Virus record (IMG/VR): IMGVR_UViG_3300027419_000023
Length of the DNA: 64,000 nucleotides
Source: a virus
Direction: 5' to 3' (one strand)
The notes below the pieces were generated by a model. It worked only from the letters and a program-made list of their open reading frames with translations, had not been told where the DNA came from and made no database searches. Below, piece by piece: positions 1 to 64,000 of this stretch. Numbering within the stretch: the stretch's first letter is position 1; every line of letters starts with the position of its first letter. A program made the position numbers and the translations under genes.

Positions 1-559
1 ATTTTTCAACTTTACTATTAGGTTGTATTTTCTTGCCGTTTATGTCTAATCCTTTCTTACGTAATGCATCTCTAGCCATATTTGCTAGTAGTTCGTTTTC
101 AGGTGACGTATCATTAGCCGCTTTTACCATATTTGAGGTTGTAGCATCTAATTCGTCTCTGGGAATATTATTAGAATCTTTTATATTATTACTTTTAGTT
201 GTTTTTAATTTATCAACAGCCAGTCGTAATTCTTTATAGGTTTCCTTGCTAACTTTACCGGATGCTAACTCGGATTTAGCTTTGTCAATTAATGATCGAA
301 CATCCTTTACGTTTTCTAATAGTATTGGATCCTTGATTTTGGCAATCCGTTTTTCTGCTTTACTAGAAACTTTTTCGGCTCTTTTACCACGTCTTTCGTC
401 AACTCCTTTTTGTTTTTCGGCCTTAAGTTTTTGTTCGGTTTCGAAATTCTTTTTAGCTTCTTCCTTGTTCTTACCACAACTGAAACCTTCTCCATATTTA
501 TCTTTTGGGCACTTATAGTTTAACTTTTGATAAAATGGAATAATATCCTCGTATCTCAT
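1..559 (-). CDS. Partial CDS running off the window edge, directly downstream of portal; possible head/internal protein
   Basis: Not in the ORF track. ATG at 559, open to position 1: MRYEDIIPFYQKLNYKCPKDKYGEGFSCGKNKEE... N-terminal motif shared with 23250..23735. Confidence 0.75.
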   Translation of the reverse strand, partial: MRYEDIIPFYQKLNYKCPKDKYGEGFSCGKNKEEAKKNFETEQKLKAEKQKGVDERRGKRAEKVSSKAEKRIAKIKDPILLENVKDVRSLIDKAKSELASGKVSKETYKELRLAVDKLKTTKSNNIKDSNNIPRDELDATTSNMVKAANDTSPENELLANMARDALRKKGLDINGKKIQPNSKVEK

Positions 560-561
560 AT

Positions 562-2199
562 TTATTCCTCGTAACCGGCAAGTAGTCCTTCGGCTTCAGA
601 TAGCAAGCTATTTATATCTTCTGGATTCTCTTCAATGGTTCCTTCTTCCCCGAAAGCTGGTAGTTCGCCCATATTTTCAGGTTCCTCGCTACCACCGAAC
701 ATGCCTTCCATTCCAGGCATTCCACCAGGTTGCCCTCCTGGGGGTTGTTGGCCGCCAGTTCTCCAGATGTTAAGTTCTCGTTCCAGCACCTCTCTTTCCG
801 TCAACCCGTCCATCCAGGGTGCTGGGTCTAGTGCAGGTAACCCAACTTCTATGCGGGCCTCATTGAGTGTGGTAAGATGTAAGTTAAATTTCTGTAGAGC
901 AAGACTCTCGACTTTCTGTTGGTCTGGCGGGATCAGATTCGCCCAGTCCATTTCAATCCGGTAGCCCTCGTAACCATTCAGCTCTAAAAACTTATTCCAA
1001 AGGAGGTTCTCGAACTGGATGCTACACAAGGACTGCCAACCCTGGACCATCATTTTCAGGAGTTCCAAAAGGGGCGAAGATGTCGTTGAAATCGCTTGAG
1101 CTGCAACTTCTAAAATATCCCTGGGAAAAATATGATAGATGGCTTCCTTGATAAGGTACTGGTCAATTTCCGTGGGATTGAACGGAATCGAAGGTCGCTC
1201 CCATTGCAAGTTGATGCCTTCGGGGACAGCTACGGCAAGATCTGAATTTTGGTTTTCTACTACGACCCGAGCCATGTCCCAGAGGTCAGTGAGCATTACG
1301 TCTGCTGGAGTCGTAGTCGCACCAGGTACCGCGCTCGTAACACTCAATGGTATCTGGTTGGCTTCTAAGGCCTTTAAATAAGATTGAGGTATACCTACGG
1401 TCGCAATTTGTTTCGGACTTCCAATTCTGGTTACCGTCTGCATGACTCTCTTGCGCACGAATTCCAATTGGGCTATTGTCGACGTGATACCTGCGAGGTA
1501 AGGCTCGCCGTCCACATAGCTTGACCTTATGTCCTTAATATGTATGAGTTGTTCGGTAGGGATCTGTACGGGTACCCCAGTAGAACCATAAGGATCTTGC
1601 AGTTGCCAATACTGGTATTCATTGGATGTCTTGTCGAAAACAATGCCCTTAAGAATGTTACCGACGACGTAACGAGTTCGGTCTCCAATTGCTCCGGCTG
1701 GAGCTTGCCGAAAAGACTGGGCTGGTAATCTCTGCACGACGTCTGGTACAACATAGCCATCTTCGTCTTCCTTCCAGGTCAATTCGAAAATAGCACTGCC
1801 GTAGGTTACGACGTCGTACATAGCTTGAGAGCACATAATAGTTGTACGCAGTCGACGCTCAATTTCCTCCAGCTTGATTTTAAGTTGCTTGTCGCTATCC
1901 TCGTCGGGTTCCGAATCTGCTGGCGGTATAATATTGAACTCGAACCAAGGAAACGCAATAAGCTGTAGCTGCCATAGGGATCGAGCTACAGGAGGAGCAC
2001 GAGCCGTCTGCTCTAGTAATTTGACGTCGACTCTCCTGCCTGAAAATGTAGTATTGATATTCGGGAATGGGGCTCCAACCGGTCCAGACTTCTTGCTTTT
2101 GTTGGTTGGGTTTGCTCCAATGTCTGGTTTTATAGCCTTCTTTCTGCCCTTCTTAGGTGGTTTAGCAATATTATCAGTAATGAATGTATTTTCTGTCAT
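562..2199 (-). CDS. Portal protein
   Basis: 545 aa; YG-x-AIFEL-x-W segment, TTLNEARIEVGLPAL motif typical of portal C-termini, acidic/Gly-Pro tail; TerL in the same genome. Confidence 0.8.
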   Translation of the reverse strand: MTENTFITDNIAKPPKKGRKKAIKPDIGANPTNKSKKSGPVGAPFPNINTTFSGRRVDVKLLEQTARAPPVARSLWQLQLIAFPWFEFNIIPPADSEPDEDSDKQLKIKLEEIERRLRTTIMCSQAMYDVVTYGSAIFELTWKEDEDGYVVPDVVQRLPAQSFRQAPAGAIGDRTRYVVGNILKGIVFDKTSNEYQYWQLQDPYGSTGVPVQIPTEQLIHIKDIRSSYVDGEPYLAGITSTIAQLEFVRKRVMQTVTRIGSPKQIATVGIPQSYLKALEANQIPLSVTSAVPGATTTPADVMLTDLWDMARVVVENQNSDLAVAVPEGINLQWERPSIPFNPTEIDQYLIKEAIYHIFPRDILEVAAQAISTTSSPLLELLKMMVQGWQSLCSIQFENLLWNKFLELNGYEGYRIEMDWANLIPPDQQKVESLALQKFNLHLTTLNEARIEVGLPALDPAPWMDGLTEREVLERELNIWRTGGQQPPGGQPGGMPGMEGMFGGSEEPENMGELPAFGEEGTIEENPEDINSLLSEAEGLLAGYEE

Positions 2200-2265
2200 A
2201 GTAAGTAACCTGGAAGTAAATTACAATAGTTAATCAAATAAATGGTATGTGCTAGTTTTACGTCT

Positions 2266-2285
2266 AACCAAAAAGTATTTAACTA
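2266..2285 (+). promoter_or_regulatory. Archaeal-type BRE+TATA promoter (ACCAAAAAGTATTTAA)
   Basis: About 25 nt upstream of ORF 2307; the same motif precedes most transcription units in the window. Confidence 0.7.
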
Positions 2286-2306
2286 CCTAAAAAGATACAA
2301 CTTATT

Positions 2307-2540
2307 ATGATGTGGAACTTCAGGAAAATGGCATTACTAATGGCTGCATTAGTAGTTTTCTTGGTACCGTGCGTATTCTGGGCAATAATATGCAGTATTC
2401 TATCGTTGGATCCAATAGTAGCATTTCTCGGAGGATTCATAGTAGGATTCATAACCATTATGAATATAAATGAAGCATTTAAACAAATCTTTATCCAACA
2501 TTACGAGTGGTTCGAACGTGGCTGGATCAGACTTTGGTAA
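2307..2540 (+). CDS. Small membrane protein (2 TM)
   Basis: Two hydrophobic helices; follows promoter. Confidence 0.6.
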   Translation: MMWNFRKMALLMAALVVFLVPCVFWAIICSILSLDPIVAFLGGFIVGFITIMNINEAFKQIFIQHYEWFERGWIRLW

Positions 2541-2561
2541 CTAATATAGAGGTGAATAAAA

Positions 2562-2699
2562 ATGGATAATTGGGAAATTCTATTGTTAATAGCTGCCGTA
2601 ATGAATATAGTTGTCGCGTTTGTATTGCCAGGTTTTGAAGGTGCAGCTAATCTACTAGTAGGACTCGCATGCTTAGTAGCATACATTATTCTTGAATGA
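2562..2699 (+). CDS. Small membrane protein (45 aa)
   Basis: GAGGTG RBS; MDNWEILLLIAAVMNIVVAFVLPG...; below ORF-track cutoff. Confidence 0.55.
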   Translation: MDNWEILLLIAAVMNIVVAFVLPGFEGAANLLVGLACLVAYIILE

Positions 2700-2713
2700 A
2701 CATGGAGGTTGCA

Positions 2714-2917
2714 ATGAGAGCTAGAGATATTAAGCCCGGGATGCCAGTATTATTGGGAAGTAGGTATTTTCCGAACGAAGTACCCGGCATCGTAATAGGA
2801 ATTCCATATAAAGTTGGCTACAGTCGCATATCCAGATGCGATGTAATGACCTATGATGGCGTTAATATAACAGCTAGCGTACGTAATATATCAGTATGCG
2901 GTCGTCGTTCCTTATGA
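2714..2917 (+). CDS. Paralog family A (small SH3/KOW-like beta protein)
   Basis: GGAGG RBS; KPGMPV...GIV...VMTYDG pattern shared with neighbours. Confidence 0.6.
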   Translation: MRARDIKPGMPVLLGSRYFPNEVPGIVIGIPYKVGYSRISRCDVMTYDGVNITASVRNISVCGRRSL

Positions 2918-3144
2918 AACTACGAGAATGTAAGATAGGGCTACCAGTAAGAGTAAAATCAGTATATCATTCTCATCCACTCGAAGGCTTTATATACAGA
3001 ATAGGGAAATTAGAATTACCTCAGAATAGTTGGGATGATACCATAAAAGTAGTTTACGTTATGCTAACAACAGGTGATCATATTACAATGAGATCCTTAA
3101 GTCGACTTAACCCCATCCAGAGGAATGGTCATGAAACCACATGA
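2914..3144 (+). CDS. Paralog family A
   Basis: ECKIGLPV...GFI...VMLTTGD. Confidence 0.6.
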   Translation: MKLRECKIGLPVRVKSVYHSHPLEGFIYRIGKLELPQNSWDDTIKVVYVMLTTGDHITMRSLSRLNPIQRNGHETT

Positions 3145-3319
3145 ATGCACGCCCGGTAAAGCAATATACCATAAGTATGATTTCTATGCTATAATCGCAA
3201 GGCAGACAAGGATAAGTAATATTACCGGCAAATTGATGATTAGAGTAATAAGAACAAATGGATCCGAATTCTGGGCATATCCAGAGAGTATGATCGATAT
3301 GGAAATGGTTGAGAAGTAG
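3131..3319 (+). CDS. Paralog family A
   Basis: ECTPGKAI...VIRTNG..FWAYP. Confidence 0.55.
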   Translation: MKPHECTPGKAIYHKYDFYAIIARQTRISNITGKLMIRVIRTNGSEFWAYPESMIDMEMVEK

Positions 3320-3334
3320 TGACTCGGAGCATAT

Positions 3335-3427
3335 ATGTTAACTACTGGAAAATCTATATATGTTGTTCCTAAAGGGCCGCATCCAGATGGCTTCGTAACT
3401 AGACTTATTCATCCTTGGGAGAGGTAA
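3335..3427 (+). pseudogene. Truncated remnant of paralog family A (C-terminal half)
   Basis: MLTTGKSIYVVP matches VMLTTGDLVYVFP of 3432..3722. Confidence 0.4.
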
Positions 3428-3431
3428 TTCC

Positions 3432-3722
3432 ATGAGAAAATCTGATTGCAAACCAGGAATAGCAGTGGATATCAATACGAGTATTTGGGTACCACGTTCT
3501 GGTACTCGTTACTATGACACTTATAGACTTAGGCTAGATGACCCATCCGGCATCATAACGAAATATCGTACTATAGAAACTATGGGCCGGAACTATCACT
3601 ATACTATTGAGTTTGGCAAACGTAAAAAGATCTATCAAACCGAATGCAAAATCGGCGTAATGTTAACCACCGGAGATCTAGTTTATGTCTTTCCTAATGA
3701 GATGACTAGGAGGCAACCATAG
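3432..3722 (+). CDS. Paralog family A
   Basis: DCKPGIAV...GII...VMLTTGD. Confidence 0.6.
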   Translation: MRKSDCKPGIAVDINTSIWVPRSGTRYYDTYRLRLDDPSGIITKYRTIETMGRNYHYTIEFGKRKKIYQTECKIGVMLTTGDLVYVFPNEMTRRQP

Positions 3723-3907
3723 TGGACATATCTGAATGTAAACTAGGTTTAGCAGTAATTCATCGAGTTGGAGTAGAAGGAATTATAGTATCATTACCAA
3801 AGAAACGTAATATGAATATGCATCATAATTTATACTCGGTTGATATCATAACAACAGAAGGATTTCGCGAAATGTCCTTCTTAGAAAACTTATCACTAAA
3901 AAAATAG
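3722..3907 (+). CDS. Paralog family A
   Basis: ECKLGLAV...GIIVSLP...IITTEG. Confidence 0.6.
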   Translation: MDISECKLGLAVIHRVGVEGIIVSLPKKRNMNMHHNLYSVDIITTEGFREMSFLENLSLKK

Positions 3908-3916
3908 GTAAATGTT

Positions 3917-4105
3917 ATGCAACCAGAAGACTGCAAAATAGGAACTTCCGTGATATATCGTGGCATAATAATCCATGATATAGCAGGATTTATAATAAAA
4001 TTGCCATATTATCCAGAATACGATAAAATTAATTTATTTGTAAGAATAATGACAGTATGCGGTAATGATATAGTAGTGAGAATAGAACGTCTGGAAAAAT
4101 TATAA
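3917..4105 (+). CDS. Paralog family A
   Basis: DCKIGTSV...GFIIKLP...IMTVCG. Confidence 0.6.
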   Translation: MQPEDCKIGTSVIYRGIIIHDIAGFIIKLPYYPEYDKINLFVRIMTVCGNDIVVRIERLEKL

Positions 4106-4178
4106 ATTTGGTCCATCCGTATGAATTATTACAATATCGTTGCAGTCTGATACGAGTAGAGCTATGTTATCAGGTACC

Positions 4179-4526
4179 TTACTTTTCCGTATAATGATCC
4201 TGATAATCTAAAAAGCTATGATAACTCAGGATTGATTCTGATTCTTTTATAATAGTTACTTCCATTGCTTTCTGCAAAAGTTTATCGTGGTTTTTCGCAT
4301 AGCGTTTAATTAATGTTTTTATTTTATAATAAGATTTTCTATTCGGTTTTAATCCATAGTACCTATTATGTATTCCACAATGGCATTTATGGCAAACATC
4401 TAATGTATTGTTATGAATACCGGTTAACATATTTCTTGGTATAATATGATGTCGCTCTATACTATTATGTTCATCTCCGTACGTGCCGCATATGAAGCAT
4501 ATTTTAGGACTTATTATTGTCGCCAT
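4179..4526 (-). CDS. HNH endonuclease
   Basis: CxxC...HHIIP...N...CxxCH...H. Confidence 0.8.
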   Translation of the reverse strand: MATIISPKICFICGTYGDEHNSIERHHIIPRNMLTGIHNNTLDVCHKCHCGIHNRYYGLKPNRKSYYKIKTLIKRYAKNHDKLLQKAMEVTIIKESESILSYHSFLDYQDHYTEK

Positions 4527-4604
4527 AGCATCACTGGTAGTTATATGTTGTCTGGGAATAAATACTTTATGGTCGGGTATAAAAAATAAAAAAAGGGAAA
4601 GCAG

Positions 4605-5255
4605 TTACGGTCCAGCGGTCCATTGTTTCATGACTAGGTATTTCGACTGTCCATTCTGCGATCTTTCCAGTGAGGATAATCTCTGCTCGATGATAGCAAC
4701 CCGTTTCTGGAGGGCATATATTCTTTCTGCTAATGTTTCTGGGATACTGTACAGATCATCAGAATATTTGCGGGCCTCTTCTTGTCGCTTCTCGATGGCA
4801 GATAGTCGCGCGTCTGTTTTTTCATTGAATTGGTTTTGGGGCGTGTTGATCGGCGGAGCAAGATGCTTGGCAACTTCTTCCGGCGTAAGTTTTCTCAAGT
4901 TATCGGCTGTATAAAAAGCTGTTTCATATCCGCTATAACAATCTACGCAATTTCGAATGCCGCCAAAGCCGAGAATATCTTGACATTCATGAGGACCGTT
5001 AGTTATGCAAAACACATTTTTTTCTTGAAATTGAGAGAAATATGTTGGCGATCCAATTATCTCAACCCAGTCACCGACCTTCAAACTCGGTACTAGCTCC
5101 AAAGATCCCCAAGGAAACCAAGGTAGATCACGAGTCGAAAAGTATATATCGTCGCGCTCAGTGATTTTAAATCTTTTTCCGATATGGGCATTACTACCGC
5201 ATCTAGTTGGTCCTGTCACAACTACTTCGTCTCCGATATTGAAATGCACTTTCAA
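4605..5255 (-). CDS. Hypothetical protein (tandem SH3-like 'GDxV' modules + coiled coil)
   Basis: IGDEVVV and VGDWVEI repeats; own promoter at about 5285-5301. Confidence 0.55.
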   Translation of the reverse strand: MKVHFNIGDEVVVTGPTRCGSNAHIGKRFKITERDDIYFSTRDLPWFPWGSLELVPSLKVGDWVEIIGSPTYFSQFQEKNVFCITNGPHECQDILGFGGIRNCVDCYSGYETAFYTADNLRKLTPEEVAKHLAPPINTPQNQFNEKTDARLSAIEKRQEEARKYSDDLYSIPETLAERIYALQKRVAIIEQRLSSLERSQNGQSKYLVMKQWTAGP

Positions 5256-5783
5256 ACCTCCATGTTATTGTAAGTTCGCTTAGTTTAAATACTTTTTGGT
5301 CAATCAGATTCTACTAGGGCAATCAATATTGCAAAGATCAAAGCAAGTATTCCTGCGGCTACGTGGCCTATGTAAAAACAACCAACCAGTCAGTGCTATC
5401 ATTCCCAATGTTATAAATGGCATTCCCATACTTATTCAACCTCCTTAACCAAATATGTGATTCCACGTCCTTTCCAGCCATTCAACATCTGGAGTTTATT
5501 GCGAATGAAATGGGCTTCCCATTCCAGCCAGTATCTCCCGGGAAGTATCTTAGCTTCGGATGCCTCCTCGTCGTTATAATACCAAATGATTATGAACATG
5601 GAAATCCTTGAAAAATATTAGTTAGGTTCGTAGCACTACCGGAAGTTCACTAGCAAGTATTGCAAACCTAACATCGATACGGCTACTCCAATCCATCTTG
5701 CCCACTATTTATCACACTTAATAAATGCAGCCATCCCAACGTAAAATACAAATATTGCTATTAAATTTTCCAAGCTAATCATT

Positions 5784-6119
5784 CTAATCTCCTCCAATCA
5801 TTGGCTCGGTATTGTTCTTTACTAGGTCCAGTAAAGCCGCATACTTTTTCTTAGCTAGTTCGGTCTTCTCGGAACCAAGCTCTCCTTCCAAGACTCTTAC
5901 TAGGAGCTTGAGCAAACAAATTTCCTGTTCGGCGTCTTTCAACGTGTACTTCTGGTAGTGTAGCCTCTTGCCGTACTTTTCGCAAGGCTTATAGGTCACG
6001 TATGGAACCAGGTCCTTTTTCAAGGCATCAATTTCGGAATCCTTAATTCGGATTTCAAGTTTAAGACCACGTATTTCGTTTTCCAAATGGAAAACTTTCC
6101 TTGTATTGAATATGTCCAT
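5784..6119 (-). CDS. Coiled-coil hypothetical protein
   Basis: GGAGG RBS before ATG at 6119. Confidence 0.55.
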   Translation of the reverse strand: MDIFNTRKVFHLENEIRGLKLEIRIKDSEIDALKKDLVPYVTYKPCEKYGKRLHYQKYTLKDAEQEICLLKLLVRVLEGELGSEKTELAKKKYAALLDLVKNNTEPMIGGD

Positions 6120-6214
6120 GTCAGGCCTCCTATTTTCAAGAAAGAAAAGAACTGCAAACGCAGTCCTTACCTTCTTGGTTTGTTTGGGCACTCTACTATA
6201 AGTACTACCTGTAC

Positions 6215-6439
6215 TTAAAGCTTTTGGTACTTTTGCTCTTCTAACATCATTATTATCTTTGCGATCTTTCGAGCATTATCGTTGTTTCCGGTTATTCTTT
6301 CGTCAAGTGCATGCTTTTCCAAACATGATATGATATTATATAAATCATGATCGGTTATTTTAATAGTCATTTCGATTGGTGGGATTGGTTCCAAACGATC
6401 TAAACGCATTTTTAAAACACTATGGTTGATGTAACCCAT
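6215..6439 (-). CDS. Hypothetical protein
   Basis: ORF in minus-strand run. Confidence 0.45.
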   Translation of the reverse strand: MGYINHSVLKMRLDRLEPIPPIEMTIKITDHDLYNIISCLEKHALDERITGNNDNARKIAKIIMMLEEQKYQKL

Positions 6440-6699
6440 TTCAATATCACGTCCGTTTATAACTTAGTAAGTTTCAAACTTTTGGTTACTTACCACTTAA
6501 TTTATCTTCTTGATTAAATTTTCTTAGTATTTCTAATGCTTTGCGATTTATGATTTCAGTTTGTTCTTGTTCACGAACTATTCTATCTAATTCTATTACT
6601 CCTAGTTCCATGTATGTCATTGATATCACTAAGTTATTTCTTAGCTATAAGTATTTAAAGCTTTTGACTAATGATACTGTAATTATTTCTTTTTCTCTC

Positions 6700-6900
6700 T
6701 TTTTCTTATAGTAATATATATTACTATATATTACTTATATTACTATATATAGTAGTAATAGTAATATAGTATATAATATATATAGTAATATAGTAGAATA
6801 AGTAGCTAGATACAGTATATATAGTAATATAGTAGTTTTATTAGTAAAGTATTTTTGTTTTTAATAGGCTAAGTAGAGAGAAGTACCCTATTGTTAGGAC
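6700..6900. repeat. AT-rich iteron-like element 1 (putative replication origin)
   Basis: Non-coding; TAGTAATATA at 6709, 6759, 6783, 6822 plus inverted TATATTACTA copies; homologous to 62700-62900. Confidence 0.6.
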
Positions 6901-6966
6901 TAAATATTAAACGAGTAGCCAATAACGATTTCTTCAAAAACTAGCAAAAATAGTAATATAGTTAGT

Positions 6967-7870
6967 TTATACCTGAACGTCCTTTGATATCTTATGTATT
7001 AGGAAATCGTGACGGGTTTCAATTACTTCCGTTTCTATTCCTTGAGACCTCATGTCCTCAGCAACATCATGAGCGAATCTCCATTCCTTGGTATTGGTCA
7101 GTTCCACTTCGATAGTCCCGAATCCATACCGAATGCTATAAAATATTCCCCATGGATCTAAGATTTCCTTCTGGATTCTGACAGATGAGAATCCCGGCGT
7201 TGGGTCTGCGATCCAAGGCAATTAAATCACCTCAGAAAGCTTGCCAACTTCGCATACGATTACTTCTTCCTGTTTGTAGAGCGGACCACGAGCTATGAGC
7301 AGCTTGGACGCGAAATCTCCGAAGTTCTTTCTGGCCAGGATATCCGAATACCAGATATCTTTTACGAAACGATAAATCGCTAGTTCCAAGTTGCTAGTGG
7401 AATGTACCGAAAGTCCTGGAGATTCGAAACCAAGTTCGTTTGACTTCCATATGGCGTATTGCATAATCTTAGGCGATGTTACCATTCAAATCATCCCGAA
7501 TTTCTCTTTTAATGCCAACAATCGTTTATCGGTTTTCTCCATGAGTATCGAGCATTCCTCTTTTGTCATTGCTCGTTGGTGATCCATTACAAACATAGTA
7601 GCATCGTATGAAGTCCATGCAACAGATAACGACTTTTCTAGTTCCTTTATGTAATCGGTTACTGGGTTAGCGGGCATCTCAGGCCACCTCACCGTGAAAT
7701 TTTTTTGCGATCACAAATGCTAGATCGATCCCAAAAGTGGGAATGAAACCTCTCATCGAGATCCGGAAACCTATTTCATCCATTGCCATATCTTTCTCGT
7801 TCGGAAAGACTACATGAAATCTTCTCTGAGGCTCTCTGGCAAGGATTGCTTTTGCTTCTTCGTATTGCAT
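6967..7870 (-). CDS. Four small hypothetical ORFs (6967-7221, 7222-7485, 7486-7692, 7679-7870)
   Basis: Abutting minus-strand ORFs downstream of the promoter at about 7908-7923. Confidence 0.5.
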
Positions 7871-7955
7871 CTTATTTCACCTTCAAGTACTAATAGTACC
7901 TACGAGAATAAATAGTTTTTGGTCGAGCTACTAAGCCAAATGTATAAATAGTAGT
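7871..7955. promoter_or_regulatory. Divergent BRE/TATA promoter pair
   Basis: Minus: ACCAAAAACTATTTAT (7908-7923); plus: GCCAAATGTATAAATA (7935-7950). Confidence 0.6.
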
Positions 7956-7973
7956 AAAAACTAAACTAACGTT

Positions 7974-8411
7974 ATGAAAGTTATTGACTACGATCCATCG
8001 GAAAAGATCCCTCCGATTATGGAGAAGGATATAAATAGTAAGCTAATAATATCGACGTTAGTATCTCCGACTAAAATACTTTTTCTTAGTTACATGCAAA
8101 AAGAAAATATATCAGGGAATAAATTACGATTTCGCGGAATTTGTTTCGGTGGGGTAGACAAGATGGATACTAAAAATACTCGTGATCCTGTAACCTGGTC
8201 AGATAGTCCTAACCACGGAGAAACTATAATAGAACTACTAATCAATCTATATGAAAGTTATTCCGAAATAAACTGGATAGTAACATTCCTTATATTAGAA
8301 TCCGATAGTGATCTACGAGACTTTATGACCAGTTATAATCTGCATGGAACTCCGTTCGGATCCGAATTATTAACCTATTGGAAACGTCTAACAAATACAG
8401 AGGTAATGTAA
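7974..8411 (+). CDS. Paralog family B
   Basis: MKVIDYDPSEKIPPIMEKDINSKLII N-terminal motif; ...LILES. Confidence 0.65.
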   Translation: MKVIDYDPSEKIPPIMEKDINSKLIISTLVSPTKILFLSYMQKENISGNKLRFRGICFGGVDKMDTKNTRDPVTWSDSPNHGETIIELLINLYESYSEINWIVTFLILESDSDLRDFMTSYNLHGTPFGSELLTYWKRLTNTEVM

Positions 8412-8647
8412 TGTCTCTTAAAGTCGGTCAGTCAATTACTCTAGGAGATGGTCGTCAAGGCATCATAAAGTATATAAGTCCCAGGAAAGAACTAGTAAAC
8501 GAATATGCAACAGGTGACTCATATCCGACTAGTTCGTATGAACGTCGAGAAGTCACTGTCATTTTAAGGAATGGCTTTCAGGTTACTACGAAATTGAGAA
8601 CTGGATCTAGTTATTTGGGAACAAACATATGGTCGAGGTTTTACTAA
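8411..8647 (+). CDS. Small beta protein, possibly a distant family A member
   Basis: LKVGQSI...GIIKYI...VILRNG. Confidence 0.5.
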   Translation: MSLKVGQSITLGDGRQGIIKYISPRKELVNEYATGDSYPTSSYERREVTVILRNGFQVTTKLRTGSSYLGTNIWSRFY

Positions 8648-9138
8648 TGTTACGAGAAATATTTAATAAGTTTAGCGGTCAGAAACCGTCAGAACAGGTG
8701 GCCAAAGCACGTCATGCCGAAGATGAGACATTCAATTCTAACCTAACGTTATCTGAATGCAGTGACAAGTTGATCAGGAAGTACGTTCCCGAGGAATATT
8801 TATATGACGTTGAATGTACAAGAGCTGAGAAACTCGTAACAGACAGTAATTTCGATTATTATATCGTAATAAACAAAGACGATTTCGGTAATAAATTATA
8901 TCGTATTCATATATATAAACAGGATTTGGTTAATACTAGACATACAAATAGAACAACAAGTCTTTCTGATTCCGAAACTTGCAAGTTCATCATCGAACAT
9001 TTCGAGGACATCAAAAAGTATCTATTGTCCCGAGTGGATAAAATTCAAGAGGAAACCAACGCTAAGAAAAACGAAAGGATTAGAACTCAACACTGCCTAA
9101 GCAAGTTGAATAGACTTATAGAGAGTGATCGACTTTGA
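8647..9138 (+). CDS. Hypothetical protein
   Basis: Translationally coupled ORF. Confidence 0.55.
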   Translation: MLREIFNKFSGQKPSEQVAKARHAEDETFNSNLTLSECSDKLIRKYVPEEYLYDVECTRAEKLVTDSNFDYYIVINKDDFGNKLYRIHIYKQDLVNTRHTNRTTSLSDSETCKFIIEHFEDIKKYLLSRVDKIQEETNAKKNERIRTQHCLSKLNRLIESDRL

Positions 9139-9557
9139 AAACAATAAGCAAGGATCCAGTTATTTGTATACCAAACGTCATGGAATGTGACATCAACAAG
9201 AAAATAATATTATTATATCTTCAAGATGAAGATACGAAATGGCTTTATGTTGCAGTGAAAATCGAGGATTTTATAGGTTTTATAGGTTGGTTTGGATGTA
9301 GTGTATCATGGAGCATTCCAGCCTACTGGAAGATAAAAAATTCCCTAATCGAACTCATATCAGAACCATATTCGAATCAATATAGTAGTTTCGAAAAGGA
9401 CATTTACATATTGGATTCATTGGAGGAACTTGAAATTAAACTAAGTGAAATGCCTTGCGAAATCAGTTGTGTCCTTAGAGACACAATACTATATTATGGC
9501 AATAGAATATGGATAAAGGAGATAGATTTAAATGAAACTACAATACGTTCCACATGA
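9135..9557 (+). CDS. Paralog family B
   Basis: MKTISKDPVICIPNVMECDINKKII. Confidence 0.65.
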   Translation: MKTISKDPVICIPNVMECDINKKIILLYLQDEDTKWLYVAVKIEDFIGFIGWFGCSVSWSIPAYWKIKNSLIELISEPYSNQYSSFEKDIYILDSLEELEIKLSEMPCEISCVLRDTILYYGNRIWIKEIDLNETTIRST

Positions 9558-9912
9558 CTACGATTATATGGAGCCTTAGGATATGTACGAAACGTTGTTT
9601 AATTTTATTACGGAAATTATAATACCGATACTGATATTACTTGCCATAATATTCGTGGGATCGTATGCAACGATTTTCTATACAATTGCCGCCTTTCCAA
9701 TAACGATAGTTCTTGGTTTGTTATGGATGGTTTATATAGTACATATAGGAGTTTAGTTTATGTTAAGAAATATTAGCATATTTAATGTCATACCGGAAAC
9801 CAACTGTAAGATCAGCCAACTAACCAAAGATCTATATGCATGGCATGACCCATTTTACAATATACCGTTTGAATCATCCCGTTATTGCAAATGCTGTGGT
9901 AGGAGGTTATAA

Positions 9913-10503
9913 ATGCCAACCTTTCAAAAGCCTTACGAGGCCTGGCAGTATGCATTGAATACCATAGATACGCATGGTAGTAAAGTCCATACTGAAGACA
10001 ATGCCCTGATCAGGGAATATCTAAACTTACACTTGGAAGTTTTGCATCCATTGGAAGGATATCCGTTGCCAGGTTCGGGTTGGGATCTGCCGGCTTTGGA
10101 TAAGTATGCATCTGATCTTTGCGAACAGTCCTATGACTTGAAAGGCTTCGACTATAACTACTGCGAACGGATGTCCCGGCAACTATACTATGCGAAGAAA
10201 ATGTTGAGGAATTATCCGACCACGAGAAGAGCTACCGTTTACTTATGGTTGCCAGAAAAAGATCTGGAAACATCCTTACATAAACCATGTCAGATCGTAG
10301 CTGATTATAAGCAACGGGAGGGTAAACTTTACGCTACTCATTTCTTTCGGTCGCATGACATAAGAGATGCTTGGCCGACCAACGTGTACGGACTAGCAAC
10401 CCTACAGAAGTCAATTGCCGAAGAACTTGGCTGTGACACGGGTTCGTTGACCACGTTCAGCGTGTCCGCACATTATTACATAGAGAAATCAAAAAGTATT
10501 TAA
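9913..10503 (+). CDS. thyA: Thymidylate synthase, short archaeal type
   Basis: TTRRA, catalytic PC, FRSHD and WPTN motifs; AGGAGG RBS. Confidence 0.85.
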   Translation: MPTFQKPYEAWQYALNTIDTHGSKVHTEDNALIREYLNLHLEVLHPLEGYPLPGSGWDLPALDKYASDLCEQSYDLKGFDYNYCERMSRQLYYAKKMLRNYPTTRRATVYLWLPEKDLETSLHKPCQIVADYKQREGKLYATHFFRSHDIRDAWPTNVYGLATLQKSIAEELGCDTGSLTTFSVSAHYYIEKSKSI

Positions 10504-10535
10504 CGTCTAACACTAACTAACATACGGTGATAGTA

Positions 10536-11081
10536 ATGGCTCTTAGTAATTGGGAAACAGCGGCATGGGACAAAAATGGCAATCCTATGCCTGGCGTTCT
10601 TACCATAGGTAGTATATCCACAGAGATATACAAGAACTGGATATATGTTAGAGATAGCGAGACCTGGAAATCTGAATCGTGTGGTTTCGGACACAACGTC
10701 GTCATGGAAATCCAGTTCGGCGACATACAGTACCGAGGATTCCGAATTAAGGCAATTCGCGGTCTTCAGAATTCCATAATGGCCGTAATACAATATGGAT
10801 ATAGTAGTGACGACAACTACCAAGTCATGTATGCAATCGGAGCTTATGCGTATTCTCGTAGGAAGTGCGTAGGTATAGTGCCAAACACGGTCAAGAAGTT
10901 TAGAGAATCAAAATTCTTTAGGGACGAGCTTATAGAATTTCCGGAATTCAAAGGTCTTGAGCAATACAATCAAGGTGATGCATTCATAGTCAAAGAGTTG
11001 TTCGGAGAACGTCCTGAGATAATCGCCACAAAAATAGGAGAATGCAAACCAACCATATTAGAGAGGATGCTCAGCAAGTAG
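10536..11081 (+). CDS. Hypothetical protein
   Basis: Promoter at about 10490-10503; GGTGA RBS. Confidence 0.55.
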   Translation: MALSNWETAAWDKNGNPMPGVLTIGSISTEIYKNWIYVRDSETWKSESCGFGHNVVMEIQFGDIQYRGFRIKAIRGLQNSIMAVIQYGYSSDDNYQVMYAIGAYAYSRRKCVGIVPNTVKKFRESKFFRDELIEFPEFKGLEQYNQGDAFIVKELFGERPEIIATKIGECKPTILERMLSK

Positions 11082-11091
11082 AGCTGGTAAT

Positions 11092-11499
11092 ATGAGAATC
11101 ATTACAAGGAATCCATCTCAATTCGTACCCAATCTTAGGGAGAGCGACCGCTATGAAAATCTGGTAATAGCGGATATAAAGGATTCTGATTCTTATCAAC
11201 GCATAGCTTGCGTTATCAATTCTGACAATAATTTGTTGACTTGGTACGGTAGCTATGATCTAAAGAATCCAAGAAGAAATGATTCACATTGCTATGAATG
11301 GGCGTGGCGCACTACTAGAAATTTATTGTTTCTAATATCAAAGTCTTGGAGGTATTGGACATCAAACGGCGATGACCTAAAAATGTACGTAGCAGAATCA
11401 CCTCAGGACGTCGTAGATGCTCTCGAAGACGCCGGAGTTACTACCCATACGGTACTTCTCGAAATCTTGGAAAAGTTCCCAAAGGAAGTAACCCAATGA
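11092..11499 (+). CDS. Paralog family B
   Basis: MRIITRNPSQFVPNLRESDRY. Confidence 0.65.
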   Translation: MRIITRNPSQFVPNLRESDRYENLVIADIKDSDSYQRIACVINSDNNLLTWYGSYDLKNPRRNDSHCYEWAWRTTRNLLFLISKSWRYWTSNGDDLKMYVAESPQDVVDALEDAGVTTHTVLLEILEKFPKEVTQ

Positions 11500-11891
11500 G
11501 AACCATTACAAAGAATCCATCTGATGTTGTACCTAACCTACTGGAATGCGACCGCTATAAGTCATTAATCGTAATTGGAATATCGCGGTCATTTGATAAC
11601 GTACGGGAAGTAGCATGCATATTTAACACTCCAAGAAATTGTCTTAATTGGTTCGGCGACCGACTGACCAGCGAAGGCTACGAATGGTTCTGGGAGAGCG
11701 AACCAGAAACAACCCTAGTTGATTTTATCATAAGGTCTTGGACTACCTGGACAAGATCGTGCCATCATCTTGAGATCTATATATTAGAAGATCTCCCGGA
11801 AGTTATAACAACCCTAGATAAGCTAGGTGTACCGCTCGGAGCCCTACGAGAAAATATAATTTCGAAATGCCCACAATCCTGGAGGAAGTGA
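11496..11891 (+). CDS. Paralog family B
   Basis: MRTITKNPSDVVPNLLECDRY. Confidence 0.65.
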   Translation: MRTITKNPSDVVPNLLECDRYKSLIVIGISRSFDNVREVACIFNTPRNCLNWFGDRLTSEGYEWFWESEPETTLVDFIIRSWTTWTRSCHHLEIYILEDLPEVITTLDKLGVPLGALRENIISKCPQSWRK

Positions 11892-11897
11892 TACCAT

Positions 11898-12263
11898 ATG
11901 AAAGAAATTAAGTTTTATCCGGACAGATCTTACGCTACCAGAATGATAAGTACTGGAACAATATCACTGGAAGAAGCTATTTCACTATGCAAGACGTATG
12001 GACTCATAGTAATGGTTCTAAAATCATCGAATGACGAGCTTGAATTCTTTCAAATCATTCGTGTATTACCAAACAACACGGTAGTAGTACTAGAAGGATG
12101 TGATTGTACAAATCGAATACATCAACCTTGGCATAATAGTAATGTTAATAATTTTATGGAAGGAATAATACATGGTTTTCCGCATACTGAGGGATATTAC
12201 GTAGAATCATTTAGAGAGGTTGTCAAGATAATTAGCGTTACTTTTCCGGGTTGGATGCTATGA
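11898..12263 (+). CDS. Hypothetical protein (possibly divergent family B)
   Basis: Similar size and YYVES segment; weak similarity. Confidence 0.5.
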   Translation: MKEIKFYPDRSYATRMISTGTISLEEAISLCKTYGLIVMVLKSSNDELEFFQIIRVLPNNTVVVLEGCDCTNRIHQPWHNSNVNNFMEGIIHGFPHTEGYYVESFREVVKIISVTFPGWML

Positions 12264-12634
12264 AGATTATTACCAAGAATCCCAGAGATGTGGTTCCTAA
12301 CATTTTAGAAAAGGATTTAGACGATAAAATATTTATAGTACTGACAGACATAGGCCACTCGACGTATCTGAGTTTTGTCGAAGAGATATCTACTGGCGGC
12401 ATGAAGTATCAGACAAGTGTTGGTAATATATGCGGGAGTATCGTCTGGTTAGGTTATTATTCCTCTACTCTAGTGGAACTACTCATACGAGAATTTAACA
12501 TATCTGGAGTTAATAATCCCAGAATTATAATACTAGAGAGTCCGGAAGATGTAGAGTATTTCATAAAGGATTATGACGTGACAAATAGTGAGTTAATTCA
12601 CAAAATAAAAAGAGCAAGCTCAGTGAGGTGGTAA
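12260..12634 (+). CDS. Paralog family B
   Basis: MKIITKNPRDVVPNILEKD. Confidence 0.65.
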   Translation: MKIITKNPRDVVPNILEKDLDDKIFIVLTDIGHSTYLSFVEEISTGGMKYQTSVGNICGSIVWLGYYSSTLVELLIREFNISGVNNPRIIILESPEDVEYFIKDYDVTNSELIHKIKRASSVRW

Positions 12635-12635
12635 T

Positions 12636-13001
12636 ATGAGAACTATTACGAGAAGCCCTGTAAATACCGTGCCAACTCTATTGGAAAGAGACATAACTAA
12701 CAATATCGTGATAGTAGTAGAAATCATCCCACCAGAGACATACCTCTGCATTTGCGAGAAAGTTCAAAATCTATGGTGCGAAGCAATCATCGGTGTAACT
12801 AATGGAAATACTATGTGGCCCGGTTTTGCAGAGCCCACCTTAATAGACTTATTAATAAAGGAATATAAATATTTTGGTGATATATGCGATAGGATCGTTA
12901 TTTTAGAATCCCGTCAGGACGTAGATAAATTCATCAAGGACTATAGTATCAGTAATAATTCGATATTGGGAAGATTATTTAGTAAGTCGTTTAAACAGTA
13001 A
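12636..13001 (+). CDS. Paralog family B
   Basis: MRTITRSPVNTVPTLLERD. Confidence 0.65.
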   Translation: MRTITRSPVNTVPTLLERDITNNIVIVVEIIPPETYLCICEKVQNLWCEAIIGVTNGNTMWPGFAEPTLIDLLIKEYKYFGDICDRIVILESRQDVDKFIKDYSISNNSILGRLFSKSFKQ

Positions 13002-13006
13002 GTATG

Positions 13007-15622
13007 CTAACCTTCCCAGCCACCTCCCAACCGTATAGCTTTTTTGGGTAACTTGGGCAACACAAAATTACTTCTATTATTTAAATAAAAGATTGCTTGG
13101 GTGAGAGCGTCGACTTGATCGTCGTGACGAGACGTGGGGAACGCTGCCAGCTCTTCGAGTAGGTCATGAAGCCAGGGAGCATTTTTGGGTTGAGGTAGCC
13201 ACACGTTACCGGACTCTATGTACGGTGTGATGGCTTGGGCTCTAACTACTTTGCCGCCCTGGGGTTCAATTGGAATGAGGCCTGGTAGCTCTCTCTTAAG
13301 CATTGTGATGACTGCAGGACCGTTTGCCTTATCTTCTATTAGTTTAGCGGTGACTCTCGGCCACTTAGCAGAAAGTGTCCTAATATTCTGCATGGTTGTT
13401 ATAATATCCATGCGGTCACGTTTCTGGTCTAGCAAATAGAAATCTCCACCTTTACGACCCCAGATTTGAATTACAACGTAGTCGGTACCGTCGGTTTCCT
13501 TGAACGTGCAATCCGCTGATAGCACTACTATATCCATATGATTTTGAAGGCTTAATGGTTCCGCTGGATAGAATTGGTTTCTGTTGGGAGGCACTGCTAT
13601 CGGATCTCCCCACCAACCCCTATTAAAGATGGTGCCTCCTGGAGGACTTGGTCTCTGTTGGTATAGGGACGACCAGGTATAAGTTCCCGCGGATATCTTA
13701 GTGGCTTCGATATCTTCCAAGGAACCGTACCGCCATGACCACAAACATTCTCCAATTTGTCGTGGGTCCTCTAGCTCTAACGGATCCTCGGCAATCATTG
13801 GAAATTTCAGGACGGTCCATTGCTCTGCCTTCGGATTAGATGCCGCAAGTGACAGTAGTCGACCTGCCAAGTCATCTGCGTGCCAACGAGTCAGCGTAAT
13901 TAATATCCGGGCATCTTGATTAAGTCGTCTGGTATAAAAATCGTTTACATACCAATTATACGTTGTATTTCGGATAGTAATGGATTCTGCGTCTTGTCGA
14001 CCTCGCAACGGATCATCTATGATACCATAGAAAAATCTCTTGCCAGTGATAGATCCGCCGACTCCCGCGCACTTATAGTAGCCTTTGTGGCCAACTATCT
14101 CGAAGTTTCCTCGGTTACGAGAAGCTGTACTGCCAACTAAACTGTTCCGGCCATTCCTACTGCTCAGGGAGACTTCTGGGAATACCTCTCGGTAGGCATC
14201 ACTGTCCATGATGCGTTGCACGTCGATATTCATGTCTTCGACTAGAGATGCTGCATAGGACGTAGCCATTATACCTACGTTCGGATTCTTGCCGAATATC
14301 CATGCGGGCAGACGCCGAGAAACCAGTTCACTGTTATGTACAACGATATCATTTGCAGTAAATGTATGATCATTCTCTATTTCTATACATCTACATTTAT
14401 GTTTGCCTACTGGAATTATACTTACAATTCTATCAGCATCATACCTATTATCAACAAATCTATTTGCTTTTACATTCCAATTAGAAAGTTTATTTTTCTT
14501 TGATCCTATTAACCTAATATACTTTTTAAACAGGTAAGAATTTGTCGCATCGGATATATTCAATGACCAAGATATATATGGTTTGCCTTTATATTTGCTA
14601 TTTTTTTGTCTTAATGTAGTTGATATTCCTAGGCGTAACATCAAACTTTGTATGGATCTCAATAAATCTCTACTAACAGAATAAAGCATTATCGTACAAT
14701 TGTTTCTATCACTATTCTTTAATCCTATATATCCATCACATGAAAAATACGACCCTATAAAAGCGGCAATTTGTTCATTTGTGCCTTTATATATCCATTC
14801 AGGTATTCGTTTCGTATATGACGTACCTACAAGACCTTTATTTCGTAGCCATTGTTTAATGCCGCCAATCACATCATACCTATATTTACCATGAGGTGAC
14901 TTATACCATTTAAATCCTAATTTTTCGATATGTTTCGTAAAATCTTTTATAATAATTTGATCGGCATTTGTAAAATTGCTAGAGTTTGATCCTTGATTAT
15001 TGGAGTTAGTTGATCCGTCACCAATAAAGTAACCAGCGATTATAAATTCATCTAATGTATTTGTTGCCGCTGGCTGTATTTTTTGATTAGTTGATATTGC
15101 TAAATAGTCTCCCAATTCAAGTTCTGATGCATTTTTCCATCCATCTGATGTTAGAAATGTATGGTCATATGCTGTTATACATTTTCTACCGTGATATGTT
15201 GATATTTCAAGGCATTCTAATTCGCCTTGATCATATATCTCTTTAACGACATCCGGTTCTCCATTTCCATTTATTACAACATCATTTATTTGTATATCAC
15301 CTAATTTTTTATATATGCCGTTATACATTAATACGGGTGTATCTATTGATAACGGTTTACCTGAACCTGGCGGCATAAATATCATTAGGCGCTTTAGATC
15401 TCCAAATGCCCATCTCTCCAAATAATCACATATGATTTTATGGTGCCAGTTCGTGTTGTAATCCGGAGAAGTGTACTGCGTAAAGTCTAGTAAGTGTTTG
15501 CGAGCCTTGGCTTTCGCTAGAGCACGTTTGCCGCGTTCTTTATTCAAAAGCAATGGAGATGGACTGCCATCCGGATTTGTTAGGGAAGACTTTAATATTG
15601 GTAAGGACATAATAACGACCAA
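13007..15622 (-). CDS. terL: Terminase large subunit, intein-containing (likely start at 15610)
   Basis: Walker A MPPGSGK|S, Walker B IIDDP, TRWHxDD, nuclease motifs IEDKANG and HDDQVDA. Confidence 0.93.
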   Translation of the reverse strand: MVVIMSLPILKSSLTNPDGSPSPLLLNKERGKRALAKAKARKHLLDFTQYTSPDYNTNWHHKIICDYLERWAFGDLKRLMIFMPPGSGKPLSIDTPVLMYNGIYKKLGDIQINDVVINGNGEPDVVKEIYDQGELECLEISTYHGRKCITAYDHTFLTSDGWKNASELELGDYLAISTNQKIQPAATNTLDEFIIAGYFIGDGSTNSNNQGSNSSNFTNADQIIIKDFTKHIEKLGFKWYKSPHGKYRYDVIGGIKQWLRNKGLVGTSYTKRIPEWIYKGTNEQIAAFIGSYFSCDGYIGLKNSDRNNCTIMLYSVSRDLLRSIQSLMLRLGISTTLRQKNSKYKGKPYISWSLNISDATNSYLFKKYIRLIGSKKNKLSNWNVKANRFVDNRYDADRIVSIIPVGKHKCRCIEIENDHTFTANDIVVHNSELVSRRLPAWIFGKNPNVGIMATSYAASLVEDMNIDVQRIMDSDAYREVFPEVSLSSRNGRNSLVGSTASRNRGNFEIVGHKGYYKCAGVGGSITGKRFFYGIIDDPLRGRQDAESITIRNTTYNWYVNDFYTRRLNQDARILITLTRWHADDLAGRLLSLAASNPKAEQWTVLKFPMIAEDPLELEDPRQIGECLWSWRYGSLEDIEATKISAGTYTWSSLYQQRPSPPGGTIFNRGWWGDPIAVPPNRNQFYPAEPLSLQNHMDIVVLSADCTFKETDGTDYVVIQIWGRKGGDFYLLDQKRDRMDIITTMQNIRTLSAKWPRVTAKLIEDKANGPAVITMLKRELPGLIPIEPQGGKVVRAQAITPYIESGNVWLPQPKNAPWLHDLLEELAAFPTSRHDDQVDALTQAIFYLNNRSNFVLPKLPKKAIRLGGGWEG
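14333..15355 (-). mobile_element. Intein (341 aa) with LAGLIDADG homing endonuclease, inserted in TerL Walker A
   Basis: GK|PLSIDT...VVHN|S junctions; AGYFIGDG and GSYFSCDG motifs; more AT-rich than the exteins. Confidence 0.9.
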
Positions 15623-15655
15623 AATGTTTAAATATAAAACAACTAATAACTACTT

Positions 15656-15982
15656 ATGAAACACGTTATTCCAGAAGGAAAGGCAGTAGAAAAATTGAAT
15701 GGTAATACGATTTCTACGAAGCATATAGATATTAATAAAATAGTAGTGGTTACCCGACGCACGATATATAAAACAGACGAACTTTTCATGCTGGTCCAGA
15801 CCGCTGAATTGCCTGGAAAATGGCATTTGGCTAGTTTAACCCATTCAGTAAATCACTTATATCACAGGAATGCATCTACTCCCTTTGAGATACTTGACGA
15901 AATTACCTACAAAGATGACCACATATATCAATTCGAAGATCCGTCTGAGTTTGTTCAGTGGTTATCCAAGAATATAAGTTAA
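15656..15982 (+). CDS. Hypothetical protein
   Basis: Own promoter ACCAAAATGTTTAAATA at about 15618. Confidence 0.55.
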   Translation: MKHVIPEGKAVEKLNGNTISTKHIDINKIVVVTRRTIYKTDELFMLVQTAELPGKWHLASLTHSVNHLYHRNASTPFEILDEITYKDDHIYQFEDPSEFVQWLSKNIS

Positions 15983-16218
15983 TTCGTTTTTGTGGGTACT
16001 TTACTGACAGAAAGTGAAGTACCTTCTCGCTCGCCATCGAAACTTACTATCCTGAGTACGATGTTGCCAAGGCCGTTCTTCTTGCAAGGTTCGCAAATGG
16101 TTTTTTTGTCCATTAGGACCTTCACGTTGTTGGATGACAATGACTTGTTGGACTGCAATGACGTTTTGTTATGGCAGTTAGGACACTCTAAAAAAATTTT
16201 CATGAATATTATCCTCAT
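15979..16218 (-). CDS. Small Zn-ribbon protein
   Basis: CPNC...CEPC. Confidence 0.5.
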   Translation of the reverse strand: MRIIFMKIFLECPNCHNKTSLQSNKSLSSNNVKVLMDKKTICEPCKKNGLGNIVLRIVSFDGEREGTSLSVSKVPTKTN

Positions 16219-16236
16219 GTTATTTATAGTAATTAT

Positions 16237-16593
16237 CTAATAAATTCCTTTTACAGGTAAACCAGCTAATGCTCTTTCAGCTAGGTAATCTCCGAATAAT
16301 CCTTCAATTACTTCTTCGTATCCCCAATGCCATAGGAAATAGTAGGTATCGGATTCATAGTACTTAACGGATGCAAGTTCCCTTTTCCAGGCTTGTCGTC
16401 TCCTAGTTCTGATCCGGTAATCCTTCCAGCCTCTCATACGTCCCCATTGTTGCCAGGGATGGTAGTCTCTTATAGTGTATTTAAATAAGTTTTGCTCAGG
16501 TATCTTGTTAGAAGTTATCCAACCACGGTATCCTGGTCCCAACAATAATGGATGCTTATTGTATGCTCGGAGAGTTCTGGTCAAAGAAGTCAA
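16237..16593 (-). CDS. Basic/aromatic protein, paralog of 20860..21078
   Basis: TLRAYNK...YHPWQQ...RRQAWKREL. Confidence 0.55.
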   Translation of the reverse strand: MTSLTRTLRAYNKHPLLLGPGYRGWITSNKIPEQNLFKYTIRDYHPWQQWGRMRGWKDYRIRTRRRQAWKRELASVKYYESDTYYFLWHWGYEEVIEGLFGDYLAERALAGLPVKGIY

Positions 16594-16629
16594 CTCCTTA
16601 TTAACTTATTATAAGGGCATTGCTAACAT

Positions 16630-17067
16630 TTACAGTCGGAACTTAACTTGGTAACCGCGGCCAGGTACTCTATATTTCCGCGGATTATCGTAGTTCTGAG
16701 CTGGTCCAGTACCTAACGTATAAAGACCGGACAATAGTGATCCTTCCCAATGGAACGGTCTGTTACCACGCTGTGAACCAGTATCCAGTACGGGTTCGTT
16801 CTCCTTGTAGAGATACCAGTTCTTTTGCTCGCCAGAAGCAAACATGTTGTACGTATGGTCACTGATACCTCCGGTCTTCTTGTCAATGATAGTTAGGTAA
16901 CTGACGGAACCGCTAGTACCGTCTTGTTGTACGACTCGCTTCTGTTTGATGGTCAGGTCTTCGAACTTTAACAGTAAAGTGATGTCGTCGGTCGGAGTTG
17001 CATCCTCGGATGTACTGGTAGGTTCTATCATTTCTTCTCCGCTTTCAGGTTTAGATTTTCTTCCCAT
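16630..17067 (-). CDS. Hypothetical protein
   Basis: AGGAG RBS. Confidence 0.55.
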   Translation of the reverse strand: MGRKSKPESGEEMIEPTSTSEDATPTDDITLLLKFEDLTIKQKRVVQQDGTSGSVSYLTIIDKKTGGISDHTYNMFASGEQKNWYLYKENEPVLDTGSQRGNRPFHWEGSLLSGLYTLGTGPAQNYDNPRKYRVPGRGYQVKFRL

Positions 17068-17199
17068 GGTTTATTCTCCTTGTTCTTACGTTCCTTCTTT
17101 GTCTAACTTTTTCTGGCAACTGGCACAAATTGGCTTCTCCCAGTTCGGGATCTTCTTGCCGCAGATCTTACATTTCTTAATGGAAATCACCGCTAAAAG

Positions 17200-17250
17200 T
17201 TTCAGTCGGGATTCGAACCCAAGAAACACTACCAAAAATAGTAACTGAAA
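17200..17250 (-). ncRNA. Miniature tRNA-like element (closing stem, one hairpin, T-arm)
   Basis: TTTCAGT/ACTGAAA closing stem; GGG-TTCGAAT-CCC T-arm; ACTATT/GGTAGT hairpin; intergenic. Confidence 0.45.
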
Positions 17251-17292
17251 ACAGAACTATATAACACGATAAATAAAGATGGATGACGGGAC

Positions 17293-17748
17293 TTACACCC
17301 AGCCCCAGACACCATTACTACCAAGCTTATAGACTCCGCCCATACGGCTTGCGGACAGCCAGGACACTACTCCCCAGGCAGCAAGATCGTCGTTATTCTT
17401 AATGCCGAGTTCTCCGGATTCGACAGTTGGCAACACGTAATATGCCGTATGGATGCCAAGGTTACCGCGATCAGGCAGCTCTACGTCGAAGGTCGTGTCC
17501 CCAGTAGCTAACGAGATATTGCCCTCGTCCTTAACGGTCTGTCCAAACACGTTAATGAACTTCAGGTTGCCGACTACTGGAGCACTTGGATTAGTTACTG
17601 TGACCTTGTCTCCCGTTGGGTCGATCATACTAAGGTAGGGCGCCCCCTTACCAAAGACATCGCTGTTATAAGGTATACCAGCTGCTGCAAGTCCAAGCAC
17701 GATACCAAGGGCCATTACAAGCCCTACCAACTTTCCAAGCGTTGTCAT
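17293..17748 (-). CDS. Secreted/surface protein
   Basis: N-terminal signal peptide (..LVMALGIVLGLAAA); GGAGAGG RBS; promoter at about 17800-17817. Confidence 0.6.
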   Translation of the reverse strand: MTTLGKLVGLVMALGIVLGLAAAGIPYNSDVFGKGAPYLSMIDPTGDKVTVTNPSAPVVGNLKFINVFGQTVKDEGNISLATGDTTFDVELPDRGNLGIHTAYYVLPTVESGELGIKNNDDLAAWGVVSWLSASRMGGVYKLGSNGVWGWV

Positions 17749-18168
17749 TTTTTATCCTCTCCAAGTTTTTCTTAACAATAACTACTATACGTTATTCATA
17801 TATAAAGGTTTTGGTTAGGTACGTTCAACTACCGGACATAACCCACAGTACAGGACGATACCCTGTTCTGTATTGTATTTTCGGAGCATACCACATTGTT
17901 CCGAACATAATATTAGGCTTTTCTTCCCTATGGAAAGTAATGGACATATTGATAGACCAAGTTCAATCAATGTTCCACCTGCTCCAAGAATATTTTAATA
18001 TAATATGCCCTATAATATAAGATACAAATATTACTAATAATATCGAGATGAAGTAAACACCTAGTAAATTGCCCCACATATCAATAGCTATGTAAAAAAA
18101 AGACTACCGTGGATATAACAAAGAATCCAACTAGGATCGTAAATATTACTTCCAACCAGTCCATAAGA

Positions 18169-18366
18169 TCAATCCATCCGTAGTCCCAGTTGGTTGGCAA
18201 ACCATCCCAGAACATACATGAATAGTGGCAGCAAGAGTAACATATAATATCCAACGATACTACATAAGATAAGGACACCAGAGCTCACTATTACTATCAT
18301 ACCTATTAGTATTAACAACATTAAGCCGTTAAACATTGTATCAAGTATCGACATTTCTTGTTTCAT
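18169..18366 (-). CDS. Small membrane protein
   Basis: Hydrophobic; GGAGTG RBS. Confidence 0.45.
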   Translation of the reverse strand: MKQEMSILDTMFNGLMLLILIGMIVIVSSGVLILCSIVGYYMLLLLPLFMYVLGWFANQLGLRMD

Positions 18367-18370
18367 AATA

Positions 18371-19021
18371 TCACTCCATGTTACTATCTAGTATTTTAAC
18401 TTTTTGGTTTTCAATTACGGCGTATCGATAACGATCGGGACCGAACCCAACTTCGCAATACGGGTCAATGCTTACGAAGTTAATCAATTTAGGACCGTAC
18501 TTATCTATCCAGCCTGGTGGAGTATGGCCTACGATCTGACGTAGTCCGACTTTAGGTGCATAATATTCGCTAGGACGATACCACAGTATGGACTGGTCAC
18601 TCCAATGGTCTCGCAACGGCATGGCATTCAAATAGTCGGATATCTCGTGGGCCGTATTTAAGTCCATATCGAAGTACCTGTCGTAAAATACCTGAGATAA
18701 GCCAGCATGACTTATCAAAATGTCGTCTTGGTACGTTGACAACTTGAAACTATCAAACAGGGAATCTAACTTACTGTAAATTTCCTTGCCATACGTGGAC
18801 GTTGGATGGATATGCTGGCCGATCAGCGGAGCTAAGTCATGATTGCCCCACAATAATTCGGCATTGTTTTCCAATAGGACGTCCAGGCAGCCCATTGGGT
18901 CAGGTCCGATATCCAAAAGATCTCCAGAAAATATTAGACGGTCCCAGGACTTAGCGTGCTCTAGGACGTTCGTAACGAGATGTGGTTGACCGTGGCAATC
19001 TGAGAGTACTAATGTTTTCAT
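18371..19021 (-). CDS. Calcineurin-like metallophosphoesterase
   Basis: SDCHG, GDLLDIG, GNHD, HAG, GHT motifs. Confidence 0.88.
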   Translation of the reverse strand: MKTLVLSDCHGQPHLVTNVLEHAKSWDRLIFSGDLLDIGPDPMGCLDVLLENNAELLWGNHDLAPLIGQHIHPTSTYGKEIYSKLDSLFDSFKLSTYQDDILISHAGLSQVFYDRYFDMDLNTAHEISDYLNAMPLRDHWSDQSILWYRPSEYYAPKVGLRQIVGHTPPGWIDKYGPKLINFVSIDPYCEVGFGPDRYRYAVIENQKVKILDSNME

Positions 19022-19524
19022 GAGGGTGGTATCTCCAGGTCGCCCGTAGGAGAAGTTACAATATCCAATTTGTTATGATCGCGGCAATCTTTGGTAACTT
19101 CGAGAGACTCAAAGAATTCCTTGTTATCTCTGTTTCTATGATTCTCGGCTAATCTATTGATCCGAGTCATAAGCTCATCCGGAATCTCTCGGTATAACTG
19201 GTCTAATGTGTCATCTCGCTGGCCGGACCAAGAATCTTGATCTGTTAACGATGGCCAGCCAAAACAAGACCATTCTGCATTGAACTTTATTTCCTGGAAG
19301 CCAACTGCCTTAAGTTCCCTGATCACATCCTCATGAATGTCTTGATATGAAACTCCGTCGTAACATATTCGGCGAGGGTTACTTTCAACTATGTCGGAGA
19401 GTACTTTTATTATAGCCTGGGAAACATATTCATGAAGTTGATCTGGAGTTAGTTCCTGGTCAAAAGCTAGTTGAGCGTATTCACTTTCCTCGTAGGAACC
19501 GAAGCCGACATTATAAATATACAT
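19018..19524 (-). CDS. Hypothetical protein
   Basis: Coupled ORF with GGAGG RBS. Confidence 0.55.
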   Translation of the reverse strand: MYIYNVGFGSYEESEYAQLAFDQELTPDQLHEYVSQAIIKVLSDIVESNPRRICYDGVSYQDIHEDVIRELKAVGFQEIKFNAEWSCFGWPSLTDQDSWSGQRDDTLDQLYREIPDELMTRINRLAENHRNRDNKEFFESLEVTKDCRDHNKLDIVTSPTGDLEIPPS

Positions 19525-19525
19525 T

Positions 19526-19777
19526 TTAGACCTCCACGGTGATAATACTAATTGAATTGTTCATTTTTAACAAGTTTCCATTAAAATCTATTATATAGGT
19601 GTGGCCACTGTCGTTGAACGTGGTCCTCGCCAATATGACAATTGGTACTGACTGTGCTTGAACAGTTGTTTGAATTTCCTCGGAAGGCTCCTCTTCCAGG
19701 TATGTTAATAAAGTAACGGCACCCACGATTATTGTTGCGAGAGCCGCTAATACCGTTATGGTTTCAATTAGTTTCAT
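19526..19777 (-). CDS. Single-TM membrane protein
   Basis: N-terminal hydrophobic helix. Confidence 0.5.
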   Translation of the reverse strand: MKLIETITVLAALATIIVGAVTLLTYLEEEPSEEIQTTVQAQSVPIVILARTTFNDSGHTYIIDFNGNLLKMNNSISIITVEV

Positions 19778-20214
19778 TGCATTGCCTGAAGATATTCTAA
19801 AGCTGCTTGATATTTAGTACGCACCCGAATTTGGTCGGCTTCTGGCAAGCAACTCAACCTACTATCAGAGCTATTATCCCGGATGTCTGCTAGTTTGACC
19901 AGTCGGGCATCTCCAGTGGGATCATTTAGGATACGTTGCCAGTACTGCGGATTTGGTTCGTTCCGTATGTGAGTTAGGGCGACCAATGAATTAACCACGT
20001 TGTGAGGCAGGCCCATAGTAACCAAGTCCATAATGGTTGCTGGAGTGTCTTCAAGCACGTCATGTAGGACTGCAATACATTTCTGGTGTTCGGTTGTTAA
20101 CGTATTATCCAGCATGACCCGCAACGGATGATAAAGGTAAGGTAAACCTACTTTATCCAGTTGTCCGGAATGCTGTATGGTTGCGTATACGATAGAACGG
20201 TCTAATAAATTCAA
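19774..20214 (-). CDS. HD-domain hydrolase, RelA/SpoT-hydrolase (SAH/MESH1)-like
   Basis: HxGQ.DK.G.PY.xHP, AVLHDVLEDT, VKLADxxDN. Confidence 0.85.
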   Translation of the reverse strand: MNLLDRSIVYATIQHSGQLDKVGLPYLYHPLRVMLDNTLTTEHQKCIAVLHDVLEDTPATIMDLVTMGLPHNVVNSLVALTHIRNEPNPQYWQRILNDPTGDARLVKLADIRDNSSDSRLSCLPEADQIRVRTKYQAALEYLQAMQ

Positions 20215-20269
20215 TGATTAAACCTCCCTGGATTTAAGTACTTTATAGTACTATTTATACCTTTTGGAA

Positions 20270-20343
20270 TGCTAATGCCTGGATTCGAACCAGGGACCCT
20301 TTCCGAATGCGTACTCAGTACCATGCCGCTAGATTACATTAGC
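20270..20343 (-). tRNA. tRNA-like/pseudo-tRNA with non-canonical anticodon arm
   Basis: Perfect acceptor stem GCTAATG/CATTAGC+A and T-arm CCTGG-TTCGAAT-CCAGG; anticodon stem closes only a 6-nt (TACGCA) or 4-nt loop. Confidence 0.65.
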
Positions 20344-20613
20344 AGAATTTTGTGCGTACTCGTTTAACCTGTTGTACCCGTACAACGAGCGCCTCGAACT
20401 CCGGCAGGTTCAATAGATCGTAGGTAGCGCCTTTCTACTTACTAATGACAGGAATTATTTACTTCACTAAAGTTTCCTTCTTGACCTTAGTGAAGTGCTC
20501 AACTGCAATACGTTTTATAATGGGTTCCGTGCCTTTGATCACATGTGGTGCTAAGCACCTGGTTCTGTCTGGTTCGATCTCTGGCCACATTACGTTACAA
20601 CCTATAGGTGTAA

Positions 20614-20686
20614 AGCCACGAGTCGGATTTGAACCGACAACCTGGCGATTACTGGTCGCCTGCACTTCCAATTGTGCTTCCGTGGC
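20614..20686 (-). tRNA. tRNA-Thr(AGU)
   Basis: Cloverleaf GCCACGG/TCGTGGC, D GCAC/GTGC, anticodon GGCGA-CCAGTAA-TCGCC, T GTCGG-TTCAAAT-CCGAC; C2:G71 and U73 fit Thr identity; no encoded CCA. Confidence 0.88.
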
Positions 20687-20689
20687 AAA

Positions 20690-20761
20690 TTAGGTACGCC
20701 GGATTCGAACCGGTCATCCTTGTAGGACTTTTCCAACTATCGGCTTCCTGCCCGTACCTAA
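20690..20761 (-). ncRNA. tRNA-like RNA (9-bp acceptor-like stem, 4-bp T-stem, aberrant middle)
   Basis: TTAGGTACG/CGTACCTAA; CCGG-TTCGAAT-CCGG; no canonical anticodon arm. Confidence 0.55.
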
Positions 20762-20859
20762 CTTTTTTTTTGCCGCATCCGCCGCGCCACTAGGTATATT
20801 ATACGGCTCCTAGTACCTTATTGCCATAAATAACTTTACTTCATTTATGGTAATAATGA

Positions 20860-21078
20860 CTACTTGTTATTAGTATTTAAAGCTTTTGGTACTTCATATT
20901 TCCAAATATTTCGGAGTTCCTGCTTATACATCAGCCTTCTGTGCTTCGATCTCTGCCAGTCATAACAATACGAACACTTATGGCGTTCCTGCTGTTTATA
21001 AGGATGGTACTCCAAATCGGAGTACTTTACCCGAGATACAAAGCCTTTCTTATTGTAGGCTCGTATAGTGCCGGTCAT
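20860..21078 (-). CDS. Basic protein, paralog of 16237..16593
   Basis: TIRAYNK...YHPYKQ...RRLMYKQEL. Confidence 0.55.
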   Translation of the reverse strand: MTGTIRAYNKKGFVSRVKYSDLEYHPYKQQERHKCSYCYDWQRSKHRRLMYKQELRNIWKYEVPKALNTNNK

Positions 21079-21083
21079 GTTTG

Positions 21084-21293
21084 TTACTGCATTCGTTCCT
21101 GATCGTAATGTATGTCAATGCAATAAATAATACTATCAGTCGTTCCTAATTCAACATGCTTTACGATATTACTATTACTAGGTCGATCATTTTTATACTT
21201 CTCTTCCATTTGCGAAGCAATCTTCCTTAGCTCCTCTGGAGTCGTGAACCAATGCATCGTGTTTTCTATGAAACCGTTATCCATTATGGTCAT
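21084..21293 (-). CDS. Hypothetical protein
   Basis: Follows promoter at about 21327-21343. Confidence 0.5.
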   Translation of the reverse strand: MTIMDNGFIENTMHWFTTPEELRKIASQMEEKYKNDRPSNSNIVKHVELGTTDSIIYCIDIHYDQERMQ

Positions 21294-21377
21294 CTCCTTG
21301 GTATAGTTAGTAATAGTTGCTTTACTATAAATAGTTTTTGGTTGGATAATTTTATAAAAAAAAATAAAAAAGATTTC

Positions 21378-22118
21378 CTAATGTAACCTTCTCGGTACAT
21401 TAGTTGACTGGACTTTGTAAACCGTATTGGACGTAATCGGCCTCGGTTCTTCATCTCGGAATGCAATCCTAAGGTAAATTACGGTCTCTGGCTCGTCATA
21501 CGACAACTGGTTTATTTCAGAGAATCGCTGATGGCTGTGACCACTAAGGCCTACTCCGCCGCCTGTTAGATTATTGCTATGGCAACAGGACGTCGTAACA
21601 CAACTAGACGGTTCATAATTTCTGGTAACATTACATAATTTATTATTGACAGCCGTACTGTAATAGTGTCCATCATAGTAATAGTTGTCAAATTCAGTTA
21701 TTTTCTTATGACAATCAGAATAATAGTATGGCCATGTATAGTCCCAAGTAATCTGAACTTTGTTATCCTGTTGATTGCCTGGCTTCCAGACGACTTTGAT
21801 TAGGCCGTTATCGTTGCTGGTTGGGTCTAAGCCGATTTGTTCGGCTTCCTGGCTGTCATTGCGATATGCAGTAAATTTACCGAAGTCATTAACAGGATGC
21901 TCTATTGTAATGCTCTGGTTTGCCGGTACTCGAAAAGTTCCTATGTAGCGGCCTTGTACCCAAACTTCGGCATCTGAGGGCTTATTAGCACCGCAATACT
22001 TATGGCCGTTATGCAAGCGCAGTGAAAAGTTTTGACCATGCCTTAATACTACGTGTCCTTCTGACGTTTCTTCTTGTGCCTGTGGCACGTTCACACTAAA
22101 TCCGTTTAAACTAGACAT
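21378..22118 (-). CDS. Hypothetical beta-rich protein
   Basis: GGAG RBS before ATG at 22118. Confidence 0.6.
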   Translation of the reverse strand: MSSLNGFSVNVPQAQEETSEGHVVLRHGQNFSLRLHNGHKYCGANKPSDAEVWVQGRYIGTFRVPANQSITIEHPVNDFGKFTAYRNDSQEAEQIGLDPTSNDNGLIKVVWKPGNQQDNKVQITWDYTWPYYYSDCHKKITEFDNYYYDGHYYSTAVNNKLCNVTRNYEPSSCVTTSCCHSNNLTGGGVGLSGHSHQRFSEINQLSYDEPETVIYLRIAFRDEEPRPITSNTVYKVQSTNVPRRLH

Positions 22119-22252
22119 ATTTGTTACTCCATTCGAAAGCCGTTCTGGCAATCGGAGTGCCCTACCAATGAGGGCTACAAATAAACACCTCCTAAAAATA
22201 AGTACGCCAAGAGTTATTTCTTGGGCTTTGGTTTACATTTACCTGGCATAGT

Positions 22253-22690
22253 TTAGGCTCCTACCTTAAAGGGCTTCTTGCCCATGCTTGGATTCTTAGC
22301 GATATAGCACTGAGGGTTAATACCGTACTTGGCCATATAGGGATATTTTCCGAGGGCTTTACCGCCACTACCAGGTCTATATACAGTAACACCCAGATCG
22401 GAATACGAACCAGCAGGTATCTTTTCCTTGGTCGGATCTAGCATGGGTAAACATCCGCACCAATCTTCATCCTCGGAAACTTCTCCGACCCAACTGTCAA
22501 TAAGGGATTCTTCTTCTGGCACAGTGTCATCTAGCTTTAAGGCCCTGCAACATTCTGGACAGCTTACTAGAACTTTTCCTCCCATTTCCTTCTTATGTCT
22601 CAACGCTAGCTTAATTTCTCGTGCTTTAATCTCGATGTCCTTTTCGCATACTGGACATATTGTACTTATCTTAGTTGTCTTAGTTGTCAT
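22253..22690 (-). CDS. Cys-rich Zn-binding protein
   Basis: CPVC, CPECC, WCGC. Confidence 0.6.
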   Translation of the reverse strand: MTTKTTKISTICPVCEKDIEIKAREIKLALRHKKEMGGKVLVSCPECCRALKLDDTVPEEESLIDSWVGEVSEDEDWCGCLPMLDPTKEKIPAGSYSDLGVTVYRPGSGGKALGKYPYMAKYGINPQCYIAKNPSMGKKPFKVGA

Positions 22691-22708
22691 TGTTAATTAT
22701 CTCCGTAT

Positions 22709-23248
22709 TTATACCTTTTGGTCGTTGTCTTCCATCGTAGCAAGGAACTTTTCGTACGCTTTGATCTGGTCATCTGTCCACGTATCCATTAGGGCCACGT
22801 CTGGGTCCACGCTTGATTCTACACGAACCGTCTGTATGGGAGGCCTTAGCGCAAGATAGTTCTTACTTAATTGGTCATAGAGTTTGACGTACTTCTCATG
22901 CCAATGTTTGTTTCGGCTACCGTCATCTCCGACTTCCAGGACAAATTCATTGCTAGTTCCGTCTAGAATGTCTTCGATACGTTCCAATTCTTTTTCGTAG
23001 CGAGCTAAAATCTTAGGTGCGTATCCAGATACCCTCTCAGCTATTGTCTGGCTAAGATGAGCATCTGCAGTTCTGGTAGCCTCTTCTGCGTGTTGTCTTG
23101 CTTTTCTAACATGTTCCCATATTCCTACTTCTGAAACATCCACACCAAATTTTTCATGTAGTATCTTTTTTAATTCCGGAGTAGAAAGAGAACAATTATC
23201 AAGAATATATTTTTTTGCTTCCGGTGTTATTACATACGGTGTTGCCAT
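22709..23248 (-). CDS. Probable terminase small subunit
   Basis: N-terminal HTH-like region, central helical coiled coil, C-terminal beta strand and 'TDDQI' tail; size typical of TerS. Confidence 0.5.
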   Translation of the reverse strand: MATPYVITPEAKKYILDNCSLSTPELKKILHEKFGVDVSEVGIWEHVRKARQHAEEATRTADAHLSQTIAERVSGYAPKILARYEKELERIEDILDGTSNEFVLEVGDDGSRNKHWHEKYVKLYDQLSKNYLALRPPIQTVRVESSVDPDVALMDTWTDDQIKAYEKFLATMEDNDQKV

Positions 23249-23249
23249 A

Positions 23250-23735
23250 TCAAACCTTTCTTAAATCCCGTGCAGTACGCTTCCAGATTTTTTTACCGCC
23301 TTCGGTAGAATATTCCATTTCGTATCCGTCTTTCATCATAGTCGGTAGACCTGTTTCTGGATTAATACGTTCTCTAGGAGCATTTCCGATTGTCTTATAT
23401 AATTCATCATGACGTTTAATTATGTCGTCGATTTGTTTTCCGCTATTTAATCTATCCATGGCAAGTTTAGCAAAATCTTTATCCCGGAAGGCATATTTTT
23501 TACCATTTGCGGAAGTGACTACAAATCTATTACGGCCTTCCTGTTCTGTCATGACGGACTTGTTAGAATCAGCTACTTTTTCCTGTGATTGTCCTTCATC
23601 AGATGATTTACCTCCACAACTACCAGGTCCAGTTCCGTTTTGTTCTTCTGCTTTACACCGATAATTCATCTTTATGTCGTCAGATTCAGTAAGGTATAAA
23701 GGTCCGGTTGTTTTTTTACTAATAATATATTTCAT
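23250..23735 (-). CDS. Hypothetical protein with KMNYRC...GSCG motif
   Basis: Motif shared with 1..559. Confidence 0.6.
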   Translation of the reverse strand: MKYIISKKTTGPLYLTESDDIKMNYRCKAEEQNGTGPGSCGGKSSDEGQSQEKVADSNKSVMTEQEGRNRFVVTSANGKKYAFRDKDFAKLAMDRLNSGKQIDDIIKRHDELYKTIGNAPRERINPETGLPTMMKDGYEMEYSTEGGKKIWKRTARDLRKV

Positions 23736-23741
23736 AATTCC

Positions 23742-24077
23742 TCATAGTAATGATAATGCGTTTAATAATTGTAATTCCAGATGGCGACTTTGGGTCTCCC
23801 TACATTTCTGGATAAGCCGGTTTGCCAGCTTGACCAAGTATCTTGGATTACTTCTATTATATTTAACGTTGGCAATTAATTCTGTTAGGACAGCCACCCT
23901 AGTTTCCAAATCAAAACTAACCGAATGTTCGTAGGGCTCATCGATAACGATATTCTTGTATTCTCGGATAGGATTCAGTTCAGGAATTTCATCTAGCTCT
24001 AGCCAGAATCTTGCTTCGTCATCCAAAATATTCAGGTCCACGAAACGCTCAATGGACGTTAAAATAAGTTCTTCCAT
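23742..24077 (-). CDS. Hypothetical protein
   Basis: Operonic ORF. Confidence 0.5.
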   Translation of the reverse strand: MEELILTSIERFVDLNILDDEARFWLELDEIPELNPIREYKNIVIDEPYEHSVSFDLETRVAVLTELIANVKYNRSNPRYLVKLANRLIQKCRETQSRHLELQLLNALSLL

Positions 24078-24087
24078 GGAATATTGG

Positions 24088-24594
24088 TCACCCGTAGCTC
24101 ATTACACTAACGTCTTTTGGTACGGTAACTGTATTCTTTTCAGCATCTTCTTTGGCTCTAGCTTCCTGAGCTTTCTGCACGACATAATCGATCGTAGACC
24201 GTTTGATTGAGGAGAAGGTTTCCAGAGACATTTCTGGTTGCAGGTCTACAATTACCACATCCGGACTAGTAATGGTGCCCTGACTGTTGTATTCCTTGCC
24301 AGTTTTTGCATCAACTTCGTGTAGGAAAAAGTCTATTCCTGCAAACGAATTTGGTTTTACATCAGTAGCAAAATATTTTTGGCCGCCGGAAAACAAAATA
24401 TATCGAGCTGGTGATTCAGTTTGAGGAACATTCTCAGACTCCTCGCAATCCGGACATTCGCATTCCGGCTGGCTTTCTGACATAGCATCCAGGAAATCGT
24501 CAATGAATGCATTGAAACGTTCGTCGAGTTCCTTGAGTAATCCTTCCCGGAATTCAGCTAGATCTTCCTTAGTAACGATAATATCTTCAGTCAT
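24088..24594 (-). CDS. Acidic hypothetical protein
   Basis: Operonic ORF with CxCxxC. Confidence 0.55.
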   Translation of the reverse strand: MTEDIIVTKEDLAEFREGLLKELDERFNAFIDDFLDAMSESQPECECPDCEESENVPQTESPARYILFSGGQKYFATDVKPNSFAGIDFFLHEVDAKTGKEYNSQGTITSPDVVIVDLQPEMSLETFSSIKRSTIDYVVQKAQEARAKEDAEKNTVTVPKDVSVMSYG

Positions 24595-25164
24595 TTAACC
24601 TCTCTTTGAATTCTTTGAATACGCACGTGTATAATAATAATCTACAGCACCTTCGTCTATATCTTCCCAGTACTGACGGTAAATATTTGACGCGAAACTA
24701 TATTTATTACTGTATTTCCTAGTTGAATACTCTAAGTTTCTTTCAAGCGTAATAGCTGGAATATCTATTATTAGGAAGCATACAGTACATACAAGATCGC
24801 CGTGGTCATCGTACCGTAATAATCCGCCGCACTGGTCACAGAACAGCCTCTTTTCTTGGTTCCAGTCTTCGCAGCAACCTACCCGACTACTATAGCTATC
24901 AGGCGGTTTACTAAATTTTGCTTGGCTGTGCCGATCTATTACATATCGTTGCTTCTCTTCCAGTGTATCGAATAAAATAATTTGTTTATTAATCAATATA
25001 AAGGGCTGCTGGGGAGATTTTACGTCTCCGTGAGCATTATATTGCTTTTGCTTCTTGATATAACATTCCTTACAATACGTGTGGAGATGACTATATGTGT
25101 CGTCCCGGTAATAAGCATTTTGCGAATTCAATAGTTTTCCGCATTTTCGGCACGTCGAGAACAT
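24595..25164 (-). CDS. Protein with N-terminal Zn finger and TFIIB/TFB-type Zn ribbon
   Basis: CRKC...CKEC; CDQCGG-x-DDHGDLVCTVCFLII. Confidence 0.6.
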   Translation of the reverse strand: MFSTCRKCGKLLNSQNAYYRDDTYSHLHTYCKECYIKKQKQYNAHGDVKSPQQPFILINKQIILFDTLEEKQRYVIDRHSQAKFSKPPDSYSSRVGCCEDWNQEKRLFCDQCGGLLRYDDHGDLVCTVCFLIIDIPAITLERNLEYSTRKYSNKYSFASNIYRQYWEDIDEGAVDYYYTRAYSKNSKRG

Positions 25165-25307
25165 CCTCTTGAACCAAATTTCGATACATTCAGCTGTTAG
25201 AATTTCTTGGGAAATAGTAGCGCCACCTTAGAAAAATAGATTTGATAAAATAGTAACTAAGGTATTATATAATATACTAGTATATAAAGGTTTTGGTTGA
25301 AAAAAAT

Positions 25308-25499
25308 TTATTTCTTGTCTTCTTCTCGACTAATTACATTGCCGTCTTTATCTAGATTTATGAATAACTTTAATGCAGTACAATACGTAGCAAATGTACA
25401 CATATCATTCACCCACTTAACTTTCGCGATAAGTGCAATACATTTCTCACCAATACAAGGCATTCTTGTAAATGGACATATAGGAGCATTACTATTCAT
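25308..25499 (-). CDS. Small Cys-rich protein
   Basis: CPF...CIGEKC...C pattern. Confidence 0.45.
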   Translation of the reverse strand: MNSNAPICPFTRMPCIGEKCIALIAKVKWVNDMCTFATYCTALKLFINLDKDGNVISREEDKK

Positions 25500-25839
25500 G
25501 GATGGTTACCTCCCTAGATTCTTCTATCCGTTTCCGGCACTCAGGACACCTTCTAGCTAACTCGATTAAGTTAGCCTCAGAATCAACGTGACCTTCATGC
25601 CAGGACTTGAATTCAGGTAGTGGACTTTTATGGTTATAACTGCGACGAGCCATCTCTTGCGCAAGTTCGTCGTGACGACTCCTTATGTTATGGACTTCAA
25701 CTAATCCCGTCGTAATGTACTTGGTACCAGACAACCTCTTACCATGTAGTATTGTGCCGACTAAAGTATGACATTCCCTATGCTCTGCGTTTAAATGACG
25801 GAAACATTCTAATCTTGGGTCAACCATCCACATTCTCAT
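25492..25839 (-). CDS. Pyrimidine-dimer DNA glycosylase / endonuclease V-like
   Basis: MRMWMVDP..LC..HL.AEHRE.H, RHDEL..EM..R.YNH.SPL, RC..C. Confidence 0.75.
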   Translation of the reverse strand: MRMWMVDPRLECFRHLNAEHRECHTLVGTILHGKRLSGTKYITTGLVEVHNIRSRHDELAQEMARRSYNHKSPLPEFKSWHEGHVDSEANLIELARRCPECRKRIEESREVTIHE

Positions 25840-26074
25840 AGTTTGTTATACGTGTTTTTACTAAATAAATGTTTTGGTCGAGAAAATACATAACTAGCAA
25901 TAAATATTTTAAGTTTTCACGCAATTTTAGGTCGGTGTATTCCTCGTTTTCGCTAACTCTTTGTCTACTTGTTTCTCTCGTTCTGCATATTCTTCATTGG
26001 TCACAAAACGTAGTCCTTTTGAAATCGGTCTAAATATAAATTCGTATCCAAAAAATGTAAATCGCATGTCTTAC

Positions 26075-27600
26075 CTATCCTCTGTGAATCTTCTCTAAGG
26101 CGGCTTGCGACTCTCGCTCAATACGTTCGCCTTTTTCTTTGGCTGACATCCAAGGCAGATCAACGTCTTTGTAATGCTCTTTTATCTGCTCTCTGTCGAT
26201 TTCTTCCCATATCAAAGCTCCTTTTGCCGCTAGGAATTCTTTCTCTAGCCTATCAATATATGCCGCTTTCACATACTTCTCACCATTGATTTCTATAGGG
26301 CCATCTGGTTCATATGCGGTTTTGTATCCTTGCAAGCCAAGCTCTTTGGTAGCCCACTTATTCCAATTATCTCTTACTGATTGTGGTATTTCTCGCGTCC
26401 AATCGCAATATGGCCATCTCAGGTCGTTTGGCAGCCTGCCGCAATTGCATGAGGTATACTAGCCGATTTGAGCCGTTCGATCTATTGCGATCTGTTGCCA
26501 TTTGACAAGCTCTTTCATCAGGTCGCCAATATCTTCATCCCGGCGCGTCATGTTTGCCTTCGCCGCGCATTCCAGTACTCGGAGGCGTTTAATCTCCGCA
26601 AATATTTCAGGATATTCCTTAGCCAGTTGTGCAGCAGCATCTATCGTGTAATCATGAAACGCTTTGCCATCGCTTGATAATTTGTTTGCTCGCTCTTGGA
26701 TGAGAGCTGCTTTCAAGATATCAATCTGTTTATTGAGTGTCGCGTGATACTCATCGCATACATCACAGTCTGCTCGGCTCATAGTTTTCCCTCCCGGTGA
26801 AGTTGCTCGCGGGCCTCATCAACAACTATCGGTTCGTATCGTGCCCAATGTCCTACGGAATCTCCTGGCACATGACATATCCGCCTGGCTCGTTCTTCCA
26901 CCAGTGCATTGCCACGCTCTCGCTTCGCCTGGCCGAGCTTCTTGAGGGCGGTGCGCTGCTTGGCGATGAGTCGATCCTTATCATCATCTGTCAATATTTG
27001 GCGCACTAGTTGCCGATTCTCTTCTTCCAGCTCGGCTATTCGCTCAATCGCCAGTTTAGCCAGTATCCACGGCGCGTCATCAGTGCCCAATATAGCAGCG
27101 ACCCTTTCATGCACGCCCCGCTCACTGTGGAATCCACTTTTGTAATACTCCAGGTCTGCTTCCAACTCCGCTATGTGCTTGGCTTGCCCTTCATATTGAT
27201 CTATCCAAAATTTGGCGGTATCTAGTGCGAATTGTGTTCTTTTTGATGGGCCCAACACAGCCATGTTGCTAAATTCCTTTTCTCTTGCTTGTAGCCGCTC
27301 GATTTCATCCAACTCCTTCCCACGTTTGCCAGATCGCTTTCCGAGTACCTTAAGGGCAGCTTTCTGTTTCTCTATTATCAACGTGTCCGAATCCACCATG
27401 TACTGAAGATCTAAATTCCTATGGTTACTTTCGACTACCTTTTGTTCAAGCTTAGTAACTTGTTTACGAAGGTTAACAATCTCATCCCGTGCCCAAAATA
27501 ATTGCCGGCAAGCTTCTTTTACATACGGTTGATTACAATATGGTGAATTCTTACATTCAATAAGGACTCGTTGGGTCTCTTGCATACTAAAGTTGGTCAT
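26075..27600 (-). CDS. Cluster of coiled-coil hypothetical ORFs (26075-26335, 26459-26782, 26779-27600)
   Basis: Helical ORFs with internal repeats (IAELE, KQxxALKxLG, ALxxERA). Confidence 0.5.
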
Positions 27601-27835
27601 TTCATAACCTCATCGCAATATTGGTTTGCTTTCTTGAGCATAGTGCGTCCTGATTTTCCTACCATTTTTGCATGCTTACAAATTCCATACATGCCACCGT
27701 CTTCTAAATCAAAATCAAAATTTTTGCAGTTTCGGCATATAGGATCTAATTTTGAAGCTACTTGAAATGCATTCATCTAATTCACCTCATATTTGTTATT
27801 ACGTTACCATAATATATGCTTTTTGGTCATTAAAT

Positions 27836-29233
27836 TTATTCACTATTTTTTATAATATTTTCAAAGATACCGTCTTGATAATATTGCCAGGCCTTGTAAA
27901 TAGTTTCGAATTCTAGACCATTAACAAGAGTTGGACCTTCTCTGTTCTTTTTATTTTGTAAGACAAATTCAAAGGTCTGCTCGGTATCCTTTAACTTGAT
28001 ATGAACACAGCCGTATCTCCTTATGTGTTTTATATACCAAAACTTTAAGTAAAATATATTATACGGCCTATATAATTCCAGAAATCGCTGGTATCCTGAA
28101 GGATAATTAGTTCTCCATTCCGTATCTATTTCATCTTCGATATGAACCATCTCCTTACTCTAGTTAAAGCCGGTTGATTAATGGAATATACTTGATTTAG
28201 GAAATTAAGTTGACCCTCTATGTATCCTTTAAATAGTAACATTCTGGAATATAATCCGAGCCAGGCAACTTCTTTATCATAAAGACTGTATAACCATGAT
28301 TACGGATTACTACTATTCCTGGAAGACCTTCTGGTATGTACCACACGGAACCATCTTGGTCTGGATGCAACTTAATGATATGCATGTTAGCCTTCCTATG
28401 CTAAGTTTTCCTCGGGATCTATATTATACTTTTTTATCCACCACGTCTTTGAAGCAAGTATACGACTTTTAACTTCTAGGTATTTGACTTCTTTACTATT
28501 AGTATCGTCCAATACTACTTTTTCGAATTTCATAAAATCACGTTACTAGCAATTAATATGATTTATATAAAATTGCTCCTATTTTATCGAGTTCGTCGAA
28601 ACACCATGTATAGAAAAATCTATTGTCAGAAAATTTAACACACTTTTGATCATGATCCGACAAATTATCAAGCAATCCATGTTCCTGCATTTTTATCAAT
28701 GATATGACTATATAATTATTAGTCGAATCTATTATCATTTTGATAGTATTCGCCACCCCGGCTTTAGGAATTTCATTACCTCCAAGTGTCATATCGATAT
28801 TTTCGCCGAGTACTCCTGACCGTAATGATATAGTACCATTCTCGCGATGTCCCTGTATAGTAAATGTTTTTCCCTCACGATCGAGATAAAATGAGGTATT
28901 ATTTTCAGCATTCAGTTTATTTATTGCTTCGATGCAAATAGATGCTTTATGACTTTTTCCGACTCTGGATACAATAATTTTTCGTTGTTTATTCAAAACA
29001 ACTTGATTTAGCAATTTATTAATAGATGGAAAGGTAGACATTTAATTCACCTCAATAATTCGCCCTATGATAGTTTTATCAGTACTCGACCTATATATGT
29101 CAATCCAGCTAGTTGTTTTATCTGAATTCCACCATGAAAAGTCGGCGGTCGGATACAATAAAAAACAGTCTTCCATTGCGTTATCTATATCACTATATTG
29201 TTCGTTAAGAGACTCAATTTGTAGCGTATACAT
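27836..29233 (-). CDS. Hypothetical ORFs (27836-28150, 28553-29041, 29042-29233)
   Basis: Minus-strand ORFs downstream of promoter at about 29269-29284. Confidence 0.45.
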
Positions 29234-29292
29234 ATTTCAGTCCTCAATACGATATTCTCATTTAGTGTATAAATAGTTTATGGTAAGAAAAA

Positions 29293-30267
29293 TTATTTAG
29301 GCGGCCATTCCTTTATTAGATTCAGATTATATAAAGTTCTTCCATCAAAATATGCTTCTGGAATACAAGTCAAACGTTTAAATTGTGCACGTGTGGTTGT
29401 TATATTCCAATCACAAGGGCATTTATCAATAAAATCTTTTTCTGTCATAATAACATATCTTTGAAATATATTTCTAGATATTGCAAGAGGTCGCTCTGAA
29501 TCACCGAAGTTTAGTCTGTTTGGTCCTTGTGATACAGGATAATTAGTATATAAAACTTCAGTCCTATAAGTAGTTGCTTTACCGCTTGCAGATACTATAG
29601 GTATGTCATGATATTTTATAATCGGATTACCAAACGATTCATTTAAATCATCGCATTCGTATTCAGATAAAGCCCATTTATATTTAGCATTTTTAAGCAG
29701 TTCTATCATTCGTGGTCTATCAAAACTATCTGGCCTATATATACCAACATTTCCTGCTAAATAAGGAGGATCTAGGTATACGAACGATTCACTATCAAGA
29801 GGTAATGAATCTAATAATTCTATGGCATCTAATGAATACAATTCTGTATGGTGTAATAATTGTTTTGATAATAATATCCGATTTTTATAATCTGCAAGAT
29901 TATGGCCTCTATAACCAGTTATACCAGCGTTTTTTGTGCCTCCTGCCCATAAGACTAATGGTTCTAATATATTATATATATTTATATTAGTTTTTCTTAG
30001 TTCTAATACATCTTCTTTCGTTCTTAATTCTGGCAATATTTCTCCTTTATACGCTTTAATTGACTCAAAAAATGGAATCATTTGATTATCGTTCAAACAC
30101 CATCTAGTGTATCCATTTATCATTTTCATCAAGAAAAACATATTCCCTCTGCCAGCAAAAGGTTCGAAATAAGTAGAACCTTTAAGTGGGCACCACCTCA
30201 ATATAAATCTGCGGAGTCTTGCTTTACCTCCTCGGTATGTAAAATATGGAGCATCAACTAATTTCAT
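29293..30267 (-). CDS. DNA adenine methyltransferase (Dam/D12 class)
   Basis: Y.GGK, EPFAG.G, ND and YLDPPY motifs. Confidence 0.88.
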   Translation of the reverse strand: MKLVDAPYFTYRGGKARLRRFILRWCPLKGSTYFEPFAGRGNMFFLMKMINGYTRWCLNDNQMIPFFESIKAYKGEILPELRTKEDVLELRKTNINIYNILEPLVLWAGGTKNAGITGYRGHNLADYKNRILLSKQLLHHTELYSLDAIELLDSLPLDSESFVYLDPPYLAGNVGIYRPDSFDRPRMIELLKNAKYKWALSEYECDDLNESFGNPIIKYHDIPIVSASGKATTYRTEVLYTNYPVSQGPNRLNFGDSERPLAISRNIFQRYVIMTEKDFIDKCPCDWNITTTRAQFKRLTCIPEAYFDGRTLYNLNLIKEWPPK

Positions 30268-30283
30268 TTTATTTCTTCCTTGA

Positions 30284-30958
30284 TTATGTATATGGCAAAG
30301 GATCTTTGGTCTCATTTAATTCGAATGCCTCTATACGTTCAATGCAAGTCGGACAAGTTCCGCATGAAAGTTCTCCTGCATTATAGCAGCTGCGTGTTAT
30401 CTCATATGGCACACCTAAATTCAGACCAATCTTTACAATCTCGGCTTTCGTTAGATGAATAAATGGTGCCTCGATCCGAACAGGATGCCATAAGGTGGAA
30501 ATTCGAGTAGCTTCATTCAGAGCACTTAAGTAATTGGGCCTACAGTCTGGGTAGATAGCAGCATCCCCATTATGAGCCGCATACATCACGGTATTGATTC
30601 TACGAGCAGCTGCAATTCCTACTGCAATCGAAAGTAGAATTTGGTTACGATTAGGTACAACCGTTATCTTTGCAGACTCCTCTGTATACCCACAATTAGG
30701 TACAGCTATGTCTGGATTAGTAAGTGCACTAGAGTTAATATATCCAAATATAGGTTTAACATCAATGATATCATGCTGGATTTCTATTTCTTGCTCGCGA
30801 ATATACTTTATCATATTGCAAGCACAATCTATCTCTTTGGAATGTCTCTGCCCATAGTCAAATGTAATTGCATCCACATCGTCTCCGGAACTCAATAGAT
30901 CCCAAAGAAGTGTCGATGAGTCCATCCCACCCGAAAAAATTAATAGAACTTTACTCAT
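30284..30958 (-). CDS. queC: 7-cyano-7-deazaguanine (preQ0) synthase
   Basis: SGGMDS, YGQRH, VPNRN, YPDCR, SCY..CG.C..C. Confidence 0.95.
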   Translation of the reverse strand: MSKVLLIFSGGMDSSTLLWDLLSSGDDVDAITFDYGQRHSKEIDCACNMIKYIREQEIEIQHDIIDVKPIFGYINSSALTNPDIAVPNCGYTEESAKITVVPNRNQILLSIAVGIAAARRINTVMYAAHNGDAAIYPDCRPNYLSALNEATRISTLWHPVRIEAPFIHLTKAEIVKIGLNLGVPYEITRSCYNAGELSCGTCPTCIERIEAFELNETKDPLPYT

Positions 30959-31476
30959 TTTAGTAACTCCAATGTTTCCGATTTAAGACTTGCATTCTCT
31001 TTAAAAATCCCTCTAATAGCAGAACTTTCGGTAATTCCTGTCATCCTAGCTCCTCTTACTGTCATACAGCTATGGCATGCTTCTATTTTAACCATAACAC
31101 CTTTAACTCCTGGTATCCATTTAGTAAGATAATCAGCGATCTGGGCAGTCATATATTCCTGGAGTTGAGGCCGAGAAGCAAATTTTCTTACTGTTCTAGC
31201 GACTTTACTGAGCCCTATAATATGGGTACTCGGAAGGTATGCGATTGAAGCCTTTCCTGAAAAATTCATTAAATGATGTTGACAAAATGAAGTAAATTCT
31301 ATATTCTTGACTATTATCAAATCATCGCTAGTAGCTTCAAATACTCCTCTGCCTCGTTCAAGTTCGTCCCAGTCTCGCCAAAATTTAAATTCCTCCATCA
31401 TACGGTTAACACGATCTGGGGTATTTGCTTTGGCTTCTTCATCAAAAAGTTCATCTGGAAAATTAAGTCCTATCAT
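30955..31476 (-). CDS. folE: GTP cyclohydrolase I
   Basis: TP.RV, CQHH, GLSK..R, PQLQE, H.CM..RG. Confidence 0.93.
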   Translation of the reverse strand: MIGLNFPDELFDEEAKANTPDRVNRMMEEFKFWRDWDELERGRGVFEATSDDLIIVKNIEFTSFCQHHLMNFSGKASIAYLPSTHIIGLSKVARTVRKFASRPQLQEYMTAQIADYLTKWIPGVKGVMVKIEACHSCMTVRGARMTGITESSAIRGIFKENASLKSETLELLK

Positions 31477-31497
31477 TTATATTCAACTCAAAAATAT

Positions 31498-31905
31498 TTA
31501 AAGGTATTCTTCTGCATAATTCTCTTCTGATTCATGTACTCTAATTGTTATATGGTCGTTTTTATTAAGATGAATTATATTAACGAAATCATATAAAATA
31601 ATACTTGCTATATTTTCTGCGGTTGGATTACTATCGACAATTAGTATATCCATGCCAAGTTTTTGTAGAGGAACAAGTAAAGGATCCTCTTTATTCAATA
31701 TAGTTTTATGATCAAACTTTTCTGAAAAATATTGTTTTATAGACCTATAATCTATTAGCATTCCACAAGAATCAAGTTTACGATCGGACTGAATAAGAAC
31801 GTTCACTTTCCATGTATGTCCATGTAAATTATTACAACTACCAGAATAATTAAGCAAACGATGTGCAGCCGAAAATGTTATATTTTGAGATAATTTTAAT
31901 GTCAT
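31498..31905 (-). CDS. queD: 6-carboxytetrahydropterin synthase
   Basis: FSAAH.L, C.NLHGH.W, G..IDY, DH..LN, PTAEN, V.E; own AGGAG RBS and ATG at 31905. Confidence 0.92.
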   Translation of the reverse strand: MTLKLSQNITFSAAHRLLNYSGSCNNLHGHTWKVNVLIQSDRKLDSCGMLIDYRSIKQYFSEKFDHKTILNKEDPLLVPLQKLGMDILIVDSNPTAENIASIILYDFVNIIHLNKNDHITIRVHESEENYAEEYL

Positions 31906-32619
31906 TTTATCTTCTCCTATATAAATAGTTCCTATATGTTTTAATTCTTCTATTGAATTTATTTTTTCTAATTTTAAAATATCATCTATATATAATACTC
32001 TTAAATTTATTTTATTATACTTTAGAAAGAACCATCCAATTTTGTTTTTTGCTTCTGGCCTTATATATCCTTTAACCTCCCACCAAATATCTAATTCAGG
32101 TAAATAAAAATCCGGTGTATATGTCCTATCTGTCGGTATAGAAAAAGACTTTGGTTCGTATTCCCATTTAATCCCGATTTTAGTAAGTACCGTAGCGACT
32201 CGTGTCTCGTAACTAGACCTTAACCATATCTTTCTATCATTGTATGCAAAATAAGATCCATTTCCCCAATTACTTCCTATAGCAGATGATTTGCCATAAT
32301 TCGGATTATTTTTTCCACTCATTCGTATTGCCTGAGCAATTCGCCTTTCAGGTGTCCATGAAATCCTCATTTTTTCTTTAGCTTCAGGAGAAATTTTCTT
32401 CCCAGCATTTTTACCTTTCATTCCTTCTGACATTCTAACTAATGTTTCAGGTGATCTCTTCTTACCAAACAATGGATGTTTATTACCTCTCATTGCATTT
32501 CCTTTGCATTTATTTGAACAGAATTTTCCGCCGTTACGAAGTATTCTAGACTTAATAATATAAAAGTCTTTTCCGCAAAATTCGCATTTTCTTATGGTTC
32601 CACTTTTATTGTTTGGCAA
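31498..32619 (-). CDS. NUMOD3 / PD-(D/E)XK nuclease (homing-endonuclease-like) fused in frame to QueD
   Basis: CxxC...FCS..C, NUMOD3-like repeats, WLRSSYE..WEYE..PDFYLP..EVKG; no stop before QueD. Confidence 0.8.
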   Translation of the reverse strand: MPNNKSGTIRKCEFCGKDFYIIKSRILRNGGKFCSNKCKGNAMRGNKHPLFGKKRSPETLVRMSEGMKGKNAGKKISPEAKEKMRISWTPERRIAQAIRMSGKNNPNYGKSSAIGSNWGNGSYFAYNDRKIWLRSSYETRVATVLTKIGIKWEYEPKSFSIPTDRTYTPDFYLPELDIWWEVKGYIRPEAKNKIGWFFLKYNKINLRVLYIDDILKLEKINSIEELKHIGTIYIGEDKMTLKLSQNITFSAAHRLLNYSGSCNNLHGHTWKVNVLIQSDRKLDSCGMLIDYRSIKQYFSEKFDHKTILNKEDPLLVPLQKLGMDILIVDSNPTAENIASIILYDFVNIIHLNKNDHITIRVHESEENYAEEYL

Positions 32620-32689
32620 TAAAATTCTCCTAAAAAGGTGTTTATAAACAAAGGTGGTATTTTACCTATATATACTTGTTGGTCGTAAT

Positions 32690-33826
32690 CTATTTATATC
32701 TAAATAAATTAGCTTGCGGGTCTTTCTTAGGCAACTCTGAAAACAATGATTTATATCGTTCATATACAATAGAAGACTTATGATTTTCAAAGTCCTTAAA
32801 TATATTATTTATATTATCAAATAGCTGTAATTCTCCGATTGATCGAGAGTATTCGCGTAAGGTATCCTCATCATCTACCATACAGTTCATCATTCGATTG
32901 ACTTCTATATATTGATACATGTCGTGATATGACAACAGGAGCGGAGTCATCGGATCAGTTTGATTATAAAGTTCTGATATAGTCATTTTACTACATACAG
33001 GACAATCACATGGAACATCATTCACTGCGTTAGCGAATTCTCTCCCAAGTCGTATACAATGCCGTACATCTAGTGGGAACCAGTAGTCCCGGAATCTAGA
33101 TCCCCATGACCACGAAGACGAATCGAAAGTAATCGATGCACCCGTATACTTAGCTAGCATAGCAAGTGATAGCATATTGCTTGGACCGCTTACCCCAAAG
33201 AAATGTGTATTCGTAAGTGGACTTTCTTCTCCCTTCTCTAGTAGATATAAGTATGCAAATACTTTCAAGTACACGTTAGTGCTTGGATGTACTCCTATAG
33301 CCCATCCATCGAAACTAAAGTCCTTTACTTCCTTATACCAAGTATCTATTTGGTCGAGGGTACGCCCATGTAAAATATTATAAAGAGCAAAATCATAATT
33401 AGTACGATTATCCTCGAAGAATTTAAAATTTTCCTTTGATTCTGATAGAGCGCCTTCAAAGTCTCGTACAGGAGGCACATCTAAGTTCATTCCAATGTCT
33501 ACATTATTTTCAAGCCACCTTAATACCTGCATAGGCGTAACATCTACCTGCCTGCCTTTCTTGCCGAATGACATTACTTGGAAGCCGCCGCTGTCCCCTA
33601 ATGTAATAACATCTTCAGGATAATTCATTACATTTTTGTGATCTAAGTCATCGGCTGTTATACGATAGTATGCGCTCATTAATAGAAATTTGTGATCAAA
33701 AAATGAGTTGCCAGACTCGAAAAACTTGAATCCAGATCCTTTATATTCAGTATTTTTTAACCATTGTACGATATTATTATCTCCAATCGCAGGAACGTAG
33801 TTAGATCCTTTAGGAATTATTTTCAT
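32690..33826 (-). CDS. dpdA: TGT-family transglycosylase, DpdA-like paralog 1
   Basis: DSGGFQ, LDVPP, HG, HFFG, FDSSS, CxCxxC-x22-H; adjacent to the que genes; start at ATG 33826. Confidence 0.82.
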   Translation of the reverse strand: MKIIPKGSNYVPAIGDNNIVQWLKNTEYKGSGFKFFESGNSFFDHKFLLMSAYYRITADDLDHKNVMNYPEDVITLGDSGGFQVMSFGKKGRQVDVTPMQVLRWLENNVDIGMNLDVPPVRDFEGALSESKENFKFFEDNRTNYDFALYNILHGRTLDQIDTWYKEVKDFSFDGWAIGVHPSTNVYLKVFAYLYLLEKGEESPLTNTHFFGVSGPSNMLSLAMLAKYTGASITFDSSSWSWGSRFRDYWFPLDVRHCIRLGREFANAVNDVPCDCPVCSKMTISELYNQTDPMTPLLLSYHDMYQYIEVNRMMNCMVDDEDTLREYSRSIGELQLFDNINNIFKDFENHKSSIVYERYKSLFSELPKKDPQANLFRYK

Positions 33827-34973
33827 TTTTAACCTCTGGATAAGAGAACATATTTCGTTCAACTGAATCCGTATTCCTTAGTGTCATTAGATGTTTGTAC
33901 TTATTATAAGTTTTATCGCATCCATTGTTATGATAGTATTCTATCATAGATGATACTATTTTAACTGTTTTTTCTTCTCCAACTGATTTAGCGTATTCCA
34001 TGAATGCATAATCATCGGTTACTAACGCATTTACCATACGGTTGACTTCTATGTATTGATAGAGATTATGCAGCATTAACAGAGTGCCCACGTCAGTTCC
34101 GGTTCGTTGATACAAATCTTCAATTGTTAAGTTTCTGCATACTGGACAATTGCATGGAATGGATTTCATATTAAGTTTTGATGTTCTACCAAAATCAGTA
34201 CTAAATCTAATATCCTTAGGAAAATAAAATCTTCTATATATTGATCCGGTCGCATAAGAACTAGAATCAAATGTAATTGACGAATCGAAATGATTGCTCA
34301 GCATTGCCATTACAAGCATGTTCTTGATACCGCTTATTCCAAACATATGGAAGTTTGTATTTAAGTTAAGAGCGTCCTTTTCATGCAAAAACATGTAACC
34401 CAATGTTTGTAAATAAACATTATCTGCCGGCCTAACTCCTAGCGCCCACCCGTTAAAACTTTTAAATTTTTCAACGGCGCTATACCAAGTTTTCATTTCA
34501 TCTAGCGTTTTTCCATGCAACACATTATATAGCTTCATATCATAATTTATTCTATTTTTTTCAAATAATTCAAAGTTCTCAATAGATTCCTTTAATGATG
34601 CATTGAAATTGCTCCACGGAGGTACATCTAAATTCATCCCGATATCTGCATTAGCTTCCATCCAACGTAATACCTGTAACGAGCTTACTTCAATTTTATT
34701 TCCTTTGCTTCTAAAGTTCGCTATCTGAAATCCGCCAGAATCCGCTATAAGAATATAGTTTTCTGGATACTTATATTCATTTCTAAAACTTATAGTACCC
34801 TCTAGTAGTTCCCAATAGGTCGTAGTTAAAGCATAATTATATTGAAAAAATGAATCCCCTTGAAAGAATCTCATATCATGGTTTTTATATTTATAATTAC
34901 TTTTCCATAATTTACTTCTAAATACGTCTGCTACCGCAGGTATAAATATAGCCTTCTTTTCTAATGGTTGCAT
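33810..34973 (-). CDS. dpdA: TGT-family transglycosylase, DpdA-like paralog 2
   Basis: DSGGFQ, LDVPP, HG, HMFG, FDSSS, CxCxxC-x22-H. Confidence 0.82.
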   Translation of the reverse strand: MQPLEKKAIFIPAVADVFRSKLWKSNYKYKNHDMRFFQGDSFFQYNYALTTTYWELLEGTISFRNEYKYPENYILIADSGGFQIANFRSKGNKIEVSSLQVLRWMEANADIGMNLDVPPWSNFNASLKESIENFELFEKNRINYDMKLYNVLHGKTLDEMKTWYSAVEKFKSFNGWALGVRPADNVYLQTLGYMFLHEKDALNLNTNFHMFGISGIKNMLVMAMLSNHFDSSITFDSSSYATGSIYRRFYFPKDIRFSTDFGRTSKLNMKSIPCNCPVCRNLTIEDLYQRTGTDVGTLLMLHNLYQYIEVNRMVNALVTDDYAFMEYAKSVGEEKTVKIVSSMIEYYHNNGCDKTYNKYKHLMTLRNTDSVERNMFSYPEVKNENNS

Positions 34974-35046
34974 TAAAACACCTATAAAAATATAATCTAA
35001 AAATGTAAAAGAGATTCGAGTATAAAAAGGTTTTGCTCTCCGAGAT

Positions 35047-35712
35047 TTACGGCCGGAAGAACAATGGATGTCCGTTCTCGACGAATCTAAGATGTTCCGA
35101 AGCTATATTCACGATCCTCGGAAAGTCTCCGCCTCGAGCTATTAGTCCCGATCGTATATCCATTACTTCTTTTTCTGGATTGCCAACCTCGGTAAGTTTT
35201 CTTGCGATAGCACTTATAGTAGCGAACTTATTCCTCTTTAGGCTACTTACATCAAGTTCAGGTTTTGCTTCTGAACCCTCTGGAAATTCATGGACTTCAG
35301 TGTACTCGACACTCGGAACAGCTGGCTTAATAATAGCCAGTTTCTCCTTTATAACTAATTTACTAGATTCTTCTTCATCTGAGCGTTCGCTAGTTAATAC
35401 ACTATCATTAGAACTAGCTGGAGGCGTCTTAACAACAGAAGGCTCGGGAAGTTCCGAGTCTCCTGTTGAAGCAGCTTCTTCTGCATTATGGACTTCTGGT
35501 GTCACTATTTCTTTATGGGTGAAGGCTTGCCTCATCCTATTCCGGTATGTGGACGACACTGCATGCTTAGAGATTTCCGTTGCATTTTCAGGGATAATAT
35601 CCCCTATATGGAAAGCTCTATGGGTACTCTTTCCGTTCTCCTTTACAATTTTGTAGTATCTAACCTCTTTTCCACAGATCTTGCATATGTCTTTCTTTTC
35701 ATCGACTGACAT
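35047..35712 (-). CDS. Zn-finger hypothetical protein, paralog of 35772..36167 with a long acidic linker
   Basis: CKICG...THRAFH...STYR and shared C-terminal helix. Confidence 0.65.
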   Translation of the reverse strand: MSVDEKKDICKICGKEVRYYKIVKENGKSTHRAFHIGDIIPENATEISKHAVSSTYRNRMRQAFTHKEIVTPEVHNAEEAASTGDSELPEPSVVKTPPASSNDSVLTSERSDEEESSKLVIKEKLAIIKPAVPSVEYTEVHEFPEGSEAKPELDVSSLKRNKFATISAIARKLTEVGNPEKEVMDIRSGLIARGGDFPRIVNIASEHLRFVENGHPLFFRP

Positions 35713-35771
35713 TTTTATCACTCCATTACGTATTATTATAATTATTATAAATTTAATATTATGTCCGGAAC

Positions 35772-36167
35772 TCAATTCCGGACGATCTTTAGATATGGAG
35801 CAGCCAGCTCGATATCGGTCTGGAAATTGCTTCCCTTGGCCAGCATCTTTTTCCTCATCTCGGTTGCATCTTCTGCAGACATCCCGTTTTCCTTCATGAT
35901 ATTTATAGCTTCTGTTACCATCACGATGCGATTCATTCCAGTGGCGTCCAGCACCGGTACGGAGACGTGTCCATTATGGGGGATAGCATCCCGCAATCTC
36001 TTTCGGTATGTCGGGCTAATATCATGGATGTCGTTTAGCACAATCATTCCAGCCGGTACCTCTCCTGCATGGAAAGCTCTATGCGTAATCTTCCCATCGG
36101 CCTTAATGACCTTTACGTATTCGACGTTCCTTCCGCAAACCGGGCATATGTTTTTCTTAGTGTACAT
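35772..36167 (-). CDS. Zn-finger hypothetical protein
   Basis: CPVCG...THRAFH...PTYR; promoter at about 36228-36243. Confidence 0.65.
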   Translation of the reverse strand: MYTKKNICPVCGRNVEYVKVIKADGKITHRAFHAGEVPAGMIVLNDIHDISPTYRKRLRDAIPHNGHVSVPVLDATGMNRIVMVTEAINIMKENGMSAEDATEMRKKMLAKGSNFQTDIELAAPYLKIVRN

Positions 36168-36361
36168 ATTTCATCATTCCTGCTGTAGTATCTTATACAT
36201 CAGCAATACTATATACGGCAGGCAAGTATTTAAAGGTTTTGCCATATGACCTAGCATTATTTGATAATATGTACGAAATCGATAACCATAAAAAATAGAT
36301 TGATTTTCTATTAGATGGACTGACGGAAATGCGCGACTAAAAAATATGAATTCGCGACGTG

Positions 36362-36823
36362 CTAGAAATCAAAAAGAGATTTACCACACTTCTTTTTAGG
36401 TTGCTTTACCTTTTCTATCTTTACTTCGCGAAGTCCTAGTAATTTTCTTTCCTTATTATCGCATCCTAATGATGTAGCTATTTGATTCCAATCAATATAA
36501 TCAAATACTTTCTTATTATGATTAAATTCTTGATCAGACCATTTGTAGTACTTCATTACGAGAGTTTTTTTCAATTCAAATGATTTATCTCTCGCTTCTT
36601 TTGATGACTTAGGATACTTTACATATACATTAGTATCTTTCATTCCTGATGCCAGCATATGCAGCGTAATCTGAGGATCCAAGAAAAATATATATTTATT
36701 TACTTCTTGACACCATGATAAATCTCGTATACTCGCGCTAGCCCATCGCAACAAAGGGTAGAGCATTTTGGTATCTACTTGAGATAATCTCTTTGCCTTG
36801 AGGTTATTAAAGCTATTATACAT
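36362..36823 (-). CDS. Clamp loader A-subunit-like (T4 gp62-like)
   Basis: Follows the RFC-like gene; LRW.S..., EVNKY, YY.WS pattern; C-terminal KSLFDF. Confidence 0.6.
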   Translation of the reverse strand: MYNSFNNLKAKRLSQVDTKMLYPLLRWASASIRDLSWCQEVNKYIFFLDPQITLHMLASGMKDTNVYVKYPKSSKEARDKSFELKKTLVMKYYKWSDQEFNHNKKVFDYIDWNQIATSLGCDNKERKLLGLREVKIEKVKQPKKKCGKSLFDF

Positions 36824-36833
36824 GAATATAATC

Positions 36834-37700
36834 CTATTTCATTAGTTTGATCATTAAATTCTCTATAAGGATTTCTTTCCATGCTACTTGGCCCAACCAT
36901 TTATATGATTCGGCAATAGATGTTACCGCGCGCTGTTTATATTCAGAAGATTCTGAACTATCATATATTGTTTGATCGAGATCTTTCAATAATTGTTCAT
37001 AGTCTGGATGACTGTCGAGAATAATCTGCCTAATGGAATTAAAGTCTTTCTTTTTTATTAATTCAAATATTTTTGTTGATAATTTTATTTCACTTAATAT
37101 TCGTGATGATGTTATACCATCCTTATTTTGTTCTATTTTGTTTATAGCAGACCGTATATCATTCCCTGTTTGATCGACTATTTTTTTTAGTGCATCCAAT
37201 TCATAAGGTATTTTTTCATTTTCGCATATAAATTTCAGACGATCGACTATTTGTTCTTTCGGTATATTATCAAATTTAATTAATATACATCTAGATTTTA
37301 ATGGATCTATAATACGATTTATGTAGTTACATGTTAATATAAATCTAGTATTTCGCGAATATGTTTCCATGGTGTTGCGAAGAGCGGTTTGGGCGTCTGG
37401 AGTTAAATGATCGGCTTCGTCTAGAAATACTATTTTTATATTACTATCCATGCTTTTAGTCGATGCAAAGTCTCTTACTTTATCTCGCACGACATCAATA
37501 CCGCGTTCTGAGCTTGCATTCAATACTATATAATCGCATTTTAATGTATTTATAATAATTCTTGCCAGCGTAGTTTTTCCTATACCAGGGCTTCCATAGA
37601 GTAATAAGTGAGGTAAAGAGTCATCGATGTTAAAGGTATTATTAAATCCTATTAAATCTTCTATCTTTTGAGGCCGATATTTTTCAACAAGTAATGGCAT
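36834..37700 (-). CDS. Clamp loader AAA+ subunit (RFC small subunit / T4 gp44-like)
   Basis: [36 protein letters not shown]. Confidence 0.93.
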
Positions 37701-37731
37701 TAAAATCCTCCTAAAAAAGTGAAGTTAAGGT

Positions 37732-38454
37732 TTAGCTAGTCTGTACTTCATCGACTGGAGATACAGGAGATACCATCCATTTGATGACACTATCTGTATC
37801 TTTACTGACTATCAGCATCGGATAGTCGTTATTAAAAGAAATATTAACTCGTCCTGTTATAACGGATATAAATTCTAAGAAAGTGCATCCATATTTCCCG
37901 ATAACGTCCTTATAGTCGGCTGATGTTTTTATAGTTATCTTATTAAAATTATCCTCGCCTGTTCGGACATATAGTATCCTATCTTTTACTTCTGCAATGA
38001 CTCCTATTTTGCTGGTACCTAATATTTGAGTCGACTTCTTAACATTTGTCCAAATAGCGCTATCTACTTCGAATCCTCCGTCATGTGCTAAGGTAGGCAA
38101 TTCTTCGAGGTTACATTCCAAGAATTGTTCATCTGGAATAATCAAATCTGCATCTATTCCACTAGATGATATATGGAAAATATTTTCTCCTTGCCGGGAC
38201 AATTCTATAGTACCATTCATAGTGCCTAATATGCTAATTAAGGTAGACATATTTTTAATTGGTACATTCATTTCATGATATTCGGTGAAGTTACTAATTT
38301 TCAGGAGACCCGTAGTCGCACCGGTCATCGTTATGTCTTTTAGTGTAACTACAAGACCTTCAGGACCGAACTTTAAAATTCCATCTGTTATACTACCATT
38401 TATACTTACTTTCTTTATAAAGTCTAATAGTGTCTTTGCGTTGATTTTCGTCAC
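37732..38454 (-). CDS. DNA sliding clamp (PCNA / gp45-like)
   Basis: 240 aa, two-domain beta-alpha pattern, terminal 'WMVSP'; directly upstream of the clamp loader. Confidence 0.7.
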   Translation of the reverse strand: MTKINAKTLLDFIKKVSINGSITDGILKFGPEGLVVTLKDITMTGATTGLLKISNFTEYHEMNVPIKNMSTLISILGTMNGTIELSRQGENIFHISSSGIDADLIIPDEQFLECNLEELPTLAHDGGFEVDSAIWTNVKKSTQILGTSKIGVIAEVKDRILYVRTGEDNFNKITIKTSADYKDVIGKYGCTFLEFISVITGRVNISFNNDYPMLIVSKDTDSVIKWMVSPVSPVDEVQTS

Positions 38455-38546
38455 TTATAATACCTCGCTAAAAAATAGAATTCGTATAATTCTATGCTAG
38501 TTAATCTAGTTAAAATAATAGTATATAAAGATTTTGGTTGTTCTTT

Positions 38547-39203
38547 CTATTTTCCTAAGTTTCGGATATGTAATCTATCTGAAAAATTTGTTCCCAATCG
38601 AAGAGATGTTTTCCATGTATTTGGACCGCTAATACTAAGTTCATGAGGTGTTGCTCCGCCTGGCATTACAAAGATCTTGCCGACATCAAGATTAAATTCC
38701 TGAATTAAAGATCTTAGTGTTCCTTCGCTATACATCCAGGGAGCTGCGCCTACTACAAACTTAAATACGCAATTATCAATAGATTTCCAGTTATTAAAAA
38801 ATTCTCGTCTCTGTTGTAAGGATTTAAAGCAGTCTTGTTTAGGACTAACCATTATAAATCGGAAATACTTTGCAAATTCGGAATCTAAAGGAATAATGCC
38901 ATTAGTTTCTAAGTCTACTTTTTTATCAGTTAAGTTGTCTAATAATTCTTTTAATTCCTCTTTTTGAAGTAATGGTTCTCCTCCGGTGATAACGAGTTGG
39001 GTGTTTGCAGGATGTCTTCCTAAATGTTCCCGAATCCGTTGTAGTAAGTCCGGTATAGTTATTTCTTCGATTTTTATCGCAGGGGTATCGCATCCTTTAC
39101 ATGAAAGTTGACATCCGGCTAGTCGAACGAATAAAACCGGCCTTCCTTGAATTGGCCCTTCGCCCTGAAGGCTATAAAACAAATCATATATCTTCATATT
39201 CAA
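38547..39203 (-). CDS. queE: 7-carboxy-7-deazaguanine synthase (radical SAM)
   Basis: SLQGEG, CxxxCxxCDT, TGGEP, ETNG, SPK, R.H. Confidence 0.93.
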   Translation of the reverse strand: MNMKIYDLFYSLQGEGPIQGRPVLFVRLAGCQLSCKGCDTPAIKIEEITIPDLLQRIREHLGRHPANTQLVITGGEPLLQKEELKELLDNLTDKKVDLETNGIIPLDSEFAKYFRFIMVSPKQDCFKSLQQRREFFNNWKSIDNCVFKFVVGAAPWMYSEGTLRSLIQEFNLDVGKIFVMPGGATPHELSISGPNTWKTSLRLGTNFSDRLHIRNLGK

Positions 39204-39431
39204 TTCAATAGACGCTTATTGTATTTAAAGATTTTGGTTCATTTTCGATTACTTTTTGTAACTGCTACCAAAAAGACTATATACGATACGGTGGTAGTAA
39301 GTTTGTATGATAATCACTGCTTGGGAAATACTGATATTCATATTAGGTATAGTAACAGGAACCAGCCTATCATTGATTGTATTCATGTTAGGAGTTGAAT
39401 CCGGATTAAAATCATATAGGACCTGATTAAT

Positions 39432-39644
39432 ATGATAACCGAAATAATATTCGTCACGTTGTCGTTGACCACGACAATCAATGGAACTGGCAACGGTAGT
39501 TATTACCTAATGAATAACGATACGAACGTTACAGAAAACGTAACAGGAGTATTATCCTTGGAAACCAACCATATCATAGAAGGGATACCAGATGCTCCAC
39601 CAGCATTGCAACCTAGATTCCCGATGCCTGTTCCAAGCATGTAA
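39432..39644 (+). CDS. Small hypothetical protein, possibly exported
   Basis: Hydrophobic N-terminus, several N-x-S/T sequons. Confidence 0.4.
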   Translation: MITEIIFVTLSLTTTINGTGNGSYYLMNNDTNVTENVTGVLSLETNHIIEGIPDAPPALQPRFPMPVPSM

Positions 39645-39694
39645 ACCAAAAAGTATTTAACGTTAGAAAGTAACTACAAAGTAGAGGTGAACTT

Positions 39695-40231
39695 ATGTTA
39701 TTAATCGAGAAAGAAAAAGTTGCCACAGAAAAGAAAGTAATTAAGTCGAAAAAATCTACTTGCAAGTATTTCTCAGAAATGTCTATTAAGAGGTTCTCAG
39801 AAATCAGCATAACACCAAGATATACAGTAGATGTAAGAAAAGCAAATTCAGAGTTACAAAAAAATCATGTTTATGTATCCAACGAATCCTGTAAGTCGTT
39901 AAAAGTTAATGTAACAGGAAGTATAGACGTTAAAATTAACATGAAGACTCCTAGTGTTTACGAGGAACTTATTGAACATCTCGAATTAGAAAAGTTCTTG
40001 ATAGACGGGAAAGAAATCGACTTGCCATTATATGATATGGGAGAAATAATTGAATCTCTGGATGGCTATAAAGCCATACGGATCGTGTTAAATAACCTTC
40101 ATACTCTAGGTTATTACCTACCAGAAAAGAATACGTTTGTGTTCGGCAATATCGTTTGGCATGACCATTACTTGTCCATAGTGCTTAGAAATGTATGGCC
40201 ACAAATCCTAGAGAAATTAAATCTAGGATAA
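39695..40231 (+). CDS. Hypothetical protein
   Basis: Promoter AACCAAAAAGTATTTAA at about 39644; GAGGTG RBS. Confidence 0.6.
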   Translation: MLLIEKEKVATEKKVIKSKKSTCKYFSEMSIKRFSEISITPRYTVDVRKANSELQKNHVYVSNESCKSLKVNVTGSIDVKINMKTPSVYEELIEHLELEKFLIDGKEIDLPLYDMGEIIESLDGYKAIRIVLNNLHTLGYYLPEKNTFVFGNIVWHDHYLSIVLRNVWPQILEKLNLG

Positions 40232-40239
40232 CTTCTTTT

Positions 40240-40875
40240 TTATTCCCAGGAAAATTCTGAGTATTTGTCCAGGAAATCTTCGTAACCTTTTTCTAGTTCC
40301 TCCATGGTAAAGTACTTTACGACAGCTTTCTGTTCTGGATTGCGGTCTAAAATACCGTCTAGGTAAATAAAGCAAACTTTTGGTTTTCTATTCAACATAT
40401 GCCAATATGCAGCAGCTTGCATAATATGATTTGGATAATCTTTTCCAGTTTTTAAATCAATCAAGCAAAGTTCGTTATTTATTTTAGCTAACATATCCAA
40501 CCGACCCGCATATCTTGGATCATTACAAAATAATGCCGTTTCTATAGCAATTGGCCTGATATCTAAATTTAAATCGTTCCACATTTTTAAGCACCGAGAA
40601 ATACGTCCTCGAACTTCAGATCTTGATACATTCCAAATAGGTTCATATGGTAAAGGCAATATTTCTTTAGAATATCTTTTTAGAATATGATAATGAACTA
40701 ACGTTCCAATTACCATTGATGGACTCGTTCCATAATTCTTTTTAGCGGATTTTTGCTTTTGTTGACTAATTATAGTAGTTACAGAAGGATACGGAATATC
40801 AAGATCATTTTTATAATAAAAACGACTACCTTTATTTTCTTTAGTATAATATTTCGAATTGTCTTTTATTATCAT
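40240..40875 (-). CDS. PD-(D/E)XK exonuclease (RecB/Cas4-like phage exonuclease)
   Basis: YPSVTTI, GT.VH, E..L, YAG..D, IDLKTG, Q..AY. Confidence 0.85.
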   Translation of the reverse strand: MIIKDNSKYYTKENKGSRFYYKNDLDIPYPSVTTIISQQKQKSAKKNYGTSPSMVIGTLVHYHILKRYSKEILPLPYEPIWNVSRSEVRGRISRCLKMWNDLNLDIRPIAIETALFCNDPRYAGRLDMLAKINNELCLIDLKTGKDYPNHIMQAAAYWHMLNRKPKVCFIYLDGILDRNPEQKAVVKYFTMEELEKGYEDFLDKYSEFSWE

Positions 40876-40880
40876 AAAAA

Positions 40881-41825
40881 TCAGTCCTGAATCACATTTT
40901 TACTTATTAAATATTCGTTTAACGGTATTCCGATACTAGTTATGGGTTCATTACTATATAAAAATTTTATTATATCATCATATTGTAAAACAATTAATTT
41001 TTTATCAGGATATTTATTATTAAACATAATCATCTTTTGTTTAGAATCATCTGTTAAATATCCTTTTACTTCAACGTATAAATCATACTCCGGTAAATAA
41101 AAATCTGGATGCCAGATAATATCATTCTGCAGTTCTATTCGTTTTTCATATTCCCATGCAACTGTTTGTTTTTCTAATTCAGTTGCAAACAATATTTCAT
41201 ATGACGATCTTAACCATATAATAACATTATTTGATTTAGTAAAATATGCTCCGTTACCATGTCCGGATCCAGGATATGCAGGTTTCCCATAACGAGGATG
41301 ATCTTTTCCTGATATTCTGGGTATCTTTGATAGATGCTGTTTTGTTTCTTCTGTATGATGCTTACCATAAAACGGGTTTTTATCACCAACTAATTTACCC
41401 GTCAATGCTTTTGATATTCTTTCTCCTCGTAATCTTAGAACATCTTCTGAAATATTATATTTTTTACCTAAATGAGACTCAGAGCAATTACGAGCTTTAA
41501 TGCCAAATTCTTTCATCCAATGGCATATAGTATTTTTTTCAATATTAAATTCGCGTTCTATTTGTTCATAAGACTTTCTATGAAAAATATATTGTTCTTC
41601 TAACCATTCTTTGTTCCTAAATTTTATTATGTCAATATTATGACAAAGATCAATAGCTTCTAATAACGTTCTTTTTGGTATACTAAATTTAGCTAACCAC
41701 TTAGATATTGTGACATTAGTACATCCAACTTCTTTAGCTATTTGATTACAAGATCGTTTGAGTATAATATATTGATTAAATAACCATTCTTTATTATTAT
41801 ATTTATTAGAATATTTCTTTACCAT
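40881..41825 (-). CDS. NUMOD3 / HTH / PD-(D/E)XK homing-endonuclease-like protein
   Basis: KEWL..QY repeats, NPFYGKHHTEETK, WLRSSYE, PDFYLPE, EVKG. Confidence 0.8.
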   Translation of the reverse strand: MVKKYSNKYNNKEWLFNQYIILKRSCNQIAKEVGCTNVTISKWLAKFSIPKRTLLEAIDLCHNIDIIKFRNKEWLEEQYIFHRKSYEQIEREFNIEKNTICHWMKEFGIKARNCSESHLGKKYNISEDVLRLRGERISKALTGKLVGDKNPFYGKHHTEETKQHLSKIPRISGKDHPRYGKPAYPGSGHGNGAYFTKSNNVIIWLRSSYEILFATELEKQTVAWEYEKRIELQNDIIWHPDFYLPEYDLYVEVKGYLTDDSKQKMIMFNNKYPDKKLIVLQYDDIIKFLYSNEPITSIGIPLNEYLISKNVIQD

Positions 41826-41843
41826 AATAATACACTTTCACAA

Positions 41844-42113
41844 TTACTTATTATAAATATATCTCTGAACTGCTATCGTAGCCCACATCAAAGTCGTAGT
41901 TGATCCCATTGTTACTGATAACCAGAAGTCGTTGGAAATATAAACTAGCGTTACCACTATCATGAATAGAGTTGTTAAAATAGAAGTCTGATATGGTATT
42001 TCACTGCATTTATTCCTATAGTTATATAGAACTTGTGGAAATAGTGATATGGCAAAGACGGCAGAACAAACCATTAAGATCTGATCTGAATAAGGTTGTA
42101 TAAATTCTAACAT
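41844..42113 (-). CDS. PQ-loop (SemiSWEET-like) 3-TM protein
   Basis: LFPQV motif after TM1; three helices. Confidence 0.7.
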   Translation of the reverse strand: MLEFIQPYSDQILMVCSAVFAISLFPQVLYNYRNKCSEIPYQTSILTTLFMIVVTLVYISNDFWLSVTMGSTTTLMWATIAVQRYIYNK

Positions 42114-42115
42114 GG

Positions 42116-43186
42116 CTATAACTCATCAATTTCCAAATATTCTTTCAATATTAATCCAGCATATTCTAAAGTTATTTTATTTTTTATCAATAAATCAATA
42201 TCTTTCTTTTGTAACACTCTTAATTTAATAAAAGGATATTTATTATAGAACTTAATCATTTTACGTTTTGCATCATCCGTTAACCATCCCTTTATTTCGA
42301 TATAAAGATCATACTCGGGCAAATAAAAATCAGGATGCCATATATCATTGTCTAATTCAAACAATTTTTCATATTCCCATACACATTTAATCTTATCAAG
42401 ATAATCAGCAAATACAGTTTCATAAGATGAACGTAACCATACAGTAGATCCATCTAATTTAGTATGATAAGAACCTTTACCAAATCCCGTACCGGGTCTA
42501 GCAGGTTTACCGTACATATAATGATCTTTACCAGATATTCTTGGCCAGAGAGCCATTTTCCTACGAGTTTCTTCAGATGGATTAGAAAGTTTCTTGGATA
42601 ATATTTGTTTGGTTTCTTCAGTATGATGCTTTCCGAAAAACGGATTCTTTTCACCTGTTCTACCATACATCGGATTATTAGAACCAGTATACTTTCCTTT
42701 TCTGGAAATCGACATATGCTCTCGTGCTTCTGCATCCAACGTCCAATGCTTTCCAAAATTTGGATGGTTTTCTCCTACAAATTTTTTACGGGAAAGAGAT
42801 ATCTTCCTACGAGTTTCTTCAGATGGATTAGAATTTGCTTCCGATATCTTACGTTTCGTTTCTTCGGATCTTAGTTTGCCATATATGGGATTATTTTCAC
42901 CAGAAACATCTGCGTGATTTTCAGACATCTTTTTCCTAGTATATGAAGTTTTGCACTGTTCTGATGATGGTCGTATGCTAAAACCAAATAATTTTATATA
43001 TTTACCTACTATATAATTGGTAGTATTTAATTCTTTTGCAATAGACGAAATTGATCGAAATATCATATTATATTGTTCGTTTATCCAATCATAATCAGTA
43101 AGAAGTAATTTCGCTTCTTCGGTTAATATAGAATCTTTCTTTTTTAAGCGTACCAAGAATTCCAGACTCCTCTTATATTCATACAC
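42116..43186 (-). CDS. NUMOD3 / PD-(D/E)XK homing-endonuclease-like protein (likely TTG start at 43156)
   Basis: Multiple SEETRRKIS / GENNP repeats; WLRSSYE, PDFYLPE, EIKG. Confidence 0.8.
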   Translation of the reverse strand: MYEYKRSLEFLVRLKKKDSILTEEAKLLLTDYDWINEQYNMIFRSISSIAKELNTTNYIVGKYIKLFGFSIRPSSEQCKTSYTRKKMSENHADVSGENNPIYGKLRSEETKRKISEANSNPSEETRRKISLSRKKFVGENHPNFGKHWTLDAEAREHMSISRKGKYTGSNNPMYGRTGEKNPFFGKHHTEETKQILSKKLSNPSEETRRKMALWPRISGKDHYMYGKPARPGTGFGKGSYHTKLDGSTVWLRSSYETVFADYLDKIKCVWEYEKLFELDNDIWHPDFYLPEYDLYIEIKGWLTDDAKRKMIKFYNKYPFIKLRVLQKKDIDLLIKNKITLEYAGLILKEYLEIDEL

Positions 43187-43407
43187 TCATATAAAATGAA
43201 TAATATTGAATAAGGTATATTTTTTGCTTTTAAAAAGCCTATTAACATATAGCCATTTGAACCGATCCATAGAAAAAATCCAAGACCTCTCCAAGAAGCA
43301 CTGATATCAGAAGAAAATGTTGCACCTAATACAGCAACTAACATAGTTAAATATTCTAATGGATGTATTTTGATGTCATTATAGATATCAGTAATGCTAT
43401 TATTCAA
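43144..43407 (-). CDS. PnuC-like small membrane protein
   Basis: Three TM helices, GF.LW..SN and G.W..W pattern. Confidence 0.5.
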   Translation of the reverse strand: MNNSITDIYNDIKIHPLEYLTMLVAVLGATFSSDISASWRGLGFFLWIGSNGYMLIGFLKAKNIPYSILFILYECMNIRGVWNSWYA

Positions 43408-43559
43408 TTACTCACTTCCGTCTCGAAGTCAAACAAATCCATCTGCTCGTGTTCATCTTCCTGGACTTTTAGAAAACATATCAGTCCGTAACCGCGTTCC
43501 TGACTGTCTGGATCCTTGAGGTTACGTCCGCATCGCTTACATTTATAAAAAGTAGGCAT
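43404..43559 (-). CDS. DUF6011-like Zn-finger protein (51 aa)
   Basis: CKRCGRNLKDPDSQERGYGLIC; QMDLFDF near C-terminus; below ORF-track cutoff. Confidence 0.7.
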   Translation of the reverse strand: MPTFYKCKRCGRNLKDPDSQERGYGLICFLKVQEDEHEQMDLFDFETEVSN

Positions 43560-43577
43560 GCTATCCTTCCTAACGTA

Positions 43578-44072
43578 TTAAATGTTCCTCTGGTATATAT
43601 CGTCAAACGACAACAGGAAACTCTCTAACTCCCTAGCATTAGATATACGAAGTGGTACGTCCAGATGTTTGTTATACTCCCTGGTTATTAATACTACCTG
43701 GGAATAATCTCGGAATTTTGGGTAATCCTCGACAATGACATCATGAGACTTCAATATCCGCATCTTTTCTTCAGGACCACTAGTATAAATTACCTGGTAC
43801 GGTATCTTGATGTGGTTATTTAGCCACTGGCTGGTATATGGAGCCCAAAGTGGCAACTGGTTAGAAAGGATTACGATTCTGTCAAGCAGTTCATTTACGA
43901 CTCCTAGATATTCTGTTTCTGGGCACTCCAAGCAGATTTCCGGATGTTCATTAACTATCTGGATAACTGTCTTGCCGTCTTGGTTCGTTGCATCCCAACG
44001 GTCTGGCTCTCCCCCTAAGACATAAGAACCGAACTCACGAAGCACTCCGTCTAAATCGAAGTATAGGGCCAT
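43578..44072 (-). CDS. HAD-family 5'(3')-nucleotidase-like
   Basis: FDLDGVL, K, VEDYP, YN motifs. Confidence 0.75.
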   Translation of the reverse strand: MALYFDLDGVLREFGSYVLGGEPDRWDATNQDGKTVIQIVNEHPEICLECPETEYLGVVNELLDRIVILSNQLPLWAPYTSQWLNNHIKIPYQVIYTSGPEEKMRILKSHDVIVEDYPKFRDYSQVVLITREYNKHLDVPLRISNARELESFLLSFDDIYQRNI

Positions 44073-44220
44073 TAACTTTCCTCGTTGCCTATATTTAAAT
44101 AAAATAAGTAAAATCCTATCAACCCAAATAGAAACGTATAGTTATATCTAAATTCGGAAATAGACTTAACTATCATTATAAAGCACATTATCATGACGAA
44201 TATATCTAGTATTTTCATTA

Positions 44221-45281
44221 TTATTTCACTTCCTGTAACCAAGGCATTAAATTTTTAGCGGCTTTTTCCAGATCTTCTTCCGGAATCTCTTCCCGGGAAG
44301 AGTACATTCCTCCGCATTCAGTGCAGCGTGAGTGGCCAACTACTTTATTATAGTGCCAGAGTGTTTTTCTCATGCAGCTCAAGCAAAATCTTTCTGTATC
44401 CGGTGGTGGCATGTAACATTATTCCTCCTCTAGTTATAGTATTTAAGTAGTTTATTTAAGTTATTACTTATAAAATTCCTGATGCTCTTTCAAGGCGTTT
44501 TCTATTTAGATCCTCTAATGGCATACAAATATTTTCTGATATCGCTAATGAATATAAAGATTTAGCTACTCTAATTGCATCACTTTCTAATACATATACA
44601 CTAGAATATATGCCACCCACTCCCATTACACTGCGTGGTTTCAACGTAGAAGATTTGAATAATTTGCGTATTGTATCATTTGTTGATCTATCAAATCCAC
44701 GTTCGGATGTATGCAATAAGTCCAATTCTACATATGCATATTTTCTTCGTAGTGTTATTGCGACAAACGGTATTCCGTTATCTGCACACCATCCCCAATA
44801 TCGATTCGAAATTTTATAGGACTGATTTTCACGGATAACAAATTTGGCTTCTATAGATTCCTCAAGAGTGGTATGAGGAACTAACCTATCAGATATTTTT
44901 GCGATCATTATTATTCCTCCTTTACTTATTGTACTCGAAACCTATCCCAATTTCTATATTCTCGCCAGTTTCCTGAGAAATTTCATTGGTATGTTTTATG
45001 GCAGCTAATACAAAATCAATATAATCTGGATTATCTACGGATATGTAATAAATTCCCCCAAAATCCCAACCATCTGGACTTGCCCAGACTCCTATTATAA
45101 TTTCATCATCTTTGTATATTAATTCAGGAAATTCTTCAGAATCTCGAAGATGATTTCCAGATTTAAATTCTAGGATGCCACGGTCAAGTAGTAATACCGT
45201 AGGGAATCCAGAATCCTGTAACTTTCTTTGCAAATTGGCCATAAACTGTCTTGCTTGAATTATAATTTCTTTAGACTTCAT
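44221..45281 (-). CDS. Hypothetical ORFs (44221-44412 Zn ribbon, 44468-44908, 44922-45281)
   Basis: GGAGG RBSs; promoter at about 45304-45320. Confidence 0.5.
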
Positions 45282-45319
45282 AAGTTAGTTAACGGTTTTG
45301 TAGTATTTAAAACTTTTGG

Positions 45320-46246
45320 TTAGTAATCATTGCTAATTATTCCGCCGTATTGCTCAGCAAATCTCCAATCCAATTGTATATTAACAGGCTTATTGTCAAT
45401 TACCGAATAGGACAATATAAGACCGCATACATCAGCTCCGCCGTAACTTGCCAAAATAACTTCATCAGGAGCTTGAAAGCAACCAACTCCGATCAGTACC
45501 TTTCCCATGAAGGAGGGCACATAACAACACGAGTGACAATGGCCATACAAAAATATGGTGCCTATCTGTTCTTCGGACATCAATTGGAGTGTTCGTGTCT
45601 TAATACGCTTATTACGATTTTGACCTGGTGCGGCACACGAACCTCCGCCGTGATTTACATTGATCAAGATGTTGCCAGGACCAACTATTGGAGTTCCCTT
45701 ACGGATATATGTCAAATCAGGTCTTCTTATTACCATTTCGTTACAGAAATCGTAATGCCAGTCAAATTTGGCTAAGGAAGCCTCGTGGTTACCCTTAGTA
45801 ATGATATTCGTTGCAAAACCGCTAGGATAATATCGTTGGAAATATTGTTCAAATTCGCTGGTGGTATTAAGGAATCTTACTTCATTATGGTACTTTTGAT
45901 TCATTAATCCGTCAATTGCATCGCCACAATGAATTAAGAAGTTAATTCCGCGTTCTTTACAATCCTCGATAAAATTATCAAAGACGGTTTTCTGCTGGTA
46001 TATGGAACCCCAGTGCGTATCAGAGACAACTGCAATTTCATAGCGTTGCAATTCTTCATTACTATAGTCAGTTCTTGATGATCGGGGTGAAGGTAGGCCA
46101 ACTTCGTACCACTTGCATTTCCAGCGGTCTCTTGAAACTCTTACACACCTAGCAGAATCATTGAAGTTACCGCAACGAGCATACACCCGTAACATGTCGT
46201 ATTCGGAAAATTCATCAAACGGCTTTTCTGGGATAGTTATTACCAG
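45320..46246 (-). CDS. Metallophosphoesterase/nuclease with N-terminal HTH-like module (CTG start inferred)
   Basis: SDTH, GD..DG, GNHE, HG, GH.H; upstream in-frame extension homologous to the N-terminus of 47197..48021. Confidence 0.8.
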   Translation of the reverse strand: MVITIPEKPFDEFSEYDMLRVYARCGNFNDSARCVRVSRDRWKCKWYEVGLPSPRSSRTDYSNEELQRYEIAVVSDTHWGSIYQQKTVFDNFIEDCKERGINFLIHCGDAIDGLMNQKYHNEVRFLNTTSEFEQYFQRYYPSGFATNIITKGNHEASLAKFDWHYDFCNEMVIRRPDLTYIRKGTPIVGPGNILINVNHGGGSCAAPGQNRNKRIKTRTLQLMSEEQIGTIFLYGHCHSCCYVPSFMGKVLIGVGCFQAPDEVILASYGGADVCGLILSYSVIDNKPVNIQLDWRFAEQYGGIISNDY

Positions 46247-46269
46247 AAGATCAGCTCCTTGCTATTGAT

Positions 46270-46596
46270 TTAATCAGTGCACAATTCATTAGATCCACAC
46301 TTTGGACAAACTTTATTAGGATCCTTGCAATATTGATCATAAGTTGTCCATTTCATTTCTCGAATTCTACGACCGAAATATTCATACCAACGCGCAATAT
46401 TTTCCTGCATTGTCATGTCCGGACGAATTGGTATACCATTGATAAATTCGCAACAATGAATTGTTTCGTTTAATTTGCTCGTTTGCAATCCAAATAGCGT
46501 TTCATCATATTCTCTAGATAAAAATTTCGACGGGTTATAAGACTTATCATAAAAATCGTCTTGTTCCCATCCACACTTATGACAATGTACGAACAT
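46270..46596 (-). CDS. Zn-ribbon protein
   Basis: CHKCGWEQDDF...CPKCG. Confidence 0.55.
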   Translation of the reverse strand: MFVHCHKCGWEQDDFYDKSYNPSKFLSREYDETLFGLQTSKLNETIHCCEFINGIPIRPDMTMQENIARWYEYFGRRIREMKWTTYDQYCKDPNKVCPKCGSNELCTD

Positions 46597-47194
46597 GATT
46601 ATTAATCTCCTTTTTATTAGAAACTAATATGGTTTCAATACTATTCGTTCCCATGATAACGTTAACTAGGGATTTGACATTATAACCTTGATCTCGGAGT
46701 CGTTCTGCAGCACCATCCTTTTCGATTATAGTATATGATCCGATTACATTAATATGGTTACTTTCTAAGGTATCGACAATAACAGAAATTGTTCCACCTG
46801 TACTAACAACGTCATCTATGATAATAACATTACGTCCTGGCTTAATACTATTGATGTACATAGTTGACTCCGAATAGCCAGTTTGTTGATGGACTTCTAG
46901 TTCTCCGGGTAATCCATATTTTCGTTTTCTAGCAACCACGTAAGGTCTATCCATTAGTGTACTAACCACTGTTGCGATGGGTAAGGCCATTGCTTCTGGT
47001 GCAATAATGAAATCAAGATTTGAATGGGTTACATCGCGTTCTATTAGTTCTTGTAGTCTACGAGCTGTTTTAAAAAGAATTTCTGGATCAATTGGCAACG
47101 CGCCGTCTGTTAGTGCATGAACAAAGTAGTTATATCCATTTTTATTTATAATAGGAGATTCTTTTATAGAATCTATTAAAAATTGAAGATTCAT
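46577..47194 (-). CDS. hpt: Purine phosphoribosyltransferase, archaeal Hpt/Apt family
   Basis: SPI...Y.YFVH..TDG, EAMALP, RKRKYGLPGE, QQTGYS, PRPP motif IIDDVVSTGGT. Confidence 0.88.
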   Translation of the reverse strand: MNLQFLIDSIKESPIINKNGYNYFVHALTDGALPIDPEILFKTARRLQELIERDVTHSNLDFIIAPEAMALPIATVVSTLMDRPYVVARKRKYGLPGELEVHQQTGYSESTMYINSIKPGRNVIIIDDVVSTGGTISVIVDTLESNHINVIGSYTIIEKDGAAERLRDQGYNVKSLVNVIMGTNSIETILVSNKKEINNHVRTLS

Positions 47195-47196
47195 AT

Positions 47197-48021
47197 CTAA
47201 GTCCTCATAATTCTGTCCGGAACAAAATCAATAAACTTATTAACCACATTTTCCAAAATCTCGACATCGGCAATACAATGTGTCACAATGTAGTCTAATG
47301 CGTCATTATCCCTATTTAATACCACATTATTCCATTCGATTAGACCCAGTTTTGTTTTGTCTGGTGAAGCATCTGGATTAGACACTTGCAGAATTTGATT
47401 TATGCGTTCTAACCGTCTTGTGGATGGATTAGTTACTCGTTTTACCGTGAAATATAAATCTAATGACTTGATCTTTTTAAGTGGCTGAATTCCGTGATAC
47501 AACGCACGGGTTCTTATAAATGGTATGTCAAAACGATTTCCAAAATATGTCACTACACCATCATAGGTAGTTAATTCTTCGTTTAATTTTATCAAAATTT
47601 CTTTTTCTGCTTCCACTAAACTGTTATTAGATAAATTAATTCTAAATATCTTTGGATCTTCTCTGGAACCGTAAGTTCGGATAACAGCACAAAGCATAAT
47701 CCCAAAATCAGATTTTAGAGACGTCGTTTCTATGTCCAGTACAGCCACTTTCGATGAATCTGGGTTTAGAAACAGATTAGAACTCATTGATTTCGTGACT
47801 TTCTTAGTTCGGGCAAGTAATTTCGGTACATTAATTACATCTGGTAAAATAGAATCATTTGTTTTAATATTTTCCAATTCTTTTTTATTATTATAATACC
47901 TTATGTATGTTGGATGAGTTGTATTTGTAAATAAAGCACACTTTCGGAATGATCCACATTGTTGATATAGATCGTCTAGTTCTTTGAATGTCCATTCGGA
48001 TAACGGTTTTAATTCAGTCAT
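47197..48021 (-). CDS. RNase H-like (DEDD) exonuclease
   Basis: DIET, G.RFD.PF, DL, HC..DV. Confidence 0.82.
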   Translation of the reverse strand: MTELKPLSEWTFKELDDLYQQCGSFRKCALFTNTTHPTYIRYYNNKKELENIKTNDSILPDVINVPKLLARTKKVTKSMSSNLFLNPDSSKVAVLDIETTSLKSDFGIMLCAVIRTYGSREDPKIFRINLSNNSLVEAEKEILIKLNEELTTYDGVVTYFGNRFDIPFIRTRALYHGIQPLKKIKSLDLYFTVKRVTNPSTRRLERINQILQVSNPDASPDKTKLGLIEWNNVVLNRDNDALDYIVTHCIADVEILENVVNKFIDFVPDRIMRT

Positions 48022-48029
48022 TTCTATAT

Positions 48030-48299
48030 TTACTCCTTGCTATTGTTTTCCAGTTTCCAGGCTATTGTAATTGGATGAAATTTCATTTCGAGCAAGTACT
48101 GTCCCGAATCATCTTCGTATATTTCGATAGTTGTCTTATTTCGTATCTTGGATTCTATGACTTTCGAAAGTTTGTTGATGTCTCGGTTAGGTAGCTCTTC
48201 CCAACTGGATACTATGTCTTCGAGGGTCCCTATGTCGATTTTATAGCCTTCGAAAATTTTTGAAAGTTGCTTAATTTGGTCGTCTAAAAATTCGGACAT
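48030..48299 (-). CDS. Hypothetical protein
   Basis: AGGAG RBS; promoter at about 48344-48360. Confidence 0.5.
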   Translation of the reverse strand: MSEFLDDQIKQLSKIFEGYKIDIGTLEDIVSSWEELPNRDINKLSKVIESKIRNKTTIEIYEDDSGQYLLEMKFHPITIAWKLENNSKE

Positions 48300-48359
48300 A
48301 ATAATACTCCTAAAAATAGAATAATCAAAATATAGTGTTTTAGTATTTAAAGGTTTTGG

Positions 48360-48920
48360 TTACTCTCGTAATATCTCCTTTTTAATTATTTGGAACGGCG
48401 GAGCACAACCAGCATTGAATTTGCATGCAATTTCTAATGCTATCCTGACACGAGTTTCTGGTTCCATACTGAAATTTCGCGTGGCTTCTAAAGCACCTAA
48501 CGCATAATCACTGCCGGAACCGATAGCAGTGAAATCCCTATATTCCACGATAGAATAATCACATTCTACTGTATAAAAATTATTATTGTACAATATTAGT
48601 AGGGCTGACTTATCCATACTGGATGTACTGTCCTCTTCGACAAAGGAAGTCTTAGCTTCCTCTAAACATTCCCGAATCGAGTTGACAAAATCGCTCTGCA
48701 AGTACTGGATGTCAGATTTCATACCGGGATGATACGGCACTTCAAACGAGGAATTAATAACATCGTGTATTCTACAGGAACCACAAAACCCAATAGAGAC
48801 ATTTTCGAGTTCGATTATCTTGTTCGGACAGGAATTAAAAATATAGTTCCCGGATAAAATTCTTGAATCGGACCCCAATACGATTTGATTGTCATCTTTT
48901 AATCCGATGATGCAAGTTAT
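48360..48920 (-). CDS. Ntn-hydrolase peptidase (HslV / proteasome beta-like), ATA start inferred
   Basis: (M)TCIIG...GSDSR...K, AIGSG..YALGAL; GGAGGT 6 nt upstream of ATA at 48920. Confidence 0.8.
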   Translation of the reverse strand: MTCIIGLKDDNQIVLGSDSRILSGNYIFNSCPNKIIELENVSIGFCGSCRIHDVINSSFEVPYHPGMKSDIQYLQSDFVNSIRECLEEAKTSFVEEDSTSSMDKSALLILYNNNFYTVECDYSIVEYRDFTAIGSGSDYALGALEATRNFSMEPETRVRIALEIACKFNAGCAPPFQIIKKEILRE

Positions 48921-48934
48921 TTAGATACCTCCAA

Positions 48935-49219
48935 TTATTTTGTTAAACTCTCAATACGTTCCCACATATCTTTGTGAAAATATAATGACCTGGTAGATTT
49001 ATTACTATTAGCTTTGTTACGTCCACGAGTTTCGTCATGAACAATAATGAGGTCATTTCCGATTTTTCTGAGAAGAACACTTACCCGGCCACTATTATAT
49101 CTAGTTGTATTATAAATCTCTGTAAATGATATGCCTGGGAATCTTTTGATTAAATTCAATATATCGTCCTCAGTTCGGACAAGTTTATTCCTTCTATAAT
49201 ATTCATAACTATGTTTCAT
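48935..49219 (-). CDS. Winged-helix DNA-binding protein
   Basis: IL.LI...PGISF.EI...SG.V...L.. Confidence 0.6.
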   Translation of the reverse strand: MKHSYEYYRRNKLVRTEDDILNLIKRFPGISFTEIYNTTRYNSGRVSVLLRKIGNDLIIVHDETRGRNKANSNKSTRSLYFHKDMWERIESLTK

Positions 49220-49503
49220 AACCGGTAACTCCGTGGTAGAATTTTATTGTCATGATTTAAAGTTTTCTCTTCAAACCATCTACCAATATTTCCGCAAGTA
49301 TTTTTATCATCTCGATAATATCTCAATGCATATGGCGATTTTATAAAATTAAACTTACCTGTCACTAGGTTAATAGGTGCTAGATTATTACTATGCCAAC
49401 ATTGATGTTGTCTATTAATTTCTCCATGATTAGGTGCACTTGGATCGAATTTGTAATACTTGCAATCACAACAATATCTCTTTATCATACCAAATCTCCT
49501 CAC
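49216..49503 (-). CDS. Cys-rich hypothetical protein
   Basis: C.DCKYY...C...CG..G.WFE. Confidence 0.5.
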   Translation of the reverse strand: MRRFGMIKRYCCDCKYYKFDPSAPNHGEINRQHQCWHSNNLAPINLVTGKFNFIKSPYALRYYRDDKNTCGNIGRWFEEKTLNHDNKILPRSYRL

Positions 49504-52016
49504 TGAAATGCAAATAGTCCTGTCTTCTTTGGTAATACTACTTTTTGTTTTTCAGTATTTAATACTTTTGGTACGCTTTCGAATCCGAAGAGACTGCTCT
49601 CCGTAAGTTTCCTTTTGCCAGTCGCTATATTTATGCCTATAGCCGAGAACACTCTTTCAAGGGGTGGCAACAATTGATGCTCTATATAGAAACTAGTATC
49701 AATACGACCGTCTGTCTCCTTAATATGCTCTAAGGTATCAACCATGAGACTAATGCCATCCTTAGATGCACCAGGTAAAGCCATATATCGAATACGATCA
49801 CCTAGTCCGGGTAGATTCTCACCACGTTCTCTCATTTTCTTATAACAAGTTACATGAGGTTGGATATTCTTGTAGCCTTCTATATTGCCGATCTTACGGC
49901 TAAGAACAAGTTTTTCTGCTAGTTCTGGATTAACTCTAATATCCTGTAGGGTTTTAACGGATAATATAACCTCATTGGTATATTTCCAGGCTTCGTCTAC
50001 TTTACCTTCGCATAGGATTAAATGAAGTACCTTATCCATGCTTTCGCCGACTAATGAAACCCAATCCCTCCTGCGTGTTTCGATGCCCCTGTACTTAATC
50101 TTGTCTTTCCAACCATCTTTTCCTTGTTCGAATATCCACATGGCATAGCGTTTTTTCTCAAAGATAATAGCACGTTTCGCAAAACACTCGAAATCGATTT
50201 CCATGGGCGGAGGCAATTTCGTTAGCATACTGTCATGGATGATTTTAGCGCACTTTTTACTCTCATCTGGGTCTGTTACTTTATTTAACCGGATAAACAC
50301 AGAATCTGTATCCCCGCCAACTACATGACAATCTACTAGTTCTTCCGCCGTTTTTCTAGTCAACTGAATCGCCATACGACCTACAGAAGTCACTGAATTA
50401 GCAAGTCTTGGATCGTAAAGCCTACCCCGAATAGCCCCGGTGTAGCCGTAAAACGAATTTAACAAAATTTTCACACTGTATTGTTGATTATCGTAGAATT
50501 CTCTCTCATTTTTGTCACTACACGACTTCATTAGTTTTTTTAATTCTACTCTTTTGTTGTATAGGTTAGTCAGAATCCTTGGCATTATACCTTCGTACAC
50601 GGAATGATCGGTATATCGTACTTCATTAGGAGCAGTTATTGTTTTGACATCTGTTTCTTCCTCATTTATGATAGACGACCAGCATATATTATAAGCTCGA
50701 ATAGCTGATGGATAAAGACTTTTATAGTCCATGATAATTAGGTTTTCGTGTAGCCCGCGCTCCGAATCAAGCACTTTACCTCCTGTTACTTTCTCGACTT
50801 TTTTGTCTTTGTCGTTGAGAGGCCATAGTCTTCCTTCCTTATAGAATTCTCGAAGTAACATTGACTCTATACGGCGAGACTGACCACCATTGATTGTCTC
50901 ATGAAGTAATAAGCCACAGTCTTTACTAATATTGATGTAACGGTCTATTAGTTTAAGTTCCTTTATGATGTCTTGGAGTAGGTCAGCATCTCGTCCCGCA
51001 TAATCAAGAAAGGACCGTAACTTACTTTCGGATCCGTTTAACCATATTTCACGCATTTCACTGGCTTTAATGTCTAGTTTTGGTCTGTTAAGTAATGTTT
51101 TGGAAACATTTTCCAAGCTATATGAAGTCAACGAATAATTTAGTTTAATTGCATTTAATAAGTCTATGTAAGCCCGACCTACCATATTAACTTCTTTACT
51201 TGCACCAAACGCTCTTATCTGGAATGGAGTTCCATCTCGGCCTAAATCATTAGGAATACCTAATATTTCTAGTCTCTTCTCAATATACGGAAAATCGAAT
51301 GTATCACCATTAAAAGCCATTACGATATCTGGATCATATTCTTTGAATATGTCCATAAAGGTTGATAACATCCAGAATTCATCAGGGAAATATTTGATGT
51401 TTTCGGTGTCTTGTCCTGGCTTAGCAACTAACACAAGGGTATTTCCAGTGTTGAAACTTATCGAAATTATGGTTATAGGATCTCTTTCCGGTATAGGCAC
51501 TCCAAATTCGGGAGGCAGTACTTCAATATCCAAGCCAAGAAATCGTAACGGAGCATTTTCCAGGATATTATGTAAGGGCTTCACGTTATTGCTATCAGCT
51601 TCGAGCCACTTCATGCCCCATAAGTCATTATCAGTCAGGAACCGAGCTGTAGCATATAGCACGTCAGCTTCGAAAATATCAACTATAGCTGGATGCCTTC
51701 TTAAGGAGTCTCGGATCTTCGGGACATCACTAGGTCTATTGACATAGACTTGCAGGACTTCTGTTCGTTCCTTTTGAAAACCAATTGGTAGAAATTTATA
51801 GTCCTCGAATACATCAGTAACTTCAGGAAGTTCCGACAGCATTTGCTTGACTTCGCTAGAGTTTCTTGGTAAAATATAAAAGTATGGCCTGAATCCAAGG
51901 ATGTCATGCTGAATAGAATTACCAGACTTATCGCGACCATATAAAGTAATCACCGGACCACGGCCACTATTCCTATATTTAGTGGATATTAATTGAAATT
52001 GCATGAGATTCTCCAA
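49500..52016 (-). CDS. polB: Family B DNA polymerase
   Basis: Exo DIE, FNG..FD, Y...D; Pol DYKSLYPS, K...NS.YG, GDTDS, KKRY. Confidence 0.96.
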   Translation of the reverse strand: MENLMQFQLISTKYRNSGRGPVITLYGRDKSGNSIQHDILGFRPYFYILPRNSSEVKQMLSELPEVTDVFEDYKFLPIGFQKERTEVLQVYVNRPSDVPKIRDSLRRHPAIVDIFEADVLYATARFLTDNDLWGMKWLEADSNNVKPLHNILENAPLRFLGLDIEVLPPEFGVPIPERDPITIISISFNTGNTLVLVAKPGQDTENIKYFPDEFWMLSTFMDIFKEYDPDIVMAFNGDTFDFPYIEKRLEILGIPNDLGRDGTPFQIRAFGASKEVNMVGRAYIDLLNAIKLNYSLTSYSLENVSKTLLNRPKLDIKASEMREIWLNGSESKLRSFLDYAGRDADLLQDIIKELKLIDRYINISKDCGLLLHETINGGQSRRIESMLLREFYKEGRLWPLNDKDKKVEKVTGGKVLDSERGLHENLIIMDYKSLYPSAIRAYNICWSSIINEEETDVKTITAPNEVRYTDHSVYEGIMPRILTNLYNKRVELKKLMKSCSDKNEREFYDNQQYSVKILLNSFYGYTGAIRGRLYDPRLANSVTSVGRMAIQLTRKTAEELVDCHVVGGDTDSVFIRLNKVTDPDESKKCAKIIHDSMLTKLPPPMEIDFECFAKRAIIFEKKRYAMWIFEQGKDGWKDKIKYRGIETRRRDWVSLVGESMDKVLHLILCEGKVDEAWKYTNEVILSVKTLQDIRVNPELAEKLVLSRKIGNIEGYKNIQPHVTCYKKMRERGENLPGLGDRIRYMALPGASKDGISLMVDTLEHIKETDGRIDTSFYIEHQLLPPLERVFSAIGINIATGKRKLTESSLFGFESVPKVLNTEKQKVVLPKKTGLFAFQ

Positions 52017-52022
52017 TGGTAA

Positions 52023-52608
52023 TTAATATATGGCAACTAGTGTATTATTTTCGTCTCTTCTAAAATGATTACTATTCTTGACAATTTTATAATATTCTTT
52101 TGGTGTTAGCTCACTGAATCTTGGTGCAGCCTTAATAGCTTTGTCCCTAGCAACAAACTCATCAATGAAAAGTAACCTCAAGGTATTTAAAATATCTGGC
52201 ACCTCATCAATATTTTGGTCTCGTAATTCCTGGTACAATATGCATGGTTCTGTGCAGTTATCGCAGTTACAAGTTGTTAAGTCCGGACAATCTTGAATAA
52301 GCTCAATTATTATTGAATCGAAACGACTATTATTAATATGGAACAAATATATGCCTCCTAAAAAGTTAATAGGGTGTTAGTTTGGTTACTATGTTGTTAC
52401 TATGTTGTGGCAGCTATAATTTCCTTGGTTCAATTGCTTCTATGGAATGAGTTTCCAAGACGTCAATTACTTCGAAGTCAGCTGGTTTGACTGACGTTCG
52501 TACTATATCATTTGCGTCTTCTTCACTGATTGCATCCACAAGAACGGTAGCAGTTGAAACAGTCGTGGCAACAACCACGACCTCATAAGTCTTTAATTTT
52601 TCTGACAT
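52023..52608 (-). CDS. Hypothetical ORFs (52023-52346, 52414-52608)
   Basis: GGAGG RBSs. Confidence 0.5.
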
Positions 52609-52808
52609 GGTTTTTGATTTCCTCCATAAGATATAATAATACCGGCTTTTATGGCACCTATAGTAGATTTATTGGCTGATGTTTTTAGTAAATTTTCTAA
52701 CGCTTGTTCTTTGTTTTCAGGCAAATTCTTAAAGAACATTTCGATTTTTGACCGGGAAACTCCCCTTCTTCCACATAGTTTCGTTATCTGGCTTTTTGTT
52801 ATAGTTAT
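52593..52808 (-). CDS. Small basic protein, ATA start inferred
   Basis: GGAGG 7 nt before ATA-ACT; 71-codon frame (M)TITKSQITKLCGRRGVSRSKIE... Confidence 0.45.
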   Translation of the reverse strand: MTITKSQITKLCGRRGVSRSKIEMFFKNLPENKEQALENLLKTSANKSTIGAIKAGIIISYGGNQKPCQKN

Positions 52809-52840
52809 GTTGATTCCTCCTGCGAATAATATAAAAATAA

Positions 52841-53164
52841 TTAGATTTTCTCTATTCTATATGCGTTCTCATATAGACTAAGGAACGGCATTCGTATTCC
52901 AAAAGTCCATATTTTGTAAGTCTGTCCTACTTCAAGTGAGGCATATCGATTAGCTGAAGAAAAGTCCATATGCCACAAGGTATCCTGAATGGAATATACG
53001 TTACCGTTTATGTCACTGAATAGATAAAGTCCACGATCGTTTACTACTTTAGACCACTTTTCTTTTACTGTTATGGTCATAGGACCTTGGTCTGTTGGCA
53101 TAGATGATGCTATTCCAATCGAACATAAGGACAAGACAATTACTATCGCAAATATTTTGTTCAT
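52841..53164 (-). CDS. Secreted/membrane-anchored phage protein
   Basis: Signal peptide; G.R.PFLS.Y.N C-terminal motif. Confidence 0.6.
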   Translation of the reverse strand: MNKIFAIVIVLSLCSIGIASSMPTDQGPMTITVKEKWSKVVNDRGLYLFSDINGNVYSIQDTLWHMDFSSANRYASLEVGQTYKIWTFGIRMPFLSLYENAYRIEKI

Positions 53165-53216
53165 TTCAATCCTCCTCTAAGTTATTCTTTACTTTTATTG
53201 TATTTATAAGTTTTGG

Positions 53217-53498
53217 CTACTTTATCTTCAGCACATTCCCGGTGTCTCTATCGTCCCAATCATCAAGGAACTCCACGAAACAACCTGGAGCCAACTGGAC
53301 CCTATCAATGATATTTGGCTGTTTTGTCAATATTCCTCCAATTTTTGTGAATACGTGAACGAGTTGACTAGGTTTTTCCGTTATGATCCTATACGAATCG
53401 CCTTCCAAGCAACCACCTGGAATTGGCTTGCCGCACTTACTACACGTAGTTGGCAACGGGTTTCCAAAGAACCTACCGCAATCGCATTTATAGCCCAT
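53217..53498 (-). CDS. Zn-ribbon protein
   Basis: CDCG...CSKCG; GGAGG RBS. Confidence 0.5.
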   Translation of the reverse strand: MGYKCDCGRFFGNPLPTTCSKCGKPIPGGCLEGDSYRIITEKPSQLVHVFTKIGGILTKQPNIIDRVQLAPGCFVEFLDDWDDRDTGNVLKIK

Positions 53499-53944
53499 GT
53501 TATACCTCCATAGAGTTTATTAGTATCCCTATTCCAAGGACAATCAACACTCCAATATGACAAATCCTATGAACAATATGACCAAACTTAGAAGAAATAG
53601 TAAACCCCCGATTAATATTCCAAAAAACGAGCTATCGTTATCATCGGAATAAATACCAAGTATCATCAATACAAACGAGAATGGCAACGTTAATAACCCG
53701 ACTACTTGTAAGTCATTCATATCAAATCACCAAGTAACTAATAGTTAGCTAAGTATTAATAGTTTTTGGTTGTTCAGTCTTTCCTGAGCCATGTAGGTTT
53801 ATTGTTCTTGACTTCTTGTTCAGTTAGCCAGCCTTTGCTGTGACATTCCGGACAATCTAACCAGCAGCCATAGTTTTCTGGTCCGGTTACAAAGAAACCT
53901 TGTCCATCGCAAATGAAGCACTTAATTGCTTTCATTACCGCAAT

Positions 53945-54160
53945 TTAACGCAACTGCATCCATACGCATGTATCAACATCAACGTTGCAATAAACATAAA
54001 TAGTATTATTTTTAATTTCGAAACTAGATATTTTACCCGTTTTCACCATTTCACTTAACTTTTCAGAAATTACGATATTTAAACATCCATGTTCTAATAT
54101 ACTAGCTAGTTTACAAACTTCTTCAAGCCTGTCATTAAGTTCATTAACTATATTAGTCAT
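53945..54160 (-). CDS. Hypothetical protein
   Basis: GGAGTG RBS; coupled to the helicase. Confidence 0.45.
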   Translation of the reverse strand: MTNIVNELNDRLEEVCKLASILEHGCLNIVISEKLSEMVKTGKISSFEIKNNTIYVYCNVDVDTCVWMQLR

Positions 54161-55765
54161 TCAATCACTCCTAATAGCTTCGAGAAACCACGGCATAAAT
54201 AGTCCACGGTATCTATTGACAAATGGTCCAAAGCTCTGATCAAGTATCCATGTTTCCGAGAAGTCGTCTGGTCCTCTAGTCGTCCTTCCACAGGCTTGCT
54301 GTAGCAGCATTGCAGTTGTAATATTATACCATTGCTGGTTGTCCAATTTATTGCGGGCTTTTATCCAAGCATCTCCAAGATGTGGAAACGGCACCTTCGC
54401 TATGATATTCATGGGATATTCGGGACCGTCCAACGAAATTCCTTCCTCGTAACGTACCGAAAGAAATATCGAGTCATCCTTCTTTTGCCACGACAACAGT
54501 GCCTTTTCTCTATAATCTCGTTCTTGTAGTAAGATATTATTATGGAGCTTATATAAGTTGTCGTATAGTAAATTGGCAACTACGTAGCTGCCGCAATGAA
54601 CGATAGTTTTCATACTATATGTATCATGAAGTTGCTTAATGCGAATAGCCATTTGTTTGGCTGTATGCTCTCTACTAGCATAGTTCATTGATCCAACGGG
54701 ATCATAATGTATGAGGCGTCTGGAAACATCTATTGGATGAGGAATCATTACGGACTTATATTGCGAGGTAACCATGCTGGTGGTAGGTGTTCCACTGGCC
54801 AGTACTACGCAATCAAGTTTAGCAACTAGATCTCCGAATACCACATGAGAATCCAGTAACTTAAAGTACGGTACCGGTAGTAACTCTTTCCGTCTCATTC
54901 CAGCATTCCAGACTTCTTCAATGTCCGAAGTCAATACGTATGGAACACCTGCCTTGATATAACGGAGTGCATTTGCACAAGCTGTTTCTTGTCTATGATA
55001 CTTATTATACTCGTGTTGGATGGCTTTAAGCCTCTTGATTTCGGGTGAAGTTGGTTTATTTTTAAATATCTGAGATCTATAATCGGTGCACTGTTTACCG
55101 AGATCCTTTACTATTTGCTGTAATTTATCATACTGACTTTCTAAGTGTGGTTTAACATCGAAAGTTTCCAGAAATTTCTGCAAGTTATTTGATTTATCAT
55201 ATATTTTAGATTTCTTGGTAATGTCTTTCAAGTTTAGATTCAATTCGATAGTTGCTTTATCCAGTAGAATACCCTCTAATTCCGAGGATTCATCCACGAA
55301 AAGTACAGAACACTCCGAATAAATTGATGGATCCGCAAGATACCTATGGAAGGTTGCTGCTCCGAAATCAAACTCTTTAAATGCTTTTTTGGCTGCCCTA
55401 TACGAACAATTCTCGCATACGGCGAAACCTTCTTCTTTGCTCGTGAATGGACACTCTTCGGCAGTGCAATCTACTATTCCGAGACACGGATAATTCCGCT
55501 TCCCTACAAGTTTCGGCAAGTCGAACAGGTTACCTGATTCAATTAGGGCTACCTGCGGCGAAGTGTAAACAACCTTGGCTAAATTATGCTCCTTTTCTAG
55601 GATTTTGCCTAAGACATACAAGTCAACCGATTTACCGCTGGCTGTTGGAGCGTTCAACTCAATTACTTTTTGTCCGCCTTCCCAGAGCTTTAGCATGCTT
55701 GTTATAGCATGTTCTTGACCTTGCCGAAACTTTCCGTATGGATTGTACTTCTGAAGGTTTGACAT
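54161..55765 (-). CDS. DinG/XPD-family SF2 helicase
   Basis: Q motif R.GQ, APTASGKS, Fe-S-type Cys cluster, VDE, SGT, EGI, Q..GR..R...D. Confidence 0.88.
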   Translation of the reverse strand: MSNLQKYNPYGKFRQGQEHAITSMLKLWEGGQKVIELNAPTASGKSVDLYVLGKILEKEHNLAKVVYTSPQVALIESGNLFDLPKLVGKRNYPCLGIVDCTAEECPFTSKEEGFAVCENCSYRAAKKAFKEFDFGAATFHRYLADPSIYSECSVLFVDESSELEGILLDKATIELNLNLKDITKKSKIYDKSNNLQKFLETFDVKPHLESQYDKLQQIVKDLGKQCTDYRSQIFKNKPTSPEIKRLKAIQHEYNKYHRQETACANALRYIKAGVPYVLTSDIEEVWNAGMRRKELLPVPYFKLLDSHVVFGDLVAKLDCVVLASGTPTTSMVTSQYKSVMIPHPIDVSRRLIHYDPVGSMNYASREHTAKQMAIRIKQLHDTYSMKTIVHCGSYVVANLLYDNLYKLHNNILLQERDYREKALLSWQKKDDSIFLSVRYEEGISLDGPEYPMNIIAKVPFPHLGDAWIKARNKLDNQQWYNITTAMLLQQACGRTTRGPDDFSETWILDQSFGPFVNRYRGLFMPWFLEAIRSD

Positions 55766-55898
55766 GATTAGTATCCTTCAGTGATTTGGTAGGCTGTATT
55801 CACTACATCGATGTCAGCCATCATCATGACGTACTCTTTTGAATATTGATATGTTTCAATGAGATCTCTTCTCCACCAGGAAACATCCTTAGCCATAT

Positions 55899-56177
55899 TT
55901 AATCCTCTCCGTTTATTTTAAATTTCACCCATATGAAACTATCCTGGGAACTACCAGATTTTGCTCCTCCAACAAACTTATGATAATGGTTACCTGAATC
56001 CAATACGGTTATATCCGGAAATTCCTCTCGGATAAAGTCCGCAACTACTTCGGTTGTCATTCCTATACCATAGAAATAGGAGTGCCATGCAGTTATCGTT
56101 CCGTTCTTATGAAACTTGAAGCCGTCTATTCCAACGATACCATTCTTCATAATGGATTTAGATGCTTTGGATGTCAC
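55899..56177 (-). CDS. Hypothetical protein
   Basis: Own promoter/leader cassette 56178-56232. Confidence 0.55.
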   Translation of the reverse strand: MTSKASKSIMKNGIVGIDGFKFHKNGTITAWHSYFYGIGMTTEVVADFIREEFPDITVLDSGNHYHKFVGGAKSGSSQDSFIWVKFKINGED

Positions 56178-56235
56178 TTAATTCACCTTCAAGTAGTAAT
56201 AGTGCTTTTGAGAATAAATAGTTTTTGGTTGGAAG

Positions 56236-56700
56236 TCAATACAATAAACCATATTTTAATTTAAAATTTCTAACAATACTAACAGCTTCATTTACTAGTC
56301 TCTCATAATTAACATTACAACAATGTCTTAAACATGTAGTACTTCGATTAATTCTAGGCAATTTACAACAATGATTCGTTATGTCAAAAAACCCGTACTT
56401 TTTATCAAATAAATAAGCTTTCTTTAGTTCTAGTAATTTGTTTGGATGTTCTTCTATCTGGCATTCATTGAAGAATCCGTTATATTTAGAACATTCTGTA
56501 CAACATCCAGATTCTAGCGTTCTATGCTTCTGCTTATTGCCAAGTTCTTTATTATATCTTTCTACATCCGGACAATTCGAACATACTGTTTTATTAAATT
56601 CTCTAAATACTAAATCTATAACTTCAAGAGATAACTCTACTAACTTCTGATCTTCAATTGATATAGCTTTTGTCATTCGTAATTCAGTTAATTCGTCCAT
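56236..56700 (-). CDS. Cys-rich (possible Fe-S/Zn) protein
   Basis: C..C, GCC..C, CC.L....S..C...C. Confidence 0.55.
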   Translation of the reverse strand: MDELTELRMTKAISIEDQKLVELSLEVIDLVFREFNKTVCSNCPDVERYNKELGNKQKHRTLESGCCTECSKYNGFFNECQIEEHPNKLLELKKAYLFDKKYGFFDITNHCCKLPRINRSTTCLRHCCNVNYERLVNEAVSIVRNFKLKYGLLY

Positions 56701-56783
56701 ACGTTTATCTCCAAGTACTAATAGCATCTCTAAGAATAAATAGTTTACGGTCCGAAAAATTTAATAAAAAAGGATAAAAAATA

Positions 56784-57164
56784 CTAGAGGTCCTCTAGCA
56801 TCTTGGTAAGTTCCTCTTCGGATTTGCTCGCTAAAGCACCTTCTTGCTTTTCTGCTAGTATGGCAAGGATTTTCTGACGCTTTGCTATCTTTTCGGCTTC
56901 CATCTGTCTTGCTGCAGCTTCAGCGAGTTTAACTTCAACTATGTACCGAACGATAGCCACCTGAAGGTCGAGCTCGGTATTCTCACTACTCTTTGAGCCA
57001 AGTAGACTCTCTTCCTTGCAAACCTTCAGTTTGGCATTTAGGACCTTAAAGATTCTATCAAGTTCCTGGACTGACAAGTCCCAAAGATCTTCAACTGACA
57101 GCATTCCTTTGTATGAGAACCGGAGTTTCATCCGGCTCGCTAATTCAAATATGTTTCCTACCAT
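56784..57164 (-). CDS. Conserved phage coiled-coil protein
   Basis: IFE.A.R.KLRF...G.LSVEDLWDL motif. Confidence 0.65.
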   Translation of the reverse strand: MVGNIFELASRMKLRFSYKGMLSVEDLWDLSVQELDRIFKVLNAKLKVCKEESLLGSKSSENTELDLQVAIVRYIVEVKLAEAAARQMEAEKIAKRQKILAILAEKQEGALASKSEEELTKMLEDL

Positions 57165-59216
57165 TTAGAACACCACTTTTACGATTCTATTTACGTGGCC
57201 AGTGACCCTGACCACTAGGGAATTCCTTTGAGTCGAACTGAAGCCAAGTCCCGAAAGCTGTTCCTCGGAAGGTTCGACCCTCATCTTGCTACCCAGAGCT
57301 TCGAATACTCGCTTATGTTCTAGCAACTCGTTTTTCAAGTACTCGTTAAAGAAGCCATTAGGCTGTTCCGAGTTCTGACATCCCTTCAACATGAAGAAGA
57401 AATGCCGATTGCCGATACTATCTTGACCGTCCCAGTAATTAGGCGACATCATGACTACTGATACTAGATGGAATTGTTGGGTATCTAGATTCCAGAGTTT
57501 TCGAGATGTCAAACTGGACGGAATCTTTTCGATGATCTTGAAGCCGTCACGCCTACTATATTCAACGTCAGCTACTGGTACCTTTTCGCCTTGTCTCAGT
57601 TCCTTGTTATAGGTGAAGGAATGTATTTGTCCGTCAAACTCCACTTCAGCGGTGAAGCCAGACCTACCTCCTTTATGATTATAGTTATGGACGAATAGTT
57701 GGTAGGTACCCTCTGGTATCCGGGACAGATTGCTCCAAGTAATATTCTCTACAGCAATACCGTCCTTGGTTTGACGGGAAGGCTGCGTAATATCGACATC
57801 TAGTTCACCGGACGACACATGCATTCTCTTATGTGCGAAATATATATGGCCACCAGTTGGCTCAATGCAATGGGCATCAAAGTCGTTCTCGTTATCGTGG
57901 TTATCATTCCACTGGATGGAGAATCGCAGTGCACCACTAATATCTCCGCCAAGTGATTTAACACGTTGTTTCATGGAGTCGGTAATATTCCCGGAGTAGG
58001 CCCAAGAAAATCCATTATTCCACTTGAACATACTTGGAGCGTTTTTGTCCTGAGGTGCAATTAGACTTACCAAATTGCTCTGATGTCGGTTCTCTAGCAA
58101 GACCTCTACGTTTTGCACGGAAGGCAACACTTCGGATACAAATTTCTCTATTGAGATCTCTTCTATTCGATCAAAGCTCTTAGGAGAGATCGCCTGTTCC
58201 TTTGCAAGCTCTCCAAAGACATTACCCTTGAGATGCTTAGCTACGTCACGGTTAGCATAGATAATGTTGTTTACAGTGATGTCGTTTAATGTAGCATGCT
58301 GCCGTCCCAACGATTCCATGAAGCCTAGTTCTTTGACGGTCTTTTCTGCGTCCTGGAGCATCTTGGCCGTGAATATAGCTTTTGGCCTCTTGTAGTTACT
58401 TGGAGCGACTATAGCTTCGTACTTCCTTACTGCTTCGTCAAGATCAATTCCCTTGGAGATATCAACTAAGAGCACTCCAATGGAATGATTACGGATCTTG
58501 CTGATGACCGGACCTGCTAGGACAGATTGTTCCCAGGCATATAGGTCTTTCTCCCTAGGAGATAACTTTGCATATGCTTTTTGATGTTTCTGGAAGCTCT
58601 CTAAGACAGTTTTCCATTCTTCGCCCTTATAGAGAGAATTCTGGGCTATTAACTCCAGCACGGAAGCCACTGCATCTTCAGAGATTTCATCCAAGGATCT
58701 CTTGAATACGTTCCTTAGATCAGAGGCTCGTCCTCGAACAGTATCCAAAGTTAATCTTCCTGAAGTCTTAAATCGGTCTGGAAGCTCCACATACATATGT
58801 TCCCAGGTTACCACTTCCCCGGACTCCAATCTCTCGAAGTCTTTTTCTGTTCCCATACAGCAAGTATCTGTCACGAAGATTCCTGAGATGGTTCGTGACT
58901 TTACATACTCGGAAAGTACCTTAACTGATGGTCCGTATTTTGGCCCAGCTTCAAAGTCCCAAACGGAAGTTACAATACCGTTCTTTATGCTTACGACATT
59001 TCCGAAGGCCTTAACAAAATGCCGGCAAGCGGAACAGTCATTCTCGGTTCTTGTCCGGTAGACCTTGTTCATGCCCTCCGGAAAATTATACAAGTAAAGA
59101 TTCCATAGGGTATCCTTATCTACGTCAACGACGAATAGAGTATTTACGTCCTTGATCATGCTATCAACATGTTTATTTAATTTCCTTTCCAAATCTGCGA
59201 AGATTTCCGTCATCAT
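57165..59216 (-). CDS. Large conserved phage protein with YfaP/DUF2135-like domain
   Basis: CSAC motif; W......D.D.H..EP.G..IY, LDVD, VENI.W. Confidence 0.65.
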   Translation of the reverse strand: MMTEIFADLERKLNKHVDSMIKDVNTLFVVDVDKDTLWNLYLYNFPEGMNKVYRTRTENDCSACRHFVKAFGNVVSIKNGIVTSVWDFEAGPKYGPSVKVLSEYVKSRTISGIFVTDTCCMGTEKDFERLESGEVVTWEHMYVELPDRFKTSGRLTLDTVRGRASDLRNVFKRSLDEISEDAVASVLELIAQNSLYKGEEWKTVLESFQKHQKAYAKLSPREKDLYAWEQSVLAGPVISKIRNHSIGVLLVDISKGIDLDEAVRKYEAIVAPSNYKRPKAIFTAKMLQDAEKTVKELGFMESLGRQHATLNDITVNNIIYANRDVAKHLKGNVFGELAKEQAISPKSFDRIEEISIEKFVSEVLPSVQNVEVLLENRHQSNLVSLIAPQDKNAPSMFKWNNGFSWAYSGNITDSMKQRVKSLGGDISGALRFSIQWNDNHDNENDFDAHCIEPTGGHIYFAHKRMHVSSGELDVDITQPSRQTKDGIAVENITWSNLSRIPEGTYQLFVHNYNHKGGRSGFTAEVEFDGQIHSFTYNKELRQGEKVPVADVEYSRRDGFKIIEKIPSSLTSRKLWNLDTQQFHLVSVVMMSPNYWDGQDSIGNRHFFFMLKGCQNSEQPNGFFNEYLKNELLEHKRVFEALGSKMRVEPSEEQLSGLGFSSTQRNSLVVRVTGHVNRIVKVVF

Positions 59217-59290
59217 ATCACTCCTTTGTACTTCTTTATACTATACTCGATGAGAATAAATAGTTTTTGGTTGAATATCAAAAACTAATT

Positions 59291-59596
59291 TTATATATTT
59301 TTTAGTTTTCTTTGTAGTTTTTCGATTTCCTCGAGTATGTTTTGCTTTTCTTCCTCTTTCTTCGAATTTGCTCTTTCTGATTCCATGCTATTAACTACGT
59401 CCATAAGATCCCGAACGCTTTCTACTACCATACAGCTAATTAGAGGATTTTCTTCCTGAATATACTCTCCCAGAACTTGTCGTATTTCCTGATGTTCGTT
59501 TTTAGTTCCGTATTTTGACAAATGAATTAATTTGCTTCCGCACCCAATCGTATAATCGCAACCTTCTCCTTCTTGTTTCATGTAGAGATAATACAC
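59291..59596 (-). CDS. Hypothetical protein
   Basis: GEGCDYTIGCG motif; coiled-coil tail. Confidence 0.55.
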   Translation of the reverse strand: MYYLYMKQEGEGCDYTIGCGSKLIHLSKYGTKNEHQEIRQVLGEYIQEENPLISCMVVESVRDLMDVVNSMESERANSKKEEEKQNILEEIEKLQRKLKNI

Positions 59597-60214
59597 CTAA
59601 ATCGACCTCCAAACTTTAACGGTATTCTTCGGACTCCATATACCAGAATCTTGCCATTCAATTGGCTTGATACTGTGGACATACGGTACGCAACATGGGA
59701 TAGCTACGAGACTGCGAACCTTGCCTTTAACATGTTGCAAGATGTTCTGGAGACTAGCATGGCTATGGACAGCTACAATAACTACCCTTTCAAAATCTAA
59801 TAGAGTTGGATAGATTTCCTCAACTTTAGAATCATAGCATGTTAATCGTTGAATCTTTTCTTCGTAATCGCAACAATTCTTAAGCAACGGATCAATACTT
59901 ATACAATTCCATTTGGTCCGGAAGGCAAATAATGCGGCAGTCCTAGGAGTAGTACCATCTCCTACCGAAACCAAAGTAATATCAGGATCATTGAAGTCGT
60001 ACTGCTTGAGTTTGGTACGTACAGCATTTAATGCTCCATAACTTTCAGTGACTTCTTTCGCATCCGGAAATAGTCCTAGATGTAACATGTCGGATCCAGA
60101 CTTATTAAGTCTAATAAACTCATTCATGTAACGGTATTGGCCGTGATTGAAGGACCAGATTGTCTTATTGATAGCTTCTGAGAGTTCTGCATTATGCTTT
60201 GACATATTAATCAC
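59597..60214 (-). CDS. Putative class I SAM-dependent methyltransferase-like protein
   Basis: VSVGDG..PRT Gly-loop, SIDP, HSH, PCC. Confidence 0.45.
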   Translation of the reverse strand: MINMSKHNAELSEAINKTIWSFNHGQYRYMNEFIRLNKSGSDMLHLGLFPDAKEVTESYGALNAVRTKLKQYDFNDPDITLVSVGDGTTPRTAALFAFRTKWNCISIDPLLKNCCDYEEKIQRLTCYDSKVEEIYPTLLDFERVVIVAVHSHASLQNILQHVKGKVRSLVAIPCCVPYVHSIKPIEWQDSGIWSPKNTVKVWRSI

Positions 60215-60448
60215 CTTCCTACGAACATAAATCCGTTATCATGCCTAAGCAAAAGATCATGATCATTAGTGATCCTAAGAAACATATCATTCCTGCAGCA
60301 TCATCTCTATTCCATATATAAGCCGAAAATATTAGTGATCCAATAGCTATGATAGTTGATCCAACTATTCCTACTAATGCTAAAGTGTTATCTAACATAC
60401 TATCATATAAGTTGTTTTTCTATTTATAAGTTTTGGTTAGCAAAAAAG

Positions 60449-60886
60449 TTAAATAACGTTCTTCTCTTTCCTAGTACGCACTGCTGCTAAATTCGAATAT
60501 CCGTTGATGTCGTCCCAGGCGGACTCATCACCTTGGTCTCCACGAGCAATCCTGAACAACTTATCTACGACGCGAACTATTACTAGAAAATCCTTCATTT
60601 GATCTAGCTTAACACCATCTGGATAAAGTACTTCAAATATTTTATGAGAATTACCAAAACTATCTCCGTATTCAACCTGCTTTCGAGAAACCAATTTTGC
60701 GATTTCCAGAGCAACTTTTTCATATACGGTACCTAAGGGTTTAAGCGGTAACTTCTCTCGGGTCTCGTTATCCGGGCAATTCGCTGTATTCGATACCTGA
60801 CAATTGGTACATAATACCATATGTCCGTTCTGTTGACAACCAGTTATTTCTCCGTCTTTTATTAATATGGCCATAATTTTATTCAC
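60449..60886 (-). CDS. DUF1599/Nmad1-like all-helical protein
   Basis: K...YGDSF, DKL.RI, E....DI.GY. Confidence 0.6.
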   Translation of the reverse strand: MNKIMAILIKDGEITGCQQNGHMVLCTNCQVSNTANCPDNETREKLPLKPLGTVYEKVALEIAKLVSRKQVEYGDSFGNSHKIFEVLYPDGVKLDQMKDFLVIVRVVDKLFRIARGDQGDESAWDDINGYSNLAAVRTRKEKNVI

Positions 60887-61901
60887 CCCATTTCATTAGG
60901 AACAAATTACTAACGGCTTTCCAGGATAAACGACCATCCGGCATATTAGAGTCTTCTATTTCTTGTAGTGGTCTAAACACTATACCTTCACGTAAAGTAT
61001 CCGAGACGGTTGATTGGCCGTCTGCAAGACTCAGCAAGTCATCCACGGTGTGCTCTAAGGTCAACTTTCCAAGATACGGAACTAAGAAGTCCTTGCCTAG
61101 ACCAAAGGATTCTACTGCATCTTGCATGATATCCCAGTCCAAATACCTATGATTCGTCATGTCCCAGATGTTGAATACTCGGTAATACAGACCTTTCAGC
61201 CCGTATTTATTCTTCTGGATGCCCTCTCCAAAGAGTTCGCCCTGTAACGCAACATTTCCTAGCTGCTTTAGGATTTCCTGGATGTTATGTTCTGTTGCAT
61301 ATCGCCAATAAGCATCTCCATTAAATTTATGGTCGAAATCAGGTGCCAAATCTACGTTCCTAGAACAACAATGTAAACCAGTTTCCGGATCGTTATAATA
61401 ACTTGCGCTAGCGCCATCTAGCTTCTCTGTGAGGTTAAATTCCATGCCTTGATACTTCTCTAGTATCCTGGGAATGTTCTGGATTCGAACTTCGTCGGTT
61501 TTCGGTACAGCTAATCTATGAATTGGGCACCTTACTCGACCACGGAGTTGCACTGGTATCGGAGGTTCGTACTTTGTAATGCCTAGAAGTTCGCTGACGT
61601 CTTCATTTAGGGAATATGATCCTTCCGGCAAAATATCCATAGGGAAGCATATGCCCTGAGAGGTTGTACCACGTAGTCGGCACGTCCGAATCCTGAAGTG
61701 CTTGGACCTCATAAATTCGAATTCAGGCCGATCAGGTAGTAAGGAATCTGGCTCGCAGAATACAACGCTCTCTCCGATATGAAATTGTCCCTTTTTGACT
61801 ACAGATTTCCAGCCGTCAATTTGAGCCAGTTCAATGCTATCAGCATTCTTGATTGGTGTAATTCCTAGAATTTCCTTAACTGATGCCATATGGCGAGTCA
61901 T
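60879..61901 (-). CDS. ATP-dependent RNA ligase (DRB0094-like)
   Basis: I.PI.NAD.IE, TEKLDG, SRN, QGE..G.GIQ.N.Y, REG.V, S.K..S..FL. Confidence 0.9.
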   Translation of the reverse strand: MTRHMASVKEILGITPIKNADSIELAQIDGWKSVVKKGQFHIGESVVFCEPDSLLPDRPEFEFMRSKHFRIRTCRLRGTTSQGICFPMDILPEGSYSLNEDVSELLGITKYEPPIPVQLRGRVRCPIHRLAVPKTDEVRIQNIPRILEKYQGMEFNLTEKLDGASASYYNDPETGLHCCSRNVDLAPDFDHKFNGDAYWRYATEHNIQEILKQLGNVALQGELFGEGIQKNKYGLKGLYYRVFNIWDMTNHRYLDWDIMQDAVESFGLGKDFLVPYLGKLTLEHTVDDLLSLADGQSTVSDTLREGIVFRPLQEIEDSNMPDGRLSWKAVSNLFLMKWGE

Positions 61902-62612
61902 GTTAATCCCTCCGAAATGAAATTAATGCAGCTTTTGTTACATTCCATTCGGTCATTCATTATCTGTTCGTATTCCCGACACGGAATATTACTGTCATTT
62001 GCCGTGACACAAATAAAGTTTTCCTTGGCTAATTCTAACATAGCCTCCATCACGTTATTTTCGTCTTCAAGTTCTATCAGGAATGCTAGCCATCTATCCA
62101 CATCCTGCTTGAAATCAATACCTTCTGCTAGATCGTAACACTCCCCATCAATGTAACATTTTTCCATGCTATCGCCTCACTCGGCTTAACGACTGCAAGT
62201 ACTGTTTGCTAGATATCTCATGAGAAAGCCATGCCTTCTTGAGATTAGAAAGAGCTGGTTTAGTTGTAAACTGATCTTTCTGTTTGGATTCTAGCAGTTG
62301 CAACATCTTGATTCCGTAATCCATTGATCCATCTACTCTCCTAGTATACTTGAATATTGATCCCAGGAATTTTATTTTATTTCCTGGCATTATCCGGGAA
62401 TATACTAATGGTACCGCTGGAATCTCTTTTCCAACGGTCATAACTAAGTGATCGGCCACTAATCGATCTTTTAGTTTCACGGCTAACAACAACTTTTGCA
62501 GTGATGGTTTGCTAGCGAATCTTATTCCTCCGTGTCTTCGAAATCCTACATTAGCATCGAAGACGGTATTTCCCGATCCATTTTCGTAAAGTTCCTTGAG
62601 TTCCAGACGCAT
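61898..62612 (-). CDS. Hypothetical ORFs (61898-62167, 62169-62612)
   Basis: Operon head downstream of promoter at about 62664-62681. Confidence 0.5.
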
Positions 62613-62699
62613 AATTCAGTCCTCCTCTTCTATACTACATCAAACTAATACTTAAAATTTGTCTTTAAATACTTTTTGGTTGCTAACTTTTTACCCACT

Positions 62700-62900
62700 T
62701 TTTCTACTTACTTTACAGTATATACTTATACTAATATATACTTTATACTACTATATATAGTATATATAATAGTAATATAGTATAATATATAGTAATATAA
62801 GTAAGTAGTTAGTGATTATATAGTAATATAGTAGTTATATTGAAAATAAAAATTAGTTTTATATAAGCTAGTATAGAGAAATACCCTATTTTTAGAAATA
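62700..62900. repeat. AT-rich iteron-like element 2 (putative replication origin)
   Basis: TAGTAATATA at 62770, 62790, 62821; ends AGAGAAATACCCTATT like element 1. Confidence 0.6.
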
Positions 62901-63115
62901 GTACTTACCCATAGTGATTCCATGAAAATGACTTTATAGTTACCACTCTATACCGGATTTTAAGGCTGCTTTCATTGCAGCAATCTGTCTTGCTTTCCGG
63001 GACTTTCCGGATTTAGACAAGACTTTTACTTTTTCGCCAAAATTATTGATGACGTAGCCAGTACTAGTTACTTGGCCACAATCATCTGAACGGCTTATTC
63101 GATCAATGGTCATAG

Positions 63116-63424
63116 TTATAAAATTTCAACTAATCGGAATTCAATTCTTGATCCAGCGGGTAGTTCTTTAACTCCTTCAGGCAGCTTCGGACCGATATAT
63201 TGAGCTACGATCATTTTCTCGCCAGAAACCAACTTTACATTAATCCTAGCAAAAGGAATTTCAATACCGATTATACTAGATACTATAGCAGCAATATCTT
63301 TATGCCCTAAGCAAGACTCAAACGGAGCAAAATTTCTTACTTGATCAGCATTTAACGATTTTACATCTATTTGGCATGGAACATCAACCATGCTTAATGC
63401 AAATGCATTACCAATTTTAGTCAT
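63116..63424 (-). CDS. acrIII-1: Anti-CRISPR ring nuclease AcrIII-1 (DUF1874 / STIV B116 family)
   Basis: NAF..SM, S..GH...A, R..V.L..G, LPEG...L family signature. Confidence 0.85.
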   Translation of the reverse strand: MTKIGNAFALSMVDVPCQIDVKSLNADQVRNFAPFESCLGHKDIAAIVSSIIGIEIPFARINVKLVSGEKMIVAQYIGPKLPEGVKELPAGSRIEFRLVEIL

Positions 63425-63452
63425 TTCATTTCACTCCATATATTAGTAGTAC

Positions 63453-63869
63453 TTATAAGTTAATATAGTTTTTGGTTGCCGGAGCTAAGAAAACTCCAGT
63501 AGCTTCGTATGGTTTACATGCCCTAGGACATGTATTCTGAGCTTGGGCTAGTAAGGCTCCTCCTTGTTCTCGGATCGCAGAAAAGCATACATTCTTTGTT
63601 TTCTTATTCGACGAGATATATTCCTCTGCGATGATAATTATCTCGTCGTCTACCGCATCATCTGGATTCGCTTTTACCATTACTAGATTGTTATCTTGGA
63701 TAGTTATTGCTGCGGCTAGTAACTTATCGCTTCCGATTATCGTAGTGATATTGTAGGAGGTATCACGTCCAGGACGACTTATGAAGCCGCATTCTGGAAC
63801 CTCAAATCCGGGTTTGATAATGTTACCTTTTTGATGGAAAACCCTTCTCACTGTAGGTTTCATAACCAT
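63453..63869 (-). CDS. Hypothetical protein
   Basis: GGAGG RBS. Confidence 0.5.
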   Translation of the reverse strand: MVMKPTVRRVFHQKGNIIKPGFEVPECGFISRPGRDTSYNITTIIGSDKLLAAAITIQDNNLVMVKANPDDAVDDEIIIIAEEYISSNKKTKNVCFSAIREQGGALLAQAQNTCPRACKPYEATGVFLAPATKNYINL

Positions 63870-64000
63870 TCAACCTCCGTTGGATTAGCCTTTATGGCTT
63901 CGATGCTCTTCCTGGCTTTTCTTTCCGCTACGGATTCCATGACTAGTTTTCCTTTAGAGACTCTATACCAATGACTAGTATATTTTGAGTTTAGCCGAAA

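What the first reader, a model, noticed from the sequence alone, without database searches (positions are those of the whole stretch)
32690..34973. Both DpdA paralogs carry a sliding-clamp-binding-like tail: candidate replisome-tethered deazaguanine DNA modification
Seen: DpdA-1 ends PQANLFRYK* and DpdA-2 has ERNMFSY near its end. The same xxx[LM]Fx[FY] pattern ends the gp62-like clamp loader subunit (GKSLFDF*, 36362), occurs twice in the PolB tail (ESSLFGF and KTGLFAFQ*, 49500-49600), and lies near the end of the DUF6011 protein (QMDLFDF, about 43425). Established: PCNA/gp45 partners dock through short C-terminal PIP-type hydrophobic motifs, and DpdA exchanges G for 7-deazaguanines in DNA after synthesis. 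Inference: the virus loads its transglycosylases onto its own clamp (37732..38454), so modification follows the fork and may be confined to viral DNA. I know of no description of clamp-coupled DpdA. The tail also argues for a DNA rather than a tRNA substrate.
Basis: partly seen in the sequence, partly recalled or inferred. Interest (0 to 1): 0.88.

Follow-up and report, generated by a model that had tools for sequence, protein, structure and literature searches.

The report
Clamp-docking tails on viral DNA transglycosylases
An uncultured tailed virus encodes two guanine-swapping (DpdA-like) enzymes whose floppy ends carry the same short peptide as its DNA polymerase and clamp loader, so they probably dock on the virus's sliding clamp and modify DNA at the replication fork; binding has not been measured.

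Summary
Both tandem TGT/DpdA-like proteins, the PolB (twice), the small clamp-loader subunit and a 51-aa DUF6011 protein carry [LM]Fx[FY] at or near the C-terminus. That is 5 proteins against about 1 expected in this window.

The 240-aa ORF at 37732-38454 has a PCNA fold (AF2 plus Foldseek). In the AF2 model of DpdA-1 the motif lies in a 16-residue low-confidence coil after a well-folded TGT domain.

Across about 270 homologues, a C-terminal hydrophobic-aromatic peptide is enriched 2.5- to 6-fold over background ORFs. In 9 divergent lineages the DpdA tail resembles that genome's own PolB or loader tail (for example QTTLW in both; GQVKLF, GQVSLF and QISLF). The statistics are moderate (p about 0.01). 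Two lineages with PolA or Pol III alpha replisomes have other DpdA ends.

Fork-following and restriction to viral DNA remain inference.

The proteins are closest to the archaeosine TGT catalytic domain and matched none of the described DpdA subfamilies tested here (bDpdA, DpdA3, DpdA4), so "DpdA" is a functional inference.

No paper in the searched library links DpdA to a clamp. This scan has noted the same idea in at least 8 other genomes.

The parts
32690..33826 (-). DpdA-like transglycosylase 1 (378 aa from the ATG at 33826; the ORF is open from a TTG at 33862)
   Evidence: Pfam TGT E 4e-10. AF2 mean pLDDT 92. Foldseek finds the TGT fold. The catalytic Asp residues and the CxCxxC...H zinc site are invariant in the family alignment.
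32693..32740 (-). Disordered C-terminal tail of DpdA-1 (residues 375-390 of the long ORF) ending QANLFRYK
   Evidence: DSSP assigns coil, and block pLDDT falls from 72 to 55. The motif is conserved in homologues, for example QANLFGF, ETNLFGW and QKNLFSY.
33810..34973 (-). DpdA-like transglycosylase 2 (387 aa), 43% identical to DpdA-1; its 3' end overlaps the DpdA-1 start
   Evidence: Pfam TGT E 3.5e-9. Identity from alignment A3.
33840..33860 (-). ERNMFSY motif of DpdA-2, ten to sixteen residues from its end
   Evidence: Orthologues keep N[IM]xS[FY] followed by a short extension (P0036 EKNIFSYP, P0039 QKNINSYF, P0025 ININSFP).
36362..36823 (-). Small clamp-loader subunit (gp62-like, 153 aa) ending KSLFDF
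   Evidence: Lies directly downstream of the RFC-like ATPase. No Pfam or PHROG hit. The nearest ESM Atlas clusters are 'clamp loader small subunit' / PF16790 Phage_clamp_A, score 0.91. The tail is conserved as [ST]L[FL][DES]F* in 8 related loci.
36834..37700 (-). RFC-small / gp44-like clamp-loader ATPase (288 aa)
   Evidence: Pfam AAA E 5e-20 and DNA_pol3_delta2. PHROG 168 'clamp loader of DNA polymerase' E 5.5e-73.
37732..38454 (-). PCNA-fold sliding clamp (240 aa)
   Evidence: The profile hits PCNA chains in the PDB at E 4e-4. AF2 pLDDT 85, pTM 0.81. The top 50 Foldseek hits are all PCNA, with TM 0.69-0.82.
49500..52016 (-). Family B DNA polymerase (838 aa) with two tail motifs: ESSLFGF (49581-49601) and TGLFAFQ* (49503-49523)
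   Evidence: Pfam DNA_pol_B E 1.6e-87. Both motifs are kept in PolB relatives of 65-87% identity (SLFGF...GLFSFS*, DLFGF...GLFSFT*, SLFGY...GLFAFK*).
43404..43559 (-). 51-aa DUF6011 protein with QMDLFDF (43425-43445) near its end; a candidate small clamp ligand
   Evidence: Pfam DUF6011 E 8e-8. Homologues end NLFEFGR*, TDLFAFETERD* and TDLFQYEVKDDT*.
35021..35035 (-). Promoter-like element CAAAACCTTTTTATA upstream of DpdA-2
   Evidence: The pattern CAAAAYCTTTWTATA (up to 2 mismatches) occurs 19 times against 2.2 expected. Copies lie upstream of DpdA-2, the clamp (38522-38536), QueE (39222-39236) and other genes.
30284..32619 (-). preQ0 pathway genes: QueC (30284-30958), FolE (30955-31476) and QueD (the C-terminal half of ORF 31498-32619). 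QueE lies at 38547-39203.
   Evidence: PHROG QueC E 2e-69, GTP cyclohydrolase E 4e-43 and QueE E 5e-39. Pfam PTPS E 8e-25.

Best explanation
The two tandem TGT-superfamily enzymes are DNA 7-deazaguanine transglycosylases (DpdA-like). Each carries, on a flexible C-terminal tail, a PIP-type clamp-interaction peptide: [QE]xN[LM]Fx[FY].

Proposed mechanism:
1. The virus's RFC-like loader places its PCNA-fold clamp on primer-template junctions of viral DNA.
2. PolB docks on the clamp through its own LFx[FY] tails.
3. The DpdA paralogues dock through theirs on the same hydrophobic pocket, on free protomers of the trimer.
4. Guanine is therefore exchanged for preQ0-type bases, made by the co-encoded FolE, QueD, QueE and QueC, on freshly made duplex close to the fork.

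Shown here: the motifs, their position on a floppy tail, their conservation, their resemblance to same-genome polymerase and loader tails, and the clamp fold.

Inferred: binding, DNA as the substrate, timing at the fork, and selectivity for viral DNA.
For: 1. Five proteins in the window carry the motif terminally, against about 1 expected. Two of them belong to the classic clamp-client classes, the polymerase and the loader small subunit.

2. The clamp has a PCNA fold. Solved structures in that hit list show a PCNA with the RFC-L PIP-box peptide (1ISQ) and a PolB-PCNA complex (3A2F).

3. DpdA-1 is confidently folded to about residue 374. The last 16 residues are low-confidence coil, as expected for a linear motif.

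4. Family-wide enrichment. The strict motif [LIM][FW]x[FWY] occurs in the last 12 residues of 27% of 143 homologues, against 4.5% of 515 background ORFs. Looser descriptors give 52-63% against 18-25%. Counted per cluster, p runs from 4e-2 to 7e-16 depending on descriptor and clustering level. Of 127 further 50%-identity representatives, 82 end in a hydrophobic-aromatic peptide.

5. Same-genome resemblance in divergent lineages:
- L031: PolB NQTTLW*, DpdA VQTTLW*.
- L028: PolB GQVKLF*, loader GQVSLF*, DpdA KQISLFGRWS*.
- L029: PolB QQSLFDF*, DpdA TSSLFED*.
- L030: PolB SLDKWMK*, loader TLDSWMK*, DpdA SLKEFFI*.
- L014/L018: PolB N[NK]FFKF*, DpdA HEFFV.../QHTFFV*.
- L022: PolB TMDKWLQ*, loader SLSRWEN*, DpdA ELDMWNDI*.
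A permutation test over 9 lineages gives p 0.011. A within-genome rank test gives Fisher p 0.008.

6. Synteny is conserved: clamp, RFC, small subunit, preQ0 genes, DpdA, PolB.

7. Two lineages with PolA or Pol III alpha replisomes have unrelated DpdA ends.

8. Precedent: in T4, gp43, gp55 and gp33 share interchangeable C-terminal clamp-binding motifs on variable linkers (PMC2988020).

9. The same promoter-like element precedes DpdA-2, the clamp and QueE.
Against: - There is no binding evidence of any kind.
- The co-variation statistics are only moderate. In 5 of 9 lineages some other lineage's client tail scores as well as or better than the genome's own. In the L023 lineage the DpdA ranks 27th of 35 ORFs by tail similarity.
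- A third to a half of family clusters lack a clear motif. Some close relatives in viruses with a PolB and clamp have aromatic-free ends, for example L006 SRNLSAIL* and L012 ASNLNGIK*.
- The loose descriptors have 18-25% background.
- The proteins do not match curated or tested DpdA models: PADLOC gives none, NCBIfam gives only weak arcTGT hits, and hhalign against phiST DpdA3 gives probability 0.2. DNA as substrate is therefore itself inferred.
Confidence: 0.65

Rival explanations
1. The tail is a real docking peptide, but its receptor is not the viral clamp. It could be the host's own clamp, PolB itself, or another replisome hub that polymerase, loader and DpdA all contact.
For: Sequence comparison shows only that the tails share a receptor, not which one. 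Some lineage tails (QVKLF*, QVSLF*, QISLF in L028) also fit the bacterial beta-clamp consensus Qxx[LM]F (my own knowledge). In T4, a second binding site at the clamp subunit interface is discussed (PMC2988020).
Against: A clamp-like gene, an RFC-like gene, or both lie within 10 kb of the DpdA gene in every motif-bearing lineage examined. The loader small subunit and the polymerase are the canonical ligands of the clamp's hydrophobic pocket (1ISQ and 3A2F; PMC2988020).
Confidence: 0.12
2. The resemblance is not functional for docking. The hydrophobic-aromatic end is a chance or compositional feature, or it serves DpdA itself, for example in oligomerisation or by capping the active site.
For: The window-only statistics are modest (shuffle p 0.03). 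Loose motif descriptors hit 18-25% of background ORFs. Many homologues lack the motif. The tail-similarity rank is poor in some lineages.
Against: Family-level enrichment survives clustering at 40-70% identity. The motif stays at the extreme end while the preceding linker varies in sequence and length. AF2 does not pack it against the fold. Identical or near-identical endings occur in the same genome's PolB (L031, L028, L029).
Confidence: 0.15
3. The enzymes are virus-encoded tRNA-guanine transglycosylases (archaeosine-TGT-like) that act on tRNA. The tail is then unrelated to DNA modification.
For: The best solved and curated matches are archaeosine TGT: 1IQ8 at E 1e-20 and TIGR00432 as the weak best hit. 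There is no match to bacterial DpdA models, to DpdA3 or to the DpdA4 domain PF20314.
Against: Only the catalytic TGT domain is present (378-387 aa, against 582 aa for arcTGT 1IQ8), and Pfam detects no tRNA-binding C-terminal domains. The genes lie inside the replication module next to PolB in many lineages. The tail is shared with replisome proteins. According to PMC10516641, all viruses known to carry 7-deazaguanines in DNA encode a TGT-family DpdA.
Confidence: 0.08

Closest known systems
[quoted passage not shown]
   Same: Short hydrophobic C-terminal peptides on variable, unstructured linkers. They are shared by the polymerase and by functionally unrelated proteins of one virus. They recruit non-replicative enzymes to a virus-encoded clamp loaded at replication forks.
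   Different: The client here is a DNA base-exchange enzyme rather than a transcription factor. The clamp resembles archaeal and eukaryotic PCNA in fold searches. The motif is LFx[FY] with basic flanks, not the hydrophobic and acidic T4 type. Binding is untested.
PIP boxes of archaeal PCNA partners (RFC large subunit, PolB, FEN-1, RNase HII; PDB 1ISQ, 3A2F, 1RXM, 3P83)
   Same: The position at the extreme C-terminus and the spacing of hydrophobic and aromatic residues. The RFC-L peptide QATLFDF (my own recollection) is nearly the same as the loader tail KSLFDF here. The motif occurs on both polymerase and loader.
   Different: No transglycosylase or other base-exchange enzyme appeared as a PCNA partner in the literature searches.
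Phage and bacterial DpdA, the 7-deazaguanine DNA transglycosylases: bDpdA and DpdA1-4 (PMC6884629, PMC10516641, PMC10164549)
   Same: TGT fold with intact catalytic Asp residues and zinc site, encoded with FolE, QueD, QueE and QueC in a virus. The expected chemistry is exchange of G in DNA for preQ0-type bases.
   Different: No detectable membership of bDpdA (PADLOC none), DpdA3 (hhalign probability 0.2) or DpdA4 (no PF20314 hit). DpdA1 and DpdA2 were not compared directly. The closest match is the arcTGT catalytic domain. Neither of the two phage DpdA papers read here (PMC6884629, PMC10516641) mentions a clamp (0 occurrences). PMC10516641 describes insertion as 'post-replication' without a recruitment mechanism.
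DNMT1-PCNA coupling of maintenance methylation to replication in mammals (PMC4575159)
   Same: A DNA-modifying enzyme with a PCNA-binding region that ties modification to replication.
   Different: Eukaryotic, with an N-terminal motif, and a methyl transfer rather than a base exchange. This is an analogy only.

Membership tests
PIP-box / clamp-interaction motif clients | A short hydrophobic-aromatic peptide in a disordered region, usually at a terminus | tested here: met
   QANLFRYK* and ERNMFSY lie in the tails. The DpdA-1 tail is coil with pLDDT 72 falling to 55.
PIP-box / clamp-interaction motif clients | The same motif on established clamp partners of the same organism (polymerase, clamp loader) | tested here: met
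   PolB has SSLFGF and GLFAFQ*; the loader small subunit has KSLFDF*. The same holds in 9 lineages.
PIP-box / clamp-interaction motif clients | Conservation of the motif while the linker varies | tested here: met
   Enrichment is 2.5- to 6-fold over background, but the motif is not universal (absent or degenerate in about 35-50% of clusters).
PIP-box / clamp-interaction motif clients | Canonical consensus Qxx[ILM]xx[FY][FY] | tested here: inconclusive
   DpdA-1 has Q, L and Y at positions 1, 4 and 7, with F at position 5 and K at position 8. It fits the archaeal RFC-L type (LFDF) better than the eukaryotic consensus. DpdA-2 lacks the Q.
PIP-box / clamp-interaction motif clients | Physical binding to the clamp's hydrophobic pocket | not testable with these tools
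PCNA-type sliding clamp (ORF 37732-38454) | Two-domain PCNA fold of about 240-260 aa | tested here: met
   AF2 pLDDT 85. The top Foldseek hits are PCNA, TM 0.69-0.82, E about 1e-13. The profile hits PCNA at E 4e-4.
DpdA (DNA 7-deazaguanine transglycosylase) | TGT fold with catalytic Asp residues and a Cys3His zinc site | tested here: met
   Pfam TGT. Foldseek finds TGT. D90, D128, D247, C285, C287, C290 and H313 are invariant in 54 sequences.
DpdA (DNA 7-deazaguanine transglycosylase) | Encoded in a virus together with preQ0 synthesis genes, and lacking tRNA-binding domains | tested here: met
   FolE, QueC, QueD and QueE lie in the window. Only the catalytic domain is detected.
DpdA (DNA 7-deazaguanine transglycosylase) | Sequence membership of a described subfamily (bDpdA, DpdA1-4) | tested here: not met
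   PADLOC gives none. NCBIfam gives only arcTGT at 49-63 bits against a cutoff of 350. hhalign against phiST DpdA3 gives probability 0.2. There is no PF20314 (DpdA4) hit. DpdA1 and DpdA2 were not compared directly.
DpdA (DNA 7-deazaguanine transglycosylase) | Base exchange on DNA | not testable with these tools
   Needs biochemistry, or LC-MS of DNA.

The most novel reading that the evidence does not exclude
Clamp docking is a general strategy by which viruses with PCNA- or gp45-type clamps aim their DNA-disguising enzymes (DpdA-like transglycosylases and, in some lineages, methyltransferases) at nascent viral DNA. A trimeric clamp would act as a tool belt that carries PolB together with one or two DpdA paralogues. 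Base exchange would then be co-replicative, processive and selective for viral genomes, not a free post-replicative reaction.
Probability: 0.35. Interest if true: 0.8.

Novelty: new variant of a known kind. Interest (0 to 1): 0.62.

Why it matters
[quoted passage not shown] It reports very different insertion levels between subfamilies (under 0.1% to 100% of G) and gives no account of how the enzyme finds its DNA.

A clamp-docking tail would supply a recruitment mechanism. It could explain how a virus modifies its own DNA quickly and selectively. It would also add base exchange to the activities organised by sliding clamps.

The idea can be tested with peptides and recombinant proteins. The tail also gives a practical bioinformatic marker for separating DNA-directed from tRNA-directed TGT homologues in viral metagenomes.

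Tried and rejected
- No whole genome is held for this window.
- The megablast search of the phage collection found nothing.
- The first two search for related loci attempts failed: the alignment was too diverse, and the single-protein query found no confirmed relative.
- Cultured-phage TGT proteins (Vibrio GR7B, Pseudomonas PpuM) are only about 26% identical. They are longer and end in lysine-rich tails, so they are not useful models.
- I considered filing the proteins under DpdA3 or DpdA4 and rejected both.
- Tail similarity scored with BLOSUM over 12-mers is a noisy metric. Flanking residues dominate it, so I report its moderate p-values as they are.
- P0081 looked like a motif-less relative, but it has EKSLLHY about 25 residues before its end. 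No DNA was available for that contig.
- P0054 lies in a degraded integrated element and was not informative.
Full report
**What is there.** The window is part of an uncultured tailed virus. It encodes a large terminase (PHROG 38, E 1e-112). No whole genome is held and there is no near match among cultured phages.

From about 29 kb to 52 kb the minus strand carries a replication and DNA-modification module:
- a Dam-like methyltransferase;
- QueC, FolE and QueD;
- two tandem TGT-like genes (33810-34973, then 32690-33826/33862);
- two zinc-ribbon paralogues;
- a small clamp-loader subunit (36362-36823);
- an RFC-like ATPase (36834-37700);
- a 240-aa ORF (37732-38454);
- QueE;
- homing-endonuclease-like genes;
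- a DUF6011 mini-protein;
- PolB (49500-52016).

**Observation.** Among 127 ORFs, five proteins carry [LMI]Fx[FY] within their last 16 residues, against about one expected (Poisson p 0.004; shuffle p 0.03). All five lie in the replication and DNA-modification module. Two of them, PolB and the loader small subunit, belong to classes whose C-terminal peptides are known clamp ligands. PDB entries 1ISQ and 3A2F appear, and the T4 case is reviewed in PMC2988020.

**The clamp.** The 240-aa ORF has no Pfam or PHROG hit. A profile of 24 homologues hits PCNA chains in the PDB at E 4e-4. The AF2 model has pLDDT 85 and pTM 0.81. Its top Foldseek matches are all PCNAs, with TM 0.69-0.82. The small subunit's nearest ESM Atlas clusters are 'clamp loader small subunit' / Phage_clamp_A at score 0.91, which is a lead rather than proof.

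**The enzymes.** Both TGT-like proteins hit Pfam TGT. DpdA-1 folds confidently (pLDDT 92) into a TGT fold. The catalytic aspartates and the Cys3His zinc site are invariant across 54 homologues.

Their closest solved and curated relative is the catalytic domain of archaeosine TGT (1IQ8, E 1e-20; TIGR00432, far below its cutoff). They do not match:
- bacterial DpdA models in PADLOC;
- phiST DpdA3 (hhalign probability 0.2);
- the DpdA4 domain PF20314.

'DpdA' is therefore a functional inference. It rests on the fold, the absence of tRNA-binding domains, the co-encoded preQ0 pathway and the position inside the replication module. The family is large: 2,792 clusters at 50% identity with E up to 1e-3, and 713 with E up to 1e-30.

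**Is the tail a linear motif?** In the AF2 model the last helix ends at about residue 374. The final 16 residues are coil, and confidence falls to 55.

Among 120 homologues the preceding linker varies while the end keeps forms such as QANLFGF, ETNLFGW, KQVSIFNF*, KQSSIWGF* and QKNLFSY*. In DpdA-2-like proteins the form is N[LIM]xS[FYW] followed by a short extension.

Against 515 background ORFs from the same loci, a set that still includes the true clients, the figures are:
- strict motif: 27% of homologues against 4.5% of background;
- looser descriptors: 52-63% against 18-25%;
- counted per cluster at 40-70% identity: p from 4e-2 to 7e-16.

Of 127 additional 50%-identity representatives, 82 end in a hydrophobic-aromatic peptide. 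Many look like textbook PIP-type ends, for example NLLDYY*, KMDDWL*, DIGEWI* and TIFDF*. The motif is not universal. Some close relatives in viruses with a PolB and clamp end without an aromatic residue (SRNLSAIL*, ASNLNGIK*).

**Same-genome comparison.** I fetched 22 IMG/VR loci and 10 metagenome or genome contigs. The gene order clamp, RFC, small subunit, preQ0 genes, DpdA, PolB recurs across lineages whose DpdAs are only 25-40% identical.

The terminal peptide differs between lineages, and the DpdA tends to follow its own genome:
- L031: PolB NQTTLW*, DpdA VQTTLW*.
- L028: PolB GQVKLF*, loader GQVSLF*, DpdA KQISLFGRWS*.
- L029: PolB QQSLFDF*, DpdA TSSLFED*. Two methyltransferases, a DUF6884 protein and a 168-aa protein also end SLF[DEN][DF]*.
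- L030: PolB SLDKWMK*, loader TLDSWMK*, DpdA SLKEFFI*.
- L014/L018: PolB N[NK]FFKF*, DpdA HEFFV... / QHTFFV*.
- L022: PolB TMDKWLQ*, loader SLSRWEN*, DpdA ELDMWNDI*.
- L023-L025: PolB NIF[DQS][YF], loader [GS]L[SA]xWG, DpdA [VI]W[NGS]F*.

PolB relatives of the window virus keep both tail motifs.

Formal tests are supportive but moderate. Permuting the pairing among 9 lineages gives p 0.011. Ranking the DpdA tail among all ORF tails of its own locus gives Fisher p 0.008. The metric is crude, and some lineages do not stand out: L023 and the window itself.

**Contrast lineages.** A DpdA homologue in a PolA phage ends in a Cys-rich extension. One in a Pol III alpha phage ends KKKKK-LESVEDLI*. In that phage the polymerase ends NQGSLFS* and the SSB ends DDDIPF*. 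Only two such lineages were examined, so the evidence is thin. It is still consistent with the PIP-like tail accompanying a PolB and PCNA-type replisome.

**Expression context.** The element CAAAAYCTTTWTATA occurs 19 times against 2.2 expected. Copies sit upstream of DpdA-2, the clamp, QueE and other genes on the coding strand. It resembles an archaeal BRE plus TATA box (my own knowledge), and PolB's best cultured matches are haloarchaeal tailed viruses at 25% identity. The host is therefore possibly archaeal but remains unknown.

**Interpretation.** The best-supported reading (about 0.65) is that the DpdA tails are clamp-interaction peptides that tether the enzymes to the viral clamp. This mirrors T4 gp55 and gp33, which borrow the polymerase's clamp-binding end (PMC2988020). 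Fork-coupled and virus-selective modification follows plausibly but was not tested.

The rival readings are a different shared receptor, a non-docking role or chance, and a tRNA substrate. I place them at about 0.12, 0.15 and 0.08.

**Novelty.** No paper in the searched library links DpdA to a clamp or to PCNA. The two main phage DpdA papers do not mention clamps. One of them calls insertion post-replicative and offers no recruitment mechanism.

The idea is not unique to this window. This scan's notes record the same reading in at least 8 other genomes. Those notes are unchecked AI notes and do not count as evidence. I independently saw two of their patterns: the NxFFKF lineage, and methyltransferases that carry the polymerase tail.

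I rate this a new variant of a known kind. It combines a known motif class with a known enzyme superfamily in a way the searched literature does not describe.

Noticed in passing
L029:11308-12129, 12132-12629, 15736-16242, 18464-19387: In one distant lineage, two DNA methyltransferases, a DUF6884 protein and a 168-aa protein all end SLF[DEN][DF]*. This is the same ending as that genome's PolB C-terminal piece (QQSLFDF*) and its DpdA (TSSLFED*). Several DNA-modifying enzymes may therefore be clamp clients there.
   Followed up: partly
window 29293-30315 (-): The Dam-like (D12 class) methyltransferase ends LYNLNLIKEWPPK*. Relatives down to 42% identity keep [LF][YF]NL[ND]x[IL]xxW near the end. 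This could be a further PIP-like end or just the end of the fold.
   Followed up: partly
window 43404-43559 (-): A 51-aa DUF6011 protein has a conserved DLFx[FY] tail in relatives (NLFEFGR*, TDLFAFETERD*, TDLFQYEVKDDT*). It is a candidate small clamp-binding protein of unknown role.
   Followed up: partly
window 31498-32619 (-): One 373-aa open frame joins a NUMOD3 / endonuclease-I-like homing-endonuclease part (residues 1 to about 220) to QueD (PTPS, residues 243-370). An internal Met stands at the QueD start. It may be a fusion or two genes read in one frame.
   Followed up: no
window 40881-41825 and 42116-43186 (-): Two more NUMOD3 homing-endonuclease-like genes have similar C-terminal halves. 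The RFC gene in L025 carries an intein, and the PolB region of L005's contig is a 1,243-aa open frame split into two matching parts. The replication module appears heavily invaded by selfish elements.
   Followed up: no
window 35047-35775 and 35772-36167 (-): Two paralogous zinc-ribbon proteins lie between the DpdA genes and the clamp loader. They have no family hits. The longer one ends ENGHPLFFRP*, and relatives keep [ED]xGxP[LVF] near the end.
   Followed up: partly
window, 19 sites including 17799, 25281, 35021, 36227, 38522, 39222, 48344 (-): The promoter-like element CAAAAYCTTTWTATA occurs 19 times against 2.2 expected, mostly upstream of genes on the coding strand. It looks like an archaeal BRE/TATA pair, which hints at an archaeal host.
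   Followed up: partly
L037:1784-3022 and 6623-7786: In a phage with Pol III alpha and an SSB ending DDDIPF*, the DpdA homologue ends KKKKK-LESVEDLI*. This resembles that phage's RecA end (KLSSLEDEI*) and not the polymerase's beta-clamp motif (QGSLFS*). It may be a different docking system.
   Followed up: no
L001:7681-11161: Some relatives carry three tandem DpdA paralogues, each with its own tail variant (NMMSFISSGEIV*, NLFRSW*, NLFGWQNL*). L006 has a fragmented extra copy.
   Followed up: no
window 20269-20344 (-): ARAGORN reports a tRNA-like gene with an undetermined two-base anticodon, next to tRNA-Thr(AGT) at 20614-20686.
   Followed up: no
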